This document shows positions 1 to 64,000 of a stretch of 64,000 bases of DNA, piece after piece. The stretch is from Omnitrophica bacterium RIFCSPLOWO2_12_FULL_50_11 (GTDB taxonomy: Bacteria > Omnitrophota > Omnitrophia > Omnitrophales > Danuiimicrobiaceae): assembly GCA_001804315.1 (NCBI GenBank), contig MHFT01000050.1, positions 4,600 through 68,599 on the forward strand. Reading direction: 5' to 3'. Under the pieces are notes generated by a model. The model made no database searches. It had not been told where the DNA came from and saw only the letters and a program-made list of their open reading frames with translations. A program made the translations under genes and the position numbers. Each line of letters opens with the position of its first letter. Position 1 is the stretch's first letter.

Positions 1-945
1 CGGCACTTTGCGAGCGATCTGACCGTTCAGTACCGTTGGCTGGGCGCGTTGTTTGGCTTCTTCGGAGGTCTCGGAGTTGTCCTCGTTGATTTGTACTTCA
101 AGCGTCTGAGTGTCCGGAACATTCTTTCCATCCTGCTGGGAGCTTCCCTAGGGCTTTGGTTTAATTATTTACTCATGGGCGTCTTAGGCTACGTCCTGCC
201 GGAAACGGACATCCAACAGATTGGCATCGTAACGTCGCTCCTGTTTGCCTACTTGGGCGCGATTACGATTTTGCGCGGGCAGGATGAATTTAGTGTCATG
301 ATTCCTTTCGTCAAATTGTCGGCAAAAGGCGCCAAGGAAGATATCGTCCTGCTCGACACGAGCGTCATCATCGATGGACGCGTCGCGGATATTGCCGAAA
401 CCCAATTTCTCGGCGGGAAACTTTTTCTGCCGCGTTTTGTTTTAAAGGAGCTCCAGCTGATCGCGGACTCCTCCGACCCGCTGAAGCGGAATCGGGGCCG
501 GCGGGGACTCGATATTTTGAATCGGATGAAAAAAAGCCCAGCGGTCGAAATCAGGGTTCATGAAGCAGAGTATACAGATGTGACCACAGTTGATGCGAAA
601 CTGGTTCGGCTAGCGCAAGAGCTGGGGGGAAAACTTTTAACGAATGACTACAATCTGAATAAAGTCGCTGAGCTCCAGGGTGTCAAAGTGCTCAATATCA
701 ACGAACTGGCAAATGCCGTCAAGCCGATCGTCATTCCCGGTGAGATGATGCAGGTCCGAATTTTGAAAGAAGGTAAAGAACATGAGCAAGGAGTCGGCTA
801 TCTAGATGATGGAACGATGGTGGTGGTCGACAACGGGCGCCGTCGGATTGGGCAGACGGTTGCAGTCACGATTACGAGTGTTCTCCAAACGCAAGCTGGG
901 AGAATGATTTTTGCAAAACCAAGCGATGAATCAGCAGTTCATTAG
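1..945 (+). CDS. PIN + TRAM domain membrane protein (YacL-like). The reading frame is open to the window start, so the gene may be 5'-partial; ORF-track start is a TTG at 49
   Basis: N-terminal hydrophobic helices, PIN-like core ([12 protein letters not shown]...), C-terminal TRAM-like beta region. Sits upstream of ispDF-gltX-cysS, as yacL does in Bacillus. Confidence 0.55.
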
Positions 946-2134
946 CGTTATTGTCCCTGCGGCGGGGTCAAGTCGTCGGTTTCGGACTGGGCAGGTCCAG
1001 GACGGCGGATCCAAGATCTACGCGACTCTAGCCCGTGTGCCATTAATCGCACACGTTTTAGGTGTGTTCGACACCGTTCCTTCGGTGCGTGAGCTGCTCG
1101 TTGCACTGAACCGTGGGGACAAAAAGCGTTTTGAGCATGAAATTCTGTCTTTGAAACGGTTCCGGAAACCCCTCATCATCGTAGAGGGCGGAGCGACGCG
1201 GGCCGAGTCTGTTTTCAAGTGTCTCACGCGCGTCTCAGGGGCGAGCACACACGTATGTGTGCACGACGCCGTTCGTCCGCTCGTTGAGAAAGCGTGGGTC
1301 ACTGAGTTAATACGGTGTCTTGATGGTTACGACGGCATCGTGCTGGGCCGCCGCGTGGTACCGACCATCAAAGTGATTCGTCCGAACAAGGGAGAAATCG
1401 CGCGTACGCTTGACCGGACTCACTTGTTTGAAGCGCAAACGCCGCAGCTGTTTCCAAAGAAAGTTTTACTCAGGGCCTATCAGCTCTTGGGGCGACGAGC
1501 ATTTCATGCGACAGACGACGCTTCGTTGGTTGAGGCGGCTGGAGGACGTCTCAAGACCTTGACACATTCGAATTCCAATTTGAAAGTGACAACGTACCAA
1601 GATTTGGTCATGATTCGGAGTATTCTCGAAGAGACAGGTTCCCCCCGGCCGGCTTTCCGATTCGGGCTTGGGTTTGACCGGCATCGACTGGTTCTCAACC
1701 GCCCTTTTTACCTGGGTGGCGTACAAATTAATTCTACGGTCGGGCCTTTGGGGCATTCGGATGGGGACCCGCTGCTTCATGCGGTGACGGATGGAATCCT
1801 GGGCGCGATCGGTGCCGGCGACATTGGTGACTTTTTTCCCGATACGAGTCCGAGGTGGAAGAATGTGAGAAGCGATCGCTTCCTGAAGAAGGCGGTTGAA
1901 CTGGCTTCGAGACGAAAGTTTCAACCGTTTCAGGTGGATGCTACCATTTTTTTAGATCGTCCCAAATTGGGACCTGCAAAGAAAAAGATTCAGACACGAC
2001 TTTCCAAATTGCTTTCCATCCCGCTCGATCGTGTGGGTGTGAAAGCAAAAACGGCGGAAGGATCAGGTCCTGAAAGATTTGACACCGCCGTCTGGTGCCA
2101 TGCCTTAGTCGTTCTCAGTCCCGTCGATTCATGA
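911..2134 (+). CDS. ispDF: Bifunctional 2-C-methyl-D-erythritol 4-phosphate cytidylyltransferase / 2-C-methyl-D-erythritol 2,4-cyclodiphosphate synthase (IspDF). An alternative start ATG lies at 926
   Basis: N-terminal IspD motif [14 protein letters not shown]; C-terminal IspF motifs [12 protein letters not shown] and [19 protein letters not shown]. Stop TGA at 2132-2134 lies inside the left arm (ATGATCCCCC) of a repeat. Confidence 0.85.
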
Positions 2135-2276
2135 TCCCCCGCCACTTTCTAGTTTTTTTGATTGACGGCATGGTTAATGTCATTTGTTTCATTTCGGTAC
2201 GCTGGCTCACTTCCAAGAAAAGAAGTGGGGGTGATCCCCCACCACCTGGTTTCTTGCGTACGAGTGGTGGGGGATG
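2131..2276. repeat. Composite family-A element between ispDF and gltX. Outer imperfect arms ATGATCCCCCGCCACTT / AAGTGGGGGTGATC; inner perfect hairpin GATCCCCCACCAC - 18 nt - GTGGTGGGGGAT
   Basis: Left arm 2131-2147 contains the ispDF stop; inner hairpin 2233-2275 ends 1 nt into the gltX ATG (2274). Confidence 0.85.
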
Positions 2277-3746
2277 AATACGGTTCGCGTTCGCTTTGCG
2301 CCATCGCCAACAGGACTTCTTCACATTGGCAACGTGAGGACAGCCCTCTTTAATTATTTGTTTGCCCGTCACGAGCAGGGAACGTTCATTTTGCGAATCG
2401 AAGATACCGATACGGAGCGCTCCGACCCGAAGTACAGCGACGCAATCATCCGAGACCTCCAGTTGCTGGAAATCCGATCAGACGAAGGCCCTTATTACCA
2501 GTCGCAGCGGCTTGAACTCTACCAAGAAGCGTTCGAGCGGCTCGAAAAACAGGAGCGGGTTTATTTCTGTTATTGCACGCGGGAGGAACTCGAAGCCAGG
2601 CGCCGGGAAGCACGTACCATGAAGCGGCCGCCGCGCTACGACAATCGTTGCCGGATACTTTCCGACCAAGAGCGCCGGCAACGGACGGCACAAGGCATTC
2701 GACCGACGGTTCGGTTTAAAGTCGAGGTAAAGGAACCGATTTTGATTCAGGACGTGATTCGTGGCGAGGTTTCCTTTGATCCAGGAGAAATGGGAGATTT
2801 CGTGATCATGCGTCCGGATCCTCAGGGAAAGGACCGGCTCCTTCCCACTTTTCATCTCTCTGTGTGTGTCGATGACGGCTTGATGGGAATTACGCATGTC
2901 ATTCGCGGGGAAGACCACCTGTCCAATTCACCGCGGCATGTTCTTTTATTTCAAGCACTTGGTTTTCGCGCGCCCGTCTTTGCGCACCTTTCCTTAATCC
3001 ATGGGCCAGGCGGCGAACCTTTGTCCAAGCGTTACGGCGCTTTGTCTGTGAGCGATTTTGTTCATGAGCAGGGTTATCTTCCTGAGGCGATTCGAAACTA
3101 TCTTGCGCTTCTCGGCTGGTCTCCTAAAGACAATCGAGAAGTCTTTGGCAGCCGGGAGCTGGAGGAGGTCTTCGACCTGAGAAATGCGACCCGCCACCCA
3201 GCCATTTTTGCGGAGCAGAAGCTCATGTGGATCAATAGCGAGCACCTGAAGCGTTTACCGGAAGAGGATTATCTCACGCGCGCATTTGACTTTCTCCAGC
3301 GGAAGGGGGTATCCGTTGAGGACAAAGATGCAGCGTTAGAAGTACTTCTGCGGCTTCAGAAGGACATTCACCGGTTTGACGAGCTTCCCCAGCTTTTTTC
3401 GTTTCTGTGTTCTGAGCAGATCTATGAAAAAAAACTTGAGGAGATCTTTGGTTCGAGAGGCGAAGTGCACGACGTTTTGGTAAGCGGTAGGAATGTCCTC
3501 GCGTCAGCGCACTCTGTGTTGAAGCGTTTGAACTCATCCGGAGAAACCTTATTTGAGGAATTGTTTCGTGAATTGAAAAAAGAAGTTTCCGAAAAGGGCA
3601 AGAAGCTCTATTTTCCCATCCGCGCGGCGCTCACCGGTGAGACCTGCGGGATGGAACTCAAGCAGGTTTTCGTTTTGTTAGACACGACGAGGATCGTGAA
3701 AAGATTAGACATGATTCTTCGCTTAATGAAGGGGTCAGTCCCCTAA
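2274..3746 (+). CDS. gltX: Glutamyl-tRNA synthetase
   Basis: RFAPSPTGLLHIGNVRTALFNYLFAR (HIGH motif), PLSKRYG (KMSKS-like). Conserved N-terminus fixes the start at 2274, directly abutting the repeat arm GTGGTGGGGGAT. Confidence 0.9.
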   Translation: MNTVRVRFAPSPTGLLHIGNVRTALFNYLFARHEQGTFILRIEDTDTERSDPKYSDAIIRDLQLLEIRSDEGPYYQSQRLELYQEAFERLEKQERVYFCYCTREELEARRREARTMKRPPRYDNRCRILSDQERRQRTAQGIRPTVRFKVEVKEPILIQDVIRGEVSFDPGEMGDFVIMRPDPQGKDRLLPTFHLSVCVDDGLMGITHVIRGEDHLSNSPRHVLLFQALGFRAPVFAHLSLIHGPGGEPLSKRYGALSVSDFVHEQGYLPEAIRNYLALLGWSPKDNREVFGSRELEEVFDLRNATRHPAIFAEQKLMWINSEHLKRLPEEDYLTRAFDFLQRKGVSVEDKDAALEVLLRLQKDIHRFDELPQLFSFLCSEQIYEKKLEEIFGSRGEVHDVLVSGRNVLASAHSVLKRLNSSGETLFEELFRELKKEVSEKGKKLYFPIRAALTGETCGMELKQVFVLLDTTRIVKRLDMILRLMKGSVP

Positions 3747-3900
3747 AAAGGGGACAGGTTGTCCTCTCCCCCTCTCCGCCGGAGGACGGACCCACTTCCG
3801 GCAGGCGGGCAGAGGAGATGACGTTGAGCATCCCTGAAAAGGGGAGATTATAGAACTCAAGTTATGATATGACTTACCTTTACGATGTTTTGGATGTGTG

Positions 3901-3934
3901 CCGAAATAACACAATTTTCGGTACGTACCGAAAA
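3901..3934 (+). promoter_or_regulatory. Two mutually exclusive hairpins in the cysS leader (CCGAAAT...ATTTTCGG versus TTTTCGGTA-CG-TACCGAAAA). Candidate attenuator-like switch
   Basis: Overlapping alternative pairings read from sequence, about 60 nt upstream of the cysS ATG. No T-box motif seen. Confidence 0.25.
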
Positions 3935-3995
3935 TTGGCTGCATGAAAGGGACAGTCTTCTTTTTACTTTTTAGGGAAAAGATACCCTTCATTGT

Positions 3996-5459
3996 ATGAT
4001 TCGGTTTTTTAATACGCTTTCCGGGAAACTCGAAGAATTCCGCCCGCTTCACAACCATGAGGTGCGGATGTACACGTGCGGGCCAACGGTTTACGACTAT
4101 GCCCACATCGGAAATTTCAGGGCCTTTATCTTTGAGGACTTATTGCGGCGCTTTCTTGAATTTAAAGGTTTCAGCGTGAAGCACGTGATGAACATCACGG
4201 ATGTGGATGATAAAACCATTGCCGGAGCTCGTCGCGAGGGGAAAGCATTAGACGACTTTACCGGCGGCTACGTCCAAGCGTTTTTGGAAGATTTAACGAC
4301 CCTTAACATCTTGCGGGCAGCCGAGCTGCCGCGAGCGACTCGATGGATTCCCAAGATGGTTGCGCTTGTTGAAGAGCTGATTCAAAAAGGGATCGCCTAT
4401 GTCAACGACGGCTCGGTTTATTACCGAGTAAGCGCTTTCCCAACCTATGGGAAGCTGTCCAAGAAAAAGCTTGAAAAAAATATTTCCGGAGCCCGTGTGG
4501 ACGTAGACGAATATGACAAGGAAGAAGGTTCGGATTTTGCGCTTTGGAAAAAAGCAAAAGGAGGCGAACGGGCGTGGAATTCACCCTGGGGAGAAGGCCG
4601 CCCGGGCTGGCACGTGGAATGTTCGGCCATGAGCATGGAATATCTTGGCGAAACGTTTGACATCCACGCGGGGGGTGAAGATCTGATTTTCCCCCATCAT
4701 GAAAATGAAATTGCTCAATCAGAAGCAGCGACGGGCAAACCCTTTGTCCGATATTGGCTCCACTGTAAACATCTGCTCGTCAATGGTGAAAAAATGTCGA
4801 AAACGAAAGAGAATTATTACACGCTGCGCGATCTGGTTGGAAAAGGATATGACCCAATGGCGATTCGATATGCCCTTTTGTCGGTGCATTACCGAGCGCA
4901 GCTTAATTTTACGCTGGAGGGTCTCAAGGAAGCAGCCGAGGTGATTCGCCGCCTGGATGATTGTTACGCGCAATGTGTTTCGCTGAATACCAATTTGCGG
5001 GTCATGCTGGGGTCGCCCTTACTTAATCCAAATTTGGATTTGAAATCAAAACTGAATCACGTCCGTCGCGCTGTGGAATCAGCTTTTGAAGACGATCTGA
5101 ATGTTTCCAAAGCTTTGGCGAATGTGTTTGAAGGGGTGAGGGTCATTAATCGCGCCATTTCGGAGAATTTGACCGAACCGAGAAACGTACAGCCGTCGGT
5201 TGATTTTTTTAAGTTTGTGGATCAATTGTTTGGATTTGACATCGCTGCCTATGATTCGATCCCATCTCAAATCGTGAACCTAGTCATTGAACGCTGGAAA
5301 ATTCGTAACGACGCTAACTTTATGCGGGATAAAAGCTTGCAGGAAGTGTCAGACCGGTTGCGTGATCAGATTCAAGATGCAGGTGTACTCGTGAAAGACG
5401 GAAAACCGGGTGAGGCTTCGACGGTGAAAAGAAAGAGAAGAGCTTGGGATCAACCATGA
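3996..5459 (+). CDS. cysS: Cysteinyl-tRNA synthetase
   Basis: MYTCGPTVYDYAHIGNFRAF (HIGH), GEKMSKTKEN (KMSKS), zinc-binding Cys at WHVECSAM. Confidence 0.9.
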   Translation: MIRFFNTLSGKLEEFRPLHNHEVRMYTCGPTVYDYAHIGNFRAFIFEDLLRRFLEFKGFSVKHVMNITDVDDKTIAGARREGKALDDFTGGYVQAFLEDLTTLNILRAAELPRATRWIPKMVALVEELIQKGIAYVNDGSVYYRVSAFPTYGKLSKKKLEKNISGARVDVDEYDKEEGSDFALWKKAKGGERAWNSPWGEGRPGWHVECSAMSMEYLGETFDIHAGGEDLIFPHHENEIAQSEAATGKPFVRYWLHCKHLLVNGEKMSKTKENYYTLRDLVGKGYDPMAIRYALLSVHYRAQLNFTLEGLKEAAEVIRRLDDCYAQCVSLNTNLRVMLGSPLLNPNLDLKSKLNHVRRAVESAFEDDLNVSKALANVFEGVRVINRAISENLTEPRNVQPSVDFFKFVDQLFGFDIAAYDSIPSQIVNLVIERWKIRNDANFMRDKSLQEVSDRLRDQIQDAGVLVKDGKPGEASTVKRKRRAWDQP

Positions 5460-5478
5460 GACGAACGTATCCTTCGCG

Positions 5479-6117
5479 ATGAAGCGTGGGGGTTACTTGA
5501 TTACTTTTGAAGGGGGAGAAGGAAGCGGAAAAAGTTCGCAGATCCGTTTTGCGGCTTCTTATGTTCGAGGCGAAGGGCGAAAAGCGCTCGTTGTTCGTGA
5601 GCCGGGCACAACGAAAATTGGTGAGCAGGTGAGAAAAATCTTGCTCAATCCGCGCCATCTGTCCATGGCCGTTGAGACAGAACTTTTTCTTTATCTGGCA
5701 GCGCGTGCGCAGCTCGTTCGTGAAGTGATTCGCCCCGCACTTCGAAGTGGAAAGGTGGTCATTAGCGATCGGTTCGAAGATTCTACGATCGCATACCAAG
5801 GATACGCCGGTGGGTTACCGCTCGTAGGAGTGCGGGGTCGTGTTCCTCGATTCATGGAGTTTGCGCGCGGTACCTTGGTTCCGGATTTGACCTTTTTTCT
5901 TGATGTTGAAGCGAGGAAGGGACTGCGGCGGAGCGGTCGGAAAGACCGGATGGAAAGGAAATCGGTCGGGTTTCACGAGCGCTTGAGACGAGGTTATTAC
6001 GCGATTGCCAGGAAAAACCGGAAGCGTTTTGTTGTCATTCCAAGCGGGTGTTCGAAGTCAGAGGTTCGAAAACAAATTCGGGCGGTCTTAGATCGTGTCT
6101 TCAGCAGGACTCGTTGA
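5479..6117 (+). CDS. tmk: Thymidylate kinase
   Basis: P-loop ITFEGGEGSGKSSQ, DRF motif ISDRFEDSTIAYQG. Confidence 0.85.
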   Translation: MKRGGYLITFEGGEGSGKSSQIRFAASYVRGEGRKALVVREPGTTKIGEQVRKILLNPRHLSMAVETELFLYLAARAQLVREVIRPALRSGKVVISDRFEDSTIAYQGYAGGLPLVGVRGRVPRFMEFARGTLVPDLTFFLDVEARKGLRRSGRKDRMERKSVGFHERLRRGYYAIARKNRKRFVVIPSGCSKSEVRKQIRAVLDRVFSRTR

Positions 6118-7111
6118 CCAGTACCTCTTGCATCGATTAACGGGGCAGATCGAACGGAGACAATTGAGTTCGACTTATCTGTTCACGGGCCCTGAGTCCG
6201 AAAAGAACAAGCAGCTGGCAATCGCGTTCGCACAAGCACTGAATTGTCCGCGAACTGAGCGTCCCGAGGCGCTGCCGTGCGGCTGCACTGTCTGTCGAAG
6301 GATTGAAGCAGGTGTCCATCCCGATGTGATGTGGTACGGGACCGATGAGGAGTCGAACGCAATCAAAATTTCCCAGGTGCGGGAATTTCGAAGTTTGCTT
6401 GCGTTAAAGCCCTTTGAAGGAAAAGTGAAGGTGTTCATTTTTAACGGTGCCGAACGCCTATCGAGTGAGGCCCAAAACGCGCTCTTAAAGAGTCTAGAAG
6501 AACCGCCGAGAGGGAACGCGATCGTTCTTTTGGTGCCGCAAGCAAACGTCCTTTTTGACACAGTCGTTTCCCGCGCCCTTGAAATTAAAGTACCGCCTTT
6601 TAAGACGGAAGAGATTCGAAACATCCTCGTCGAAGAAGGCGCGGCGGAAAAAGAAAGCGAGTTTTTAGCTCGGATGGCTCAGGGAAAGCTCGCCCGTGCC
6701 CGAGAAGCGCTTCAGGAAGGATGGTTTCACACTAAGAATCAGTGGCTCGATTCGCTCGTCAAAAACCCAATCGCCTTTCTGGACCAATTTGGCGAGTCCT
6801 CCCGCGGTCACATTTCGGTCGTCCTCGCGTTTTTGCTTGAGTGGCTGCGGGATGTTCTCGTTTTTGAGGTTTCGGGCGAGAGTGAATTTCTGGTCCATGC
6901 GGACCGGATCCGGCTCATCGAGTCGTACGCTGAGCGTTATCCGTTTGATTCCGTCTTGGAGCTGTTCGAACGAATCGAGGAGATTCGAAAGGCACTTCGA
7001 GATTACGGAAATCAAAAACTTGCGCTCACGCAGACTCAAATCTTGTGGGGTAAAGTGGTGGGGAATGATCCCCCACCATTTATTCTCAAGAAACCAGATG
7101 GTGGGGGATGA
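6095..7111 (+). CDS. holB: DNA polymerase III delta-prime subunit
   Basis: AAA+ clamp-loader fold. LFTGPESEKNKQLAIAFAQALNC with Cys cluster CPRTERPEALPCGCTVCRR. Placed between tmk and metG as in Firmicutes. The last ~15 codons are encoded by a repeat hairpin. Confidence 0.75.
   Translation: MSSAGLVDQYLLHRLTGQIERRQLSSTYLFTGPESEKNKQLAIAFAQALNCPRTERPEALPCGCTVCRRIEAGVHPDVMWYGTDEESNAIKISQVREFRSLLALKPFEGKVKVFIFNGAERLSSEAQNALLKSLEEPPRGNAIVLLVPQANVLFDTVVSRALEIKVPPFKTEEIRNILVEEGAAEKESEFLARMAQGKLARAREALQEGWFHTKNQWLDSLVKNPIAFLDQFGESSRGHISVVLAFLLEWLRDVLVFEVSGESEFLVHADRIRLIESYAERYPFDSVLELFERIEEIRKALRDYGNQKLALTQTQILWGKVVGNDPPPFILKKPDGGG
7055..7110. repeat. Family-A element at the holB/metG junction: GTGGTGGGGAAT + GATCCCCCACCAT - 18-nt loop - ATGGTGGGGGAT
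   Basis: 12-bp stem 7068-7079/7098-7109, loop TTATTCTCAAGAAACCAG. The loop is the rc-relative of the 2246-2263 loop (both share CTGGTTTCTTG). Confidence 0.85.
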
Positions 7112-8619
7112 GTAAGCCGTTTTACATCACGACCCCGCTTTATTATGTGAATGCGAAGCCGCATATTGGCCACGCGTATACGAATATTGTATGTGATACG
7201 TTTGCACGGTTTCACCGGTTTTTGGGTGAAGAGGTGCGGTTCATGACGGGCACCGACGAACACGGCACTAAAATTGACCGGGCAGCAAAGGACCAAGGCA
7301 AAGATGCAAAGGTCTATGTCGATGAAATGGTTCCGCTTTTTCAGAGCCTTTGGAACCTCCTTGGAATCCAGTATGACTACTTCATCCGGACGACCGATGA
7401 CAACCATCACCAAATCCTTCAAAATATTTTTAAAACATTGGAAGCGAAAGGTGATATTTATCGGGGAAAATACAAAGGTTGGTATTGCACGCCGTGCGAA
7501 TCTTTTTGGACCGAAACGCAGCTTGCGGAAGGCAAGTGTCCCGACTGTCACCGCGACGTCCAGCAGCTCGCAGAGGACAATTATTTTTTCAGACTTTCCA
7601 AGTATCAGTCATGGCTCGTGGGTTACCTCCGCGACTCGCCTAGGTTTGTCTGGCCGGAAACACGCAGGAATGAAATCTTATCGTTCCTCGAACGGCCGCT
7701 TGAAGATCTTTGCATTACTCGCCCTCGCGCACGTCTGACGTGGGGGATTGCGTATCCTTCGTCGCCTGAACACGTGGTTTATGTTTGGTTTGATGCGTTG
7801 GTGAATTATGTGAGCGGTGTCGCTTACTCGAAAGACATGAAACAATTTTCTCGATTTTGGCCGGCTGATCTGCACGTCGTGGGTAAAGACATTTTACGCC
7901 AGCACGCGATTTATTGGCCGATTATGCTGAAGGCGATTGACGTCGAGATGCCGCGGACCGTTTTGGCGCACGGATGGTGGACAATTGAGGGTTCGAAAGT
8001 GTCTAAGTCGAGAGGCAATGTTGTGGACCCGTTTGAGATCGTGAAGCGTTACGGGGCAGATGCATTCCGTTACTATCTGTTGCACGAAGCGAGGCTGGGA
8101 CTCGATGGTTCCTATTCAGAGGATTTACTGGTCGAGCGCTTGAACAGTGACTTGGCGGACGACTTGGGGAACCTCGTGCTGCGGGCGACCTCGATGCTCG
8201 AGCGGTACTTTAGTGGAAGGATTCCTGACGCGACAAGCTCCGCTACTCCTCTGCGCGGGAAACTAGCGAGCATGACCGATCTGGTCAAAAACGCGATGCT
8301 CGGTTTCCAGCCTTATGCAGCACTCGACGCAATTTGGGAAGTCGTGCGCGAAGCGAATCGTTTTGTCGAGCAGAATAAGCCTTGGGTCCTCGCCAAAGAA
8401 AATAAGAAAGAAGAACTGGGCAACTTCTTAGTCGGTTTACTCGAGACGGTTCGGCTTTTGGGCTTGGTCCTCACCTCTTTTCTGCCCTCTACTGCCGAGA
8501 AGATACTGAGTTCATTGGGAATCAACGGACGACCCAGCATCCAAGACATGCAGTGGGGATCCTTAAAAGCCGGCGTGCGCGTAGAGAAGGGCGTACCTTT
8601 GTTTCCGAAAGTTGAGTAA
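7108..8619 (+). CDS. metG: Methionyl-tRNA synthetase (short form)
   Basis: FYITTPLYYVNAKPHIGHAYT (HIGH), KVSKSRGN (KMSKS), CPDCHRD zinc knuckle. ATG overlaps the holB stop (ATGA) inside a repeat arm. Confidence 0.9.
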   Translation: MSKPFYITTPLYYVNAKPHIGHAYTNIVCDTFARFHRFLGEEVRFMTGTDEHGTKIDRAAKDQGKDAKVYVDEMVPLFQSLWNLLGIQYDYFIRTTDDNHHQILQNIFKTLEAKGDIYRGKYKGWYCTPCESFWTETQLAEGKCPDCHRDVQQLAEDNYFFRLSKYQSWLVGYLRDSPRFVWPETRRNEILSFLERPLEDLCITRPRARLTWGIAYPSSPEHVVYVWFDALVNYVSGVAYSKDMKQFSRFWPADLHVVGKDILRQHAIYWPIMLKAIDVEMPRTVLAHGWWTIEGSKVSKSRGNVVDPFEIVKRYGADAFRYYLLHEARLGLDGSYSEDLLVERLNSDLADDLGNLVLRATSMLERYFSGRIPDATSSATPLRGKLASMTDLVKNAMLGFQPYAALDAIWEVVREANRFVEQNKPWVLAKENKKEELGNFLVGLLETVRLLGLVLTSFLPSTAEKILSSLGINGRPSIQDMQWGSLKAGVRVEKGVPLFPKVE

Positions 8620-9407
8620 TGGCGTTTGTCGATACGCATGTTCATCTTCATTTTCCGGAGTTTCGATCTGAAATCGAGCAGGTCGTCCAAAGGGCGCGGG
8701 ACGCCGGCGTTCGCTGTTTGATTAATGTAGGAACGGATTTGGAATCTTCCAGGAGAGCAGTGGAGGTTGCGGAGCAGTACGATTTTGTTTTTGCAACGGT
8801 TGGCATTCATCCCCATGATGCAAAAGAAGCAACGTCCCGAACATGGAACGAAATCGCCAAGCTTGCCCAACATGACAAAGTGGTTGCGATTGGCGAAGTT
8901 GGACTCGACTTTTATCGGAATCTTTCGCCCAAAGAGGTTCAGAGACAGGTGTTCATACGGTTTATGGAATTGGCAACGCGAACGGACTTGCCGCTTGTCT
9001 TACATCTTCGCGATTCGTACGAGGAGGCCGTTGAACTCTTAGAAGCTCATATGAAACCGCCTATTCGAGCGGTGAGTCACTGCTTTTCGGCAACGATGGA
9101 AATCATGCAAAAACTTGTTCGATTGGGTCTCTACATTTCATTTGCCGGACCTGTTTCATATCCAAGGAACGAGGAGCTCCGTGAAGCTCTAGCGGCGTGT
9201 CCTGAGGATCGGCTCTTGCTCGAGACGGATGCGCCGTATTTGGCGCCGCAAGCGTTCCGGGGAAAGCGCAATGAGCCGGCGTACCTCGTCGAAACAGCCC
9301 GACGGATTGCCGACGTGAGGGGAATTTCACTTGACGAATTGGCAGAACGGACTTCTCAAAACGCGGGTGCACTCTTTGGACGGCGCTTCCAGACGGATAT
9401 GGTATGA
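8619..9407 (+). CDS. tatD: TatD-family metal-dependent DNase/hydrolase
   Basis: VDTHVHLHF at N-terminus; follows metG as yabD/tatD does in Bacillus. Confidence 0.85.
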   Translation: MAFVDTHVHLHFPEFRSEIEQVVQRARDAGVRCLINVGTDLESSRRAVEVAEQYDFVFATVGIHPHDAKEATSRTWNEIAKLAQHDKVVAIGEVGLDFYRNLSPKEVQRQVFIRFMELATRTDLPLVLHLRDSYEEAVELLEAHMKPPIRAVSHCFSATMEIMQKLVRLGLYISFAGPVSYPRNEELREALAACPEDRLLLETDAPYLAPQAFRGKRNEPAYLVETARRIADVRGISLDELAERTSQNAGALFGRRFQTDMV

Positions 9408-10483
9408 AAACGATCATCGCTGAAATTAAGGAATTGTTTCGTGCCGAAAGGCTCTATTTTTACCTGCTCGTCGCTCTCGTGACGTTTTACGCGGTGATTC
9501 TGGTCGCAAGTCGAATGGCGCCGGATCAGCTTTCCCGCGCCGAACGCGGGCTCCAAATGAAGGAAGCCGTATGGAAGGAAACGCCGCAAGCGCCGCACGA
9601 GTTCCAGGCGCGATGGTCTGAGCGAGCAAAGGTTTCGTGGACGTTCAAGATTTCCAATTACCTTTTGATGGCGGCCATTGGTTTAGGAATTTGGCTGAGT
9701 TCGAAGGATCTCTATCAGTGGTATCTAAAAAAGGAAGTGATTCCCCCTTCGGCGAAATTCTTGAACATTGGATGGGGGATTTCAGAAGTGGTCAAGGTGG
9801 TGATTCTTTTCATTCTCTGCGGCACCGTCGTCAATATCGGATTCGTGATCGTCAAATTTCTGTATTTAGCTGCTGTGCCAGGTTCTATTTTAATTCTGGC
9901 TCAAGCGTTCGTATTGGACGTGATTGCTGTGTTCTTAATGGTTGGAGTCATTAGAAAACATGGTTCAGCACTCCGTGATTTACTGGGTTTTGACGTCTTG
10001 AATATTTCGCTCCGTGAAATTTGGCTGGGCGCTCGAACCTATTTTGTTATTCTCCCGATTTTTTTTGTTATGTTGATCCTTATGATCCTGGCAGCATCGT
10101 GGTTGAGGTACGAACCGCCGCCCCATCCACTGGTCGGCGTTTTTTTAAAAGAAGGACCTTTATCGCCGTGGCTGATCGCAGCTTCCATGCTGCTTGCTTG
10201 TTTCATTGGGCCTGTGGTGGAAGAGATCTTTTTTCGAGGTTTTCTCTATCCCGCTCTGCGGCGATACTGGGGCATCCCGTGGTCTATGGTGGTTACGGCT
10301 GGTTTATTCGCTGCGGTGCATGAGAATTTGTTCGCGTTTATTCCTATTTTCTTTTTGGGTCTCGTGCTCGCTTACCTTTATCAAAAACGGGATAACCTGG
10401 TTCCGTGCATATCGCTTCATGTCATGCACAACGTCGCGTTTATTACGTATTTCTTTTTAATTAAGAGCGCCCTGACAGGTTAG
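9404..10483 (+). CDS. CPBP-family intramembrane metalloprotease (CAAX protease/Abi) with a long N-terminal membrane region
   Basis: EEIFFRGFLYPALRR, AAVHENLFAF, HVMHNVAF motifs of PF02517. Multiple predicted TM helices. Confidence 0.7.
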   Translation: MKTIIAEIKELFRAERLYFYLLVALVTFYAVILVASRMAPDQLSRAERGLQMKEAVWKETPQAPHEFQARWSERAKVSWTFKISNYLLMAAIGLGIWLSSKDLYQWYLKKEVIPPSAKFLNIGWGISEVVKVVILFILCGTVVNIGFVIVKFLYLAAVPGSILILAQAFVLDVIAVFLMVGVIRKHGSALRDLLGFDVLNISLREIWLGARTYFVILPIFFVMLILMILAASWLRYEPPPHPLVGVFLKEGPLSPWLIAASMLLACFIGPVVEEIFFRGFLYPALRRYWGIPWSMVVTAGLFAAVHENLFAFIPIFFLGLVLAYLYQKRDNLVPCISLHVMHNVAFITYFFLIKSALTG

Positions 10484-10511
10484 GAAGCGCGGGCCGCTTG
10501 GGATCTAGTGG

Positions 10512-11114
10512 ATGACTTGGATCGTTGGGATTTTTGTTTTTCTGATGAGCATGACGGTGCACGAAGCGTCACACGGGGCAGTCGCTTTTATTCGTGGCGA
10601 CCGAACCGCAAAAGATATGGGACGTTTGACGCTCAATCCGCTGCGGCACATCGATCTCTTCTGGACGGTTTTGTTTCCCGCGCTGCTCTTTGTATCTACG
10701 GCGGGACAGTTTGTGATTGGGATGGCGAAGCCAGTACCCGTCAACTTTGCCAACTTGTATCACCCGAAGCGCGATATGATTTGGGTCGCTTTGGCAGGTC
10801 CTGCGGCGAACATCATTTTTGCCGAATTCCTGCTCTGGGCGCTGCACCTGACCCATCTTCGGGTTTTCCTGCTCGGCGTATACTTTAATCTAGGTCTGGC
10901 GGTGTTTAATTTGCTGCCGATTCCACCCTTAGATGGTTCGCGTATCGCAGCGGGTGTTCTGCCGCGTCCGTGGGATCGCGAGTACCTCAAAATAGAACCA
11001 TACGGTTTTTTAATTGTACTTGTGCTTTATTTTACGGGTGCTTTATATGCGTGGGTGATTCCAGGGATTAACTTATTGGCGTCTTTTTTGGGGATCCCAA
11101 AGTTATATTTATGA
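10512..11114 (+). CDS. Small site-2-protease-family (peptidase M50) zinc metalloprotease
   Basis: HEASH (HExxH) in a TM helix, LPIPPLDGSRI (LDG motif). About 200 aa, all membrane. Stop TGA lies within an ATGATCCCC repeat-like terminus. Confidence 0.7.
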   Translation: MTWIVGIFVFLMSMTVHEASHGAVAFIRGDRTAKDMGRLTLNPLRHIDLFWTVLFPALLFVSTAGQFVIGMAKPVPVNFANLYHPKRDMIWVALAGPAANIIFAEFLLWALHLTHLRVFLLGVYFNLGLAVFNLLPIPPLDGSRIAAGVLPRPWDREYLKIEPYGFLIVLVLYFTGALYAWVIPGINLLASFLGIPKLYL

Positions 11115-11119
11115 TCCCC

Positions 11120-11240
11120 TTTTTGGGTCATCCCGAAATTCGCAAAATCCGAAAAACCCGAAAAAAAGAGAAAGAAAAAAGGAAGCGAAAAAAGAAAGAG
11201 AAAAACGGCTGCTATTTTCTCACCTTAAAAACCTAAGAAA
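11120..11240. repeat. Homopurine (A/G-rich, GAAA-like) low-complexity tract of about 110 nt
   Basis: ccgaaaaacccgaaaaaaagagaaagaaaaaaggaagcgaaaaaagaaagagaaaaacgg; the + strand is almost entirely purines. Confidence 0.8.
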
Positions 11241-11245
11241 TTGGT

Positions 11246-11518
11246 CTAGACAATGGGGTCCACTTCCGATGAACATAAAATATTTGTAAAAAAATAACCT
11301 GTTGGATGCTCCAAAGTTGCATATCGAAAAATACCGCCGGTTACGGCGATGATCAAATCAACGGTTATCCAGTTGCTTCCTTCTTTGAAATATGCAAAAT
11401 CATCCGGTGGGGACAGGGCCGGTCCGGCGATGGGGATGATATTGGCAATGCCCTCAGGCGTATCCGTGTCTCTGATCTCTATAAAGTGACCAGTTCCGTC
11501 TTGAAGTACTCGGTACAT
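11246..11518 (-). CDS. Hypothetical 90-aa protein. Its ATG lies 2 nt downstream of the higA stop, making it a possible third gene of the TA operon
   Basis: ATG at 11518 follows the higA TAA (11521-11523) with a 2-nt gap. No recognisable motifs. A + strand alternative ORF also exists. Confidence 0.3.
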   Translation of the reverse strand: MYRVLQDGTGHFIEIRDTDTPEGIANIIPIAGPALSPPDDFAYFKEGSNWITVDLIIAVTGGIFRYATLEHPTGYFFTNILCSSEVDPIV

Positions 11519-11520
11519 TT

Positions 11521-11862
11521 TTAAGCTGCCTGACGATCTCTTTTTGCAATTGCCTGTCCAATTTTATGCAAGGCCTCTCGGCTAATAGGGATGGCCTGCA
11601 AACGTACTGTATAACCGAGATGGAGCAATATCTTTTCGAGTGTCGCAACACTTGAAAATTCTCCGCTCTCCATTTTGGAAATATGCTGCTGGGATACACC
11701 AATCTTCTCGGCCAATTGTGTCTGATTCAGTTTGTGCTTGATCCGGTAATCAACGATCTTTTTCACAATCTCGAGTTTCTGCTCCTCAAGCTCGTGAAGT
11801 TCCTTAAAATAGGGATCCTTGAGCTTTTCCTGCAGATGCTTGTCAACGCTTTCCGTCTTCAT
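11521..11862 (-). CDS. higA: HigA-like antitoxin, XRE-family HTH protein. Start trimmed to MKTESV at 11862
   Basis: HTH_3 signature KLNQTQLAEKIGVSQQHISKMESGE. SD GGGGTGA precedes the ATG at 11862. Lies immediately downstream of the toxin gene. Confidence 0.7.
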   Translation of the reverse strand: MKTESVDKHLQEKLKDPYFKELHELEEQKLEIVKKIVDYRIKHKLNQTQLAEKIGVSQQHISKMESGEFSSVATLEKILLHLGYTVRLQAIPISREALHKIGQAIAKRDRQAA

Positions 11863-11887
11863 TTTGATCACCCCATTTCTTTCCATC

Positions 11888-12247
11888 TTATTTTTGCTTT
11901 CCTGTTCTTTCCAAAAAGAGCTTCCGTCTCTGAATCGCAACTTCCCTTTCGTTCTTTGGCGTCTTATCGGATTTCTTAATAAAGCCATTTGTGAAAATTG
12001 CCCGGTCCTGATGAAAGAAAAAGTATAAAACCCTTATAGCTCCCTCCCGTCCCTTGAACCTGAGTTCTAATATCTCATCGCCTATATACTTTGCATGGGG
12101 CTGCGGAAGCTTGTGTCCAAACTCTTCCAGCAGACCTACAACGAAGAAGAACTTCCGCTGTGTCTTCGGAACCAGTGAATCGATGAACTCTCGAACCGGC
12201 ACCCAGCTTGAATCCGTGACGAAGTATTCGCATGATACCTTCTTCAC
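11888..12247 (-). CDS. higB: HigB-like toxin (RelE/ParE superfamily, Gp49/DUF891 type). GTG start
   Basis: ELRFKGREGAIRVLYFFF...IFTNGFIKKSDKTPKNEREVAIQRRK matches the HigB-2/Gp49 pattern ELRx..G..RV.YF....L.GF.K..K.P..E...A. Toxin-upstream/antitoxin-downstream order is typical of higBA. Confidence 0.65.
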   Translation of the reverse strand: MKKVSCEYFVTDSSWVPVREFIDSLVPKTQRKFFFVVGLLEEFGHKLPQPHAKYIGDEILELRFKGREGAIRVLYFFFHQDRAIFTNGFIKKSDKTPKNEREVAIQRRKLFLERTGKQK

Positions 12248-12272
12248 TTCACCCCCTGATGTTATATTACAA

Positions 12273-12305
12273 CCATTTAGTAGTATGCCACCATTTAGTT
12301 GTATG
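12273..12305. promoter_or_regulatory. Two 15-nt direct repeats (CCATTTAGTAGTATG / CCATTTAGTTGTATG) overlapping a TTGACA -35 upstream of higB. Candidate operator
   Basis: Tandem repeats separated by CCA, abutting the rc TTGACA at 12304-12309 on the minus strand. Confidence 0.45.
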
Positions 12306-12317
12306 TCAAGTTGGCCA

Positions 12318-12366
12318 TTAAAGTAAAAACCGCCAGATGCCTATAGGAAGGACACCCGGCGGTTCT
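12318..12366 (-). terminator. Rho-independent terminator for the GH130-GT4 operon
   Basis: Minus strand reads AACCGCCGGGTGTCC...CTGGCGGTT (7-bp GC stem) followed by TTTTACTTT, about 140 nt after the GT gene stop. Confidence 0.55.
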
Positions 12367-12505
12367 GTTTCTCTTTCGATTTTTTGATGGGAGAACAATT
12401 GGCTCCCCGTACTGGACGACTTTCGCAACTGGGCACTATCTACCACAGAGACGGGAATCTTCAAAGTCCATTTTGAGGCAGCTATTTGTTAGGAGTAGGA
12501 AATCA

Positions 12506-14761
12506 TCAAGAGTGCTGAATAGCAAGTCTTGCTAAAAGGTAAGAGGTGGTGGACTCCGCTCCCTGATTGAGATTAATTTGACCGTCTCCCACGCCGTCAT
12601 AACACCCGCCCGTGGCCCTGTCATAAACCATCTGATTCAGGCTGTTGTCGCCCAAAAACCAGTTAAAGGCTTCGAGCATGAGTTTGTGATAACTCTCTTT
12701 TCCTGTGACAGAATAGGCGATCTGAAGCGCGCAAGCCATGGCGGAAGCGTCCTCGGGCTGCTGGTCAAAATAGCGGCGCTCACCGGTTTTTTGATGCCAG
12801 CCATCCTGGCCAATCGGCGCGTAGATTCCGTTTAAAAAAGTCTGGGCAATCAAAAAATCCAAAGTCTTGATGCCAGTCTCGAGAAAATCACTATTGCCGG
12901 TTTGCTGATACCCCAAAAGAAGCGCCTCGGGAACAACGGCATTCGAATAGGTTAAATAGGTTTCGAACCATTCCCATTCTTTCGACGAAACTCCCCGGTA
13001 AAGCGAGACCAGGCGGTCACAGTAACGAACCACTCGCTGTTTGAAGTCTTCCCAGTTAATTTCCTTCGGATTTTTTAAAAGTAGGCAAAGTCCTTTCACA
13101 TAAAAGGCGGTGGCGCGTGGGGATTCTATTATCAGAGGATGGTCCATTCTTCTTTTTAATAAGGAAAATGCCCTCTCTCTAAGGGTGTCCGGCAGGGCTG
13201 CTGTAGTTGCCGCGGCTGCGAGCGCCCAGAGTGTCCGGCCATTCGCGTCTTCAAGATTTTCTTTTTGGTTAAACTCATGGTCGATGGTTCTATCCGGCTT
13301 CACGTAATTATAAAAAAGGCCGTTTTCGTCCGAGACAAATTCGATGAAACGCAGGTAAATTTCAATGCGTTTGAGCACTTCATTTTTTCTTTTATCAGGA
13401 GAAAGGGCCTTAATGGCTTTGCCGATCTGCTCCATGTAGGAACACGACACAATAAGCGCACGTGCGTTATCGTCTACGGTATAACCCGAGGAAATGTCAG
13501 GCAAAGAAAGCTGGGCGAATTGAATGATCCCGAAATCGTCGGTCAGACGAAACAAATGGTTTAAGTTACTCCGTGGAATTTTTTTGTACTTACTGACTTT
13601 GGCGATATCGCCGGAGTATTTCGAAAACAATTTTAAATACTCAAGGGCAACATTGTCCCAGGTCATATTGCGGGTCCTAAAATAAGCGTTCTTTCCAAAT
13701 TGTTCCCTGAGCTGGAGGTCTTTCAAAAGCTTGAGAAGAGCCTCGGCATAGGAGGCCGAGTCCCTGAAATTGACTAAGAACCCGGTTTGTGGAGTGATGA
13801 TCTCCTTGGCTTGGGCAAAAGGAGTAGAGATGACGGGTCGGCCGGACCCCAGAGCGTAGGAGAGCGTTCCCGAAACAGTTTGATTCGGATCCAGAGAGGT
13901 TGAAATGTAAATATCCGCGGCCCTCAAAAACTGGAGGAGTTTGTCGAGCGATACGTACTCATTATAGAAACTTACGTTAGAAGAGAGCTTGAGTTCGCGC
14001 ACCTTTTGAATGAGGGACTTCCGGTAGCTTTCGCCTTCTTCTTTTAAGACATTGGGATGAGTCGCACCCAAAACGATATACCTGAGGTCCGGGTAAGCCT
14101 TCACCACCGGAGGCAGGGCCTCCAGAACATATTCAATTCCTTTTCCGCGGCTGAGAAGCCCGAAGGTCAAAAGGATTGTGTTTTTTGAAAAACTTAAAAC
14201 AGACTTGGACTTTGCGCTGGGGGTATAAGGCGCGGGGTGAATACCGTGAAGGATGACCGAAATTTTTTTCCCGTCAATTCCGTATTCTCCGGCCAGGATT
14301 TCTTTTGAACGGTGCGTCATTGCGACTAGACCGCTTGTTTTTTCGGCGATCGAACGCACGATGTTATGAAGTTCGGGATTGGGGGAAGGGAGAACGCTAT
14401 GAAAGGTCACAACCGAAGGCTTTTTGAGTACGTCTAAAAAGGAAAGGATACAAGAACCGTATTTTCCTCCAAAAAGGCCGAATTCATGTTGGATATTGAC
14501 GAGCTTGATGTCATCCGTTTTGTTTATTTTTTCAGCCGTACTGATGAAGCTGGACTCCGAATGCGGGTCGAGCTCGAAAATTACTTCCCGCGGGTAATGG
14601 TAGCGCGACACCGCATCGTTGTTGATCGCGGCGATCCGCGAATCCAGGGCAGTCTCAAACAAGTGATCGATGGCGACCGCGAGGTCTTGAGTAAAAGTCG
14701 CGATCCCGCATTCCCGGGGCGGAAAACTGGACAAATAGACAATCTTTAGGCTTTCTTTCAT
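12506..14761 (-). CDS. Family 4 glycosyltransferase (GT-B) fused to a C-terminal ~330-aa (alpha/alpha)6 six-hairpin-glycosidase-like domain
   Basis: N-terminal IVYLSSFPPRECGIATFTQDL plus a typical GT4 C-terminal Rossmann half (EGFGLP-like region). The C-terminal region has WALAAAAT..., DGW...YFD.QPED, WFLGDN...GGCYDG patterns reminiscent of GH63/GH15-type toroids. Confidence 0.65.
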   Translation of the reverse strand: MKESLKIVYLSSFPPRECGIATFTQDLAVAIDHLFETALDSRIAAINNDAVSRYHYPREVIFELDPHSESSFISTAEKINKTDDIKLVNIQHEFGLFGGKYGSCILSFLDVLKKPSVVTFHSVLPSPNPELHNIVRSIAEKTSGLVAMTHRSKEILAGEYGIDGKKISVILHGIHPAPYTPSAKSKSVLSFSKNTILLTFGLLSRGKGIEYVLEALPPVVKAYPDLRYIVLGATHPNVLKEEGESYRKSLIQKVRELKLSSNVSFYNEYVSLDKLLQFLRAADIYISTSLDPNQTVSGTLSYALGSGRPVISTPFAQAKEIITPQTGFLVNFRDSASYAEALLKLLKDLQLREQFGKNAYFRTRNMTWDNVALEYLKLFSKYSGDIAKVSKYKKIPRSNLNHLFRLTDDFGIIQFAQLSLPDISSGYTVDDNARALIVSCSYMEQIGKAIKALSPDKRKNEVLKRIEIYLRFIEFVSDENGLFYNYVKPDRTIDHEFNQKENLEDANGRTLWALAAAATTAALPDTLRERAFSLLKRRMDHPLIIESPRATAFYVKGLCLLLKNPKEINWEDFKQRVVRYCDRLVSLYRGVSSKEWEWFETYLTYSNAVVPEALLLGYQQTGNSDFLETGIKTLDFLIAQTFLNGIYAPIGQDGWHQKTGERRYFDQQPEDASAMACALQIAYSVTGKESYHKLMLEAFNWFLGDNSLNQMVYDRATGGCYDGVGDGQINLNQGAESTTSYLLARLAIQHS

Positions 14762-14783
14762 TTAATAGACGGACAACCCAACC

Positions 14784-15740
14784 CTACTGGTTTTTCAATT
14801 CTCCCAAGAGTTCATCGATCTCGAGAGATTTCGCCGCGATCCTTTTGTCGGCAGCGCCGTAGTAGATAAAAAGCCGGCCGTCTTTTAGCACGGTGCCTGT
14901 GGGGAAAACCACGTTGTTGACATCGCCCTGCTTTTCCCACGCTTCGACGGGAGAAAACAAGGGCCGTTTCAGACGCCCTATGACTTTGGTCGGATCATGG
15001 AAGTCGAGGAGGGCGGCGGCGTGATAAATCCGGCCCTGGCGGGAGTCTTCTACGCCGTGATAGATCAAAAGCCACCCGTCTTTCGTTTCGATAGGCGGAC
15101 ACCCGCCTCCGATGTTCCTGCTTTCAAACCTGTATTCGGGATCGAGTACAATGTAGTCACCCAAATTCATGAGATAAGCTCTCCAATAATCATCCGTCAA
15201 GTCTTTAAAATCATTGAAATAGATGACTTGTATTCCGGGTAAGACCCGGTGAATTAGCGCGAATTTATTTTTAATTTTCTTGGGAAAGATGAAGGCATCT
15301 TTCTCCCACAGGAGCATGTCGTTACCCTGGCGGTCTCTGATGTAGGAATCGAAGACAAAATAGTTCTCCCGCACCTTGGTCGTCGAGCAGCCAAAAAGGT
15401 TGCTTGCTTCGATGTAAGGAATGCGCGGGGAGATTACTTCGTGTTTTTCGAAATGGACAAGGTCGGTGCTGGTCGCATAAGCAAACAGCGCGTTTTTTCC
15501 GTCATAAACCGTATAAAAAAGATAATAGACCCCGTCTAAAAAAATAATCCGCGGGTCCTCGACACCCATTCTTTCGTAACGGTGTTCGGGAAAAAGGATG
15601 GGCCTCTCCAATCGGGCGACGACCTTGCCCCCTTCCAGCCGGCAGCAGCCTATGGACGAAACCATGTCCACGCGCCGCACGGCCCGGTAAAACAAGTGAG
15701 TCACGCCGTCTTTTTCGATGCAGGCGGGATTTAAAACCAC
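14784..15740 (-). CDS. GH130-family glycoside phosphorylase/hydrolase (beta-mannoside phosphorylase-like, DUF377). GTG start
   Basis: LNPACIEKDGVTHLFYRAV, DGVYYLFYTVYDGKNALFAYATSTDLVHFEK, RLFIYYGAADKRIAAKSLEIDELL. Five-bladed propeller family signature. Confidence 0.75.
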   Translation of the reverse strand: MVLNPACIEKDGVTHLFYRAVRRVDMVSSIGCCRLEGGKVVARLERPILFPEHRYERMGVEDPRIIFLDGVYYLFYTVYDGKNALFAYATSTDLVHFEKHEVISPRIPYIEASNLFGCSTTKVRENYFVFDSYIRDRQGNDMLLWEKDAFIFPKKIKNKFALIHRVLPGIQVIYFNDFKDLTDDYWRAYLMNLGDYIVLDPEYRFESRNIGGGCPPIETKDGWLLIYHGVEDSRQGRIYHAAALLDFHDPTKVIGRLKRPLFSPVEAWEKQGDVNNVVFPTGTVLKDGRLFIYYGAADKRIAAKSLEIDELLGELKNQ

Positions 15741-16000
15741 CTGATTTTCAAATGCGTTTTCCGAACTTTCGAGGATGATGCCCTCGCTTTTGATTTAGAT
15801 CATGGGCCTCCAAATGCCGCCTGCCTGTCGGCAGGCAGGGGTTCAATAAAAAAGCGCTACCGGATTATACTCCGGCAACACCTTGGGATTATGGGTATTG
15901 TAATAATCTCGTCGGGATGGACGCCAAACGAACCACGCATGATCAATGGGCATCATTACTTATAACAATGGAAAAGTGGCGTGGTGCCCACGGAGCGAAG

Positions 16001-17290
16001 TTAATCGAGCCTGTCCTTTAAAACATATCCCGTTGTCCTGCCGTCACCGATTTTTTGAATAAGGCCCGCTTCGAGCAATCGGTTGAAATCCTTGCGCGCT
16101 GTTTCGTCGGAGCATTGATTGAGCTTGCAATACTTCCTGGTTGTCATTTTCTCCGGATGTTCGAGCATCCACTGAAGCGCTTTAATTTGTTTCTTGTCAA
16201 GTTGGGCTTGGGCCTTTTGGCTTAAAACATCGCGGATGTCCCTGACCTTTGTTTCTTTCGCAATCTCGATCTGAACGTTTTTTAATTGCTCCGCCAGAGC
16301 TGTCAGGTAATAAAGAATAAAAAACGTTGCATCGCTGTCATGGGCCTCGGCATTCTGGATAGCACGGTAATATTCACCGCGATGATGGTCAAAATAATCC
16401 GATGGGACAAGGAAATTGATAAATTGATAGCCCTGCTTCATCAGATACAAATTTGATAATGCTCGGGCCGAGCGGCCGTTGCCATCATCAAAAGGATGAA
16501 CATGCACGAAATAAAGATGCACAAACGCGGCCTTTATCAGAGGGTGATTTTCAAAAGTATCATTCATCCACTGAACGTAAGAATCCATCATTCGCATCAC
16601 TTCGGATGCCGGAGGGCCTTCATAAACAACTTGCCCTTGGCCGTCTACAACATAGATGGGGCCTTTACGGTACCCCCCGACGGTAATGGGTCTTTTCTTA
16701 TGGGTGTTCCTTACAAGAATCTTGTGAAGCTCGCAGATCATTTCATGGCTGAAAGGATTTGCGCTTTGCCCACGGATATATTCTAAGGCGTCCCTGTTAT
16801 TGACGATCATTTGAAGACTTTCATCTCCATAATCTTCCCGGGAAGGTTTGTTCAAGTGGAGCAAAGCCACTTCCAGACTCGTTACGGCCCCTTCAATATG
16901 GCTGGAGTAATAAGCTTCCTTTTTTTCGGTTTCAGACGCTAGACGATCGAGAAATTTTTTCGGAAGCTTAAGCGAAGCTAAAAATCCCCTGTTCCTTTCG
17001 ATCTCGGAGATGAGGGCCAGAAGAGTTGGGGGCAGAACAAACCAAAAAGGTTTTCCTTTTTTATCAAGAAGATCCAGACGGTTTGCCTTGCGGAGACGGT
17101 CTTCTTCAACCTCTCGCCATTTTTCGGGGCTGTATTTGGCCAGGATTTTTTGTTTTTCGAAGTAATCTTCCATAAAAGTTAATCGCCAACTATTCGCCAA
17201 TAATATACCCGGTTTCTTGAGGATTGTCCAGAGGGGATTTTTACGAATTCGTAGTTCGAAATCGCCAATAAAACGCCAATTATTCGCCAA
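16001..17290 (-). CDS. Class II Fic-family AMPylator (Fic/DOC) with C-terminal winged HTH. Likely true start MEDYFEK at 17173
   Basis: Canonical Fic motif HPFDDGNGRSARAL; N-terminal inhibitory motif SSHIEG, i.e. (S/T)xxxE(G/N); C-terminal wHTH. Confidence 0.85.
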   Translation of the reverse strand: MANNWRFIGDFELRIRKNPLWTILKKPGILLANSWRLTFMEDYFEKQKILAKYSPEKWREVEEDRLRKANRLDLLDKKGKPFWFVLPPTLLALISEIERNRGFLASLKLPKKFLDRLASETEKKEAYYSSHIEGAVTSLEVALLHLNKPSREDYGDESLQMIVNNRDALEYIRGQSANPFSHEMICELHKILVRNTHKKRPITVGGYRKGPIYVVDGQGQVVYEGPPASEVMRMMDSYVQWMNDTFENHPLIKAAFVHLYFVHVHPFDDGNGRSARALSNLYLMKQGYQFINFLVPSDYFDHHRGEYYRAIQNAEAHDSDATFFILYYLTALAEQLKNVQIEIAKETKVRDIRDVLSQKAQAQLDKKQIKALQWMLEHPEKMTTRKYCKLNQCSDETARKDFNRLLEAGLIQKIGDGRTTGYVLKDRLD

Positions 17291-17294
17291 GCTG
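17181..17294. promoter_or_regulatory. Five TTGGCGA(A/T) direct repeats in two clusters at 11-nt spacing, flanking a perfect 10-bp palindrome ACGAATTCGT, upstream of or overlapping the 5' end of fic
   Basis: CGCCAA at 17184, 17195, 17263, 17274 and 17285 (+ strand), spaced 11 nt within each cluster; palindrome at 17243-17252. Confidence 0.5.
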
Positions 17295-17436
17295 TTGTCA
17301 AATTTATTGCCAGGTTTTTAGCGCCCTTACAAAGAAAAAAGGTGAAGCCGCTTTGATTCGCCTTCACCTTTACTTTTGGCTCGAAAAGTTCGAGCCCTAT
17401 AGGGCTCCCCGGGCAGGGCTCGAACCAAGGTCACTC

Positions 17437-17474
17437 GAAAAATAAAAGGGGTTGCACTTCCGCACAACCCCTTT
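17437..17474 (-). terminator. Rho-independent terminator of the DEAD-box helicase gene
   Basis: Minus strand reads GGGGTTGTGCGGAAGTGCAACCCC hairpin followed by TTTTATTTTT, about 100 nt after the helicase stop. Confidence 0.7.
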
Positions 17475-17572
17475 GCGGTTTCTCCCCGTATGGGCGGGCT
17501 TTTTTCAGTCCCGCGTAGTTTGCGGGAACGACTTTCGCAACCGGCTGATATTCAAAGGCCGTCCTAAGCGAA

Positions 17573-18802
17573 TCAGTGCCTTCGCCCAAAGCGCCGCCGC
17601 GGTTTGAAACTCCGTCGGGTGGCACTAAAACCGCGGCTTCCTGTGAATGGACGGGGAGCCGGGAAAGATTCTTTGGGCAGCTCGGGATGTTCGGAAATCG
17701 GAAGCGCAACGCGCATCAACCGTTCGATAGCCCGTACTTCTTTTTCCTGCTCCGGCATGGCGAAGGATATGGCATGACCCGGATTGCCCGCTCGCCCCGT
17801 ACGTCCAATACGATGAATATAGTTTTCCGAATCTTCGGGAAGGTCGTAATTGATCACCAGCTCAATTCCCCTTACATCAATGCCGCGTGAGGCGATGTCT
17901 GTCGCTACGAGGACACGGTACCTACCGTTTCGGAAACCTTCGAGCGCCTCGCGCCGCTGGGACAGGGAGCGGTTGGAATGAATTTCCGCAGTTCGATGGC
18001 CGATGCTGCGAATCACAGCCGTGATTTTTCTCGCGCCGGCCTTGGTCCGTGAAAAAATGAGCACAGAACCGTGGTATTGCGCCAGGATTTTTTCGAGGAG
18101 CTTACGCTTGGATTCCTTGCGCACCACAAAAAGTTCGTGAGTCACTTTTTCTGCGGCGGTTCCGGATTTGGCGATTTCCACTTGTACAGGCAGCTTCATA
18201 TAAGACGCTGCAAGCCGCGTGATGGCCTCAGGCATCGTCGCAGAAAAAAGCATGGTCTGCCGGTCACGGGGTACAAACCGTAAAATTCTTTGGATCTGAG
18301 GGGCAAAACCCATGTCAAGCATCCGATCCGCCTCGTCCAGTACCAGCACATGCACGTCATTCAAAGTGACGTTGCGTTGCTCTATGTGATCGATCAGCCG
18401 GCCGGGTGTCGCGATTAAAATTCGGGGGTGATGCCTGAGTTCCTGGATTTGCAGATGCATAGAAGCCCCGCCGATCAGCACCGCCATTTTGACTTTTGGC
18501 ATTACCCTGATCAGGTGGTGATGCACTTGCACGGCCAGTTCACGGGTTGGAACAAGTACCAAGCCCCGGCCGCCGGTTTGGGCAAGGCGTTGAAGCATCG
18601 GGATACCGAAGGCGAGGGTTTTTCCCGTACCTGTTTGCGCAATGCCAATCAGATCCTTGCCCTCTAGTGCAATGGGGATGGCCTTTTGCTGAATGGGTGT
18701 GGGGGTGTGAAATCTAATGTGATGAAGCGCATCCAGGAATTGGGGTGCAATGCCCAGGTCGTAAAACCCCGATCCGGGAGGTGCCGTCAGATGTGTGGTC
18801 AT
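17573..18802 (-). CDS. DEAD-box ATP-dependent RNA helicase
   Basis: AQTGTGKT (motif I), LVLDEADRMLDMGF (DEAD), SAT, HRIGRTGRAG (motif VI), basic C-terminal tail. Confidence 0.9.
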   Translation of the reverse strand: MTTHLTAPPGSGFYDLGIAPQFLDALHHIRFHTPTPIQQKAIPIALEGKDLIGIAQTGTGKTLAFGIPMLQRLAQTGGRGLVLVPTRELAVQVHHHLIRVMPKVKMAVLIGGASMHLQIQELRHHPRILIATPGRLIDHIEQRNVTLNDVHVLVLDEADRMLDMGFAPQIQRILRFVPRDRQTMLFSATMPEAITRLAASYMKLPVQVEIAKSGTAAEKVTHELFVVRKESKRKLLEKILAQYHGSVLIFSRTKAGARKITAVIRSIGHRTAEIHSNRSLSQRREALEGFRNGRYRVLVATDIASRGIDVRGIELVINYDLPEDSENYIHRIGRTGRAGNPGHAISFAMPEQEKEVRAIERLMRVALPISEHPELPKESFPAPRPFTGSRGFSATRRSFKPRRRFGRRH

Positions 18803-18896
18803 GGCGTTAGTATAAACTTAAATCGAAGCCGGACAAAACAAAAATTACAAACACGAGATTTGGGACTGCTAATGGAAAGCCGGGACGGCCACTACA

Positions 18897-19027
18897 GTGT
18901 TTCATAAGTTCTTAACCAGGTTTGAGATTGCTTCGTCGGCCTTCGGCCTCCTCGCAAAGACGCGTCATTGCGAGCGAAGCGAAGCAATCTCAAACCTCAC
19001 GAAACCTGTCCTAAAACTTATGAAACG
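18897..19027. repeat. About 130-nt nested imperfect palindrome. Outer arms TTTCATAAGTT/AACTTATGAAA, inner arms GTTTGAGATTGCTTCG/CGAAGCAATCTCAAAC. Contains family-B motifs CCTCGCAAAGAC and GTCATTGCGAG
   Basis: Read directly from sequence. Lies between the helicase start and the maf stop. Confidence 0.75.
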
Positions 19028-19040
19028 CTGTACTACGCCT

Positions 19041-19664
19041 TTAGTGGATGGCCATTTTCGCAACGAACTCAACCTCTCTTCTGAGGACTCTTTTTTTTAT
19101 GGATCTCTTCGCAATGTTCTTGAGAATTTTCTCGACGGGAAGCCCTACGGCGTTTGAGAAGGAACCTTTCACTTCTTCAACGATACCCCTCTGACGGGAT
19201 TGGATGGCGTAAGCGCCTGCTTTATCCAACGGATTTACTTTCTGAACATAACTTTGGATGCCTCGCGCTGTGAGTCTTTTAAGGCGGACGGCGGTTTTCT
19301 CAAAAAAAACGGTTCTTTTGATAACGTGACCTCCGATGATTTTAAAAATCGCAACCCCTGTGTAAACGTAATGCCACCGGCCCTGAAGTCTTCCCAGGAT
19401 GAGGCGTGCCTCTCTTTGATTTGCGGGCTTGCCGAAAATCTTTCCGCCCAGGCAAACCACGGTGTCGGCCGCAAGAAGGGTTCCGTTTTTGACTTGCCCC
19501 GCACAGGAGTCAGCTTTCTTGACCGCATGAATTTGAACGATCCTGGAAGGCGGTGCCGTGGGCCTTCGGTCCTCTTCAAAATCCGGTTTAAGCATGCGGA
19601 AGGGAATTCCAACCCTTTTAAGAAGGGCTTTCCTTCGCGGGGAGGTTGATGCAAGATAAATCAA
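19041..19664 (-). CDS. maf: Maf-like nucleoside triphosphate pyrophosphatase (septum formation protein Maf). Start trimmed
   Basis: LIYLASTSPRRKALL, LLAADTVVCLGGKIFGKP, PLDKAGAYAIQ, VGLPV match Maf/YhdE. Confidence 0.75.
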   Translation of the reverse strand: MIYLASTSPRRKALLKRVGIPFRMLKPDFEEDRRPTAPPSRIVQIHAVKKADSCAGQVKNGTLLAADTVVCLGGKIFGKPANQREARLILGRLQGRWHYVYTGVAIFKIIGGHVIKRTVFFEKTAVRLKRLTARGIQSYVQKVNPLDKAGAYAIQSRQRGIVEEVKGSFSNAVGLPVEKILKNIAKRSIKKRVLRREVEFVAKMAIH

Positions 19665-20956
19665 GGAAGAAGACTCCGTGCCGCGCTTCGTCCCGCCACG
19701 GCCCCTGTGCTCCAAGACCATTGGAAATTAAATCCGCCGATGCGGCCGTCCACATCCAGGATTTCACCTGCAAAGTAAAGTCCGCTTACGAGTTTGGATT
19801 CCATGGTGGCGGCTTTTATCTCTTTAAGGTCCACGCCTCCCGCCGTCACTTCCGCCTTCTTGTAACCAAAAACGCTTTCTGCTTCCAGCGGATAATGAAG
19901 CAGGAAGCGGATCAGCCGCTTTTGGTTTTCGTTTGAAAAATTTTCAATCGACCGGGCTTCGCCGAGGGCGATTTTTTTAAGAAGCGTTTCGACGAACCGA
20001 GCGGGGAGTGAAAATTCCTTCGCGAGAAGATTCCTTACGAGTTTCTGGGGACGTGTCTTTTTCGCCGATTGAAAAGCTGCTTGAAGCGACTCGTCATTTT
20101 CCTCCGGAAGGAAACTGGCCCTGATTTCTGGATTTTCCTCCCTCTTGGCACTTGCCAAATGCCTGCTGATATTAAGTGCCGCGGGCCCGCTGAAACCAAA
20201 ATGCGTGAATAAAAAGGAGTCGCAGTACGCACAGACTTTTTTGCCGTTTCTAAAAAATGAAAGTTTTGCGTCAAGCGAAACACCGCTGAGACTTTTCCAA
20301 TCGGATTCATTCGTCAGGAGCGGTGTCAGCGCAGGAAAGGTATTCAAAAGGGTATGCCCGAAACCTTCAGCTATTCCGTAACCCGTGCCGTCACTCCCTG
20401 TGGCCGGATAAGAAAGACCCCCCGTCGCCAAGATGACCTTCCGCGCGCAAACAGCATCAGGACCCTCCGAACTTCTGAGATGAAACAAATCGCCTTCTTT
20501 TTTGATGGCCGTAATACGAGTACCTTTTTTCCACACAACCCCGAGCCGGTCCGTTTCCTTTAGAAGTGCCTCTAACACAGTTTTTGCGGAATGCGTCACG
20601 GGAAAGTATTTTCCACCAGTTTCACAAACGACCTTCACGCCGATTCCTTCAAAGAATTGGATGGTTTCTTGAGGGGTGAAGGCTTCGAAGACGTGTTTGA
20701 CAAAATGACTCGGACCTCCTTCGAAATCGGAGGGTCTCACTTCTTGGTTGGTGATATTGCACCGCGTCCCGCCCGACATGAGGATCTTTGCGCCGAGGGT
20801 GAGGCGCCCATCCAGAAGAAGAATGTTGAGCGGCACGCCGCGGGCCCGGGCGGTTCTTCCCGCCCAAATCGCGGTCATGAGCCCTGCCGCACCCGCTCCA
20901 ACGATGGCAATGCTAACGGGACTCTCTTCCACGGCGGAAATAGGGTACGGATTCAA
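19661..20956 (-). CDS. HI0933/BaiN-family NAD(FAD)-utilising flavoprotein
   Basis: N-terminal dinucleotide fold IAIVGAGAAGLMTAI; length and C-terminal GG...FAGE motif fit the aminoacetone-oxidase-like family. Confidence 0.7.
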   Translation of the reverse strand: MNPYPISAVEESPVSIAIVGAGAAGLMTAIWAGRTARARGVPLNILLLDGRLTLGAKILMSGGTRCNITNQEVRPSDFEGGPSHFVKHVFEAFTPQETIQFFEGIGVKVVCETGGKYFPVTHSAKTVLEALLKETDRLGVVWKKGTRITAIKKEGDLFHLRSSEGPDAVCARKVILATGGLSYPATGSDGTGYGIAEGFGHTLLNTFPALTPLLTNESDWKSLSGVSLDAKLSFFRNGKKVCAYCDSFLFTHFGFSGPAALNISRHLASAKREENPEIRASFLPEENDESLQAAFQSAKKTRPQKLVRNLLAKEFSLPARFVETLLKKIALGEARSIENFSNENQKRLIRFLLHYPLEAESVFGYKKAEVTAGGVDLKEIKAATMESKLVSGLYFAGEILDVDGRIGGFNFQWSWSTGAVAGRSAARSLLP

Positions 20957-21227
20957 TCAAGGCAAGTTTCTTTGCCTTGGGTAAGGCCTTCACAAAACAT
21001 TCGCGGACGAGGGCGTCGGTTCTCGTTTTGCAGGTTTCCTGATAAACCATCTCAAGCGGCTGCCGGGTTCGTGTGTAACGCGCCGCTTTTCCCTCCGCGT
21101 GCATTTTGAAGCGTCTTTCAATATCTCTCGTGATCCCGGTGTAAAGCGAACGGTCGCCGCATTTCAAAATGTAGAGAAACCATTTTCCGCTTCGCTTTTT
21201 CCGGGATTTTTTCTCTTTTGCCTGCAT
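20913..21227 (-). CDS. GIY-YIG nuclease superfamily protein (YhbQ/UPF0213-like). Start trimmed to MQAKEK
   Basis: WFLYILKCGDRSLYTGITRDIERRFKMH...; GIY-YIG core with the catalytic Arg. Confidence 0.6.
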   Translation of the reverse strand: MQAKEKKSRKKRSGKWFLYILKCGDRSLYTGITRDIERRFKMHAEGKAARYTRTRQPLEMVYQETCKTRTDALVRECFVKALPKAKKLALIESVPYFRRGRESR

Positions 21228-21289
21228 CCGTTCCAGCATTTGTTTGTACCGGTGTTTCATGTCGCGGGCCCTTGTTTAAAAGCACGGAT

Positions 21290-23146
21290 TTAATGTGTCA
21301 TCTTATCTGACCCCTTGATCGGCCTGTTCCGTGATTGACGCTTGCGCTCGTTTTCGGTCAGGTATCGTTTGCGCAGACGGATATTTTTCGGTGTGATCTC
21401 CACAAGTTCATCTTTTTCAATAAACTCCAAAGCGAATTCCAATGTCATTGCACGTGGCGCAATCAACTGAATCGCTTCGTCCGATCCTGAGGCACGCATG
21501 TTGGTCAGCTTCTTTTCTCGGATGGCATTCACAACCAAATCATGTCCTTTATGGTTGACGCCCACGATCATTCCCTCATAAAGATCGTCGCCGGGCCTTA
21601 CGAAAATCTCTCCGCGTTCCTGAAGACCCCAAAGCGCGTAAGCAACCGCCTTGCCAGTAGTTTGTGAAACGAGCACTCCCCACCGGCGTTTAGGCAAGGA
21701 ACCTTTAAACTTTTGATACTCGTAAAAGTTTTGATACATGACCCCCGTGCCGCGCGTCATCGTTAGAAATTCTCCCCGAAAACCAATGAGGGCCCGCGAC
21801 GGAATAAGAAACGCGAGACGAATCGCTGCTGCCTTACTGTGTTGCATATCTTTAAGTTCGGCTTTGCGGCTCCCAAGAGCCTGAATCACTACTCCCTGAT
21901 AACCGGGATCCACTTCCATGGTGATTTCCTCAACCGGCTCAAGCGTCTCGCCTTCGGCCTCCTTCAGAATCACCTGCGGCTGTGAAACTTCCAGCTCATA
22001 ACCTTCACGACGCATCGTCTCAATCAAAATAGAAAGGTGGAGTTCCCCTCGTCCTGAAATTTTAAACCGCTCGCTCCCCTCCACGGTTTCGACCCTGATG
22101 CCCACATTCATCATCGCCTCATGTTCAAGCCGCTCACGGATGTGGCGCGAGGTCAGAAACCGCCCGCCGTCTTTGCCGGCAAGGGGGCTCGTGTTATGCG
22201 AAAAGTACATAGACATCGTAGGTTCATCAATTTTAATGAACGCAAGCGCCTTGGGGTTTTCCGGGCTTGCGAACGTCTCACCGACTTTGACGTTTTCCGC
22301 CCCAGCGATGGAGACGATGTCACCGGCCAGGGCTTCGGCTGTCTCGAATCTCTTAAGGCCTTGGTGTTTCAGAATTTTGGTAACGTGGGCCCGCTCGAGC
22401 AAACCGTCGCGTTTGACAACCACAAAAGGATCGCCGATCTTCACCCTGCCGTGGAATATCCGGCCGGTCGCGATGCGACCCACATAGGAATCACAGTCAA
22501 GCATCGTTACCAACATTTGAAACGTCTCGTCGGTGTCGGCCACAGGCGGAAGCACTCGGTGCAGGATGGTCTCTAGGAGCGGCTTCATGTCCGGACTCTT
22601 TTGCTCAAGATCAAGCGTAGCCCACCCCTCCGTGGCCGAGGCATAAACCACCGGAAAATCCAGTTGTTCGTCAGTCGCATTGAGTTCGCAGAACAGGTCA
22701 AAGGTCATATCCGTTACTTCATGCGGCCGGGCATTTGGACGATCGACTTTGTTGACCACAAGAATGGGTTTTAGGTGCAGCTCTAAACACTTACGCAAAA
22801 CAAATTTGGTCTGCGGCATGGGTCCGTCAAAGGCGTCGACTAAGAGCAAAACGCCTTCTACCATACGGAGGATGCGCTCTACCTCACTGCCAAAATCCGC
22901 GTGGCCGGGTGTGTCGACAATGTTAAATTGTACGCCCCGATATCGAAAGGACGCGTTCTTAGAGAAAATGGTGATGCCGCGTTCACGCTCAAGGACATTG
23001 GAATCCATAATCGTCGTCTCGCCCTTTTTGAAGTCGTAAGCGCCCGTCTGCTTCAGCAGCGCATCGACCAGCGTGGTTTTCCCATGGTCGACATGCGCAA
23101 CGATTGCAACATTGCGTATTTCTTTGCGTCTTTTGAGTTGATGCAT
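21290..23146 (-). CDS. typA: Translational GTPase TypA/BipA. Start trimmed to [12 protein letters not shown]; the ORF track extends it 67 aa upstream
   Basis: [52 protein letters not shown] are BipA-specific (LepA has DHGKSTL). Five-domain length of about 618 aa. Confidence 0.85.
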
Positions 23147-23273
23147 AAGGGAAAAGGGGTTCCATCGCCCCGTGCCGATGGGCTCTATGATAACTCGGGT
23201 TTGAGAAATCTCTTCCCTAACGGAAATGGAAACGTACTTTATCCGTTGGACCCTATTGTGCCCCTCGCGGTTT

Positions 23274-23368
23274 CCCGTGGATTCCCCACGGGCAGAGCCC
23301 GTGGCACTAAAACTCCCACGCGCTCCGCGCGGTTTCTCGCCATTCACCCACGGGCTCAGCCCGTGGAA
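23274..23368. repeat. Cluster of four consecutive short GC-rich hairpins plus direct repeat CGCGGTTTC, in the typA 5' region
   Basis: CCCGTGGATTCCCCACGGG, CACGGGCAGAGCCCGTG, CGCGCTCCGCGCG, CCACGGGCTCAGCCCGTGG. Confidence 0.7.
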
Positions 23369-23432
23369 CTCAAAGCGGCGATTAGAGGGTCAATCTGAAG
23401 GTAGGCGAAAAATGAAGAGAAACCTTCCCTTT

Positions 23433-23600
23433 TTAGCGGCTGCTATCCTTGCGCTTTGCGAAGCACTCCTTGCAGTAGACCGGGCGGTTTCCGCTGGGTC
23501 TAAAAGGTACTTCGCACTCTTTCTGGCAGTCTGCGCAAACCGCCTTGAACATTTCCCTTGGTCTTCCGCCGAATCCACCACCACCTTGCTGAAATGCCAT
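23433..23600 (-). CDS. Small 55-aa glycine-rich zinc-ribbon protein (CxxC-x17-CxxC), absent from the ORF track
   Basis: MAFQQGGGGFGGRPREMFKAVCADCQKECEVPFRPSGNRPVYCKECFAKRKDSSR. Perfect SD AAGGAGG sits 9 nt upstream of the ATG at 23600. Confidence 0.6.
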   Translation of the reverse strand: MAFQQGGGGFGGRPREMFKAVCADCQKECEVPFRPSGNRPVYCKECFAKRKDSSR

Positions 23601-23978
23601 CTATAGTTCCTCCTTTTGGTTTACATAAGCTACTGAACACCTTCCAAATATCGTCCGTATTTGTACGATACTGAAGTGGCTCCCCGGCGAACACTCCAAA
23701 ACGTCCGGATACCAAGTCGCCAAGGGCGCCTGGAAGATCCGAGAATCTACGCCTCATTCTGAGCCGGAGATCTTTCGCCCCTTTCCGCCTCCGCCTCCGC
23801 CGGAGGACAGATGCGCCTCTGGCGCAAGAGGACGGATTCGTCCTTCGGCGAAAAACAGAGCGGCGGACCCGCCACGTTCTTTGGCGGGCGGGGCTCAGCA
23901 TGACGTCCGAAGGGGCCTCAGTAGGATGACGGAATAGCGTTGCCGTATGAACTCACATGCACCCTCAACAGACAAATT

Positions 23979-24009
23979 CCTTACAAAAAATGTAAGGTTC
24001 TTGTAGAAT
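23979..24009 (+). promoter_or_regulatory. Candidate sigma-70 promoter (TTACAA-17-TAGAAT) directly upstream of multi-hairpin element copy 1. Alternatively a 7-bp hairpin CCTTACA-AAAAA-TGTAAGG
   Basis: TTACAA 23981-23986, TAGAAT 24004-24009. Confidence 0.3.
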
Positions 24010-24017
24010 GAGTTGCT

Positions 24018-24271
24018 TTTAGTCCGGTTTTCTCATCAATTTGGCGGATTGATGAGAAAACCGCTTTGGACGCACGAAGTTGCGTCCACATGCACGCACG
24101 GGATGATCGACATCCCGGCGTGCAGTGCTGGCCCATAAAGGGCCGGCAAAGTTTTGCGCCCCTCTCAAAATGGGGCGCAAAAGACAACCCCTGTGGTACA
24201 AATGGACAAGCCCATTTGCACCACAGCCTCTTCGAGGGCATTTCTCATTGGCGATGAGAAATGCGGGTTAG
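24018..24271 (+). repeat. Multi-hairpin element copy 1 (254 bp). Seven consecutive perfect hairpins; includes a 59-nt insertion relative to copy 2
   Basis: Hairpins GGTTTTCTCATCAAT/ATTGATGAGAAAACC, TGGACGCA/TGCGTCCA, (insert CACGCACGGGATG/CATCCCGGCGTG, GGCCC/GGGCC), TTTTGCGCCCC/GGGGCGCAAAA, CTGTGGTACAAATGG/CCATTTGCACCACAG, GCATTTCTCAT/ATGAGAAATGC. About 95% identical to 46343-46536. Confidence 0.85.
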
Positions 24272-24349
24272 CTCCTGGCTACGAAGCGAATTTGAAACAC
24301 AAATTCATTCCCCAAGAAGGTTTGACAGGCATCGACCTACGGAAACCAG

Positions 24350-25243
24350 GTGCGAATCGAATCGATCGGTGAATTCGGTCTCATACGCTTGATTCAAGGG
24401 TGGCTCAACCAGCACATCCTGGATGATACCGCTGTCCTTCCGGCTCCAAGCGGCCGGAATCAATTGCTGACGATCGATACTTTGGTAGAGGGGGTCGACT
24501 TTCTGAGGGGAAGGGCAACGCCTGAACAACTAGGCTGGAAGGCGCTTGCGGTGAGCTTAAGCGATATCGCGGCCATGGGCGGGAAGCCAGAAGCAGCAGT
24601 GATTAGTCTGACGCTTCCCAGGCGGACACCGGTTCGGTTTGTCAGGAAATTTTATGACGGACTGCAAAAATTGGCGCGACGCTTCCAAGTTGCTCTGGTG
24701 GGCGGGGACCTTTCACGCGGTTCGAAGCTAAGTTGTTCCGTAGCCGTACTGGGTGAAGCCGGGCGCAAGCGAACCATTTTTCGGACCGGTGCCAAGGTTG
24801 GTGATTTCATCTGCGTCACAGGGCGGCTGGGGGGCTCCATTCTAGGCCGGCATTTGACTTTTATGCCGCGCATTAAGGAGGGACAGTTTCTCGCGAGAGG
24901 CGGCGTTCATTCGATGATCGATGTATCGGATGGTCTTGTCCAGGACCTGAATCATTTGCTTTCACAAGGAAAATTAGCCTATGCATTGGACGAGACTCAG
25001 ATACCGGTCACCCCCGCGGCACGAAAGCTGGCTCGGGGAAATTTCAAGAAGACCTTGGCACATGCTCTCACTGATGGTGAGGATTTCGAACTTCTCTTTA
25101 CGATCTCTCCGCGCCAGTTTCGTAAACTCCAGCCGCTTTGGAAGCGACGTTTCCGAACTCCAGTGTCGGTGATCGGCCGTGTGATTCGAAGACCCAAAGG
25201 GTGGAAAGCACCACAGGGGAGATGCGGTTTTCGACATTTTTAA
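24350..25243 (+). CDS. thiL: Thiamine-monophosphate kinase
   Basis: AIR-synthase-related fold. GEFGLIRLI N-terminus, DDTAVL, VKTDTL-like region, GGDLSRG. Confidence 0.75.
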   Translation: MRIESIGEFGLIRLIQGWLNQHILDDTAVLPAPSGRNQLLTIDTLVEGVDFLRGRATPEQLGWKALAVSLSDIAAMGGKPEAAVISLTLPRRTPVRFVRKFYDGLQKLARRFQVALVGGDLSRGSKLSCSVAVLGEAGRKRTIFRTGAKVGDFICVTGRLGGSILGRHLTFMPRIKEGQFLARGGVHSMIDVSDGLVQDLNHLLSQGKLAYALDETQIPVTPAARKLARGNFKKTLAHALTDGEDFELLFTISPRQFRKLQPLWKRRFRTPVSVIGRVIRRPKGWKAPQGRCGFRHF

Positions 25244-25261
25244 TACGAGGAGCACTAAAAA

Positions 25262-25726
25262 GTGACGAAAGCGGTTAAGGAAAGCCGTTTCGATGTTCAA
25301 AAATGGAAAAGCCGTTCGGTTGACGAAACGCTTCGGTGGGGAACTTCCATCGCTCGCAACCTCAAACCTGGCACGTGTCTTGCCTTAGTCGGTCCCTTGG
25401 GCAGCGGAAAAACAGTTTTTGTCAAGGGGATCGGTCGCGGGCTTGGCATTGCGGATCGCAGCGAAATCCGGAGCCCGAGCTTTGTCCTTTTCCACAGGTA
25501 CACAGGACCTGTTTCCCTCCACCATTTCGATTTTTACAGACTGGATGCAGAATCTGACCTGGAACGAATCGGGATCTACGAGTTTCTTTTCAATTCGAAT
25601 GCGGTTTCGGTCATTGAGTGGGCAGACCGTATACCGGAGGTACTTCAAAGAGCTCATCTACGGATTGATCTATCCATCACTGGTGAAACGAGCCGAACAA
25701 TTCGCGCACAAAGCAATGAAAGATGA
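25262..25726 (+). CDS. tsaE: tRNA t6A37 threonylcarbamoyladenosine biosynthesis ATPase TsaE
   Basis: P-loop LVGPLGSGKTVFVKGIGRGLGI, FVLFHRY, YRLD. Confidence 0.8.
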   Translation: MTKAVKESRFDVQKWKSRSVDETLRWGTSIARNLKPGTCLALVGPLGSGKTVFVKGIGRGLGIADRSEIRSPSFVLFHRYTGPVSLHHFDFYRLDAESDLERIGIYEFLFNSNAVSVIEWADRIPEVLQRAHLRIDLSITGETSRTIRAQSNER

Positions 25727-26414
25727 AAACAATATTCTCGCGATTGACACATCTTCCAAAGTGCTCTCTGTGGCCATCCGGTCTGGTTCGAAGGCCGTCT
25801 CGGAGCGGAACTTAGAAGGCACGCCGCGTCATTCTGAACAGCTGATCGATGAGATTGAACACGGCCTGAAGGTTCTCAAGCTCAAAAAAGAGGATCTCAC
25901 GCATCTGATTTGGGGACTTGGCCCAGGCTCCTTTACGGGTTTGAGGATCGGCTTTTCCATTTTGAAAGGGCTGCATCTGGGACTAAATCGCCGGATGGCA
26001 CTTGGTGCTTCTAGTCTGGACGTCATTGCCTTTGGATGCGGGCTCGCGAGCGGGACACTCGCGGTTTGTGTCGATGCGAGGCGTGAGCGGATTTATACCT
26101 CCCTTTATCGATTTCAACATGGCGCCATGATGCGCGAGGCCGGCGACGCTCTTTTTTCAGCAGATGAGTTGTTGGACCGCGTCGACGGAGAAACGGTCTT
26201 CGTTGGTGATGCGCTTCTTGCTTATGGAGACGTGATTCGCAAGAAAGTCGGTATGCAAGCTGTATTCTTAAATCCAATTTTTTGGTATCCAAGAGCCGTT
26301 TCGTTAATCCGCTTGTGGGAAGAGAAAGAGGAGTGGCTTGAACCGCTCTCGCTGCGGACGATGATACCCCGCTATTTAAGACGTTCCGAAGCGGAGGAGA
26401 AAATCAGTGGTTGA
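25716..26414 (+). CDS. tsaB: tRNA t6A37 biosynthesis protein TsaB (inactive Kae1/YeaZ paralog). Start trimmed to MKDENNIL
   Basis: ILAIDTSSKVLSVAI, GPGSFTGLRIGFS; follows tsaE. Confidence 0.75.
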   Translation: MKDENNILAIDTSSKVLSVAIRSGSKAVSERNLEGTPRHSEQLIDEIEHGLKVLKLKKEDLTHLIWGLGPGSFTGLRIGFSILKGLHLGLNRRMALGASSLDVIAFGCGLASGTLAVCVDARRERIYTSLYRFQHGAMMREAGDALFSADELLDRVDGETVFVGDALLAYGDVIRKKVGMQAVFLNPIFWYPRAVSLIRLWEEKEEWLEPLSLRTMIPRYLRRSEAEEKISG

Positions 26415-27552
26415 ACTCGAGCTCATTCAAGATTCGCGTGTTCGGGCGCAAGCGAGCTGGCTGGAGCTGAGCCAAGAGGCGCTGAAACACAATTTGCTGC
26501 TCGTCAAGCAATTGACGCTTCCTGGTGCAGCTGTGCTCGCGGTGGTGAAAGCGAATAGCTACGGCCACGGGCTTCGTGAAATAGGTCAATGTCTCCATGA
26601 CGAAGTCGCTTATTTTGGGGTTTCCACGGTTGAGGAAGCGCTGGCCTTGAGGCGAAATGGAATTTCAACGCCAATTCTCCTATTTGGCGTTCCATTTCGC
26701 GAAGCGGTCGAAACTGCGTTGGAATCCGACGTCTCGTTGGCGGTCTCGAGCGTCGAACAAGCGTGCGAGATCGCCCGTACCGCAGAGCGGCTCGCCAAAC
26801 CTGCTGTCATTCATGTAAAAGTTGATACGGGGATGGGGCGGCTCGGGATTCCGGCGCGCGAGGCAATCAGATCCGTCGAAAAAATCGCATCACTCGAAGA
26901 ACTTCGGTTGGAAGGGATCTTCACTCATTTTCCGCAAGGTGAGGGGGAGCAAGACGCCTTTACGCAGAATCAAATTCGTACTTTTCGTGAAGTCATTGAA
27001 GGAGCTTCAAGAAAAGGAATCCATTTTGCATACCGCCATGCCGCGAACACAGTCGGCATCGTGAATTACCGCGAAGCCCATTTCAATTTGGTGCGACCAG
27101 GCATTCTTCTCTATGGCGTACGACCGAGCCGCTCCTTCAAAGGGCATCTTGAGTTGAAACCTGTTCTGAGCTGGAAAGCCAAACTTATTTTACTGAAGCG
27201 ATTACAGGCGGGAGAATCGACCGGATACGGCCGCACCTTTGTTGCCGACCGAGAAACCGTCATTGGTATTTTGCCGGTAGGCTACAGCCATGGTTACTCG
27301 TTCGCCCTCTCGGGCAAAAGCGAGGTTTTGTTTAGCGGAAAGCGTTATCGAGTAGCAGGACGAGTCTCAATGGATTATATCGCCGTCGACTTTGGAACCG
27401 GTTTTGAGGGGAAGGCGGGGGATACAGTGACACTCTTAGGTCGGGAAGGAAATGAAGAAATCACGGTGGAAACTTTAGCAGAACTTTCGGGGACGATTCC
27501 ATACGAGGTGATTACCCGGTTGAGTGGTACAATTCCAAGGATGCTCATATAA
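26407..27552 (+). CDS. alr: Alanine racemase
   Basis: PLP-lysine motif AVVKANSYGHGL; C-terminal beta domain VSMDYIAVD. Confidence 0.85.
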   Translation: MVELELIQDSRVRAQASWLELSQEALKHNLLLVKQLTLPGAAVLAVVKANSYGHGLREIGQCLHDEVAYFGVSTVEEALALRRNGISTPILLFGVPFREAVETALESDVSLAVSSVEQACEIARTAERLAKPAVIHVKVDTGMGRLGIPAREAIRSVEKIASLEELRLEGIFTHFPQGEGEQDAFTQNQIRTFREVIEGASRKGIHFAYRHAANTVGIVNYREAHFNLVRPGILLYGVRPSRSFKGHLELKPVLSWKAKLILLKRLQAGESTGYGRTFVADRETVIGILPVGYSHGYSFALSGKSEVLFSGKRYRVAGRVSMDYIAVDFGTGFEGKAGDTVTLLGREGNEEITVETLAELSGTIPYEVITRLSGTIPRMLI

Positions 27553-27561
27553 GCTGCACAC

Positions 27562-28104
27562 ATGACGTTTCGTATTCTTCATTACGACACCGTAGATTCA
27601 ACCAATAATTTGGCGCGTGCTCTTGCGGAACGAGGCGCTCGGGAAGGAACCGTGATTGTCGCCGATTATCAAACCCACGGCCGCGGCCGTTTTCAGCGGC
27701 GTTGGTATTCGCCGCGCGGGGCTGGTTTGCTCTTTTCCATCATTTTAAGGCCTCGGTTTCAGTCCTCCAAGGCTTCTATATTGACCCATGTGGCGGCACA
27801 GGCCGTTCGGGAGACACTTGAGAAACAATTTGGTTTACAGGCCCGGCTGAAGAAACCGAATGACGTGGTTGTCGGAGGAAAAAAAATTGCTGGTGTTCTC
27901 GCAGAGGCTAGTGGCCAGCAACGTACCTTATCCTACGTGGTCATCGGGATAGGCCTCAACGTCAATACGAAGGCAAAGGATCTTTTGCAGACCGCGACGT
28001 CTATGTACGTGGAAACAGCTGGACGGCTTGAGCTACATTCTATTCTCAATTCAGTGCTCGGAATTTTCGGCAGGATGTATGTGGGGATCATCGCCCACCA
28101 TTGA
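27562..28104 (+). CDS. birA: Biotin--protein ligase catalytic domain (group I BirA-like, no N-terminal HTH, short C-terminus)
   Basis: GRGRFQRRWYSPRGAGLLFSIIL (GRGRxGRxWxSPxG). The last codons overlap a family-A repeat. Confidence 0.75.
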   Translation: MTFRILHYDTVDSTNNLARALAERGAREGTVIVADYQTHGRGRFQRRWYSPRGAGLLFSIILRPRFQSSKASILTHVAAQAVRETLEKQFGLQARLKKPNDVVVGGKKIAGVLAEASGQQRTLSYVVIGIGLNVNTKAKDLLQTATSMYVETAGRLELHSILNSVLGIFGRMYVGIIAHH

Positions 28105-28133
28105 TACGCAAGCAACAAAATGGTGGGGGATCA
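28083..28133. repeat. Family-A element (degenerate) overlapping the birA 3' end: GATCATCGCCCACCATT - 18-nt loop - AATGGTGGGGGATCA
   Basis: Loop GATACGCAAGCAACAAAA shares TTGCGTA (as rc) with the other copies. Confidence 0.75.
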
Positions 28134-28218
28134 ATCATGGTACCGTAGGACATAGGGTACGCAATCGCTGGAGCGTGGAGGATCTGGACCACAACGAATT
28201 GACATTTGGACGATCGCT

Positions 28219-28983
28219 ATGAACTATAACCTGTTGATATGTCTAGACTTAGGTAATTCATGTGCAACGTACGGCATTCATAGAGGTGGGAGGCTGTGTG
28301 CGACAGGATATGTCCCATCAGTCGATATCCCAGATCTTATGCGAATTATAAGGAAAAGTGGGACACAGGACATATCGATTGACTACATGATATGTAGTGT
28401 CGTCCCAGATTTGACAAGAAAACTTGTAGCCTCCATAAAAAAGTTGAGGAACACGGATAAGGTGTTTGTAATTGGAAAAAATCTGAGATTTAGGTTTCCT
28501 ATGCGATATTCGTCGAAATCTCTTGGCGCGGACAGACTCGTAAACCTTTATGGTGCGCGGCTGCTTTACAAAGCTCCTTGCCTTATTGTCGACTTTGGGA
28601 CCGCGATTACCTTCGATTATTTATCGAGGTCAGGCACATTTGAGGGTGGTCTGATTTGCCCGGGCGTGGAATTATCAGCTAAGGCTCTCAGTGAAAAGGC
28701 TGCGCTTTTGCCTTCTCTTACGAAAATTGAGGCGGCTCGGAGTTTACTGGGACGCGGAACGAAAGCAGCGATGTGTGCAGGCCTGCTTAATGGTTTTGGT
28801 GCTCTGGCCGATGGTTTAATCGATAGGTTTCGAAAGGAGTATGATCGGCAGATCAAGGTGATTGCAACAGGCGGCTTTTCGACGCGGATTGCTCCTTATG
28901 TGCATCGTATTGATGTTGTAGATCCGTTGCATACGCTCAAGTCGCTTGCGTTAATTTACAAAAATGAAGTCGGCGAAGCGTAA
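28219..28983 (+). CDS. coaX: Type III pantothenate kinase
   Basis: LLICLDLGNSCATYGIH (ASKHA phosphate-1 motif), VDFGTAITFD, TGGFS. birA-coaX adjacency is common. Confidence 0.8.
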   Translation: MNYNLLICLDLGNSCATYGIHRGGRLCATGYVPSVDIPDLMRIIRKSGTQDISIDYMICSVVPDLTRKLVASIKKLRNTDKVFVIGKNLRFRFPMRYSSKSLGADRLVNLYGARLLYKAPCLIVDFGTAITFDYLSRSGTFEGGLICPGVELSAKALSEKAALLPSLTKIEAARSLLGRGTKAAMCAGLLNGFGALADGLIDRFRKEYDRQIKVIATGGFSTRIAPYVHRIDVVDPLHTLKSLALIYKNEVGEA

Positions 28984-28995
28984 GCGGCAGGGCAA

Positions 28996-29460
28996 ATGAG
29001 GAGGCAAAGAAGGCGGTTCTTCAATTTCTTAACGAATGGGCCGCCGCAGCGGTATTTCGTCGCGTTGCAATTTTGCATCCTTGCCGCGATGTTGCTGTTT
29101 CTCTTGTATGGTTCATTTTATCTGTTCGGCCAGTTTTCGTTGTCAGCACAGGAGCTTGTGTCCACGCCGGCTGAATTCCGTGTTGAGCTGAAAGAATGGT
29201 ACTCACACGTCGTCTTTGCCCTCGCAGGCGTCTTTATGATCGGTTTTGTGATCAATTCGCTCATCGGGCTTATGTTTCTGCATCGCGTGGTGGGTCCGCT
29301 CGTTCAAGTGAAACGAATACTTGATTTGCTTGCAGAAGGAGAATTTCCAGATGGGATCGTTCGGTTTCGCCGCGGAGATTTTACACCAGAGCTTGCGGAG
29401 TCGCTCAATCGGTTAATTGACTTCCTGAGGCATCATGCTTCTGGCCGAGGACGGCGCTAA
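28996..29460 (+). CDS. Small membrane protein: 2 TM helices plus a HAMP-like domain and no output domain
   Basis: LHRVVGPLVQVKRILDLLAEGEF...RFRRGDFTPELAESLNRLIDFL resembles HAMP AS1-connector-AS2. Paralogous to the next gene. Confidence 0.5.
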   Translation: MRRQRRRFFNFLTNGPPQRYFVALQFCILAAMLLFLLYGSFYLFGQFSLSAQELVSTPAEFRVELKEWYSHVVFALAGVFMIGFVINSLIGLMFLHRVVGPLVQVKRILDLLAEGEFPDGIVRFRRGDFTPELAESLNRLIDFLRHHASGRGRR

Positions 29461-29482
29461 GATCTAAGGAATCTGATCGCAC

Positions 29483-29929
29483 ATGTCAGCTTCGAAACGT
29501 TCTAGATCATTGGGTTTAAACATAACGGGGCCGGTTCAAAGAACATTTATTTTGCTTGAATTCATTCTGCTCATGTTAACAATGATTTATCTCTTGTATC
29601 TTATATTTACAACAATTGAGAGCGTCGCAGGGCCCGTAGATACGGCGAAACCCTTCGTTCTCGAGGACGTACTTGACCGAATTAATTTTTTACTTCTGAC
29701 ACGAATTTCGGTTTTATTTCTGGTTGTGTTTGTCGTCAATGTGCTTTTAGGTCTTTTTTATTTACATCGGTTGACCGGACCGCTTGTCAGAATTACGGCG
29801 GTGTTAACTCAGATTGCTCACGGGAAGGTTCCGACACGGGCAGTCACGTTAAGGAGAGGTGATTTTCCAACCGATGTGAGCGACGCGCTCTCAAAGGCGC
29901 TAGAGCGGATTCGCCAGTGGCAGCGGTAA
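29483..29929 (+). CDS. Small membrane protein: 2 TM helices plus a HAMP-like domain. Tandem paralog of 28996..29460
   Basis: LHRLTGPLVRITAVLTQIAHGKVPTRAVTLRRGDFPTDVSDALSKALERI aligns residue-for-residue with the upstream paralog. Confidence 0.5.
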   Translation: MSASKRSRSLGLNITGPVQRTFILLEFILLMLTMIYLLYLIFTTIESVAGPVDTAKPFVLEDVLDRINFLLLTRISVLFLVVFVVNVLLGLFYLHRLTGPLVRITAVLTQIAHGKVPTRAVTLRRGDFPTDVSDALSKALERIRQWQR

Positions 29930-30038
29930 AAGAGGCGTGGCTTCCGAGTTTCCGACCCCTTTATCCGGACGGATCTTGCGACGTCTTGGCTTGCGGTGAC
30001 CCTTTCACGCCGTAACCAGAAATAGCTTCTAGGGATTT

Positions 30039-31169
30039 TTGGACGCCCCACTTTACAGGCGAGTCTTCTGGATGAGAAAATGGGCGATCGTGTTAGGGCT
30101 GATTCTTATGGTTTTGGCGTCTCAGAGCTCACGGGCCGAGGTTGAGGAAGAGCACAGAATGAAACAGGAAGAGGCGATTTTGGCGGGGGGTTGTTTCTGG
30201 TGCATCGAATCCGCTTTGGAACATGTACCGGGCGTTGTCGAGGTGATGTCGGGCTATACGGGCGGCAGTCAAGCCGATCCGACTTATGAAGAAGTGTCTG
30301 CAAAGCAGACAGGGCATTACGAGGCCGTAAAAGTGATTTTCGATCCTTCCAGGTTGAGTTACAAAGAAGTGCTCGATCAATTCTGGCGGAATATCAATCC
30401 CACGGACGAGGGAGGCCAATTCTCGGACCGCGGCCCCCAGTATCGGACCGCCATTTTCTATTTAAATGAAGAGCAGAGAAAGATCGCGGACGCCTCCAAG
30501 TCTAAAATGGAGGTATCCGGAACGTACGACAAACCCATTGTGACACCGATCCTCAAGGCCGGACCGTTTTATCGTGCCGAGGACTACCATCAGGACTACT
30601 ATCGGAAAAACCCCTTGCACTACAGACTTTACCGGTGGGGTTCTGGACGAGATCAGTATCTCAACAAAATATGGGAAGTGGCGAAAGCAAATCCATCAGT
30701 GAAAGGCGGCAACGCAATGGCGACGAAAAAATACGGAGGGCGCACGGATTCCGAGCTTAAGAAAAGATTGACACCGCTTCAATACAATGTGACACAAAAG
30801 GGCAGGACTGAAGCGCCATTTGCAAACGAGTATTGGAACAATAAAAAAGAAGGGATTTACGTGGATATTGTTTCGGGCGAGCCGCTTTTCAGCTCCACGG
30901 ACAAATTCGATTCGGGTACGGGTTGGCCAAGTTTCACAAAGCTCTTGGTTCCCGAAAATATCGTGGAAAAGGAAGACCGAAAGTTTTGGATGGTCCGCAC
31001 TGAGGTCCGAAGCAAGCACGGCGATTCCCACTTGGGGCATGTCTTCGACGACAGGCCTCGCCCGACCGGGCTCCGCTACTGCATCAATTCTGCCGCATTA
31101 AAATTTATCCCTAAGGAAGACCTTGCCAAGGAAGGCTACGGGGAGCACCTGAAGCTTTTCGAGGCGTAG
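30039..31169 (+). CDS. msrAB: Secreted bifunctional peptide methionine sulfoxide reductase MsrA/MsrB
   Basis: Signal peptide; MsrA GGCFWCIE; MsrB HLGHVFDD...RYCINSAAL. Confidence 0.85.
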
Positions 31170-31303
31170 TGGTTTTGCTTGCTCCTTGTTCTATGAAACG
31201 ATATGGGGAATCTGATATTCCTAGCCGGTCAGAGAACTGCTGCAAATAGTTTTTTTTTCTCGGTTGATTTTTTTGGAAAAATAGCAGCATTACTTTCCCT
31301 GAA

Positions 31304-31330
31304 TTAGCAGCCCTTAGTCCTGAGTGCTAA
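31304..31330. promoter_or_regulatory. CIRCE-like HrcA operator, copy 1 (TTAGCAGCC-N9-GAGTGCTAA)
   Basis: Right half-site perfect, left half-site has 2 mismatches to TTAGCACTC. Confidence 0.5.
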
Positions 31331-31356
31331 TCATTTTTTAGAGGTAATTTTTTCAG

Positions 31357-31421
31357 TTGACTCTTTTTCGAAACATGGTATCATCACACCTTCGTTAGCA
31401 CTCTGATCGGTCGAGTGCCAA
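31357..31421 (+). promoter_or_regulatory. groEL promoter (TTGACT-16-TATCAT) followed immediately by a CIRCE element TTAGCACTC-N9-GAGTGCCAA
   Basis: -35 at 31357-31362, -10 at 31379-31384, CIRCE at 31395-31421 with 1 mismatch to consensus. Confidence 0.7.
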
Positions 31422-31507
31422 AGTAGAGGAAGTCCAGTTCGTCTGGATTTTGCCGGAATGTAGTTGCTGTTATGACTCAGCATTTGTTGCTTCAATAGTC
31501 AAACTAA

Positions 31508-33151
<1,644 letters not shown>

Positions 33152-33280
33152 TATTGAAGAATCGAGAATAAAAAAGCACAAGGCAGTAGCGCGGTAAGCA
33201 GCACACATAAGATCGGTTTCATTGCATGTGGCCGACTGCCTGGTGCCGAGAGTTATACTGACATTAGGAGGGTAGACGAA

Positions 33281-33568
33281 ATGAGCATTAAACCGTTGGG
33301 CGACCGAGTACTGGTTGAGGTTCTGGAAGCGGAAGAGAAGACAAAGGGAGGGATTATTCTTCCAGATACCGCAAAGGAAGAAAAAACAGAGGGAAAGATC
33401 GTTTCGATTGGACTTGGAAAAGTACTGGAATCGGGTAAGAGGCAGCCAATCGACGTGAAAAAAGGCGACCGCATCATTTTTGGAAAATATCACGGAGACG
33501 AAATCTTGATTGACGGTAAAAAGCATAAGGTCCTCAAAGAAGAAGATATCCTCGCCGTTTACGGATAA
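33281..33568 (+). CDS. groES: Co-chaperonin GroES, located downstream of groEL
   Basis: MSIKPLGDRVLVEVLEAEEKTKGGIILPDTAKEEKTEGKIVSIG. SD AGGAGGG upstream. Confidence 0.9.
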   Translation: MSIKPLGDRVLVEVLEAEEKTKGGIILPDTAKEEKTEGKIVSIGLGKVLESGKRQPIDVKKGDRIIFGKYHGDEILIDGKKHKVLKEEDILAVYG

Positions 33569-33791
33569 ACCGATTTAACAAAACCCACCCACCACTTTCC
33601 TTACAGCGGCTCGTAAGCGACGCTGAGCCGCTGTAAGAGGAAGCATCGTACGACGGGTGCCACGCAGATTTTCCTAATTTCCGTTTGACAACGTTGGCAT
33701 AATCCTATTAGATATAAACCACATTAATCTTCCTGCCGGTATGTTTTATCCTTTATGAGCGGTTGATCACATAGAGGGAGGGCTTTTTTCA

Positions 33792-34952
33792 ATGGGCGAG
33801 TGGATCGGTCGAGACCGTAAAGCGAGGCGGTGTTATGGATTTGATGAAGTCGCACTTGTTCCCGGGACCGTGACGATTAACCCCGCCGAGGTGGAGATCG
33901 GCTGGGAATTGAATGGCGAACGGTTTCCAATCCCGTTCATAGCATCGGCTATGGATGGCGTTGTGGATCCAAATTTTGCGGTGACGATGGGGAAGCTGGG
34001 CGGTATTGCGGTGCTCAATCTAGAAGGTATTTATACGCGTTATGACGATTACGATTCCATTTTAGCGGACATCGCAAAAGCGTCGCCGGAGAAAGCAACG
34101 ACGCTGGTTCAAAAACTTTACACACAGCCGATTAAGGAAAAGCTGATTTCGAAGCGCATCCGGGAAATTAAAAAAGGTGGAGTGCGTGCTGCGGTGAGTG
34201 CGATTCCCCAGCGTGCCGAGAAGTTCGGGCACATTGCGCAAGAAGCAGGATGCGATATTTTTGTGGTTCAATCTACGGTCACCACGGTCCGGCATATTTC
34301 AAAGGCGTATCAGGTGGTTGATCTCAAGAAATTCTGCAGACAAATCAAGATTCCCGTTATTGTGGGCAATTGCGTGACCTATCAAGTGGCCCTGGAACTG
34401 ATGGATACGGGTGCGCGTGCTTTGCTGATTGGCATTGGGCCAGGTTCTGCCTGCACGACACGCGGCGTTCTTGGATTGGGGGTCCCACAAGTCACCGCAA
34501 TTTGTGATTCCATGGCTGCCCGTGATTTTTATTTTAAAAGGACGAAGCGCTACGTTCCAATTATTGCGGACGGAGGGATGTCGACGGGAGGCGACGTTTG
34601 CAAAGCGTTCGCCTGTGGAGCGGATGCGGTGATGATCGGTTCTGCCTTTGCGCGCGCAAGAGAAGCGCCGGGACGTGGTTATCATTGGGGAATGGCGACG
34701 CCCCATGCAAACCTACCGCGCGGGACGAGGATCAAAGTCGGGACCACCGGATCCCTTGAAGAAATTTTGTTTGGGCCCGCGCGCCATGACGATGGAAGCG
34801 AAAATTTGGTGGGGGCACTCAAAACCTGTATGGGCAGTGCGGGCGCACGAACGATTAAGGAATTTCACTTTAGCGAGATTATTATCGCGCCCGCCATTAA
34901 GACCGAAGGGAAACTTTTCCAAGCTGCTCAAAAAGTGGGCATGATGAAATGA
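33792..34952 (+). CDS. IMP dehydrogenase family protein lacking the CBS subdomain (GuaB3-like/IMPDH-related)
   Basis: Catalytic loop [45 protein letters not shown]. Only 386 aa, so there is no room for a Bateman domain. Confidence 0.7.
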
Positions 34953-34992
34953 CTTTTCACCCTTCTTTCCAAGTAAAGAGGGGTGAAAAGTC
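34951..34992 (+). terminator. 12-bp stem hairpin immediately after the IMPDH-like stop (GACTTTTCACCC...GGGTGAAAAGTC). Terminator-like but with no U-run
   Basis: Perfect inverted repeat read from sequence; the stop codon TGA lies in the left arm. Confidence 0.35.
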
Positions 34993-35102
34993 ATTGCATG
35001 GATCGCATCCTCGCAATGACGGCTGCGGTGGGCTTCTCCCTCGGAATGACGGTGCAGTGCAAGGCCGTCGGCTACCGTTTGGCATGCTGGCCTCGCCATG
35101 AC
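34990..35102. repeat. Family-B fragment array: partial GTCATTGC, then three direct copies of the CCTCGCAATGACGG-like terminal motif (35008, 35038, 35091). The last supplies the guaA ATG
   Basis: CCTCGCAATGACGG, CCCTCGGAATGACGG, CCTCGCCATGACAA. Confidence 0.7.
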
Positions 35103-36648
35103 AAACGCTAAAACAGACACGATCGTCATACTCGATTTTGGTTCTCAATACACACAGCTGATCGCAAGACGCGTGCGGGAGCAGAACATTTTTTCTCTCA
35201 TTCACCCGTACTCCATTTCGCTCGGAGAGATCCGTAAGGTCGAGCCCAAAGGCATTATACTTTCCGGTTCACCCTGTAATGTTTATCAAAAGAATGCACC
35301 CATCCCGGATCCTGGCATCTTTTCTCTCGGCGTTCCGATCCTCGGCATCTGTTACGGTCTCCAGTTGATCGGACATTTGTTTCAGGGGACGGTGAAGAAC
35401 GTAAAAAAACGTGAGTATGGGCCTGCTTGCCTCAAGGTGGACCGTAATGAAGACTTATTCCACGGCCTTCCCAAGGAAATCGACTGCTGGATGAGTCACG
35501 GTGATCAGGTGATCAAGTTAGGCAAGGACTTTGACCGGATCGCGCATACGCGCACATCTCCAATCGCAGGTTTTCGAGACACGAAACGCCGGATCTATGG
35601 CGTTCAGTTTCACCCTGAAGTGACACACACGCCTCTTGGCCACAAAATCTTTCATAATTTTCTGTATCGGATTTGCAGGGTTAAAAGAGAATGGACGCCT
35701 CGATCTTTTGTTCGGGAGTCGATTCGATCCATTTGCAAGCAGGTAGGAACCGGCCGGGTCGTACTCGGTTTATCGGGAGGTGTGGACTCCTCTGTGACGG
35801 CCGCATTGCTTCATCGGGCTATTGGGTCGGAGCTCACCTGTATTTTTGTGGATAACGGTCTGCTTCGCTTGGGCGAGCGGGAACGCGTCCGACGGACTTT
35901 TCGCGAGCACTTTAGGATGAAGCTTCGAATCGTCGACGCCTCAAAAGAATTTTTAAAGGCACTGCGTGGTGTCGAAGATCCTGAGCGGAAAAGGAAAATA
36001 ATTGGGAGGACCTTCGTTCGCGTTTTTGAACAGGAAGCAAAAAAACTGGGGCGGGTTTCCTTTCTGGGGCAGGGGACGCTTTATCCGGATGTGATCGAAT
36101 CGGTTTCGTTTCATGGGGGTCCCACTCAAACCATTAAGTCGCATCATAATGTGGGCGGCCTTCCGCGGAAAATGAGGCTCAAACTCATCGAACCGCTTCG
36201 AGAGTTATTTAAAGACGAGGTTCGCCGGATCGGCCGGACCTTGCGTTTGCCAAAGGAAGTGGTCGATCGCCAACCTTTTCCGGGACCAGGACTGGCGGTG
36301 CGAATCTTGGGGTCAGTCACCAAGGAACGTTGCGATTTGCTCAGACAAGCGGATTGGATCGTGATTGACGAAATGAAGAAGGCTGGTCTTTATTACCGAC
36401 TTTGGCAGAGTTTCGCCGTTTTACTCCCCGTAAAAAGCGTTGGGGTGATGGGGGATGAGCGCACGTATGAGCATGTCATTGCCATTCGAGCGGTGACTTC
36501 GCAAGACGCGATGACGGCAGATTGGGCTCGGATCCCAAACGATGTTCTCAGTCGGATCTCGAACCGGATCATGAATGAAGTTCACCGTGTGAACCGCGTC
36601 TGCTACGATATCTCAAGTAAGCCTCCAGCCACGATCGAGTGGGAATAA
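35098..36648 (+). CDS. guaA: GMP synthase (glutamine-hydrolysing)
   Basis: ILDFGSQYTQLIARRVRE (GATase), GGVDSSV (PP-loop ATPase), C-terminal dimerisation domain. Confidence 0.9.
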   Translation: MTNAKTDTIVILDFGSQYTQLIARRVREQNIFSLIHPYSISLGEIRKVEPKGIILSGSPCNVYQKNAPIPDPGIFSLGVPILGICYGLQLIGHLFQGTVKNVKKREYGPACLKVDRNEDLFHGLPKEIDCWMSHGDQVIKLGKDFDRIAHTRTSPIAGFRDTKRRIYGVQFHPEVTHTPLGHKIFHNFLYRICRVKREWTPRSFVRESIRSICKQVGTGRVVLGLSGGVDSSVTAALLHRAIGSELTCIFVDNGLLRLGERERVRRTFREHFRMKLRIVDASKEFLKALRGVEDPERKRKIIGRTFVRVFEQEAKKLGRVSFLGQGTLYPDVIESVSFHGGPTQTIKSHHNVGGLPRKMRLKLIEPLRELFKDEVRRIGRTLRLPKEVVDRQPFPGPGLAVRILGSVTKERCDLLRQADWIVIDEMKKAGLYYRLWQSFAVLLPVKSVGVMGDERTYEHVIAIRAVTSQDAMTADWARIPNDVLSRISNRIMNEVHRVNRVCYDISSKPPATIEWE

Positions 36649-36660
36649 TTTTGCCAGCGT

Positions 36661-36706
36661 CGTCATCCTGAGCCCGCCACGATTTGCGGCGGGCTCAGGA
36701 TGACGG
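36661..36706. repeat. Perfect 18-bp-stem hairpin CGTCATCCTGAGCCCGCC-ACGATTTGC-GGCGGGCTCAGGATGACGG, related to family B by the shared GTCAT...ATGACGG termini
   Basis: Read from sequence. The ATG at 36700 inside the right arm is the ORF-track start of dnaE. Confidence 0.8.
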
Positions 36707-39700
36707 ATGGTTTTGGTGTGGGAATCGCTATGTCGCATGTTGATTTTGCTCATCTTCATTGTCATACGCAATTTTCTCTGCTGGATGCAACTTCAAAGAT
36801 ACCGCAGTTACTTAAACGAGCGGTGGATCTTCATTTTCCCGCGCTCGCCGTCACCGACCACGGCAATTTATTTGGCGCCATTTCTTTTTACGAAGAGGCC
36901 ATGCGGCAAGGAATCAAGCCCATTATCGGTATGGAAGCCTACGTAGCGCCTAAATCACGTTTTGACCGAACAGCTCACGGGATTAAAGAGGCTTCCTTTC
37001 ATCTGACGCTCTTATGCCGAAATGAAGTTGGGTATAAGAATTTGCTCAAACTGACCACTGCAAGTTACCTCGAAGGTTTCTATTATCGGCCTCGAATGGA
37101 TAAAGAGCTCCTTGCCAAACATCGCGAAGGATTGATCGCCCTCTCCGGTTGCTTGAAGGGGGAGGTACCCTACCATACGTGGCACGAACAATTGGACAAA
37201 GCAGAGGAGGCAATACGCGGATATATCGACATATTTGGAACCGAGAACTTTTATCTGGAGCTCATGGACCAAGGAATTGAAGCGCAGCAGAAACTTTTCC
37301 AGCACTATCCGAATTTTGCGCGCGCATTCGGCTTGAAACTCGTCGCGACGAATGATTGCCATTACATTCAACGTACGGATGCCGTGTCCCACGATGCCTT
37401 GATCTGCATCGGAACCGGTTCGCTCATTTCCGACGAAGACCGGATGCGGTACCACGGAGACCAGTTCTATTTAAAATCGGCGGAAGAAATGAAATCTCTG
37501 TTCCAAGGAGTTCCGGGAGCGGTTCGGAACACGATTGAAATCGTGGATCGGTGCAATTTGGAGATGGATTTCACGAAAACGCATCTTCCTATTTTTACGC
37601 CCCCAAATGGAAAAAAACAGGAAGGCTACCTTGAAGAACTGTGTTGCGAGCTGCTCAGAAAAAAAATGGGCGAGCAGATTCCTCAAGGGTATGTGGATCG
37701 GCTCCGCCACGAGCTGTCGGTGATTCGGAAGATGGGTTTTTCAGGTTACTTCTTAGTCGTGTGGGATTTTGTCCGCCATGCGCGCGAAAATTATGTTCCC
37801 GTAGGGCCGGGCCGGGGTTCTGTTGCAGGAAGCCTGGTCGCTTATGTCTTGGGGATTACGAGTTTGGATCCGATTCGACACGGTTTGATTTTCGAACGCT
37901 TCCTCAATCCAGAACGAATTTCGATGCCTGACATTGATATTGATTTTTGTTACGAGCGCCGCGATGAAGTCATCAACTATGTCGGCAAAAAATACGGCGA
38001 AGAAAGTGTAGCGCATATCATTACGTTTGGAACCATGGCAGCACGAGCGGTGATTCGGGATGTTGGACGCGTCATGGGGGTGAGTTATCAGGAAGTAGAT
38101 CAGCTTGCAAAACTGATTCCTGCCGAGTTGGACATGACGATCGATCGGGCGCTGCATATGGAGCCCAGGCTCAGAGATTTGGTAAATTCAGATGAGCGAG
38201 TTCGGAAACTCATCGAGACTTCGAAAGCACTTGAGGGGCTCTCACGTCACGCTTCCACCCATGCCGCAGGAATCGTCATTTCAGAAGGACCGCTCTCCGA
38301 TCATAGCCCGTTGTTTAAGGCCAATGACCAAATCACGACCCAATACGATATGGGAGCGGTTGAGCGCATCGGTCTTCTGAAGATGGATTTTCTCGGTTTG
38401 AAGACACTGACGGTAATAGACAAAGCCGCGAAACTTGTCCAGAGTCGCTGCGATGTTGAGATCGAAATTGAACGCATTCCACTGGATGATCCAGGGACCT
38501 ATCAAATGTTAGGCCGCGGGGAAGCGATTGGGGTGTTTCAGCTGGAAAGTTCGGGCATGCGAGACCTGTTACGGAAGATGAAACCGAGTCGTTTCGGGGA
38601 TCTTGTGGCTTTGCTCGCGCTTTTTCGTCCCGGGCCGATTGGGAGCGGTATGATTGATGATTTCATTCGAAGGATGCACAATCCTGCTTTGATCCAGTAC
38701 GATCACCCGGTTTTGGTACCGATCCTCAAGGAAACGTACGGCATTATTTTGTACCAAGAGCAGGTGATGCAGATTGTTTCAACGCTTGCGGGTTTCAGCA
38801 TGGCGAAAGCCGATTCACTCAGACGAGCGATTGGCAAAAAGATTCCTGAAATTATGGAACGTGAGAAAAAATCGTTCATCGACGGCGCGACGAAGAATCG
38901 AATTGACCCTAAAATCGCTGACCGAATTTGGAATCTAATCGAGTACTTTTCCGGTTACGGCTTTAACAAGAGCCACTCGACGGCGTATGCGTTCATCTCT
39001 TACCAGACTGCCTACTTAAAAGCGAATTATCCAAATGAGTATATGGCTGCCTTGCTCACATCAGAGCAAGACAATACGGACAAGATTGTTCGCTACATCG
39101 AGGAGTGCAAGCGGCTCCGGATTCCAGTGCTCCCGCCCTCCGTGAACGAAAGCTGCTCAGAGTTTGCCTGTGTCGGAGATACGATTCGGTTTGGTTTGAG
39201 CGCGGTAAAAAATGTCGGCCTGGGGTCTGTGGAGTCGATACTAGAAAGCCGCACAACGCAAGGTCGATTCAAGTCCTTACAAGATTTTACCGAGCGTGTC
39301 GATCTTCGGTTGTGTAATCGAAAGGTGCTGGAAAGTTTAATTAAGTGCGGGGCGTTCGATGATTTTGGATTGAAACGAGCGCAACTGATGGCCATGTTGG
39401 ATTCGGTGTTGAATGCGGGCGCAAGAGTCCAACATGATCGACAACGAGGTCAATTGTCCCTTTTGACGCAAATGGGGACAAAGGAGAGCTTTTTTGACAT
39501 TGTTACCTCGATCCCAAATGTTGAAGAGTGGGCTGAGAACGAATTGCTGGGCTATGAGCGGGAAATGCTCGGATTTTATGTGAGCGCGCACCCTCTTGCG
39601 AAGTATGAAAAAGCCCTTCGGACATTTGCGAGTGTGACGTCCGCTGGATTGCGAGATTTACGAGATCAAACGCAGCTGAGCATTGGTGGTGTCGTGAGTT

Positions 39701-40170
39701 CGAGAAAGGAAATTGTGACGAAGCGGGGAGATCGGATGGCCTTTATCGGCCTCGAAGATTTAGACGGTCGTTGCGAGGTGGTCGTATTCCCTGAGTTGTT
39801 CAAATCTTCATCTTCGTTGCTCCAAAAAGATGCGTGCGTATTTGTCCGTGGCAAGGTGAATGGGCGGGAGGACACGCCCAAGGTGATTGCCGAAGAAGTG
39901 ATTCCCCTTGATGAAGTTAAGAGAAAGCAGGTCAGAATGGTTTCCATAGACCTGCTGACCGCTGGGTTGGATTTGCAAACCCTGGAGCAACTGAAGGAGA
40001 TTTTGTCCCAGCATCCTGGAAAAACCCCCGTCCATATTAATTTTAAGGATTCGTCGGGTCGCAAAACCGTCCTCCATCCTGGGGATCGGTTTAGGGTTGA
40101 GACGAGTGAGCCATTGTTCGAAGAATTGGAGCGTCTGGTTGGTTCGGAAGCGGTTAAGATTAGCTGCTAA
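36700..40170 (+). CDS. dnaE: DNA polymerase III alpha subunit. True start probably MSHVDFAHLHCH at 36733
   Basis: PHP domain FAHLHCHTQFSLLDA, palm/fingers motifs, OB fold at C-terminus. 1156 aa. Confidence 0.9.
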   Translation: MTDGFGVGIAMSHVDFAHLHCHTQFSLLDATSKIPQLLKRAVDLHFPALAVTDHGNLFGAISFYEEAMRQGIKPIIGMEAYVAPKSRFDRTAHGIKEASFHLTLLCRNEVGYKNLLKLTTASYLEGFYYRPRMDKELLAKHREGLIALSGCLKGEVPYHTWHEQLDKAEEAIRGYIDIFGTENFYLELMDQGIEAQQKLFQHYPNFARAFGLKLVATNDCHYIQRTDAVSHDALICIGTGSLISDEDRMRYHGDQFYLKSAEEMKSLFQGVPGAVRNTIEIVDRCNLEMDFTKTHLPIFTPPNGKKQEGYLEELCCELLRKKMGEQIPQGYVDRLRHELSVIRKMGFSGYFLVVWDFVRHARENYVPVGPGRGSVAGSLVAYVLGITSLDPIRHGLIFERFLNPERISMPDIDIDFCYERRDEVINYVGKKYGEESVAHIITFGTMAARAVIRDVGRVMGVSYQEVDQLAKLIPAELDMTIDRALHMEPRLRDLVNSDERVRKLIETSKALEGLSRHASTHAAGIVISEGPLSDHSPLFKANDQITTQYDMGAVERIGLLKMDFLGLKTLTVIDKAAKLVQSRCDVEIEIERIPLDDPGTYQMLGRGEAIGVFQLESSGMRDLLRKMKPSRFGDLVALLALFRPGPIGSGMIDDFIRRMHNPALIQYDHPVLVPILKETYGIILYQEQVMQIVSTLAGFSMAKADSLRRAIGKKIPEIMEREKKSFIDGATKNRIDPKIADRIWNLIEYFSGYGFNKSHSTAYAFISYQTAYLKANYPNEYMAALLTSEQDNTDKIVRYIEECKRLRIPVLPPSVNESCSEFACVGDTIRFGLSAVKNVGLGSVESILESRTTQGRFKSLQDFTERVDLRLCNRKVLESLIKCGAFDDFGLKRAQLMAMLDSVLNAGARVQHDRQRGQLSLLTQMGTKESFFDIVTSIPNVEEWAENELLGYEREMLGFYVSAHPLAKYEKALRTFASVTSAGLRDLRDQTQLSIGGVVSSRKEIVTKRGDRMAFIGLEDLDGRCEVVVFPELFKSSSSLLQKDACVFVRGKVNGREDTPKVIAEEVIPLDEVKRKQVRMVSIDLLTAGLDLQTLEQLKEILSQHPGKTPVHINFKDSSGRKTVLHPGDRFRVETSEPLFEELERLVGSEAVKISC

Positions 40171-40226
40171 TCCCCACCACTTTGAGGAATGTTACGGGGG
40201 ACGCACCTTAAAGTGGTGGGGGGATC
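40169..40226. repeat. Family-A hairpin element copy (ATCCCCACCACTTTGAGG - 18-nt loop - CCTTAAAGTGGTGGGGGGAT). The dnaE stop TAA overlaps its first base
   Basis: 19-bp stem, 18-nt loop AATGTTACGGGGGACGCA. Confidence 0.85.
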
Positions 40227-40265
40227 GAACCCGTTTAGTTGAAACGTGTTAGGAAAAAAAATCCA

Positions 40266-40294
40266 TTGACACAGTAGAGGGAATTTGCTATTTT
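40266..40294 (+). promoter_or_regulatory. Candidate sigma-70 promoter for hup (TTGACA-17-TATTTT)
   Basis: TTGACA 40266-40271, TATTTT 40289-40294, about 100 nt upstream of the hup ATG. Confidence 0.5.
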
Positions 40295-40394
40295 CTTGCG
40301 ACATAAAGACTTAGCGCAACCGGTGTGAGGGGTTGGTTACGGTTCTTTAGCCGTTTCTACGTCAACAGCTTTGGTGGACCGGGAGGTAAGAATA

Positions 40395-40667
40395 ATGACC
40401 AAAAAAGATATCGTCACCAAAGTCTCCAACGAGACCAATCTCACCCAGATAGATGTAAAAAGAATCGTCCAGCGCACCTTGGATTGTGTACTCGAGAGTT
40501 TGGAACGGGGTGAGACAGTCGAGTTGCGCAATTTTGGTGTTTTCAAGGTAAAGACCCGCAAGGGTAGAATTGGCCGGAACCCGAGGACCGGACAAGAAGT
40601 TCAGGTTCCCGAAAAGAAGGTAGTTGTGTTCAAACCGGGACTTGTTCTGAAAAATCAGGTGAAATAA
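40395..40667 (+). CDS. hup: HU-family nucleoid-associated DNA-binding protein. Start trimmed to MTKKDIV with SD GGGAGG
   Basis: TKKDIVTKVSNETNLTQIDVKRIV...FGVFKVKTRKGRIGRNPRTGQEVQVPEKKVVVFKPG (HU arm motif). Confidence 0.85.
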   Translation: MTKKDIVTKVSNETNLTQIDVKRIVQRTLDCVLESLERGETVELRNFGVFKVKTRKGRIGRNPRTGQEVQVPEKKVVVFKPGLVLKNQVK

Positions 40668-40687
40668 GCTGAAGTGTGGAGGAAGCA

Positions 40688-40918
40688 ATGTCAGTTAGAG
40701 GGAAGGTGAAGTGGTTTTCGAATGTGAAGGGTTATGGTTTTATCGAACAGGAAGGTGGACAAGACGTGTTTGTTCACTATTCCATGGTTCAAGGCCAAGG
40801 GTACAAAACACTGTCCGAAGGTGATGTGGTTACCTTCGATATCGTCCAAGGTGAAAAAGGACCCCAAGCCTCAAATGTCGTAAAGGAAGAGCCAGCAGCA
40901 TCAGATCAAAAAAGCTAA
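40688..40918 (+). CDS. Cold-shock protein (CspA family)
   Basis: [28 protein letters not shown] (RNP1/RNP2). Confidence 0.85.
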
Positions 40919-41007
40919 GCCATCCTTTTTTCACTTAACCATTATTCTTACATCGAAGGTCTCGTAGGCGCAAATTTATATTTGGCCAGTGAGACCTTTG
41001 TTATTTT

Positions 41008-41805
41008 ATGACCAGGAGACTCAAACGGTTTTACGTGTCTTCATCTCTGGAGGCAAGAGACAATCGTCACCAAAGTGGAAAGGAGGCGACCGTCCTTCTC
41101 ACACAGGAGGAGACACATTATCTTAAACGTGTGCTGCGGATGAAACGGGGAGATCGGTGTCTTCTATTTGATCGGAGAGGAAGTGAATTCTTAAGCTGTC
41201 TGGACCGTGTCGATCCCAGTGGAAGGTGTGCAGTCAAGCTGCTTCGACCGATGACGCGTACGCGACGTGAGCGGTTCACACTGTCAGTCGCGCAATCAGT
41301 CCCGCAGCACAGGAAAATGGATGAGATCGTCCGCAAAGCAGCAGAGCTTGGGGTGTTTGAACTGATTCCTATGGTGACCGACCGCACTGTGGTACGAATG
41401 AGCAAGGAGCGCGAAGTTCAGGTGGATCAACGTTGGGACAGGTTGGTGGCCCAGACGCTGCAGCAATCGCGGATCGAAACGTTTCCCCAAATTCGACCGA
41501 TGACATCGTTTCAAACCCTCTGCGCTGAACTCGAGAAGTTCGATCAAGTTTTTCTGTTTCATCCGTCTCCTGAAGCACGTCCCATTCGTGATTTGCTGCG
41601 TCCGCAGGCTGAAGGTGAATGCGGTGACGAGCATCGGTCGGTTCGCATTTTGCTTTTGATCGGGCCGGAAGGCGGGTTTACGGATCGAGAGATTAAGGCA
41701 TCCCAAGCTTGCGGTGCGAAGCTTGTCCGGATGAGCACTGGAATCATGAAATCAGACACTGCGTTTGTTGCGGCAACGAGCTTGATTCGATGTATGTATG
41801 AGTAG
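41008..41805 (+). CDS. rsmE: 16S rRNA (uracil1498-N3)-methyltransferase RsmE
   Basis: PUA-like N-terminus; SPOUT C-terminus LLIGPEGGFTDREI. Confidence 0.8.
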   Translation: MTRRLKRFYVSSSLEARDNRHQSGKEATVLLTQEETHYLKRVLRMKRGDRCLLFDRRGSEFLSCLDRVDPSGRCAVKLLRPMTRTRRERFTLSVAQSVPQHRKMDEIVRKAAELGVFELIPMVTDRTVVRMSKEREVQVDQRWDRLVAQTLQQSRIETFPQIRPMTSFQTLCAELEKFDQVFLFHPSPEARPIRDLLRPQAEGECGDEHRSVRILLLIGPEGGFTDREIKASQACGAKLVRMSTGIMKSDTAFVAATSLIRCMYE

Positions 41806-41860
41806 CAACGTCATGCGAGGCCAACAACCCAAGCAATGGCCGAAGTAATTGCAACTGCAC

Positions 41861-41954
41861 CGTCATTGCGAGGAAGCGAACCAGGCGAAGACGAAGCAAT
41901 CTCAGAACCTAGATTGCTTCGGCATTGCTTTGGGACTCAGCCTCGCAATGACGG
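41861..41954. repeat. Family-B nested inverted-repeat element: GTCATTGCGAGG ... GAAGCAATCT ... AGATTGCTTC ... CCTCGCAATGACGG
   Basis: Outer 12-13-bp arms at 41861-73/41941-54, inner 10-bp arms at 41893-902/41911-20. Creates a spurious 42-aa N-terminal extension of mtaB in the ORF track. Confidence 0.85.
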
Positions 41955-41961
41955 ATGCGTG

Positions 41962-43338
41962 ATGTCTTCGTCCTTGCCCGGATCGCTTCTTCGCAGTGAC
42001 GAACCTTTTCGGAGGAAAACGGTTAAATTTTCAACGCTTGGATGTCGCTTGAATCAATACGAAACTCAAGCCATTCGGGAACAGTTTCTGCGAGGCGGCT
42101 ATGAGGAAACTGGCGATGCTCAAGATGCGGATGTGTTCGTCTTAAATACGTGTTCGGTTACAAGCGAAAGTGACCGTCAAAGCCGTTATCTCATCCGCCG
42201 ATTTCACCGTTCGAAGCCGGAGGGAAAAGTGGTGGTGACCGGTTGTTACGCAGAACGAAATAGGGAAGAAATTGAAGCCATTCCGGGCGTGACTCTGACC
42301 GTATTGAACCGAGAGAAATCAGAGCTCTATGACTTGTTTGAACGTCACGGTCGTGACCCAAGCTGTCTCAGACGAGCGGAACCTGCGCCGCGGCGGCGTT
42401 TTGCACCACTTCAAATTTCCCACTTTGAGGGACGAAGTCGCGCCTATGTGAAGGTTCAAGATGGATGTAATCATGCCTGTTCGTTTTGTAAGGTCGTGCT
42501 TGCGCGTGGTCCTTCTCGGAGCCGGCCGGTTGAGAAAGTCGTCGAAGAAGCGAGACGTCTTGTTGACGACGGCTATTTGGAAGTGGTTCTGACAGGGATT
42601 CAGTTGGGGGCGTACGGTTATGACCTCCGGAAACGTCAAATGCTTGTGGATCTGCTTGGGCTTTTGCCTCAAATCCCGGGGCTCGAGCGGATCCGTTTAA
42701 GTTCCATTGAGCCTACGGATGTGACGGATGAACTTATTTCTTCGATGGCTTCGAACCCAAAGGTTTGTCCTCATCTTCATATTCCGCTTCAAAGTGGCGC
42801 GGATCAAGTACTCGAGCGTATGAACCGCCGGTATCGAAGAAGTGCCTATACGGACTTGATACATCAGTTGAGGGGTTCCATAAACAATTTTGTACTGACG
42901 ACGGATGTGATGATCGGGTTTCCTGGTGAAACGAGTGAAGATTTCGAGCAAACGGTCGAGGTTCTCGAGGAGACAGAGCCGTACAAGCTCCACATTTTTC
43001 CATTTAGTCCGCGCGAGGGAACGCGGGCAGCACGCTTTCAGAATACGGTCGCCTCGGATGAAGTACGCGGACGACGGCACCTAGCCTATCAGCTGGAAAA
43101 GAAGCTTCGGAGAAGGGTTCAAGAAAGATTTCTGGGCCATACGGTAGACGTTTTGGCGGAGGAAACACGACGCGGACAAGGTTGGACAACAGGGCGGAGT
43201 CGTCATTACCTCAAAGTGCGTTTCTCAGTTCCCGGAGCGCAGCCCGGGTTGTGCTATCCAGTGCGAATGACACAAATCGAGGGCGATGAGTTGCTTGGCT
43301 ACGCAGTCGCAGACAGTGTTTTTCAATCTGACACATAA
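41962..43338 (+). CDS. mtaB: Radical-SAM methylthiotransferase, MtaB-like (tRNA ms2t6A). Start trimmed to MSSSLPG
   Basis: UPF0004 N-terminal domain VKFSTLGCRLNQYETQAI, radical SAM CNHACSFC, C-terminal TRAM. Confidence 0.75.
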   Translation: MSSSLPGSLLRSDEPFRRKTVKFSTLGCRLNQYETQAIREQFLRGGYEETGDAQDADVFVLNTCSVTSESDRQSRYLIRRFHRSKPEGKVVVTGCYAERNREEIEAIPGVTLTVLNREKSELYDLFERHGRDPSCLRRAEPAPRRRFAPLQISHFEGRSRAYVKVQDGCNHACSFCKVVLARGPSRSRPVEKVVEEARRLVDDGYLEVVLTGIQLGAYGYDLRKRQMLVDLLGLLPQIPGLERIRLSSIEPTDVTDELISSMASNPKVCPHLHIPLQSGADQVLERMNRRYRRSAYTDLIHQLRGSINNFVLTTDVMIGFPGETSEDFEQTVEVLEETEPYKLHIFPFSPREGTRAARFQNTVASDEVRGRRHLAYQLEKKLRRRVQERFLGHTVDVLAEETRRGQGWTTGRSRHYLKVRFSVPGAQPGLCYPVRMTQIEGDELLGYAVADSVFQSDT

Positions 43339-43339
43339 C

Positions 43340-43879
43340 ATGGAAACATATTCCTATTGGCTCTTGATTTGGAAGTATATGGGATGGATCGACGTTGTCT
43401 TTGTCATCGCGTTTGCGGTGGGTGTCTTCCTAGGCCTGAACAGAGGTTTTGGGAAAATGTTGCGTCGGGTGAGTGAAGTTTTGGTGGCGCAGGTCGTTGT
43501 ACTCGAATATTACCAAGCTCTTGCGCAGGCGGTTCACGTTCGTATTCCGATTCCAATTCAGCTGCTTGAGATCTTTATGTTTGCTGCTCTCGCGATTGGG
43601 TCGATTCTCGCTATTTTATTTTTGTTTCAGGTGTTATCTGCAATTGTGTTCATTGAAGCAACACCGTTTGTAAGAAATATATTGGGAGGGATCATCGGTG
43701 GCGTTTATTTTGTTTTACTGCTGGGCCTTCTTTCGTCCTTTTTATTGATGTTTCCAAATCCGTGGATGCATGACAGCTTTCATAAAAGTGCCCTGAGCGG
43801 CCCTTTTCTGGCAGAGCTGACTCCCCAAGTGCACGGGTGGGCGAAGTCGTTCATTCTGGAACGTCTATCGGCACCGTGA
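43340..43879 (+). CDS. cvpA: CvpA-family membrane protein (colicin V production protein-like)
   Basis: Four TM helices beginning WIDVVFVIAFAVGVFLGLNRGF. Confidence 0.65.
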   Translation: METYSYWLLIWKYMGWIDVVFVIAFAVGVFLGLNRGFGKMLRRVSEVLVAQVVVLEYYQALAQAVHVRIPIPIQLLEIFMFAALAIGSILAILFLFQVLSAIVFIEATPFVRNILGGIIGGVYFVLLLGLLSSFLLMFPNPWMHDSFHKSALSGPFLAELTPQVHGWAKSFILERLSAP

Positions 43880-43950
43880 AACTGCTTGCACCGTTTTCTC
43901 CTCCACCTCAACCCATTCACTCCGAAGGGGGAACCGAGAGGGTGAGGGGG

Positions 43951-44544
43951 TTGAAACCGCTCGACCGGTCTTTTTATAATCGTTGTACTCAGATTGTTGC
44001 GTATGAATTGATTGGAAAGATCCTTACCTTTCGCGAAGGACAGTCGCTACTACGCGGCCGAATCGTCGAGACAGAGGCTTATCTCGGCAAGGAAGATCGA
44101 GCGAGCCACGCGTATCGGGGTGTGACGCCTCGGAATCGTGTCATGTTCGGGCCGCCGGGCTTTAGCTATGTCTATTTTACTTATGGGAATCATCACTGTT
44201 TGAATATTGTGACGGAGCTGGAGGGCATGCCAGGAGCGGTATTGATTCGAGCCGCAGAGCCGCTGACGGGGATTTCGGTGATGAGGAAGCGGAGGAGGCA
44301 GGAGGCAACGGTACAATTAACGAATGGCCCGGGAAAGTTAACACAAGCGTTTGGAATTACACGGGAACATTCCGGCCGTGATATGACCACCGAACCTCTT
44401 TGCGTTACTGAGGCGCGCGATGACAAAGACATAGACTTTTCCTCGGTCCATATTCGAGCCGCAACGAGGATCGGCATCCGCCACGGGAAAAAGTTGCCGT
44501 TTCGATTTTATCTGATGGGCAATCCTTTCGTTTCGGCAGGTTGA
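43951..44544 (+). CDS. mpg: DNA-3-methyladenine glycosylase (Mpg/AAG family). Start uncertain: GTG at 43945 or TTG at 43951
   Basis: VAYELIGKIL...RIVETEAYLGKEDRASHAYRGVTPRNRVMFGPPGFSYVYFTYGNHHCLNIV. Confidence 0.8.
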   Translation: MKPLDRSFYNRCTQIVAYELIGKILTFREGQSLLRGRIVETEAYLGKEDRASHAYRGVTPRNRVMFGPPGFSYVYFTYGNHHCLNIVTELEGMPGAVLIRAAEPLTGISVMRKRRRQEATVQLTNGPGKLTQAFGITREHSGRDMTTEPLCVTEARDDKDIDFSSVHIRAATRIGIRHGKKLPFRFYLMGNPFVSAG

Positions 44545-44547
44545 TCG

Positions 44548-46329
44548 ATGGCTTTCAGCGAGCAAGTGATTGATCAAGTCCAGCAAGCGAGCGATATTGT
44601 GGATGTGGTTTCTTCTTATGTTCCGCTCAAGCGGGCAGGTCGTAACTATAAAGCGCTTTGTCCGTTTCATCACGAAAAAACCCCGTCTTTTATGGTGAAT
44701 CCCGACAAGCAAATCTTTCACTGCTTCGGTTGTGGCGTTGGAGGCGATGTCTTTTCATTCGTGATGAAACATGAACAGATGGGCTTTCCGGAAGCGCTCC
44801 GGCATCTGGCCGATCGCGCACGGATTTGTCTCCCCGAAGCTAGTGACACAACACCGGAAGCGCGTTCTCTCAACGAGCGGTTGTATCAGATTTATGCCCT
44901 TGCTTCAGAATTTTATCATACTCGTCTGACGAATCCTGCACTGGGAGAGCAGGCACGATCGTACTTGGCCAAACGTAGTTTTGATCTAGAGGCGGTTAAG
45001 ACGTTTCAGTTGGGTTTTGCACCCCCCGAATGGCGCGCACTTCTTCAGATGTTGACCAAAAAAGGATTTCGGGACGAAGAACTGCTTCGTTCCGGGTTGA
45101 TTGTCCGATCGGTCCAAGGCGAAGCGTATGACCTTTTTCGAAACCGTATCATATTCCCCATTATGAACGCGCAAGGCAAGCTGATCGCATTTGGTGGTCG
45201 GGTTCTGGGTGATGAAACGCCCAAATATCTGAACTCACCTGAAACCTCAATTTTCAAGAAGCGGAAGGAGCTGTATGCACTCCACCTTGCGAAACGATTT
45301 ATTTCTGCCCCTGGTGCCATTCGCCGTGTCCTCATAACGGAAGGCTATCTGGACTGCATTCGCCTTTACATGAGTGGTTTTCAAAATGTGGTTGCGAGTC
45401 TAGGGACTTCGCTGACCGAAGAGCACGTTCGGAATCTCAAGCGTTATGCAGATGAAGCGATTGTGATTTTTGATCCGGATCCGGCAGGTGAACAAGCATC
45501 GTTGAGAAGTCTGGACCTTTTTCTTGAGGAGGGGATGGCGGTTAAAGTGCTCTCACTCCCTCAGGGGATTGATCCGGATGACTTCGTTCGGGCGCGCGGA
45601 CCAGAGGCGATGAAGCCGTTGATAGAAGAAAGCCAGGATTTTTTTGACTTTAAGCTTCGTGTCCTTCTCGCGCGTTACAACCGGTCGGATTCACTTGGAC
45701 TCTTGAAGGTTACAGGAGAGTTTTTAGACAGTATTTCCAAAATTAAGAATGCGGTACTTGTAGACCGCTATTTAAAACGGTTGTCAGCGAATTTAGGTGT
45801 TGAAGAAACATCGTTACGTTCTGAATTAAAGAAGTTGAAACAGAAGCAGACGTCACTCCGGTTCACCAAACCAGCCGGCTCGCAAGTCGGCCAGACGAGT
45901 GACAAGGAGGGACCATTTGAGAATATCCTCCTAAGTTTACTCCTTAATGAACCGATGCATTTAACCGTTTTCCAGGAGATGTTTCCTCATTTTGTGTTTT
46001 CGAGCGAGAAAGCAAATAAGGTGCTCCATCTGCTCGGCCAAATGGCTCATGAAGAGGCGCTGTCTCGGCATTCGGCTTCAAAATTGTTGAATCGGGTCAG
46101 AGACCCTGAGTTGAAAAACTACGTCAGTAACTTGCTCGTCAGGGAGTGGGGCTCAGCGCGCGATCGGGACCGTGCATTTCATGACTGTATGGAACGGCTG
46201 AGGAAGGGGGAACGATCGGAGCAGCTCAAAGCGCTTCGCCATCAGATTTCGCAGGCAGAAAAGACAGGTGACGAGAAGCTGGTTCTCCAGTATGTTAGGG
46301 AATATCAAGGGTTACTTGGAAAGGGGTGA
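44548..46329 (+). CDS. dnaG: DNA primase
   Basis: Zinc ribbon CPFHHEKTPSFMVNPDKQIFHCFGCGVGGD, TOPRIM EGYLD...DPDPAG. Confidence 0.9.
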   Translation: MAFSEQVIDQVQQASDIVDVVSSYVPLKRAGRNYKALCPFHHEKTPSFMVNPDKQIFHCFGCGVGGDVFSFVMKHEQMGFPEALRHLADRARICLPEASDTTPEARSLNERLYQIYALASEFYHTRLTNPALGEQARSYLAKRSFDLEAVKTFQLGFAPPEWRALLQMLTKKGFRDEELLRSGLIVRSVQGEAYDLFRNRIIFPIMNAQGKLIAFGGRVLGDETPKYLNSPETSIFKKRKELYALHLAKRFISAPGAIRRVLITEGYLDCIRLYMSGFQNVVASLGTSLTEEHVRNLKRYADEAIVIFDPDPAGEQASLRSLDLFLEEGMAVKVLSLPQGIDPDDFVRARGPEAMKPLIEESQDFFDFKLRVLLARYNRSDSLGLLKVTGEFLDSISKIKNAVLVDRYLKRLSANLGVEETSLRSELKKLKQKQTSLRFTKPAGSQVGQTSDKEGPFENILLSLLLNEPMHLTVFQEMFPHFVFSSEKANKVLHLLGQMAHEEALSRHSASKLLNRVRDPELKNYVSNLLVREWGSARDRDRAFHDCMERLRKGERSEQLKALRHQISQAEKTGDEKLVLQYVREYQGLLGKG

Positions 46330-46342
46330 CGTGAGGTAAGGA

Positions 46343-46536
46343 TTTAGTCCGGTTTTCTCATCAATTTGGCGGATTGATGAGAAAACCGCTTTGGACGCAC
46401 GAAGTTGCGTCCAAAGTTTTGCGCCCCTGTCAAAACGGGGCGCAAAAGACAACCCCTGTGGTACAAATGGACAAGCCCATTTGCACCACAGCCTCTTCGA
46501 GGGCATTTCTCATTGGCGATGAGAAATGCGGGTTAG
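46343..46536 (+). repeat. Multi-hairpin element copy 2 (194 bp, five consecutive perfect hairpins), between dnaG and rpoD
   Basis: Same hairpin series as 24018-24271 minus the 59-nt insert. Differences from copy 1 fall in loops (TGTCAAAAC vs TCTCAAAAT). Confidence 0.85.
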
Positions 46537-46542
46537 GATTCT

Positions 46543-48330
46543 ATGAAGAGGGAAAGAAGGTTTAAGAAAATTCGTCAGAAGAAGCGAAACCGGAATGCCA
46601 AAGGCCGAGGTCTGGATTCTCGGCGCGATTCAAAGCATTCGCCGAAATCGAGGCCCTGCTTGGAGAAAGAGACTGTGTCTATCACCAGAAAAGTCCATGG
46701 CCGTACAAGGAAGAAGAAAACACTAGCTTCTGAGGCAGCCAGTTTGAAACGAGGCGGAACCGCTTCTTATCAGGCGGACTTAGATCAGCTTGTCTCGTTA
46801 GGCAAGCGGCAAGGCTATGTCACTTATGAGCAAATCAACAGTGTATTTCCACGCGAAACCACTTCTTCCGAAAGGATCGAGGAAATACTAAACGCACTTT
46901 CTGAGCGGAATATCGAGGTGACGACGAGCCCGATTCAAAAGGGGGCCGGCGTTGAAGAAGAAAGTCAAGTGAAGAAGGAGAGGAAAGAAATAGCTCTACC
47001 TCGTAAAGAATTTCCGATTCAAGAAGAAGAATATGAACGCGCCCGCATGGATGATCCTGTTCGGACCTATTTGCGTCAAATGGGTCAGATTCCGTTGCTG
47101 ACGCGGGAGCAGGAAATCGCGCTCGCGAAGCGCATTGAAGATGAAGAGGCGAAATTGGCGACCACGGTGTTTGAAACGAAAGCGGCACGATATGAGGTGT
47201 TGTGCTTGGCAAATCAAATTGTGAACAATGAGGTCAGCTTAGAATCCATCATTGATGAAGACGAGGCATCCAAACTCCAGTTCACGAAGCGAAAGTTACA
47301 AAGTCTAACGCGCAAGCTTCGTGCGTCGCGCAAAGATGCTGACTTAGTCCCGCTCCTGAAGCAGTTCAATCTGAATGTCGGGATCGTCGAACAAATTATT
47401 GCCAATTTGCGTTCCAAACTCAATGAGCTTAAGCGGAACGAAAAGGCGATCGAGCAACTTAGGAGAACAGAGGTTCGGGGACAGATTGGTGCCCTGATGG
47501 AACGGAACAAAGAAATTCTCAGTCAGATCGGCGAGACGGAAAGTGCGGTTTATGAGCATATGAAGCGGATTCAAAAACGTGAGCGTGAGCTTTCTCGGGC
47601 GAAGAAAGATTTAGTCGCTGCGAATTTGAGGCTCGTGGTGAGCATTGCCAAAAAATACACGAACCGAGGGCTCACGTTCTTGGATTTGATTCAGGAAGGC
47701 AATATCGGTTTGATGAAAGCGGTAGATAAATTCGAATACAAGCGGGGTTACAAATTTTCTACTTATGCGACCTGGTGGATCCGCCAGGCAATTACGCGTT
47801 CGATTGCGGACCAGGCGCGAACGATCCGCATTCCGGTGCACATGATCGAGACGATCAATAAATTTTTCCGTGCGTCGCGACATCTGGTTCAGGAATCGGG
47901 CCGCGAGCCGACTCCGGAAGAAGTGGCGCGTGTGATGAAGATGCCGGTTGAAAAGGTGAAGGGGATCCTGAAAATTGCGCAGGAGCCCATCAGCCTTCAG
48001 ACGCCTGTGGGCGAAGAAGGAGACACGAGCTTTGGCGATTTTATCGAGGACAAAGGCGCCGTTTCTCCAGCGAATGCGACTGCTTATTCCATGCTCAAAG
48101 AGCAGATGGATGAGGTTTTGGACACGATTACAGAGCGCGAGGAAAAAGTTTTGAGGCTTCGGTTCGGGATCGGGGATGGTTACTCACGGACGCTCGAGGA
48201 GGTAGGGAAAATCTTTAATGTTACGCGCGAGCGCGTCCGTCAAATTGAGGCGAAGGCGCTTCGAAAACTAAGGCATCCAACGCGTTCGCGGAAGCTGAAA
48301 AACTTTTTAGACTTGAAGTTCAAGGACTAG
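46543..48330 (+). CDS. rpoD: RNA polymerase primary sigma factor (sigma-70/RpoD) with an unusual basic N-terminal extension. Start uncertain
   Basis: Regions 1.2-4: [92 protein letters not shown]. Confidence 0.9.
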
Positions 48331-48350
48331 TCCCCCACCACTCTTGAAAT
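48329..48350. repeat. Family-A half-element (GTCCCCCACCACTCTTGA) abutting the rpoD stop TAG
   Basis: Left arm only; the weak partner GTGGTTGGG about 45 nt downstream. Confidence 0.5.
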
Positions 48351-48523
48351 GATGTGCCCTATATTGTTCAAACCACCAAAATTGAACGTGGTTGGGATTA
48401 GCCGGTGAAATGACGAAATTCTCCGCCAGAAAACGCGGTGGATTCGCCCTGTCGTTTGGCGGAGAATGACAAACGGCCCTGTTGCTTGAGCAACCACTGA
48501 TGAGATGAGGAGAACGTTCGGAT

Positions 48524-48832
48524 ATGCCAACACGAGAAGAAGTCATCGAAGCAGTGAAACAAGTATACGATCCAGAAATTCCGGTCAATGTGTACGATCT
48601 CGGTCTCATTTATGAAATCAACGTTCAGGGTCAAAAGGTAGTGTTGAAGATGACGTTGACGAGCCAAGGCTGCCCCTCCGCTCGCGAGTTGCCGGATATG
48701 GTCCGCACGCGAATCGCGGTGTTGCCGAACGTACAGGACGTAGACGTCCAATTGGTTTGGGATCCAGCGTGGAATCCCTCCATGATTAGTCCCCAAGGAA
48801 AGCAGATCCTAAAGCTTGAGGATGAGTATTAG
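48524..48832 (+). CDS. DUF59/MIP18-family Fe-S cluster assembly protein (SufT-like)
   Basis: VYDPEIPVNVYDLGLIY...LTSQGCP (conserved Cys) pattern. Confidence 0.7.
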   Translation: MPTREEVIEAVKQVYDPEIPVNVYDLGLIYEINVQGQKVVLKMTLTSQGCPSARELPDMVRTRIAVLPNVQDVDVQLVWDPAWNPSMISPQGKQILKLEDEY

Positions 48833-48845
48833 CTTTTCTTGACCG

Positions 48846-49556
48846 ATGGATAAGGTGCGGCGTCTATACGAAGAGTCGCGTGTCTCCTTTCGGGCCGGTG
48901 ATTTAAGCGAAGCCATCTCAAAATTGGAGGAAGCGGTGTCTTTAGATCCTGAAGATCCAGACGTACTGGAAGCGTTGGGTGTGTGCTATTCTAAAATAGA
49001 CCGACTGGACGATGCGATCGGTATGATGAAGCGCTTGGCCAAAGTTTCCCCCAATCACATCATGGCACATACTAATCTCTCCCGGTTTTATGTTCAAAAG
49101 GGAATGATTTTGGAAGCGGAACAAGAACAAGCCGAAGCACGTCTGCTTTCCTGGAAAGCAGAATTGAAAGCTCAAAAGGAAACGCAAAGCCAGGAAGCGA
49201 AAGAGAAAACGTCAGAAGAACAAGAACGAGAGCGGGTGAGAGAAATTGAAGATCGGATCATTCGGTATCAAAAAGTGATTGCATTGGATCCAGACGACGT
49301 GCTTGGTTATTTCAGTTTGGGGAGCGCTTATTTGGAAGCGAAACGCGTCGAGGACGCAAAGGAAGCGTTTTCGCGGGCGGTTGAAGTCGATCCCCATCAC
49401 AGCCAGAGTTATCTGAACCTGGGTCTTGCGTTGGAATCTCTCGAGCAGAAAAGCAAAGCAATTCGCGTTTACGAGCGGGGAATTCAAGTGGCTGAGGCGC
49501 GCGGCGATATGATCCCGCTTCGAAAAATGGAAGCGCGTTTGAAGATGCTTCGATGA
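48846..49556 (+). CDS. Tetratricopeptide-repeat protein with a central charged coiled-coil
   Basis: TPR-like 34-residue repeats (ALGVCYSKIDRLDDAIGMMKR, LGSAYLEAKRVEDAKEAFSRAVEVDP, LNLGLALESLEQKSKAIRVYERG). Confidence 0.6.
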   Translation: MDKVRRLYEESRVSFRAGDLSEAISKLEEAVSLDPEDPDVLEALGVCYSKIDRLDDAIGMMKRLAKVSPNHIMAHTNLSRFYVQKGMILEAEQEQAEARLLSWKAELKAQKETQSQEAKEKTSEEQERERVREIEDRIIRYQKVIALDPDDVLGYFSLGSAYLEAKRVEDAKEAFSRAVEVDPHHSQSYLNLGLALESLEQKSKAIRVYERGIQVAEARGDMIPLRKMEARLKMLR

Positions 49557-49564
49557 TCGAGTCC

Positions 49565-49638
<74 letters not shown>

Positions 49639-49693
49639 AGATTCGCGGTTCCGAACGGTGGAGAAATAAAGGAAACCGTGAAACGAATTTGCC

Positions 49694-50794
49694 ATGAGAA
49701 TTTTACACCGCTACTGCCTTCGTGAACTCGTCGCGCCATTTTTGCTCTCCTTGGTGCTTGTCACTTTCATTTTTCTCGTGGCCAATTTGTTTACACTCGC
49801 GGACCTGGTGATTAATAAAGGTGTGAGCTTCTTCGAGGTGTTGAAACTGCTCGTTTTGATGATCCCAGAATTATTGGGTTTTATTTTGCCGACCGGCACC
49901 TTGGCAGCTGTCCTTCTTGTTTTCGGCGCCTTTGCTCAAAACAACGAAATCCTCGCCATGAAGGCAAGCGGACTTCATTTGTTTCATGTCTTTGCGCCGG
50001 TCGTGGCGATCGCGTTCTTCCTGAGCTTGTTTTCGCTTTTTTTGATCGATCAACTGCAACCTGCTTCCGAATACCGTTCTCGTCAAATCGTCCGCAAAAT
50101 GTTGGTTCAGAGGCCCGCCGCATATTTGGAAGCCGGCCGATTTGTCAAAGATTTCCAAGATTACACCTTTTGGATCAATAAAGTGGATGGGAATCGGCTT
50201 AAGGGCGTCACGATTTTTCAGCATTTGGAGGATAAACCCACAAGAACGATCATGGCTGAATGGGCAGAGATCATTCCATCAGAAGATGAAAAATCGTTTG
50301 CCTTGAGACTTCACAGTGGTACAAGTGATGAAGTCAATCCGGAAGACCCAAGTGTTTTTTATAAGCTCGACTTTAAAACGCTGTTGCTTCAAGACATCGT
50401 GCTTGGGCGCGAGCGCGGTGGGGTAGATAAGAAAGAGAAGGAGATGTCGATCGATGAACTGCTGTATCGATTAAAGCATGATGCGACCGTCAAGAGTGTG
50501 CCGAAGCGCGAGCGGACGTTTAAAGCGGAAATTCATAAGAAAATTTCATTTTCCTTTGCGACACTCGTTTTTGTCCTGGTTGGTTTGCCTGCTGCGATTC
50601 TAAGTCGGCGCGGGGAGGCTGTGGTGAGTTTTAGCGTGGCAATGGGTATGGTGGCTATTTATTATGTTTTGTTTGTGGCTGGGCGGACGGCCGCGGTTTT
50701 CGGGTATTTGCCTGCCTGGATTGCTCTTTGGTTGCCCAATGTGTTGCTTGTTGCGGTTGCCTTATTCCTCGGGAGGAAAGTGGTGCAGTTGTAA
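49694..50794 (+). CDS. LptF/LptG-family lipopolysaccharide export permease
   Basis: YjgP/YjgQ architecture: 3 TM, a large periplasmic beta-jellyroll, 3 TM; N-terminus MRILHRYCLRELVAPFLLSLVLVTFIF. Confidence 0.75.
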   Translation: MRILHRYCLRELVAPFLLSLVLVTFIFLVANLFTLADLVINKGVSFFEVLKLLVLMIPELLGFILPTGTLAAVLLVFGAFAQNNEILAMKASGLHLFHVFAPVVAIAFFLSLFSLFLIDQLQPASEYRSRQIVRKMLVQRPAAYLEAGRFVKDFQDYTFWINKVDGNRLKGVTIFQHLEDKPTRTIMAEWAEIIPSEDEKSFALRLHSGTSDEVNPEDPSVFYKLDFKTLLLQDIVLGRERGGVDKKEKEMSIDELLYRLKHDATVKSVPKRERTFKAEIHKKISFSFATLVFVLVGLPAAILSRRGEAVVSFSVAMGMVAIYYVLFVAGRTAAVFGYLPAWIALWLPNVLLVAVALFLGRKVVQL

Positions 50795-50837
50795 GTGCTG
50801 GAGATGTTTGGTAATATAATCGAAATTGTTCTTTCTG

Positions 50838-51150
50838 AATTTGGTGATGCGCGGTAGGGCTAGGAGATGATCGCTCCCGCCGGATTTGGGCGGGGGAGGA
50901 AAGTCCGGGCTCCATAAGGCAGAGTGCTCCGTAATTCGGAGGCTTACGTCCCGAAAGGGGTGTAAGACGGAAAGTGCCACAGAAAAAAAACAGCTCCTCA
51001 TTTTTTTGGGGGGTCAAGGTGAAACGGCGGTTTAAGAGACCACCGGTCCAACGGCAACTGCGGACGCATGGCAAACCCCACTTGGAGAAAGACTGAATAG
51101 AAGACGATCGGCTTGCCCTTAAAAGACGTCGAGCCAGGGAATAGCCTGTT
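50838..51150 (+). ncRNA. rnpB: RNase P RNA (bacterial type A, compact ~300 nt). Ends are approximate
   Basis: Universal P4 region GGAGGAAAGTCCGGGCTCCATAAGGCAGAGTGC; GGAAAGTGCCACAGAAA; GGTGAAACGGCGGTTTAAGAGACCACC; 3' P4 strand GATCGGCTT. TATAAT -10 at 50815. Confidence 0.8.
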
Positions 51151-51154
51151 CCCT

Positions 51155-51210
51155 GTCCCCCACCACTTTAAGGTGATAATCTTTGGACACACCTTAAAGT
51201 GGTGGGGGAC
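51155..51210. repeat. Family-A hairpin element (GTCCCCCACCACTTTAAGG - 18 nt - CCTTAAAGTGGTGGGGGAC), immediately 3' of rnpB
   Basis: Perfect 19-bp stem, 18-nt loop. Confidence 0.9.
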
Positions 51211-51271
51211 TAAAGTCTTGGGTTAGTCGCATGAGATTTCGTGAGAGCGGAATCCTAGACAGATGATCATC

Positions 51272-51327
51272 GTCCCCCACTACTTTAAGGTTCGTCCCCT
51301 GTGACATTCCTTAAAGTAGTGGGGGAT
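51272..51327. repeat. Family-A hairpin element (GTCCCCCACTACTTTAAGG - 18 nt - CCTTAAAGTAGTGGGGGAT). Carries a compensatory C-to-T / G-to-A pair relative to the copy at 51155
   Basis: Perfect 19-bp stem; CACTAC/GTAGTG here versus CACCAC/GTGGTG in the neighbouring copy. Confidence 0.9.
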
Positions 51328-51423
51328 TACAGAACTCGGCTTAACTTAGCGTTACCGCGCAATCTCCACTTTTGCACAATGTAAACGGGTGCGTGGCACC
51401 AAACTTTTTCTTGGTTTTTGCTG

Positions 51424-51567
51424 TTGACTCTGGCGGTTCTTTGAGGTATTATTACGCTCGTTCGCCTTTTAAACTGGTCCTGTGAGGCCGGAAAAGGTAT
51501 CAAATGAAAATCGAAAGACGAGAAAAGATTAAGATAAGCTCACTCAAATAGTGAGCTATTTTTTTAC
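51424..51567 (+). promoter_or_regulatory. pyr operon leader: promoter TTGACT-17-TATTAT, PyrR-binding loop (AAACTGGTCCTGTGAGGCCGGAAAAGG) and intrinsic attenuator terminator AGCTCACT-CAAAT-AGTGAGCT plus TTTTTTT
   Basis: -35 51424-29, -10 51447-52; GGTCCTGTGAGGCC matches the PyrR box consensus RUCCAGAGAGGCU; terminator at 51537-51567 lies 18 nt before the pyrR ATG. Confidence 0.7.
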
Positions 51568-51584
51568 CTACGAACTGGAACATT

Positions 51585-52139
51585 ATGACACACTCAAGAG
51601 AAATCATTAATTCAGAGGAAATGAACCGTGCGATGGTGAGAATCGCGCACGAGATCCTTGAGAAGAACAAAGGAACAGAAGGACTGGCCTTAATCGGGAT
51701 CCGTACAGGGGGTGCCTATCTGGCAAAGCGGTTTCAAGAGAAAATTCATGCCGTGGAAGGATGTGAGGTTCCGCTTGGGCTCCTCGATATTACGATGTAT
51801 CGCGATGACTTGACTGAAATCGGCCCGCAGCCGAATGTTGGCGAGACCGACATCAGTTTTGATGTGAACGGAAAAAACGTCGTGCTCGTAGATGACGTTT
51901 TGTTTACCGGTCGTACGATTCGATGCGCACTCGACGCCTTAATCGATTTAGGGCGGCCGCGGTCGATACAGCTTGCTGTGCTCGTGGACCGGGGTCACAG
52001 GGAACTGCCGGTCAAACCCGACTATGTGGGAAAAAATATTCCGACCGCAAGACACGAAGAAGTGGTGGTGAAATTTAAAGAGCATGACGGCGAAGATAGC
52101 GTTTGTATCGTTGAGAGGAGCCCCGATGTGGAAGCGTAA
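51585..52139 (+). CDS. pyrR: Pyrimidine operon attenuation regulator / uracil phosphoribosyltransferase PyrR
   Basis: PRTase fold [21 protein letters not shown]-terminal [18 protein letters not shown]. Confidence 0.85.
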
Positions 52140-53085
52140 AGATTTGGTGGGCTTGAGGGATTTGACAGCTGAGGAGATCAATCTCGTTCTCGACACTGCG
52201 AAAGCGTTTCAGGAAATTTCGCTTCGTCCCGTGAAAAAAGTACCGACCCTTCGCGGCCGGACAGTCGCGAATCTTTTTTTTGAGCCGAGTACACGTACAC
52301 GAATTTCATTCGAGCTGGCGGAGAAGCGTTTGAGCGCCGATACGATTAACTTTACGAGCTCAAGTTCGAGTACCGTGAAAGGGGAAACGCTTCGAGATAC
52401 GGTGCTCAATATTGAGTCACTGAAGGTGGATATTATCGTCATGCGTCATTTTGCTTCGGGTGCACCGCATCGGCTCGCTCAAGCACTTCCTGTGAGTGTG
52501 ATCAATGCGGGTGATGGGATGAATGAACATCCAACGCAAGCACTGTTGGACATGTTTACGGTTCGGGAAAAGAAGGGAACGGTTGCCGGAATCAAAATTG
52601 CATTTGTGGGTGATATCTTGCACAGCCGAGTGGCGCGATCTAACGTTTGGGGCTTGACGAAACTTGGCGCACGCGTGACCCTCTGTGGACCTAGGACGCT
52701 TTTACCTAAGGGTGTGGAAACATTCGGCGTTCATGTCACGACTGATCTCGAAGAAGCAATCCATGATGCGGATGTGATCAATTTACTTCGGATTCAAGCG
52801 GAGCGGCAGAGCGAATGTTACTTTCCAAGTATCCGCGAATATGCGAATAACTACCAAATCAACCGCGAGGTGTTAAAGCACGCCAAGCCTGATGTGTTGA
52901 TCATGCATCCAGGCCCTGTCAACCGAGGTGTGGAAGTATCGAGCGATGTGATGGACGGCCCTTATTCGGTCATTCTCGATCAGGTGACGAACGGTCTTGC
53001 CGTGCGAATGGCGGTATTGTATCTCTTAAGCGGCGTCCGGAAAAAGAGGTGGGGAACAGTTCCTGTTTCGCCAAATCAGACATGA
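52124..53085 (+). CDS. pyrB: Aspartate carbamoyltransferase catalytic subunit. Start trimmed to MWKRKDL
   Basis: [15 protein letters not shown] (STRTR), [10 protein letters not shown] (HPxP-like). Confidence 0.85.
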
Positions 53086-54416
53086 ACCTCCTAATTAAAC
53101 AAGTTCATATCATCGATCCGAAAAATGAAGTGGATGGCGTTTTTGATCTTTCGATTGAAAACAGCGTCGTCAGAGAAATCAATAAAGAAATTTCATCACA
53201 AGTAGGCGAAGTGATCGATGCGAAAGGCCTTTATCTGTTTCCTGGTTTGATCGATTTGCACGTTCATTTTCGTGAACCTGGTTATGAGCAGAAGGAAACC
53301 ATTCAAAGCGGCGCAAAAGCTGCTTTAAAAGGCGGATTTGTGGCGGCAGTCACGATGCCGAATACGAATCCACCCTGTGACCACCAAAGCGTCATTGACA
53401 ATATGATCCGAAAAGCGAACGAGGTGCCGTTTTACATTTATCCTGCCGCGACGTTGACGAAAAATCGAGCTGGTGGTGAGCTTTCTGAGATGGCGGATTT
53501 AAGGAAGGCAGGCGCCCGGGCGGTAACCGACGATGGAGATTGGATCAGTGATTCACTTCTGATGCGGCGGGCCATGGAATATGCCTCGATGCTGAATCTT
53601 TTGGTCGTTAGCCATGCTGAAGACAAGCGGCTCACGGCAATGGGGGCCATGAACGAGGGGATCATGTCCACTCAACTGGGTCTCAAAGGCATTCCGAACG
53701 CAAGCGAGGACGTGGCGGTAAGTCGAGACATTTTATTGGCGGAGCTCACGGGCGTACGGCTTCATTTAACTCATATCTCTACAAGAGGAGCGGTCGAGCA
53801 AATTCGACTGGCCAAAAAAAGAAAAATTTCGGTGACAGCTGATGTAACGCCCCATCACTTGACACTCACGGACGAGGCGCTCGCCGGTTACGATACAAAT
53901 TTTAAAATGATGCCGCCGTTAAGGACCGAGGCGGATCGGAAAGCGGTAGTCGACGGGCTCATAGACGGGACGATTGATGCGATTGCCACAGACCATGCGC
54001 CCCACACCGAAGAGGAGAAGATGGCGGAATTTCAAGATGCCCCAGTTGGCGTTACGGGACTGGAAACCGCTCTTGGGGTGGTGCTCACAGAGTTCTACCA
54101 CCGGAAGTTGATGGATCTAAACAGCGTCGTTCGACGGATGTCTGCGAATCCAGCGGAAATTTTGAAATTACCGCCTGGCTTTGGCGAGATCCGTGTTGGG
54201 ACAGAAGCAAACCTCACGCTCGTAGACGTCAATCAAGAATGGACGGTGAAGAAGGAAAACTTCGTTTCCAAGTCACAAAATTCTTGCTTCATCGGTAAGA
54301 AACTGAAAGGAAGAGCAGTTGCAACCATATGTCGCGGGCGGTTATGGCGCTTCGCCACACTGGTTCCTGAGGCGGTCGAGCAAGCACCGTTAAATCAATG
54401 CCGAAAGCAATCTTAG
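53082..54416 (+). CDS. pyrC: Dihydroorotase. Start trimmed to MNLLIKQ
   Basis: [12 protein letters not shown] metal-binding HxH, DHAPH. Confidence 0.85.
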
Positions 54417-55546
54417 GGTTAGAAGACGGGCTTGTCTTTGAAGGGAGTTCCTTTGGTGTGGAAGGGGAAGCCTACGGCGAGGTCGTCTTTAACACCTCGA
54501 TGTCGGGTTACCAGGAAATTTTGACCGACCCTTCCTACAAAGGACAGATTGTAACGATGACAAATCCGCACATCGGTAACTACGGTGTCAACCAAGCCGA
54601 TGTCGAGTCGCGGCGACCTTGGGTGGAAGGTTTTGTCGTGCGGGAACTGAGCTCGGTTGTGAGTAACTGGCGTTCCGAAATGTCACTTCCTGAGTATCTG
54701 GCCAACTGCAAGATCATCGGCATTCAAGGGATCGACACTCGAAAGCTTGTCAAACACCTAAGAGATCATGGCGCGAAGAAAGGGGTGCTTTCCACCGTTG
54801 ATCTCGATTCCAAACGCCTCGTCGTGAAGGCAAAAGATTCTCCCAGTATAGTCGGCATCGATCTTGTGAAAGAAGTGACATGTGAGAAGCCATACGATTT
54901 TCGTGAAACCCTGCCCAGTGAATTTCATTGGCCCGCTAAAGGCATGTCCACCTCTTATGCTGGGCCCAAGCGGCGTGAGCATTTTATCGTTTGTGTGGAT
55001 GGTGGAATCAAATGGAACATGTTACGGAAGCTCAATCAACACAACTTCCGCGTAAGAGTGGTTCCAGCCAATACGACTGCGGAAGATATTTTGGAACTAA
55101 AACCGGAAGGTGTTTTTTATTCAAACGGCCCTGGCGATCCGGAACCCGTAACGTATTTGTGGGGCGAGATGCGTAAGCTGATTGGAAAAATTCCGATTTT
55201 TGGGATTTGTCTTGGCCATCAGATGGTCGGTCTTGCGCTCGGCGGAAGGACATTCAAGTTGAAATTCGGCCACCGGGGCGGCAATCATCCGGTCCTGGAT
55301 TTGAAATCGAAACGGGTAGAAATCACCTCTCAGAACCACGGCTTTTGTGTCGACATGGATTCCCTTCCTAAGGATGAAATCGAGTGTACGCACATCAACT
55401 TAAATGATCAGACTCTTGAAGGCCTTCGACACAAGAAGTATCCCCTTTTTGCCGTTCAGTACCATCCGGAAAATTCTCCAGGACCTCACGATTCAGATTA
55501 TTTGTTCAGTCGTTTTTACGCTATGGTTGACCATGGCGTGTGGTGA
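54398..55546 (+). CDS. carA: Carbamoyl-phosphate synthase small (glutaminase) subunit
   Basis: N-terminal CPSase_sm domain, GATase catalytic Cys in GICLGHQ, HG...HPE. Confidence 0.9.
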   Translation: MPKAILGLEDGLVFEGSSFGVEGEAYGEVVFNTSMSGYQEILTDPSYKGQIVTMTNPHIGNYGVNQADVESRRPWVEGFVVRELSSVVSNWRSEMSLPEYLANCKIIGIQGIDTRKLVKHLRDHGAKKGVLSTVDLDSKRLVVKAKDSPSIVGIDLVKEVTCEKPYDFRETLPSEFHWPAKGMSTSYAGPKRREHFIVCVDGGIKWNMLRKLNQHNFRVRVVPANTTAEDILELKPEGVFYSNGPGDPEPVTYLWGEMRKLIGKIPIFGICLGHQMVGLALGGRTFKLKFGHRGGNHPVLDLKSKRVEITSQNHGFCVDMDSLPKDEIECTHINLNDQTLEGLRHKKYPLFAVQYHPENSPGPHDSDYLFSRFYAMVDHGVW

Positions 55547-55561
55547 AGGAAGCCTCGTTTT

Positions 55562-58500
55562 ATGCCAAAACGGACGGATATTAAGAAAATCCTGATCATT
55601 GGTTCCGGACCCATTATCATTGGGCAGGGGTGTGAGTTTGACTATTCAGGTTCGCAAGCCTGCAAGGCTCTTAGAGAAGAAAGCTATCAAGTTGTGCTCG
55701 TCAATTCAAATCCAGCCACGATCATGACGGATCCCGAAGTTGCTGATCGAACGTACATTGAGCCGATTACGTCCGAAGTGTTAGAGCAAATTATCGAGCG
55801 GGAACGTCCAGACGCGTGCCTCGCGACCATGGGTGGCCAAACCGGTCTCAACACGGCGGTGGAAGCGTATGAAAAAGGGATTTTTGACCGCTATGGCGTA
55901 GAAATGATCGGGGTGAATTATGCAGCCGTGAAGAAGGCAGAGGACCGACACGAGTTCCAACAGGCGATGCAACGTATCGGCCTTGATTTGCCGCGTTCCG
56001 AATGCGCCTATTCGGTGGAGGAAGCGATCGAAGCCGCGAAACGAATCGGTTTTCCCGTCGTCGTACGGCCAAGCTTTACCCTCGGCGGTTCTGGAAGCGG
56101 CATTTGCTTTAATGAGGACAGCCTTCGGCGAGTCGTCCGGCTCGGCCTGGAATACAGCATCGTGCGTGAAGTACTCATTGAAGAATCGGTTTTGGGTTGG
56201 AAAGAATATGAGCTTGAGGTGATGCGAGACTGTAGGGATAATTTTGTCGTCATTTGTTCCATTGAAAATTTCGATCCGATGGGAATTCATACGGGCGATT
56301 CGATTACGGTTGCGCCGGCTCAGACGCTTACCGATAAGGAGTATCAGAGAATGCGGGACGCCGCGCGGAGGGTCATCTCTGAAATCGGGGTGGAGACAGG
56401 CGGTTCGAATATTCAGTTTGCTGTTCATCCGGTGACGGGCCGTATGGTTGTGATTGAAATGAATCCGCGCGTTTCTCGGTCTTCAGCGCTTGCCTCTAAA
56501 GCGACTGGGTTTCCCATCGCAAAATTTGCAGCGAAGCTTGCCGTTGGGATGACCTTGGATGAGATTCCGAATGACATTACGAAATACACGCCCGCCGGTT
56601 TCGAACCGAGTATCGATTACTGCGTCGTCAAGGTTCCTCGATTTGCCTTTGAAAAGTTTGAGGGGGTAGACGACACGCTTTCGACACAGATGAAGTCTGT
56701 GGGAGAAACGATGGCGATCGGCAGGACTTTCAAGGAAGCGCTTCAAAAGGGCCTGCGGGGCCTCGAGATCAGGAGAAGTGGTCTTGGCGGCGACGGCCGT
56801 GACGAAATTTTTGGCGAAGAAATCAGTTCAAAGGAAGCGTTGTTGAAATTGATAGACCGCGCGAAGCAAGATGAACCCCTTCGAGAAAAGATTGCGGAGT
56901 ATCTCCGTATTCCAAAATCGGATCGACCATTTTATATTAAGTACGCCTTTTACGCAGGTCTGACCTCGCAAGAAATATTTGAGCTTACGAAGATCGATCC
57001 ATGGTTTCTGGAGCAGATCAGACAAATCGTCGAGATGGAAAGAGAATTGTTGTCTGTAGGGGCGCACGGCCGTGCGCCCCTACTCCTGCTACGCAAAGCG
57101 AAACAATTCGGCTTCTCCGATCAGCAAATTGCGTTCTACTGGGATCAAACGGAATCTGATATTCGTGCACTTCGCAGAGCGCACGGAATCGAGGCCGTCT
57201 ATAAACTCGTAGATACTTGCGCTGCGGAATTCAAGGCGTACACGCCGTACTTTTATTCGACCTATGAGGAGGAAGACGAGTCCGTTACAAGTGAAAAGAA
57301 AAAAATTATGATCCTCGGAGGAGGTCCCAACCGAATTGGACAAGGGATCGAATTCGACTACTGTTGTGTTCACGCGGCACTTGCGTTAAAAGAACTAGGC
57401 TATGAAACCATTATGGTGAATTCAAACCCCGAGACGGTCAGCACGGATTACGACACATCGGATAAACTTTTTTTTGAGCCGCTCACACTGGAGGACGTTT
57501 TAAACATAGCGGATCGTGAGAAACCGGACGGCCTCGTTGTTCAACTCGGGGGCCAAACCCCGCTTAATCTCTCGAGCGGCTTAGAAGCGGCCGGCCTCAA
57601 GATTTTGGGGACGTCTACGCGGTCGATTTATATGGCGGAGGATCGGAAGCAGTTTCGGGCCCTGCTCGACAAACTCGGAGTCCGGCAGCCAAAAAGCGAA
57701 ACCGTTTTTACAGCGGAGGAAGCCTTTCAGGTTGCTCAAGCCATTGGTTACCCGGTTCTGATCCGGCCTTCTTTTGTCCTAGGTGGGCGTGCGATGGAGA
57801 TTATTTATGATGACGTACAGCTGAAAAAATACATCCGGCATGCGGTAGAAGCAAGCGACAGAAAGCCGGTCCTGATTGACAAGTTTTTAGAAAATGCAAT
57901 AGAGGTGGACGTCGATCTCATTGGAGACGGGAAAAATTTTGTCGTGGGAGGAGTTCTGGAGCACATAGAAGAAGCAGGCGTTCATTCGGGCGATGCGGCG
58001 ATGGCACTTCCTCCGTTTACGCTTTCAAAAAAATTGATTTCCGAGCTCAAGGAAAAAACAAAACAACTCGCGGCTGAACTCGACATCGTCGGCTTAATGA
58101 ATGTCCAATACGCTATTCAAGATGGCGAGATTTATTGTTTGGAGGTAAACCCGCGGGCTTCTCGGACCGTGCCTTTCGTGAGTAAGGCCATTGGTATTCC
58201 ACTCGCGAAACTTGCTGCGAAAGTGATGATCGGCAAAACGCTCAAAGAGCTTGGGTTTACGGAGGAGGTGGTGCCGCGCCATTTTTCGGTCAAAGAGTCT
58301 GTCTTTCCATTTGTGAAGTTTCCCGGTGTGGATATCATCCTGTCACCGGAGATGAAATCAACGGGCGAGGTGATGGCGATTGATGAAGATTTTGACCTCG
58401 CGGTCTACAAATCCCAGCAGGCGGCATACTGCAGCGTTCCTGTTTCAGGGCGGGTGTTTATCAGCGTCAAGGATGAGGACAAAAAAAAGGTGGTTCCGGT

Positions 58501-58879
58501 AGCCCAAGAGCTTTTGCGGCTTGGATACGAGCTTGTGTCGACGCAGGGCACAAGTCGGGTTTTGGAAGCCCACGGTGTAAAAACCGAAGTCGTGAAGAAG
58601 ATTGCTGAAGGGCATCCGAATGTGGCCGACAAAATTCGGGCGAAAGAAATCGGTCTCGTCATTAACACGCCAACCGGTAAGGGGCCGATGTTGGATGAAG
58701 CAAAGATCCGTTCTCTCGCTGTTTCGTTTAACATTCCTTGTATTACGACATTGAACGCAGCCCGCGCCATTGTGCGTGCTGTGAAGTCATTCCGCAAGCG
58801 TGGACTGACTGTCAAGTCACTCCAAGAGTATCACGAATTGAACAGCAACGTCATTGCGAGGACGCAATTCAGGCGATGA
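55562..58879 (+). CDS. carB: Carbamoyl-phosphate synthase large subunit
   Basis: Two ATP-grasp repeats ([21 protein letters not shown] / [22 protein letters not shown]), oligomerisation and MGS-like domains. The last ~10 codons lie inside a family-B repeat. Confidence 0.95.
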
Positions 58880-58942
58880 CGAAGCAATCTTGCATTCTGA
58901 GATTGCTTCGGCAATGCTCCGGTACGCTGCCTCGCAATGACG
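58849..58942. repeat. Family-B nested inverted-repeat element spanning the carB stop and the pyrK ORF-track start
   Basis: GTCATTGCGAGG 58849-61, GAAGCAATCT 58881-90, AGATTGCTTCGG 58899-910, CCTCGCAATGACGG 58929-42. Confidence 0.85.
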
Positions 58943-59731
58943 GACGTGGATGAAAAGGTCATGTATGACGAAACAGTAACGATTCTTGAGAATCAAAAAG
59001 TGAACGCTCAATATTACAAGCTTGTTTTTTCCTCCAAGCGGATTTCCCGGCGCGTTCGAGCTGGTCAATTCGTCAATCTTCAAGTTGAAGACAGTTCAGA
59101 TCCACTGCTCAGAAGGCCGCTGAGTTACTACCGGGTGCGCAGTGAGCGGGTCGAACTTCTGTATGAAGTGTTAGGGCGGGGCACGGCACTCTTAGCGCAA
59201 AAAAAACGAGGTCACAAAGTTAACGTGTTGGGGCCGCTTGGCCACCCTTTTTCACAGACTCTAAACGGGAAGCGCCGCCTCCTCGTGGGCGGCGGTGTTG
59301 GCGTTCCACCCCTTTTGTTTCTTGCAGAGCACGCCGGTAGGGAAAAGCACGCACCGGTTTTTCTGATTGGCTGTAAGTCAAAGGGCGAAGTACTTCCAAA
59401 GCGGGAACTTTCGAATGTGAAGGGAGAAGTTCTCTACGCCACGGAGGATGGTTCCTACGGCCAAAGAGGACTCGTTACCGTTTTGCTTCAAAAGTTGCTT
59501 GAAAAAGGGGATCCCAAATCGTGGTTTATTCAAACGTGTGGTCCCCATGCGATGCTGGCTGCTGTGATGAAGCTGGCGCGTCAATTTGGCGTTGAAGGCG
59601 AAGCTTCCATTGATGAGCGAATGGCTTGTGGTGTCGGTGCCTGTTTGGGATGTGTTGTCGAGACGAGAGAAGGATTTAAAACGAGCTGTGTAGAAGGCCC
59701 GGTATTTTCATTTCGTGATTTGGTAGGATAG
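58937..59731 (+). CDS. pyrK: Dihydroorotate dehydrogenase electron-transfer subunit PyrK. True start possibly MYDETV at 58961
   Basis: FAD/NAD ferredoxin-reductase fold; C-terminal 2Fe-2S cluster motif CGVGACLGCVV. Confidence 0.85.
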   Translation: MTDVDEKVMYDETVTILENQKVNAQYYKLVFSSKRISRRVRAGQFVNLQVEDSSDPLLRRPLSYYRVRSERVELLYEVLGRGTALLAQKKRGHKVNVLGPLGHPFSQTLNGKRRLLVGGGVGVPPLLFLAEHAGREKHAPVFLIGCKSKGEVLPKRELSNVKGEVLYATEDGSYGQRGLVTVLLQKLLEKGDPKSWFIQTCGPHAMLAAVMKLARQFGVEGEASIDERMACGVGACLGCVVETREGFKTSCVEGPVFSFRDLVG

Positions 59732-59771
59732 GAGCAGCAGAAAGGACAAAAAGGTCGTAATTTGGTGGCAT

Positions 59772-60992
59772 ATGAGTAGACGAAGACGAACGCAAAGACG
59801 GTCTCTGAAGAGGCGAAGCCGGCGAAGACCGAAATTGAGACGTCCATACCGTTTCATGAGAAAACGTCTGCGGAAGATAAGACGTGCGGGAACGAGAAGC
59901 TCAACACGGTCGGAACGTGCAATCTCAGTAGGTGTCGAACTTGAAACGTATTCTATCTCAGTGCCTGAGTACCGGATTTCGCGCGAGCTGCATTTCCCCC
60001 GGCGCGGCATTGCAGAGTTGGGTGAGCGCTTTACGAAAGATGCCAGTATTGGAAGCGAGTACAACAGTAGGGTTTTTTATACCGTTCGGGAAGCGTTCTT
60101 CTTACTTAAAAATGGTCTGCGCAAGTACATTCACTACCGATCCTCGCCCGAAGAACATGATTACCGCACTTTGTTTCCCATTGGGGGATGGACAGACCGA
60201 TTTGCAGGCAGCCACATTCACATGGCGCTTGGAAAGAAAAAGTTTGAGTATCGTCGCGCGCGGTTGCTTGCACGGCGCTTGCACAGCCATATTCCGTTTC
60301 TCATTGCCCTCTGCGGAAATTCACCCGTATGGCGCGACCGGATTACTGCGATCAATTCGAATCGATTGCTCCGCGGGACAGAGAAATATTGCAAGGTAAC
60401 AAGACGGGAGCTCTTGTACAAGCACCACTACCGAGAGCTGACGTATAACGAAGGCGGAAAAAGGAAACCGCCGACTTTGGAAATTCGCGTGTTGGACTCA
60501 GGAATTCCCGAATACGTTGTCGCCGCTATTTGCGTTGTGAAAGCGGTCGCCCTTCAGTGGCTCGAGCGAAAACCGAGCTTAAATCATTTGACCCATGAAG
60601 ATTATCTGAGTGCTCGGGATCAGGCGATCCGGTATGGGCCAAAAGCCAAGCTGTTGTGGAACCGTCATGCACTTACGGTTCCTCAATATGTGGACCTTTT
60701 TTTCCGAAAATATGAAGACGAGCTGGACCAGCTGGCCATCCCGGATGACGTCATCGATGTCTTTAAATATCTCAAGAGAGGATGGAATCAGTCGACCGTG
60801 ATCCGCAGAGCAGCCCAGAAGTCCAGATGGCATCATCGTCCGACTTGGGAACGGCGTTTTGCCAAGAGATACGCAGCTGCTATTCGGGCGCTTCTTGACG
60901 GCAACTCCTATACTGAATTTGCAAAAGCCTTGGGGGTACGGCTCCCGAGCATCGAGCGAACGTGGATGGGTCGTAGAGAATCTAAATGGTGA
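59772..60992 (+). CDS. Carboxylate-amine ligase, glutamate-cysteine ligase family 2 (YbdK-like). The ORF carries a 50-aa Arg/Lys-rich N-terminal tail of uncertain reality
   Basis: SVGVELETYSI (cf. YbdK TLGIELEMQVV); SHIHMALG...HSHIPFLIALCGNSPVW (cf. QHVHVGC...VPHFIALSAASPYM); PTLEIRVLDSG (cf. GTVEVRVMDT). Confidence 0.7.
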   Translation: MSRRRRTQRRSLKRRSRRRPKLRRPYRFMRKRLRKIRRAGTRSSTRSERAISVGVELETYSISVPEYRISRELHFPRRGIAELGERFTKDASIGSEYNSRVFYTVREAFFLLKNGLRKYIHYRSSPEEHDYRTLFPIGGWTDRFAGSHIHMALGKKKFEYRRARLLARRLHSHIPFLIALCGNSPVWRDRITAINSNRLLRGTEKYCKVTRRELLYKHHYRELTYNEGGKRKPPTLEIRVLDSGIPEYVVAAICVVKAVALQWLERKPSLNHLTHEDYLSARDQAIRYGPKAKLLWNRHALTVPQYVDLFFRKYEDELDQLAIPDDVIDVFKYLKRGWNQSTVIRRAAQKSRWHHRPTWERRFAKRYAAAIRALLDGNSYTEFAKALGVRLPSIERTWMGRRESKW

Positions 60993-61058
60993 AAAGGCGG
61001 CGTCATTTCTCGGCACTGCGATGAGCGGCCGCATCTGGATGACAGGTAGGCACAACTC

Positions 61059-61787
61059 ATGAAATACTCGAGGCAGACAGGCAAACCGATCATCGGGATC
61101 AGCTGTGAAGTGATCAAGCTGAAACCGTATTATTTTGAGTTTGAACTTGCCTGTGATTACCGCTACATCCGAGCAATCTTACGGGCTGGCGGAATTCCAC
61201 TCATGCTTCCGATTAATCACAATCCAAGGGATGTGATGAAGCTCCTCCGAACGATCGACGGCCTCCTCATTATCGGAGGTGCCGACATTCCGCCGAGTTT
61301 CTATGGCGAGCGGAATCGGCACAAGATCAAGCCGATGTATCGAGGCCGGATCCGATTTGATATGAAGCTCTACCGAATGGCACAGCACTTGAAACTGCCT
61401 ATTCTTTGTATCTGCTACGGGTTGCAGCTCTTGAATGTGATTTACGGCGGCACTCTTTATCAAGATCTTCAAAAGCAGATGCGTCGTGCAAAGAATCACC
61501 AGTCGAGGCGCCATCCGATGCACACCCTTCACCTTGATCAAAGGTCCAAACTCATTAAAATCTTTAGACATCAGCATTTCATGGTACACAGTCAACATCA
61601 TCAGGCCGTCAAGCGCCTCGGCCGTTCGCTCCGGGCGGTCGGTTATTCGCCAGATGGAGTGGTTGAGGCGGTCGAAGGACCGCCTCGAACGCTTGCCGTC
61701 CAGTGGCATCCGGAGCGCCAAGATCGCGATCCGATCCAGAAACGGCTATTTCGTCGATTCGTAGACGAGTGCCGAAAGCGCAAATGA
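61059..61787 (+). CDS. Peptidase C26 / class-I glutamine-amidotransferase-like gamma-glutamyl hydrolase (PuuD family)
   Basis: IIGGADIPPSFYGE, nucleophile Cys in ICYGLQLLN, HSQHHQAVKRLG (PuuD NSxHHQ motif). Stop overlaps the pyrD ATG (ATGA). Confidence 0.75.
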   Translation: MKYSRQTGKPIIGISCEVIKLKPYYFEFELACDYRYIRAILRAGGIPLMLPINHNPRDVMKLLRTIDGLLIIGGADIPPSFYGERNRHKIKPMYRGRIRFDMKLYRMAQHLKLPILCICYGLQLLNVIYGGTLYQDLQKQMRRAKNHQSRRHPMHTLHLDQRSKLIKIFRHQHFMVHSQHHQAVKRLGRSLRAVGYSPDGVVEAVEGPPRTLAVQWHPERQDRDPIQKRLFRRFVDECRKRK

Positions 61788-62731
61788 GACCAGATTTAAC
61801 GACAAAATTTGCAGGTCTCACGTTCAAAAATCCTGTGACCGTTGCCTCGGGAACTTTTGGTTCCAAAGATGAATATGCCGCCTCCGTTGACTATTCCAAA
61901 TTGGGCGCGGTGGTAACGAAGACCGTGACGCTCCAACCGAGGCAAGGCAATCCCATGCCGCGGATTTGGGAAACGCCGTGCGGCATGCTCAATGCAATTG
62001 GGTTACAAAATAAGGGCGTTGACGATTTCATCGAAAACAAGATTCCATACTTTAAGAAAATAAGGACCCATCTGATTGTCAATATTGCAGGTGAGAGTGT
62101 AGATGATTTCGTGGCCCTTGCGCGAAAGTTGGACCGCGTAAAAGGTGTATCGGCGCTCGAACTTAATATTTCTTGCCCCAATGTGAAGCGAGGTCTTGAG
62201 TTTTGCGCAAAGCCTGAACTGGCCCATGAAGTAGTGGCGGCGGTCAAAGGTGCGACGTCACTGCCGTTCTTTACCAAACTTTCGCCTGAAGCAGGCGATT
62301 TTTTGGGTGTCGCCGAAGCAGTGATTCGAGCGGGCAGTCACGCTTTGAGTCTCATCAATACGATCCGAGGGATGGCTGTGGATATTGAAAAACGCCGCCC
62401 CCAGATTGCCAATGTGTGTGGCGGCTTAAGCGGTCCTGCCATTCGGCCGATCGCGCTTCGTTTTCTGTATGAAGTGAAACGTCACTTTGAGATTCCAGTG
62501 ATGGCGATGGGAGGTATCGCTACGGCGCAAGACGCCCTTGAATTTTTGATTACCGGTGCGGATCTTGTTGCACTTGGTACCGTCAATTTTGTTCATCCCA
62601 AGGCGACGATGGAGGTTCTCAAAGGAATCGAAGCCTATCTGAAAAGGAAAGGTCATCCATCGATTGACGATGTTCGGGGTACCCTTCAAGTCAAATCTGA
62701 GTTTGAAAACCACCACGTGCCCGCGGGTTAA
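61784..62731 (+). CDS. pyrD: Dihydroorotate dehydrogenase catalytic subunit (class 1B, PyrD). Start trimmed to MRPDLTTKFAG
   Basis: LTFKNPVTVASGTFG, NISCPN (catalytic Cys), GGI.T..DALEF. Confidence 0.85.
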   Translation: MRPDLTTKFAGLTFKNPVTVASGTFGSKDEYAASVDYSKLGAVVTKTVTLQPRQGNPMPRIWETPCGMLNAIGLQNKGVDDFIENKIPYFKKIRTHLIVNIAGESVDDFVALARKLDRVKGVSALELNISCPNVKRGLEFCAKPELAHEVVAAVKGATSLPFFTKLSPEAGDFLGVAEAVIRAGSHALSLINTIRGMAVDIEKRRPQIANVCGGLSGPAIRPIALRFLYEVKRHFEIPVMAMGGIATAQDALEFLITGADLVALGTVNFVHPKATMEVLKGIEAYLKRKGHPSIDDVRGTLQVKSEFENHHVPAG

Positions 62732-62751
62732 CCCCGCCGCTTTGAGGGAAA

Positions 62752-63492
62752 ATGGGACGAAAAGACATGCGCGAAAAGAAATCCAATTACAAAGGGCGGA
62801 TCATTGTTGCGCTCGATACGCCGGATCTTGGTTTTGCGAAAAAGCTGGTTCGCATCCTCAAGGACGAGATTAAAATCTTCAAGGTCGGAAGCGAGCTCAT
62901 GACTGCCCATGGTCCGAGAGCGGTCCGGACCGTTCTCGAGTTAGGTGCGGAAGTCTTTTTGGACCTTAAGTTTCATGACATTCCCAATACCGTCGCGCAA
63001 GCAACGCGCGCCGCGGTACGGCTTGGCATTTGCATGCTAAACCTCCACGTAGCGGGGGGCCTTCAAATGATGCAAGAGGCCTGTATTGCTTCTGCAGATG
63101 AGGCACGGAGAAACAATTTAAAGCCGCCCAAACTTCTTGGTGTTACGCTCCTCACGAGCTTAAGCGATGAGGAAGTACACGAGGAAATCGGCCTTCCAAA
63201 ATCGATCAATCGAATTGCCGTTCAATATGCGCAGCTGGCTCAAAAGGCTGGCTTGGACGGCGTCGTCTCCTCTGCGCTGGAAGCAAGAAAGATCAAGACC
63301 CAGTGCGGCCCGAATTTTTTGGTCGTCTCGCCGGGGATTCGGCCGGAATGGGCTGGCCGGGACGATCAGAGGCGCGTTTTGTCACCGCGAGAAGCCTTCG
63401 AGCTTGGCGCGAGTTACATCGTTATCGGTCGTCCGATTACGGAAGCAGACGATCCTGGCAAGGCTATCCGGCAAATTTCAAGAAGTTTGTGA
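62752..63492 (+). CDS. pyrF: Orotidine-5'-phosphate decarboxylase
   Basis: IIVALDTPD, FKVGSEL, DLKFHDIPNTV, GRPI. Confidence 0.85.
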   Translation: MGRKDMREKKSNYKGRIIVALDTPDLGFAKKLVRILKDEIKIFKVGSELMTAHGPRAVRTVLELGAEVFLDLKFHDIPNTVAQATRAAVRLGICMLNLHVAGGLQMMQEACIASADEARRNNLKPPKLLGVTLLTSLSDEEVHEEIGLPKSINRIAVQYAQLAQKAGLDGVVSSALEARKIKTQCGPNFLVVSPGIRPEWAGRDDQRRVLSPREAFELGASYIVIGRPITEADDPGKAIRQISRSL

Positions 63493-63550
63493 CCGTTGCT
63501 GTACCGCTCCTTTTGGCAGGTTGTCTGTGGAGAGCGAATAGGAAACCGCG

Positions 63551-63916
63551 ATGGCGAAGAAGATTTTGGTTATCGACGATGATCCTGATGTAAGAGAGGC
63601 TCTGAAGCTTCGTTTGGAGGCGAGCGGCTATCATGTCGTGACGGCTACAGGCGGGATCAGTGGATTAAAAGTTTTTGAAGAGACACAACCGGATCTCATC
63701 CTGCTCGATGTTGCCATGCCCGACATGGATGGATACGCGTTTATCAAAACCTTTAAGGCGAAGTATTTCGGTCGATACGTCCCCATCATCGTGTTGACAG
63801 GGAAGGATAGCATGAAAGATGTGTTTGAGTTGGAAGGTGCTAGAGCCTATCTCACCAAACCTTGCGATCCTGGTGAATTGGTTCAGACGATACAGAACCT
63901 TTTAAGGTCACGCTAA
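63551..63916 (+). CDS. Stand-alone response-regulator receiver (CheY-like) domain protein
   Basis: KILVIDDDPDVRE (acidic pocket), phospho-acceptor LDVAMPDMDG, T...K...P (LTGKDS...KP). Confidence 0.75.
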   Translation: MAKKILVIDDDPDVREALKLRLEASGYHVVTATGGISGLKVFEETQPDLILLDVAMPDMDGYAFIKTFKAKYFGRYVPIIVLTGKDSMKDVFELEGARAYLTKPCDPGELVQTIQNLLRSR

Positions 63917-64000
63917 GCGATGGTCTATCGGTTTTTCTTTTCTCTTTTTGTCGTCTTCGCTGCTGGTGCCTCGGGCGTTCAACTCGAAGCGTCTCCAGTT

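Follow-up and report, generated by a model that had tools for sequence, protein, structure and literature searches.

HAMP domains are among the most studied signal-relay modules and are understood almost solely as linkers within larger receptors. What, then, do two adjacent proteins do that consist of two transmembrane (TM) helices and a HAMP domain, and end there? This question is raised by genes A and B of Omnitrophica bacterium RIFCSPLOWO2_12_FULL_50_11, which lie in the 64,000-nucleotide stretch of contig MHFT01000050.1 analysed here (the window, to which all coordinates refer). Gene A (28996..29460) and gene B (29483..29929) are on the forward strand, start with ATG and encode stand-alone proteins of 154 and 148 aa, as an earlier note on this DNA had read them. 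Twelve nt separate the coaX stop from the start of A, and 22 nt lie between A and B. BLASTP aligns the two proteins over 145 columns with 32% identity and E=4e-16, a similarity far above chance. The paralogy proposed in the note thus holds, as do its motifs LHRxxGPLV and RRGDF, and we refer to the two paralogs as A-type and B-type.

By hydropathy, A and B each have two strongly hydrophobic segments. In A, TM1 (29050..29130, +; residues ~19-45) was placed from hydropathy, charge counts and alignment conservation, and TM2 (29200..29280, +; residues ~69-95) from a hydropathy maximum at residue 81 and the alignment with B. In B, hydropathy places TM1 (29540..29614, +; residues ~20-44) inside a helix of the AF2 model spanning residues 17-49, and TM2 (29678..29764, +; residues ~66-94) at the N-terminal part of the AF2 helix 60-112. 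Both N-termini are K/R-rich (+6 in A, +4 in B) and contain no acidic residue; the loops between the helices, with 10-20 residues outside, are acidic on balance. An N-in/C-in topology fits this pattern in A and B. A glutamine conserved in the family (PPQRYF) sits in the K/R-rich cytoplasmic N-terminus of A, ahead of TM1. At the other end, the chains stop 3-8 residues beyond the second HAMP helix (AS2). Pfam and NCBIfam detect no kinase, MCP, GGDEF, cyclase or other output domain in A or B, the MCPsignal domain is absent from both in Pfam, and neither the two proteins nor any close homologue has HisKA/DHp or HATPase_c. The picture of a TM hairpin followed by a HAMP unit and no output is therefore the same as in the earlier note. 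Some homologues bear the JGI label 'methyl-accepting chemotaxis protein', a name that reflects HAMP similarity alone.

Among public clustered gene calls, A is represented by P0001 (123 aa), whose start at the internal Met32 drops the conserved N-terminus and most of TM1. Since homologues conserve the N-terminal 30 residues of A (RRRxFSFLxNxPPQRYF), the long form of 154 aa is the correct one, and the short start of P0001 is probably a start-site mis-annotation present in several assemblies.

The HAMP domain of A (29281..29433, +) was identified from a Pfam HAMP_2 match, from hhalign comparison with HAMP_2 units and from its heptad pattern. Its landmarks are H96-R97, G100-P101, the first helix (AS1), a connector with Gly115, R125..D128, and AS2 up to residue ~146. 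In B (29765..29917, +), H95-R96 and G99-P100 are followed by AS1 up to H113, a connector of residues 114-126 opened by Gly114, D127 ahead of AS2, and AS2 itself at 130-147. The HMMER check alone does not carry the HAMP call of the earlier note. A scores 23.9 bits against HAMP_2 (PF18947; E=4e-5, residues 95-145), just under the Pfam cut-off of 24.3, and B scores 16.1 bits against HAMP_2 and 12.8 bits against HAMP, below the curated cut-offs. However, three relatives that match the family profile at E<=1e-27 pass the PF00672 cut-off of 25 (P0258, 33.8 bits; P0280, 31.7 bits; P0236, 30.8 bits). Moreover, when the C-terminal 60 residues of 31 family members were aligned by hhalign with Pfam-verified HAMP_2 units of poly-HAMP receptors, the match reached 90.4% probability and E=1.4e-6 over 48 columns, which span AS1, connector and AS2.

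The AF2 model of B (mean pLDDT 76.9) shows the HAMP topology on which the call also stands: after helix 17-49 and a short loop, helix 60-112 is unbroken, TM2 running on into AS1, and is followed by coil at 113-129 and helix 130-147. G99-P100, G114 and D127 (B numbering) are invariant in the alignment. Columns that are at least 97% hydrophobic (97, 101, 104, 108 and 111; 121 and 123; 132, 136, 139, 140 and 143) give a heptad core in both helices, together with hydrophobic connector residues. In an exhaustive profile search, long poly-HAMP chemoreceptors were matched at profile positions 93-146 only, the matches recurring at 91-residue intervals and in register with Pfam HAMP_2 positions 17-67; as each unit contributes only 7-19 bits, we take them as support and not as proof. 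Foldseek found nothing significant for the B model in the PDB, the best relevant hit being NarQ at E=5.6. PDB sequence searches with full-length profiles were dominated by TM-driven noise, and Af1503 was recovered, weakly, with the HAMP-only profile alone. No family-level model in NCBIfam or Pfam covers these stand-alone proteins. Judged from alignments and model, the reading of the C-terminal region of A and B as a complete HAMP domain holds, though it falls under the Pfam cut-off, and we are highly confident of an architecture of two TM helices and a terminal HAMP.

Among HAMP subtypes, the best match for A and B are the HAMP_2 (PF18947) units of poly-HAMP chemoreceptors and kinases, which have three motifs in common with the family: GPL where AS1 begins, (A/S)xG-x-(I/V)-P within the connector, and GDF ahead of AS2. 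In those proteins 5-16 soluble units are strung together and lead to an MCP or kinase output, whereas A and B have one membrane-proximal unit and nothing downstream. A and B also differ from the TM-HAMP stalk of sensor kinases such as NarQ and from intramembrane-sensing kinases of the BceS/LiaS type in having no DHp/CA kinase core, and for this reason are incapable of phosphotransfer.

Af1503 is the prototype of the domain and gave the first HAMP structure. The protein, from Archaeoglobus fulgidus, has been described as a 'non-signaling trans-membrane protein' whose C-terminal HAMP lacks the usual coupled domains (PMC3585426), and it was the only case found in the literature on HAMP-only or output-less HAMP proteins, where no paper on the A/B family was found. 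Like A and B, it is a TM protein with a C-terminal HAMP and no output after it. The spacing is identical in both, with 14 residues from the proline to the connector glycine and 13 from the glycine to the aspartate before AS2. The HAMP-only profile aligns with the Af1503 HAMP chains over the whole domain and in register, but the sequence similarity is weak (E 0.19-0.93). The differences are several. To judge from the residue numbering in PMC3585426 (e.g. A291), HAMP begins at about residue 278 of Af1503, leaving ~270 residues ahead of it instead of ~95 in A and B; the position of Ala291 is a conserved leucine in the A/B family (L108 in B); and Af1503 is a single archaeal gene, whereas A and B are a tandem paralog pair of much smaller proteins. 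As an output-less TM HAMP protein was already known, the A/B architecture is uncharacterised yet not unprecedented.

Nor is it uncommon. The earlier note had considered output-less HAMP proteins rare, but the exhaustive profile search returned 3,857 proteins at E<=1e-3 across several phyla. Among the best 147 newly listed of these, 71 are <=210 aa and match over their full length, and 65 are >600 aa, mostly poly-HAMP proteins matched in the HAMP region only. Members with a named source belong to Omnitrophota, Nitrospiria, Halobacteriovorax, Bdellovibrionaceae, 'Deltaproteobacteria' and Endomicrobia; a pattern scan of genome contigs, with narrow patterns, gave 7 loci. The glutamine before TM1, H-R-x-x-G-P at the TM2/AS1 junction, the connector glycine and R..D before AS2 are invariant family-wide. 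Variants exist with a ~200-aa insert between the TM helices (P0156, P0172), with two or three tandem HAMPs and no output (P0167, P0182), or as an ORF joined to a pilin-like domain (P0191). In P0157 (L016 1583-3139, 518 aa; four cluster members), a full 2-TM + HAMP module is fused to REC and Hpt, and the gene adjoins a divergently transcribed REC-HD-GYP gene; a HAMP leading straight into REC-Hpt is an unusual architecture.

The two paralogs behave differently across genomes. A-type and B-type proteins separate cleanly by reciprocal BLAST. Seven distinct genomes have A followed by B, and three have only B; A without B was not seen among the distinct genomes compared. The L014 lineage carries one copy, approximately equidistant from both types. 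Given an identity of ~30%, the retention of the pair and the fact that A never occurs without B, the duplication is old and has been kept, and A appears to depend on B. Because B occurs alone in some genomes it is probably homodimeric. For A, pairing with B is the probable arrangement, as B accompanied it wherever it was found and some relatives are single chains of two complete 2-TM + HAMP modules (P0125, P0149, P0188). Such fusions are a Rosetta-stone hint at joint working, and would favour both B homodimers and A-B heterodimers.

The pair lies directly behind coaX (28219..28983, +), which encodes a type III pantothenate kinase (Pfam Pan_kinase, 147.6 bits) and is its invariant upstream neighbour. 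Ten distinct Omnitrophota loci share the gene order thiL-(tsaE)-tsaB-alr-birA-coaX-(A)-B. A scan for promoter- and terminator-like sites found none from coaX through the end of B, the only good sigma-70-like promoter in the coaX-groEL stretch being the one before groEL, and Rfam shows no RNA element within 24-34 kb of the window. To judge from this layout, coaX, A and B are probably co-transcribed.

How could such proteins work? All solved HAMP domains are parallel dimers. By analogy, A and B would form parallel dimers (B2 and/or A-B), each with four TM helices bundled beneath a four-helix HAMP bundle. Either the membrane or a partner protein would determine the conformation of TM helices and HAMP, and a separate protein, instead of a fused kinase or MCP domain, would read it in trans. 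The two genes would be the last of a housekeeping operon, thiL-tsaB-alr-birA-coaX-A-B, and expressed with it. We infer this adaptor role from relatives that have a periplasmic insert, end in REC-Hpt or are tightly coupled with a secreted PDZ protein, and consider it the most likely one because A and B lack both a sensor domain and an enzymatic output. A conserved polar cluster, formed by the glutamine before TM1 and the His-Arg after TM2, lies at the cytoplasmic membrane face. To the combined statement that A and B are genuine hairpin + HAMP proteins acting as dimeric, output-less adaptors read in trans we give about even credence; the adaptor mechanism by itself is a plausible but tentative proposal. 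Handles on the function of a lone HAMP are the size and conservation of the family, the dependence of A on B and the coupling of relatives to a PDZ protein. Should a partner and a read-out come to light, the family would offer a minimal system, ~150 residues long and free of both sensor and enzyme, in which to study a HAMP domain acting alone.

Alternatively, A and B may be structural or housekeeping parts of the membrane, for example membrane or envelope organisers, in which the HAMP-like bundle only dimerises and relays nothing. Proteins that lack both input and output domains would suit such a role, as would an expression that appears constitutive, embedded in an operon and without a promoter of its own. 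Housekeeping surroundings also recur in the family: besides coaX and groEL in Omnitrophota, relatives follow rplA (in Endomicrobia) or precede nusA or polA-coaE-rho. However, the most conserved residues are those typical of signalling (H-R-x-x-G-P, the connector glycine and R..D) and not just the hydrophobic core, and there are relatives fused to REC-Hpt or encoded beside ECF sigma/anti-sigma or REC-PAS-HD-GYP genes. A purely structural role therefore seems unlikely to us.

The genes beside relatives give further information on possible partners. Scanning metagenomes with the 'SHRIAGP' subgroup yielded 80 loci which, with 5 loci fetched earlier, make 85; the family gene is present in 79 of them. 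In 29 of these 79 (26 clusters at 90% identity; L025 4989-6540, L027, L043, L044, L045, L057 and others), the gene directly upstream on the same strand encodes a PDZ protein of ~335 aa with a signal peptide, TPR and two PDZ domains, and in most of the 29 it overlaps or abuts the family gene. The genes outside the pair vary between SecA-Lnt-FecR, HTH-LarB-LarC, and an ECF sigma factor with a zf-HC2 anti-sigma; as the outer genes differ between loci, PDZ-HAMP is a genuine two-gene module. Two NCBI Omnitrophota proteins share 39-74% identity with the family proteins of the 29 loci, and by this similarity the PDZ-linked subfamily is probably Omnitrophota as well. One phylum would then hold both an ancient tandem duplication that has been retained and, probably, another subfamily coupled to a secreted PDZ protein. 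A homologue of the PDZ protein was found neither in the window nor in any coaX-linked locus, so that the coupling informs the logic of the family and does not name a partner of A and B.

Other relatives have other neighbours. The gene directly downstream encodes an SLT lytic transglycosylase in L018 (6001-8667), L034, L041, L077 and L081, and lies one gene further in the P0274 contig; the five directly linked stand-alone HAMP genes belong to Halobacteriovorax and related metagenome loci. Pilin-like N_methyl genes flank the family gene in L021, L039/L042 and L091, a trypsin-like peptidase gene is upstream of it in L061 and L063, and genes for REC-PAS-HD-GYP proteins recur near relatives. Although neighbourhoods beyond Omnitrophota are heterogeneous, their theme is envelope proteins and, now and then, receiver-domain proteins.

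These neighbours bring in a second alternative, in which A and B form an obligate heterodimeric minimal HAMP relay and are one branch of a widespread family of split receptors. The HAMP bundle would be all that such receptors have in the cytoplasm, and signals would be exchanged in trans with the products of other genes. In other clades, candidates for this part would be the secreted PDZ and trypsin-like proteins, the lytic transglycosylases, the pilins and the REC proteins, and in the A/B clade the partner could be CoaX. If so, this would be HAMP signalling without covalently attached input or output. A parallel in logic only, conceptually near the PDZ- and trypsin-linked relatives, may be the inside-out HAMP receptors of the LapD type. 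According to PMC4359373, a membrane protein with a HAMP domain here acts on a protease partner in the periplasm, which it controls through direct protein contact. The periplasmic output domain of LapD and its cytoplasmic GGDEF/EAL modules are both missing from A and B. In the loci compared, no partner gene other than coaX is conserved beside A and B, and the window contains no histidine kinase, MCP or further family member elsewhere. The earlier note had named the stand-alone REC protein at 63551 as a candidate partner. It is a genuine receiver domain, but its gene lies 33.6 kb away, behind a pyrimidine operon, and REC is present in no syntenic locus; we therefore rejected a link to A and B. 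We regard the obligate split receptor as quite unlikely.

More specifically, A and B could be tied to CoaX, tethering or regulating the type III pantothenate kinase and so linking CoA synthesis to the state of the membrane. In 10 of 10 distinct Omnitrophota loci coaX is immediately 5' of the family gene, the called genes lying between an 11-nt overlap and ~50 nt apart, and the adjacency survives both the change of downstream gene (groEL, msrAB or a giant gene) and divergence to ~35% identity. However, the upstream block thiL-tsaE-tsaB-alr-birA-coaX is equally syntenic, so that the adjacency may be mere inherited operon order, and family members outside the coaX-linked Omnitrophota clade are not beside coaX. 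To our knowledge, CoaX is a cytoplasmic enzyme with no link to HAMP signalling, and we found no biochemical precedent. A dedicated CoaX partnership is accordingly improbable.

Downstream of B, the neighbour varies. It is groEL in five loci (L001, L005, L006, L007, L012) and msrAB in the window and its nearest relative L020 only; in L020 an lnt gene follows msrAB. In three loci the sequence ends, or no matching gene is present, past B. The single family gene of L014 (6691-12504), whose Omnitrophota lineage is divergent, precedes a giant ORF of 4,931 aa in which methyltransferase, metallo-beta-lactamase and beta-CASP matches were found. In the window, the MsrA-MsrB fusion is listed at 30039-31169, and its start is probably ATG 30072 and not the listed TTG; because this start gives a signal-peptide-like N-terminus, MsrAB is probably exported.

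An exported MsrAB would fit a role of A and B in envelope quality control, with secreted MsrAB or with envelope partners generally, and so would the PDZ, SLT, pilin-like and trypsin-like neighbours of other clades described above. However, given a downstream gene that can be groEL, the giant gene or msrAB, the msrAB link is not conserved, and the periplasmic oxidative-stress connection entertained in the earlier note loses its ground. In addition, an outer loop of 10-20 residues offers little surface for a periplasmic partner. We consider this role very improbable.

Finally, A and B might be truncated fragments of sensor kinases or chemoreceptors. Their best partial NCBIfam matches are indeed the TM2-HAMP segments of MCPs and histidine kinases (CtpM, MtrB, WalK and AdeS, among others). 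Homologues of A form 13 clusters (P0002-P0014) of 131-155 aa, and those of B 45 clusters of 117-161 aa besides P0015, which is 100% identical to B and comes from Omnitrophica bacterium RIFCSPLOWO2_12_FULL_50_11. In comparison with L020, the closest relative, A has a dN/dS of 0.15 and B one of 0.12, on a par with msrAB (0.11) and below coaX (0.21). Since all 58 close homologues besides the window's own entries are short, at 117-161 aa (close homologues taken as a whole, 117-167 aa), and end at a common point, none carrying the kinase domain that the earlier note's own test for remnants looked to, and since the next gene follows within 22-110 nt and small stand-alone relatives exist in several phyla, the remnant reading is refuted and keeps a negligible probability. 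A and B are genuine genes under purifying selection. With thousands of conserved relatives, output-less HAMP proteins of this family are not oddities, and the adaptor role remains our preferred reading of them.

Some further features of the window were observed. Upstream of groEL, two CIRCE-like inverted repeats, TTAGCAGCC-N9-GAGTGCTAA (31305-31331) and TTAGCACTC-N9-GAGTGCCAA (31395-31421), flank a sigma-70-like promoter with extended TG (31357-31384; 10/12 matches), an arrangement that suggests HrcA control of groEL. The canonical order of the chaperonin genes is groES-groEL. In the window (groEL/groES, 31523-33568) it is reversed, groES (33281-33568; 95 aa, 85% identical to the groES of L020) lying downstream of groEL; related Omnitrophota loci have the same order, in some cases with a second groEL after groES (L001, L007). 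On the other side of the pair, at 16001-17290 (-), a 428-aa Fic/DOC-domain protein is encoded amid glycosyltransferase, GH130 and DEAD-box helicase genes.

Follow-up and report, generated by a model that had tools for sequence, protein, structure and literature searches.

Several systems are known in which a synthetase and a hydrolase are fused or encoded by adjacent genes, among them glutathionylspermidine synthetase/amidase, cyanophycin synthetase/cyanophycinase, PuuA/PuuD and PafA/Dop, and ligase/hydrolase pairs that work through a glutamyl handle recur in amine catabolism, thiol chemistry, natural-product synthesis and pupylation. The superfamily of carboxylate-amine/ammonia ligases with the glutamine synthetase (GS) fold, and the motifs that characterize it, were defined in earlier work which also placed GatB and GatE in the same superfamily as the GCS2-type ligases (PMC2588565). 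The pairing of a GCS2-sized ligase with a GATase-like thiol peptidase was already noted in 2008 for a different ligase family, the 'new CAL' family (Iyer, Burroughs & Aravind 2008; C. perfringens CJD_1902), whose genes lie beside a GATase-like thiol peptidase or an Aig2-type gamma-glutamyl cyclotransferase (PMC2588565). The pair considered here, a GCS2-like ligase and a C26 hydrolase, had been predicted to represent no described pathway, and we found no description of it in the literature, the similar pairing that is known being that of the other family (PMC2588565).

The pyr locus and its two inserted genes

The window, a stretch of 64,000 nucleotides from Omnitrophica bacterium RIFCSPLOWO2_12_FULL_50_11, contains a pyrimidine operon whose genes, all on the + strand, run in the order pyrR-pyrB-pyrC-carA-carB-pyrK-[pair]-pyrD-pyrF according to Pfam and NCBIfam. 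The upstream genes together occupy 51585..58879, with pyrR (51585-52139) assigned by Pfam and pyrB (about 52126-53085), pyrC (about 53082-54416), carA (54398-55546) and carB (55562-58879) taken from the open reading frames and confirmed by their use as tblastn probes, which recover collinear pyr operons elsewhere (in one of these, L081, the Pfam domains are annotated). Ahead of pyrR lies a putative operon leader (51424..51565, +) with a tentative sigma-70-like promoter (51424-51452; 10 of 12 positions match), a tentative, sub-threshold match to the PyrR-binding site (51461-51565; RF00515, 45.6 bits against a gathering score of 54, E=0.001) and a candidate terminator-like hairpin followed by a T-run (51537-51557).

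The inserted segment of 2,052 nt (59732..61783, +) is made up of a 40-nt spacer, the ligase gene, a 66-nt spacer and the C26 gene. It is flanked on the left by pyrK, the dihydroorotate dehydrogenase electron-transfer subunit (58937-59731, +; PF10418; NF000799, 189 bits), and on the right by pyrD, the class 1B dihydroorotate dehydrogenase catalytic subunit (61784..62731, +; NF005574, 386 bits), beyond which pyrF, encoding OMP decarboxylase (62752..63492, +; PF00215, 181 bits), is the last pyr gene in the window. The list of open reading frames places both genes between pyrK and pyrD exactly where the original prediction had put them: a ligase-like ORF (LIG; 59772-60992, +) of 406 aa, and a Peptidase_C26, or class-I GATase-type thiol hydrolase (61059-61787, +), of 242 aa. 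The junction sequence likewise contains the expected ATGA at 61784-61787, in which the TGA of the C26 gene overlaps the ATG of pyrD. No terminator-like site was found on the + strand between 58454 and 62282, and here the pair probably shares a transcript with the pyr genes, downstream of the PyrR-like leader. One positional detail has to be corrected, as a 'family-B repeat' had been described directly before the ligase gene. This is probably the palindromic repeat element (CGTCATTGCGAGG...CCTCGCAATGACGG; 58841..58948, no strand assigned; repeat families D4, D5 and D7) that has further copies at 41853-41959 and 34999-35027, and it is actually ~830 nt upstream of the ligase gene, between carB and pyrK.

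Families, folds and charge of the two proteins

The core of the first protein (59916..60992, +) appears, from its structural model and from fold and profile matches, to be the catalytic core of a divergent GCS2-superfamily carboxylate-amine ligase. It scores 14.1 bits against the GCS2 profile PF04107 (cut-off 21), the full ORF having no Pfam match at E<0.01, and 35.5 bits against the NCBIfam YbdK model TIGR02050 (cut-off 176.4; the YbdK family comprises TIGR02050 and PRK13515-13518). The family to which it belongs straddles the edge of the GCS2 model, since 80 of 81 members touch PF04107 at E<=1, the best at 5.8e-10, and it is set apart by a score gap, with members at 234 bits or above and everything else at 71 bits or below. 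When the family was aligned by hhalign with a GCS2 comparison set (31 of whose 33 members match PF04107, best 1.3e-58), homology extended over 295 columns with 99.9% probability (E=9e-33, 18% identity). The AlphaFold2 model (pLDDT 90.4, pTM 0.92; residue numbering offset by 48 from the full ORF) finds YbdK as its best match in Foldseek (1tt4/1r8g, E about 2e-12, TM 0.63-0.69), followed by Dop/PafA, at ranks 4-10, and gamma-GCS. GS-fold ligases (YbdK, Dop/PafA, gamma-GCS, GshF and GS) make up all of the top 50 matches, 84 matches reach E<=0.001, and the GS structures themselves match more weakly than YbdK (E about 1e-5, TM about 0.4). No Gln-synt Pfam match was found in the ligase, and the Amidoligase_2 profile (PF12224) is touched by a single one of the 81 family members, at E=0.11. 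The original assignment to the YbdK family thus holds at the level of the superfamily, where hhalign and the best fold match agree, and fails at the curated YbdK and GCS2 thresholds (35 bits against GCL and YbdK equivalog cut-offs of 176-425). No curated model captures this ligase family, and no member of it has been studied.

The GCS2 catalytic residues, on which the original prediction was staked, are kept on alignment and are invariant across the family, the positions concerned being G54/E56/E58, D90, E96, H148/H150, R198 and E237/R239/D242 in 29 sequences. The GhExE motif of core strand 1, at the Mg2+/ATP site, appears as G54-V-E56-L-E58, and in the model this GVELE stretch belongs to predicted strand 4-15; in the alignment its counterpart in the GCS2 set is GxEWE. 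D90 and E96 lie on predicted strands 38-42 and 46-50 (model numbering), with E96 aligned to the conserved LE of GCS2. The [HD]x[NH] motif of core strand 4 is represented by H148-x-H150, matched in the alignments by GxHxH in both YbdK and the GCS2 set, and the Ex[RK]xxD motif of core strand 6 by E237-I-R239-V-L-D242, which aligns to TVEVRVMD of YbdK. R198 is the loop Arg before strand 5 and aligns to the corresponding Arg of YbdK and GCS2; R221, at the expected strand-5 Arg position, varies within the family, and the adjoining E222 is invariant. Profiles and model together indicate that the ligase is a full-length, divergent GCS2-superfamily enzyme whose predicted catalytic motifs are intact.

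The second protein matches PF07722 over profile positions 1-219 of 219 at 196.8 bits (cut-off 20.5), compared with 58 bits for the generic GATase profile. Both motifs originally read in it, ICYGLQ with the nucleophile C119 and HSQHHQ, are present, and at least 97% of the 67 partner C26 sequences retain the triad C119, H217 and E219; a Cys-His-Glu triad is completely conserved in C26 enzymes (PMC12958103). Its PDB matches include Lin1909 (3fij, 6e-41), the M. smegmatis GATase series and PuuD (6vtv, 2e-24). The closest solved relatives are stand-alone C26 enzymes, and second to them comes the 7d4r/7d50/7d53 series, whose members are reported to act as glutaminases on free Gln. The P1 gamma-Glu pocket (S1 pocket) is common to C26 enzymes and glutaminases, and a C26 enzyme that degrades glutathione has been documented (PMC12958103). 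Two more specific assignments were rejected: the protein is not a PuuD orthologue (equivalog NF008471, 89.9 bits against 266), being a member of the family only, nor is it a TrpG/PabA-type subunit (NF005849, 17.5 against 308; NF005367, 16.4 against 265; NF010081, 28.5 against 645). The earlier distinction between a true Peptidase_C26 and an anthranilate or PABA glutaminase subunit is therefore upheld, at 197 bits for PF07722 against 17-28 bits for the anthranilate/PABA models. As judged from its sequence, it is a canonical Peptidase_C26 with the Cys-His-Glu triad intact.

The ligase does begin, as had been pointed out, with an Arg/Lys-rich stretch: from the first ATG, 23 of the first 40 residues (57%) are R or K, and the lineage-specific tail as a whole has 48 residues (59772..59915, +). 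It is probably translated, because GGTGG sits 4 nt before that ATG and because P0002, a 77% identical homologue, also starts with MSRRRR, at an ATG overlapping the pyrK stop; the NCBI annotation puts the ligase start at M29 (P0001, 378 aa). Tails of variable length are found in P0002, P0011 and P0018, that of P0018 having about 110 aa, and P0120 carries one at its C-terminus. Pure R/K tails of 48 to about 130 residues occur at either end of the ligase in several lineages. RpoD in the same window also carries an R/K tail, and such tails may therefore be a genomic habit in this lineage. The median pI is 9.98 for the ligase core and 9.8 for the C26 partners, while that of distant GCS2 relatives is 6.11 and that of neighbouring genes in Nitrospirota 6.75. 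Eight residues (R71, R106, R117, K118, R143, K232, R282 and K335) are invariant in the ligase family and not in the GCS2 set. The basic charge of both proteins (pI about 10) fits an anionic substrate better than polyamines, and the acceptor is probably anionic.

Distribution of the pair and its place in pyr

Of 77 testable species-level ligase loci, 68 have the C26 gene immediately downstream of the ligase gene and in the same orientation, and no C26 gene is adjacent in the other nine. The pair occurs in at least seven phyla, among them Omnitrophota, Nitrospirota, Planctomycetota, Elusimicrobia and Acidobacteriota, and since adjacency is this widespread the pairing came through all of the tests that the original prediction had set for itself. 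The gap between the genes has a median of about 5 nt, with many stop/start overlaps, and ligase and partner identities fall in step (76/72%, 66/64%, 60/58%, 50/41% and 48/38%). Across 80 loci we found no third conserved gene, the neighbours being mixed housekeeping genes, and the flanks differ both between and within phyla. Nor, across the same 80 loci, does any enzyme that would transform a glutamylated intermediate, such as an oxidase or dehydrogenase, travel with the pair. Neither a conserved small ORF nor a conserved target gene was found beside it, Pup-like ORFs are absent, and gshB is not consistently near. The ligase and C26 genes are a real unit, and probably a self-contained one. Individual loci have neighbours of their own: a transglutaminase-like gene is upstream of the pair in two Phycisphaerae loci, and a GSH-S/RimK-type gene lies 7 kb upstream in one relative.

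The pair occupies the pyrK-pyrD junction in this window and in L002, L003, L081, L082 and L091. L002 and L003 are genome loci, two of the 80 that carry the ligase, and the other three are metagenome contigs; the remaining 78 genome loci lie outside a pyr context. In nine equally close relatives (L086-L090, L092, L094, L095 and L097) the pyr operon is complete and pyrK is directly followed by pyrD, and for homologues at 69-73% identity the pair is found in three unrelated contexts, from which it follows that the pair was inserted into pyr recently. Of the two explanations originally offered for the placement, recent insertion is thus the correct one, and co-regulation with glutamine and carbamoyl-phosphate metabolism does not hold as a general functional link, the pyr context being lineage-specific. 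The placement is most probably a positional accident with no general tie to pyrimidine synthesis. Unrelated palindromic inserts are also taken up at the pyrK-pyrD junction. The pyr copy is a clean, natural case of a two-gene cassette entering a compact biosynthetic operon, and relatives with the empty site can be compared with it. Overall, the original interpretation is supported in part.

Possible functions and known counterparts

The explanation that we favour, tentatively and with real reserve, is that the pair is a self-contained module which makes and breaks a gamma-glutamyl amide on an anionic acceptor. With ATP and Mg2+, the ligase would turn a carboxylate into its acyl phosphate and couple this to an amine acceptor. 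The carboxylate would most likely be the gamma-carboxylate of glutamate, which we infer only because GCS1, GCS2, GS and PafA relatives behave in this way, identity to YbdK being about 15%. With its Cys-His-Glu triad, the C26 protein would cut the same gamma-glutamyl-N bond and release glutamate, so that the two enzymes together would set the level of the conjugate. Rather than a polyamine, the acceptor would be, for example, a metabolite rich in phosphate or carboxylate groups, a nucleotide-like compound or an oligo-gamma-glutamyl chain. In the present Omnitrophota lineage the pair was inserted between pyrK and pyrD and would now be transcribed together with the pyr genes. Several observations stand against it: a ligase and a hydrolase acting on the same bond, tightly co-expressed and with no enzyme to process the intermediate, would run a futile cycle if neither is regulated; a gamma-glutamyl-X hydrolase and a glutaminase are not distinguishable by sequence; the second-best solved C26 relatives are reported as glutaminases on free Gln; and nine of the 77 loci have no adjacent C26 gene.

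The futile cycle would be avoided if the pair were instead a two-subunit glutamine-dependent amidoligase, in which the C26 protein acts as a glutaminase (Gln to Glu + NH3) and the GCS2-fold synthetase uses the ammonia to amidate an ATP-activated carboxylate, in the manner of GatA/GatB, GatD/GatE and MurT/GatD. A two-gene module with nothing else conserved and with frequent stop/start overlaps suits a 1:1 complex, and the 7d4r/7d50/7d53 relatives and the S1 pocket shared with glutaminases point the same way, as does the precedent of GatB/GatE for glutaminase partners of GS-fold ligases (PMC2588565). We nevertheless regard this as less likely, though as a serious competitor and the most credible of the alternatives, as the C26 protein is a canonical PF07722 member (197 bits) with no unusual conserved features, no ligase-C26 fusion was found among 1.84 billion representatives, characterized GCS-type ligases take amino-acid amines and not ammonia, and at nine loci no C26 gene is adjacent. 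To our knowledge, the characterized PF07722 enzymes also act alone.

It is tempting to speculate that the pair might reversibly modify a polyanionic macromolecule or polymer, the ligase adding glutamate or another carboxylate to RNA or to ribosome-associated or protein-bound amines, or building oligo- or poly-gamma-glutamyl chains, and the C26 protein removing what was added. Both proteins have a pI of about 10 irrespective of the proteome of the host, which distant GCS2 relatives do not; the pure R/K tails recur at either end in several lineages; Dop and PafA, which rank high in the fold search, act on proteins; poly-gamma-glutamyl tails are what the founding C26 enzyme cleaves; and there is the transglutaminase-like gene of the two Phycisphaerae loci. 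We consider this distinctly improbable all the same, because no conserved small ORF or target gene accompanies the pair, basic charge is an indirect sign for which a small anionic substrate or an association with membranes would account just as well, the ligase, at 358 aa, is without the extra domains of PafA, and the tail on RpoD suggests that tails may be a habit of the genome.

Doubtful too, and placed after it, is a role in thiol homeostasis, in which a divergent gamma-glutamylcysteine ligase would be coupled to a gamma-glutamyl peptidase which, in the way of plant GGP1, breaks down gamma-Glu-Cys or glutathione. The closest ligase family is GCS2/YbdK, YbdK reportedly has weak gamma-glutamylcysteine ligase activity, and some sources name the homologues glutamate-cysteine ligase family proteins. 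A glutathione-degrading C26 enzyme is documented (PMC12958103), and one relative has the GSH-S/RimK-type gene upstream. However, the ligase falls far short of the GCL and YbdK cut-offs and its family is set apart by the score gap, a Cys acceptor would not call for eight additional invariant basic residues or for a pI of 10, and gshB is not consistently nearby. Lower again we would rank the proposal that the pair is an unrecognized reversible glutamylation system, with the GCS2-fold enzyme as writer, the C26 thiol hydrolase as eraser and a polyanionic target, whether RNA, a ribosome-associated component or an oligo- or poly-gamma-glutamyl chain on a cofactor or protein, which would explain both the pI of about 10 in every phylum and the added Arg/Lys tails. 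That the pair directly serves pyrimidine or carbamoyl-phosphate metabolism, and is found in pyr for that reason, is very improbable, for although it is probably co-transcribed behind a PyrR-like leader, with its stop overlapping the pyrD start, and is similarly arranged in five further loci, the comparative data largely refute it: no pyr association is conserved across lineages, close homologues and most loci lie elsewhere, nine relatives have an empty junction, and the junction receives unrelated inserts as well.

Many host phyla of the pair (Omnitrophota, Nitrospirota, Elusimicrobia, Phycisphaerae) are poorly cultured, and identification of the substrate would give a function to a widespread 'hypothetical' gene pair of nitrite oxidizers and candidate phyla. 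Depending on the outcome, a gamma-glutamyl conjugate not described before, a split amidotransferase of a new type or a novel modification of macromolecules could be added to those known.

The make-and-break module that we prefer has counterparts that differ from it in instructive ways. YbdK/GCS2 (PF04107; PDB 1R8G, 1TT4) shares the GS-type fold, as the best structural match (TM 0.63-0.69), full-length profile-profile homology at 99.9% probability, a size of about 360-370 aa, and aligned GhExE, HxH, NSP, loop-Arg and ExRxxD motifs, and differs in identity (about 15%), in the position of the ligase below the Pfam and NCBIfam cut-offs and beyond a score gap, in pI (about 10 for the ligase against about 6), in the extra invariant Arg/Lys and in the obligate-looking C26 partner gene. 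PuuA/PuuD and the gamma-glutamyl-polyamine, -anilide, -isopropylamide and -naphthylamide systems also place an ATP-dependent gamma-glutamyl-amide ligase beside a C26 hydrolase, and PuuD is homologous to the C26 partner (6vtv, 2e-24), although the latter is not a PuuD equivalog (89.9 bits against 266). In those systems, however, the ligase is GlnA-like rather than GCS2-like, the clusters include enzymes that transform the glutamylated intermediate, and the substrates are cationic or neutral amines, whereas the proteins here are strongly basic. The polyamine analogy drawn in the original prediction is accordingly a poor fit, because both proteins have a pI of about 10 and no oxidase or dehydrogenase gene accompanies the pair.

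The 'new CAL' ligases belong to a different family: PF12224, which we take to correspond to them, is touched by one of 81 members of the present family and GCS2 by 80, and they range over proteobacteria and firmicutes whereas the pair here is found in Omnitrophota, Nitrospirota, PVC and Acidobacteriota. GatA/GatB, GatD/GatE and MurT/GatD resemble it in having two adjacent, often overlapping genes for a carboxylate-activating ATP subunit and a glutamine-hydrolysing subunit, but their glutaminases are an amidase, an asparaginase-like protein and a CobQ-type GATase, and GatB and GatE are absent from the top Foldseek matches of the ligase model. PafA/Dop, finally, is a ligase/hydrolase duo of GS-type fold that acts on a gamma-glutamyl amide, but there both enzymes have the GS fold and about 450-500 aa and are encoded beside Pup and proteasome genes, whereas the hydrolase here is a C26 thiol enzyme.

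The ligase, its C26 partner and their distribution

Between pyrK and pyrD lie two + strand open reading frames, one for a ligase-like protein of 406 aa (59772-60992) and the other for a C26 protein of 242 aa (61059-61787), and an ORF scan together with Pfam and NCBIfam models places both exactly where the original prediction had them. Its assignment of the first to YbdK/GCS2 stood as to fold and lineage, but the protein falls short of curated thresholds: the core scores 14.1 bits against PF04107 (cut-off 21) and the protein 35.5 bits against the YbdK model TIGR02050 (cut-off 176.4), the latter spanning ~55 residues. The full ORF has no match in Pfam at E<0.01, its sequence has none in the PDB at E<=1, and the family profile matches YbdK only at E=0.008. 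An AlphaFold2 model built with 81 homologues (pLDDT 90.4, pTM 0.92), on the other hand, finds its best structural matches in YbdK (1tt4/1r8g; ~E=2e-12, TM 0.63-0.69, ~15% identity), followed by Dop/PafA, gamma-GCS and GshF and, more weakly, by glutamine synthetases, and hhalign aligns the family over 295 columns with 33 GCS2 proteins (31 of which match PF04107, at best at 1.3e-58) with 99.9% probability and E=9e-33. The defining motifs of the ligase superfamily have been catalogued (PMC2588565), and the GCS2 catalytic residues are retained: GhExE (G54, E56, E58), the strand-2/3 acids (D90, E96), HxH (H148, H150), the loop Arg R198 and ExRxxD (E237, R239, D242) are invariant in the family alignment, and the strand-5 Arg is the sole motif residue that is not fixed. 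Sequence and model comparison clearly place this protein among the GS-fold carboxylate-amine ligases of the GCS2 lineage.

The ligase family is compact and isolated: in a search of 1.84 billion representatives, roughly a dozen full-length clusters reach 234 bits or more, after which scores fall to 71 bits or less. Below this gap are unannotated longer proteins, some with GNAT fusions, and fringe GCS2 members. The nearest outgroups, at 57-71 bits, are the proteins P0159 (529 aa), P0173 (749 aa), P0157 (809 aa), P0160, P0163 and P0164, in which the ligase part has no Pfam match and two of which have C-terminal GNAT acetyltransferase domains; the GNAT-bearing longer proteins may mark another, uncharacterised amidoligase family. 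Amidoligase_2 was ruled out as the identity of the family here, as one of 81 members matches it, at E=0.11.

The C26 protein is canonical for its family, matching the whole of PF07722 at 196.8 bits (58 bits for the generic GATase model), with the triad C119/H217/E219 kept in 97% or more of the 67 partners compared. By NCBIfam models it does not group with TrpG/PabA-type subunits, and it remains below the PuuD equivalog level (89.9 bits vs 266). Its best solved relative is Lin1909 (3fij, 6e-41), followed by 7d4r/7d50/7d53 (~1e-25) and PuuD (6vtv, 2e-24). The 7d4r/7d50/7d53 entries were considered as SpuA, which was rejected as they form a 'Probable glutamine amidotransferase' series (M. smegmatis GATase), so that the nearest solved relatives can less readily all be counted as gamma-glutamyl-amine hydrolases. 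Since the 7d5x-series enzyme is reported to act as a glutaminase on free Gln, and the P1 gamma-Glu pocket is common to C26 hydrolases and glutaminases (PMC12958103), cleavage of gamma-glutamyl-X and of glutamine by the C26 protein are not separable from sequence alone.

Ligase and C26 gene form a conserved unit well beyond the window. With each species represented by one genome, a scan for the ligase turned up 89 relatives; 80 of these loci were retained, in Omnitrophota at 56-76% identity, in about 35 Nitrospirota at 47-51%, and further in Elusimicrobia, Planctomycetota/Phycisphaerae, Acidobacteriota, Thermodesulfobacteriota and Myxococcota. At 68 of the 77 loci with sufficient sequence, in several phyla, a C26 homologue lies directly 3' of the ligase on the same strand, at an estimated median gap of ~5 nt and commonly with an overlap, and partner identity declines in parallel with ligase identity. 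In the nine ligase loci with no adjacent C26 gene, no substitute hydrolase (GGCT or other glutaminase) was found. When 1,194 ORFs from the 80 loci were clustered all against all, no conserved third gene emerged, only phylum-local synteny, including dxs, NAD kinase and gltX with a HIT-family gene, or else an MFS transporter, in Omnitrophota; MTHFR, an ABC ATPase, and a histidine kinase plus NtrC-type regulator in Nitrospirota; and FTHFS, transglutaminase-like, S58 peptidase, Ddl-like, GlgB/GlgP and protein kinase genes in other phyla. A folate link, raised by MTHFR near the Nitrospirota pairs and by FTHFS beside the ligase at two Planctomycetota loci, was rejected as too lineage-restricted; C26 is also absent from the FTHFS loci. 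The pair is unlikely to have come from a defence system or a phage, as neither protein matches PADLOC and the ligase has no PHROG match; the C26 protein matches only a generic phage GATase family there.

Some individual loci merit mention. Two ligase homologues 46-53% identical and without an adjacent C26 gene (L026, 9839-10891; L050, 3204-4232) lie on contigs binned as archaea, Woesearchaeota and Nitrososphaeria, and either horizontal transfer or mis-binning could account for this. Two Phycisphaerae genomes have a transglutaminase-like (PF01841) gene, for a protein of ~515-554 aa, directly 5' of the pair on the same strand (L041:8066-9730; L076:8139-9686); transglutaminase-like peptidases are known companions of amidoligases. 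On the contig that carries homologue P0011 (L084:655-1788 and upstream), a gene of the MATCAP family and one for a GSH-S/RimK-type ATP-grasp ligase lie ~7 kb 5' of the pair; next come genes encoding glutamate dehydrogenase, a TPP enzyme, aldehyde dehydrogenase and malic enzyme.

The pair within the pyr operon

The operon runs pyrR, pyrB, pyrC, carA, carB, pyrK, the pair, pyrD and pyrF (Pfam and NCBIfam). From the pyrK stop (pyrK, 58937-59731, +) a spacer of 40 nt, with GGTGG at its end 4 nt 5' of the ATG at 59772, leads to the ligase; 66 nt separate the ligase from the C26 gene, which shares its reading frame and whose predicted overlap with pyrD is real, the ATGA at 61784-61787 being common to both. 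No terminator-like hairpin was found on the + strand between 58454 and 62282. Directly 5' of pyrR, a promoter-like site (51424-51452, +) opens a leader (51424-51565, +) with a sub-threshold match to the PyrR-binding site (RF00515, 45.6 bits vs a gathering score of 54, E=0.001), accompanied by a terminator-like hairpin and T-run; the arrangement suggests that PyrR attenuation operates in an Omnitrophota genome. Because of the short spacers, the ATGA overlap, the lack of a + strand terminator in that interval and the promoter/PyrR-like leader, the pair and the pyr genes are likely co-transcribed in this genome. Just 5' of the leader is a full-length gene for class A RNase P RNA (50855-51358, +; RF00010, 228.5 bits), and a tRNA-Met (CAT) gene is at 49565-49638.

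The pyr placement reflects a lineage-specific insertion, one of the two explanations originally offered. Of the 80 genome loci, only L002 and L003 have a pyr context, with further copies on L081/L082 (contigs of P0002, a close homologue of the window ligase) and at the metagenome locus L091; homologues 69-73% identical are found in three unrelated gene contexts, and a neighbour-joining tree groups the window ligase with L003 and P0002. A metagenome scan with PyrK identified nine relatives whose pyrK and pyrD genes abut or overlap (TAGATG, TAATG), and the pyr proteins of these pair-less relatives are as near to those of the window as are those of filled loci. On this comparison, with empty and filled junctions in equally close relatives, the 2,052-nt segment 59732-61783 is a polymorphic insertion, and the placement of the pair in pyr is incidental. 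With GC at 0.50-0.53 throughout, nothing in the base composition marks the insert as foreign; given also that the pair is native to the phylum, the insertion is most simply explained by relocation within the lineage. Three of the nine pair-less relatives have unrelated palindromic inserts of 130-360 nt, with long inverted repeats, at the pyrK-pyrD junction (L092:6765-6923; L095:6759-7119; L097:6765-6895), which has therefore taken up different insertions repeatedly.

The family-B repeat that had been placed directly before the ligase is probably a palindromic repeat that lies instead between carB and pyrK (58841-58948). It belongs to an intergenic family, CGTCATTGCGAGG...CCTCGCAATGACGG, with further copies at 41853-41959 and 34999-35027; a second, GGGGATGATCCCCCACCA...TGGTGGGGGAT, occurs intergenically at 2227-2275, 7061-7109 and 28083-28131, and both resemble REP or terminator-like elements. 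Elsewhere an intergenic chain of hairpin modules is duplicated at 98-100% identity (24018-24271 and 46343-46536), copy 1 having ~60 nt extra (two more hairpins) and copy 2 stopping 7 nt 5' of the rpoD ORF; it has no credible match in Rfam.

Basic charge

Both proteins are strongly basic wherever they occur: the median pI is 9.98 for the ligase core (range 9.58-10.87) and 9.8 for the C26 partners, against 6.11 for distant GCS2 relatives. At the Nitrospirota loci the two medians are 10.07 and 9.85, whereas that of the remaining ORFs is 6.75, and 6% of those ORFs reach 9.5 or more. Eight basic residues (R71, R106, R117, K118, R143, K232, R282 and K335) are invariant in the family and not conserved in the GCS2 set. 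Pure R/K tails are present at the N-terminus of the window ligase (48 residues, where 50 had been predicted), at the N-terminus of homologue P0018 (~110) and at the C-terminus of P0120 (~130). That of the window is probably translated, because its MSRRRR start is common to P0002, whose ATG overlaps the pyrK stop. The RpoD-like sigma factor (46543-48330, +) also has an Arg/Lys-rich N-terminal extension (R/K making up 45% of its first 40 residues). With a median pI of 9.2 for the crude ORF set of the window, a basic proteome and basic tails may be characteristic of the lineage. The charge of the two proteins points to an anionic substrate or partner, with which the proposed polyamine analogy to PuuA/PuuD fits poorly.

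Possible roles and known systems

The reading we favor, tentatively and at somewhat less than even odds, is that the pair is a self-contained make-and-break module for a conjugate with an anionic acceptor. To the observed fold, intact catalytic residues, adjacency and charge it adds a carboxylate, an acceptor and a shared bond that we infer: the ligase would form a gamma-glutamyl-type amide via an acyl phosphate, the C26 enzyme would hydrolyse the gamma-glutamyl-N bond, and jointly they would set the level of the conjugate. About half as probable is a split glutamine-dependent amidoligase, which has precedents in GatA/GatB, GatD/GatE and MurT/GatD and would pose no futile-cycle problem. It is rather unlikely that the pair is a writer/eraser system acting on a polyanionic macromolecule or polymer, and marginally less likely still that it carries out ordinary gamma-Glu-Cys synthesis and degradation. 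A direct role in pyrimidine metabolism is very improbable, being largely refuted by the comparative data.

Relative to known systems, we rate the pair as an uncharacterised module of wide conservation, its ligase representing an apparently undescribed GCS2-like clade. The window is from an Omnitrophota MAG, and entries from Omnitrophica bacterium RIFCSPLOWO2_12_FULL_50_11 match both proteins at 100% identity. In public annotations the proteins appear as 'hypothetical protein', 'glutamate-cysteine ligase family protein' and 'gamma-glutamyl-gamma-aminobutyrate hydrolase family protein', and a literature search found no paper on this ligase family or on the ligase-C26 pairing, in keeping with the prediction that the pairing was undescribed. 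Pairs of a GlnA-type ligase and a C26 hydrolase are well known, PuuA/PuuD and its relatives among them. The 2008 survey of the superfamily reported a GCS2-sized 'new CAL' ligase beside a GATase-like thiol peptidase, in which the ligase is of a different family (PMC2588565).
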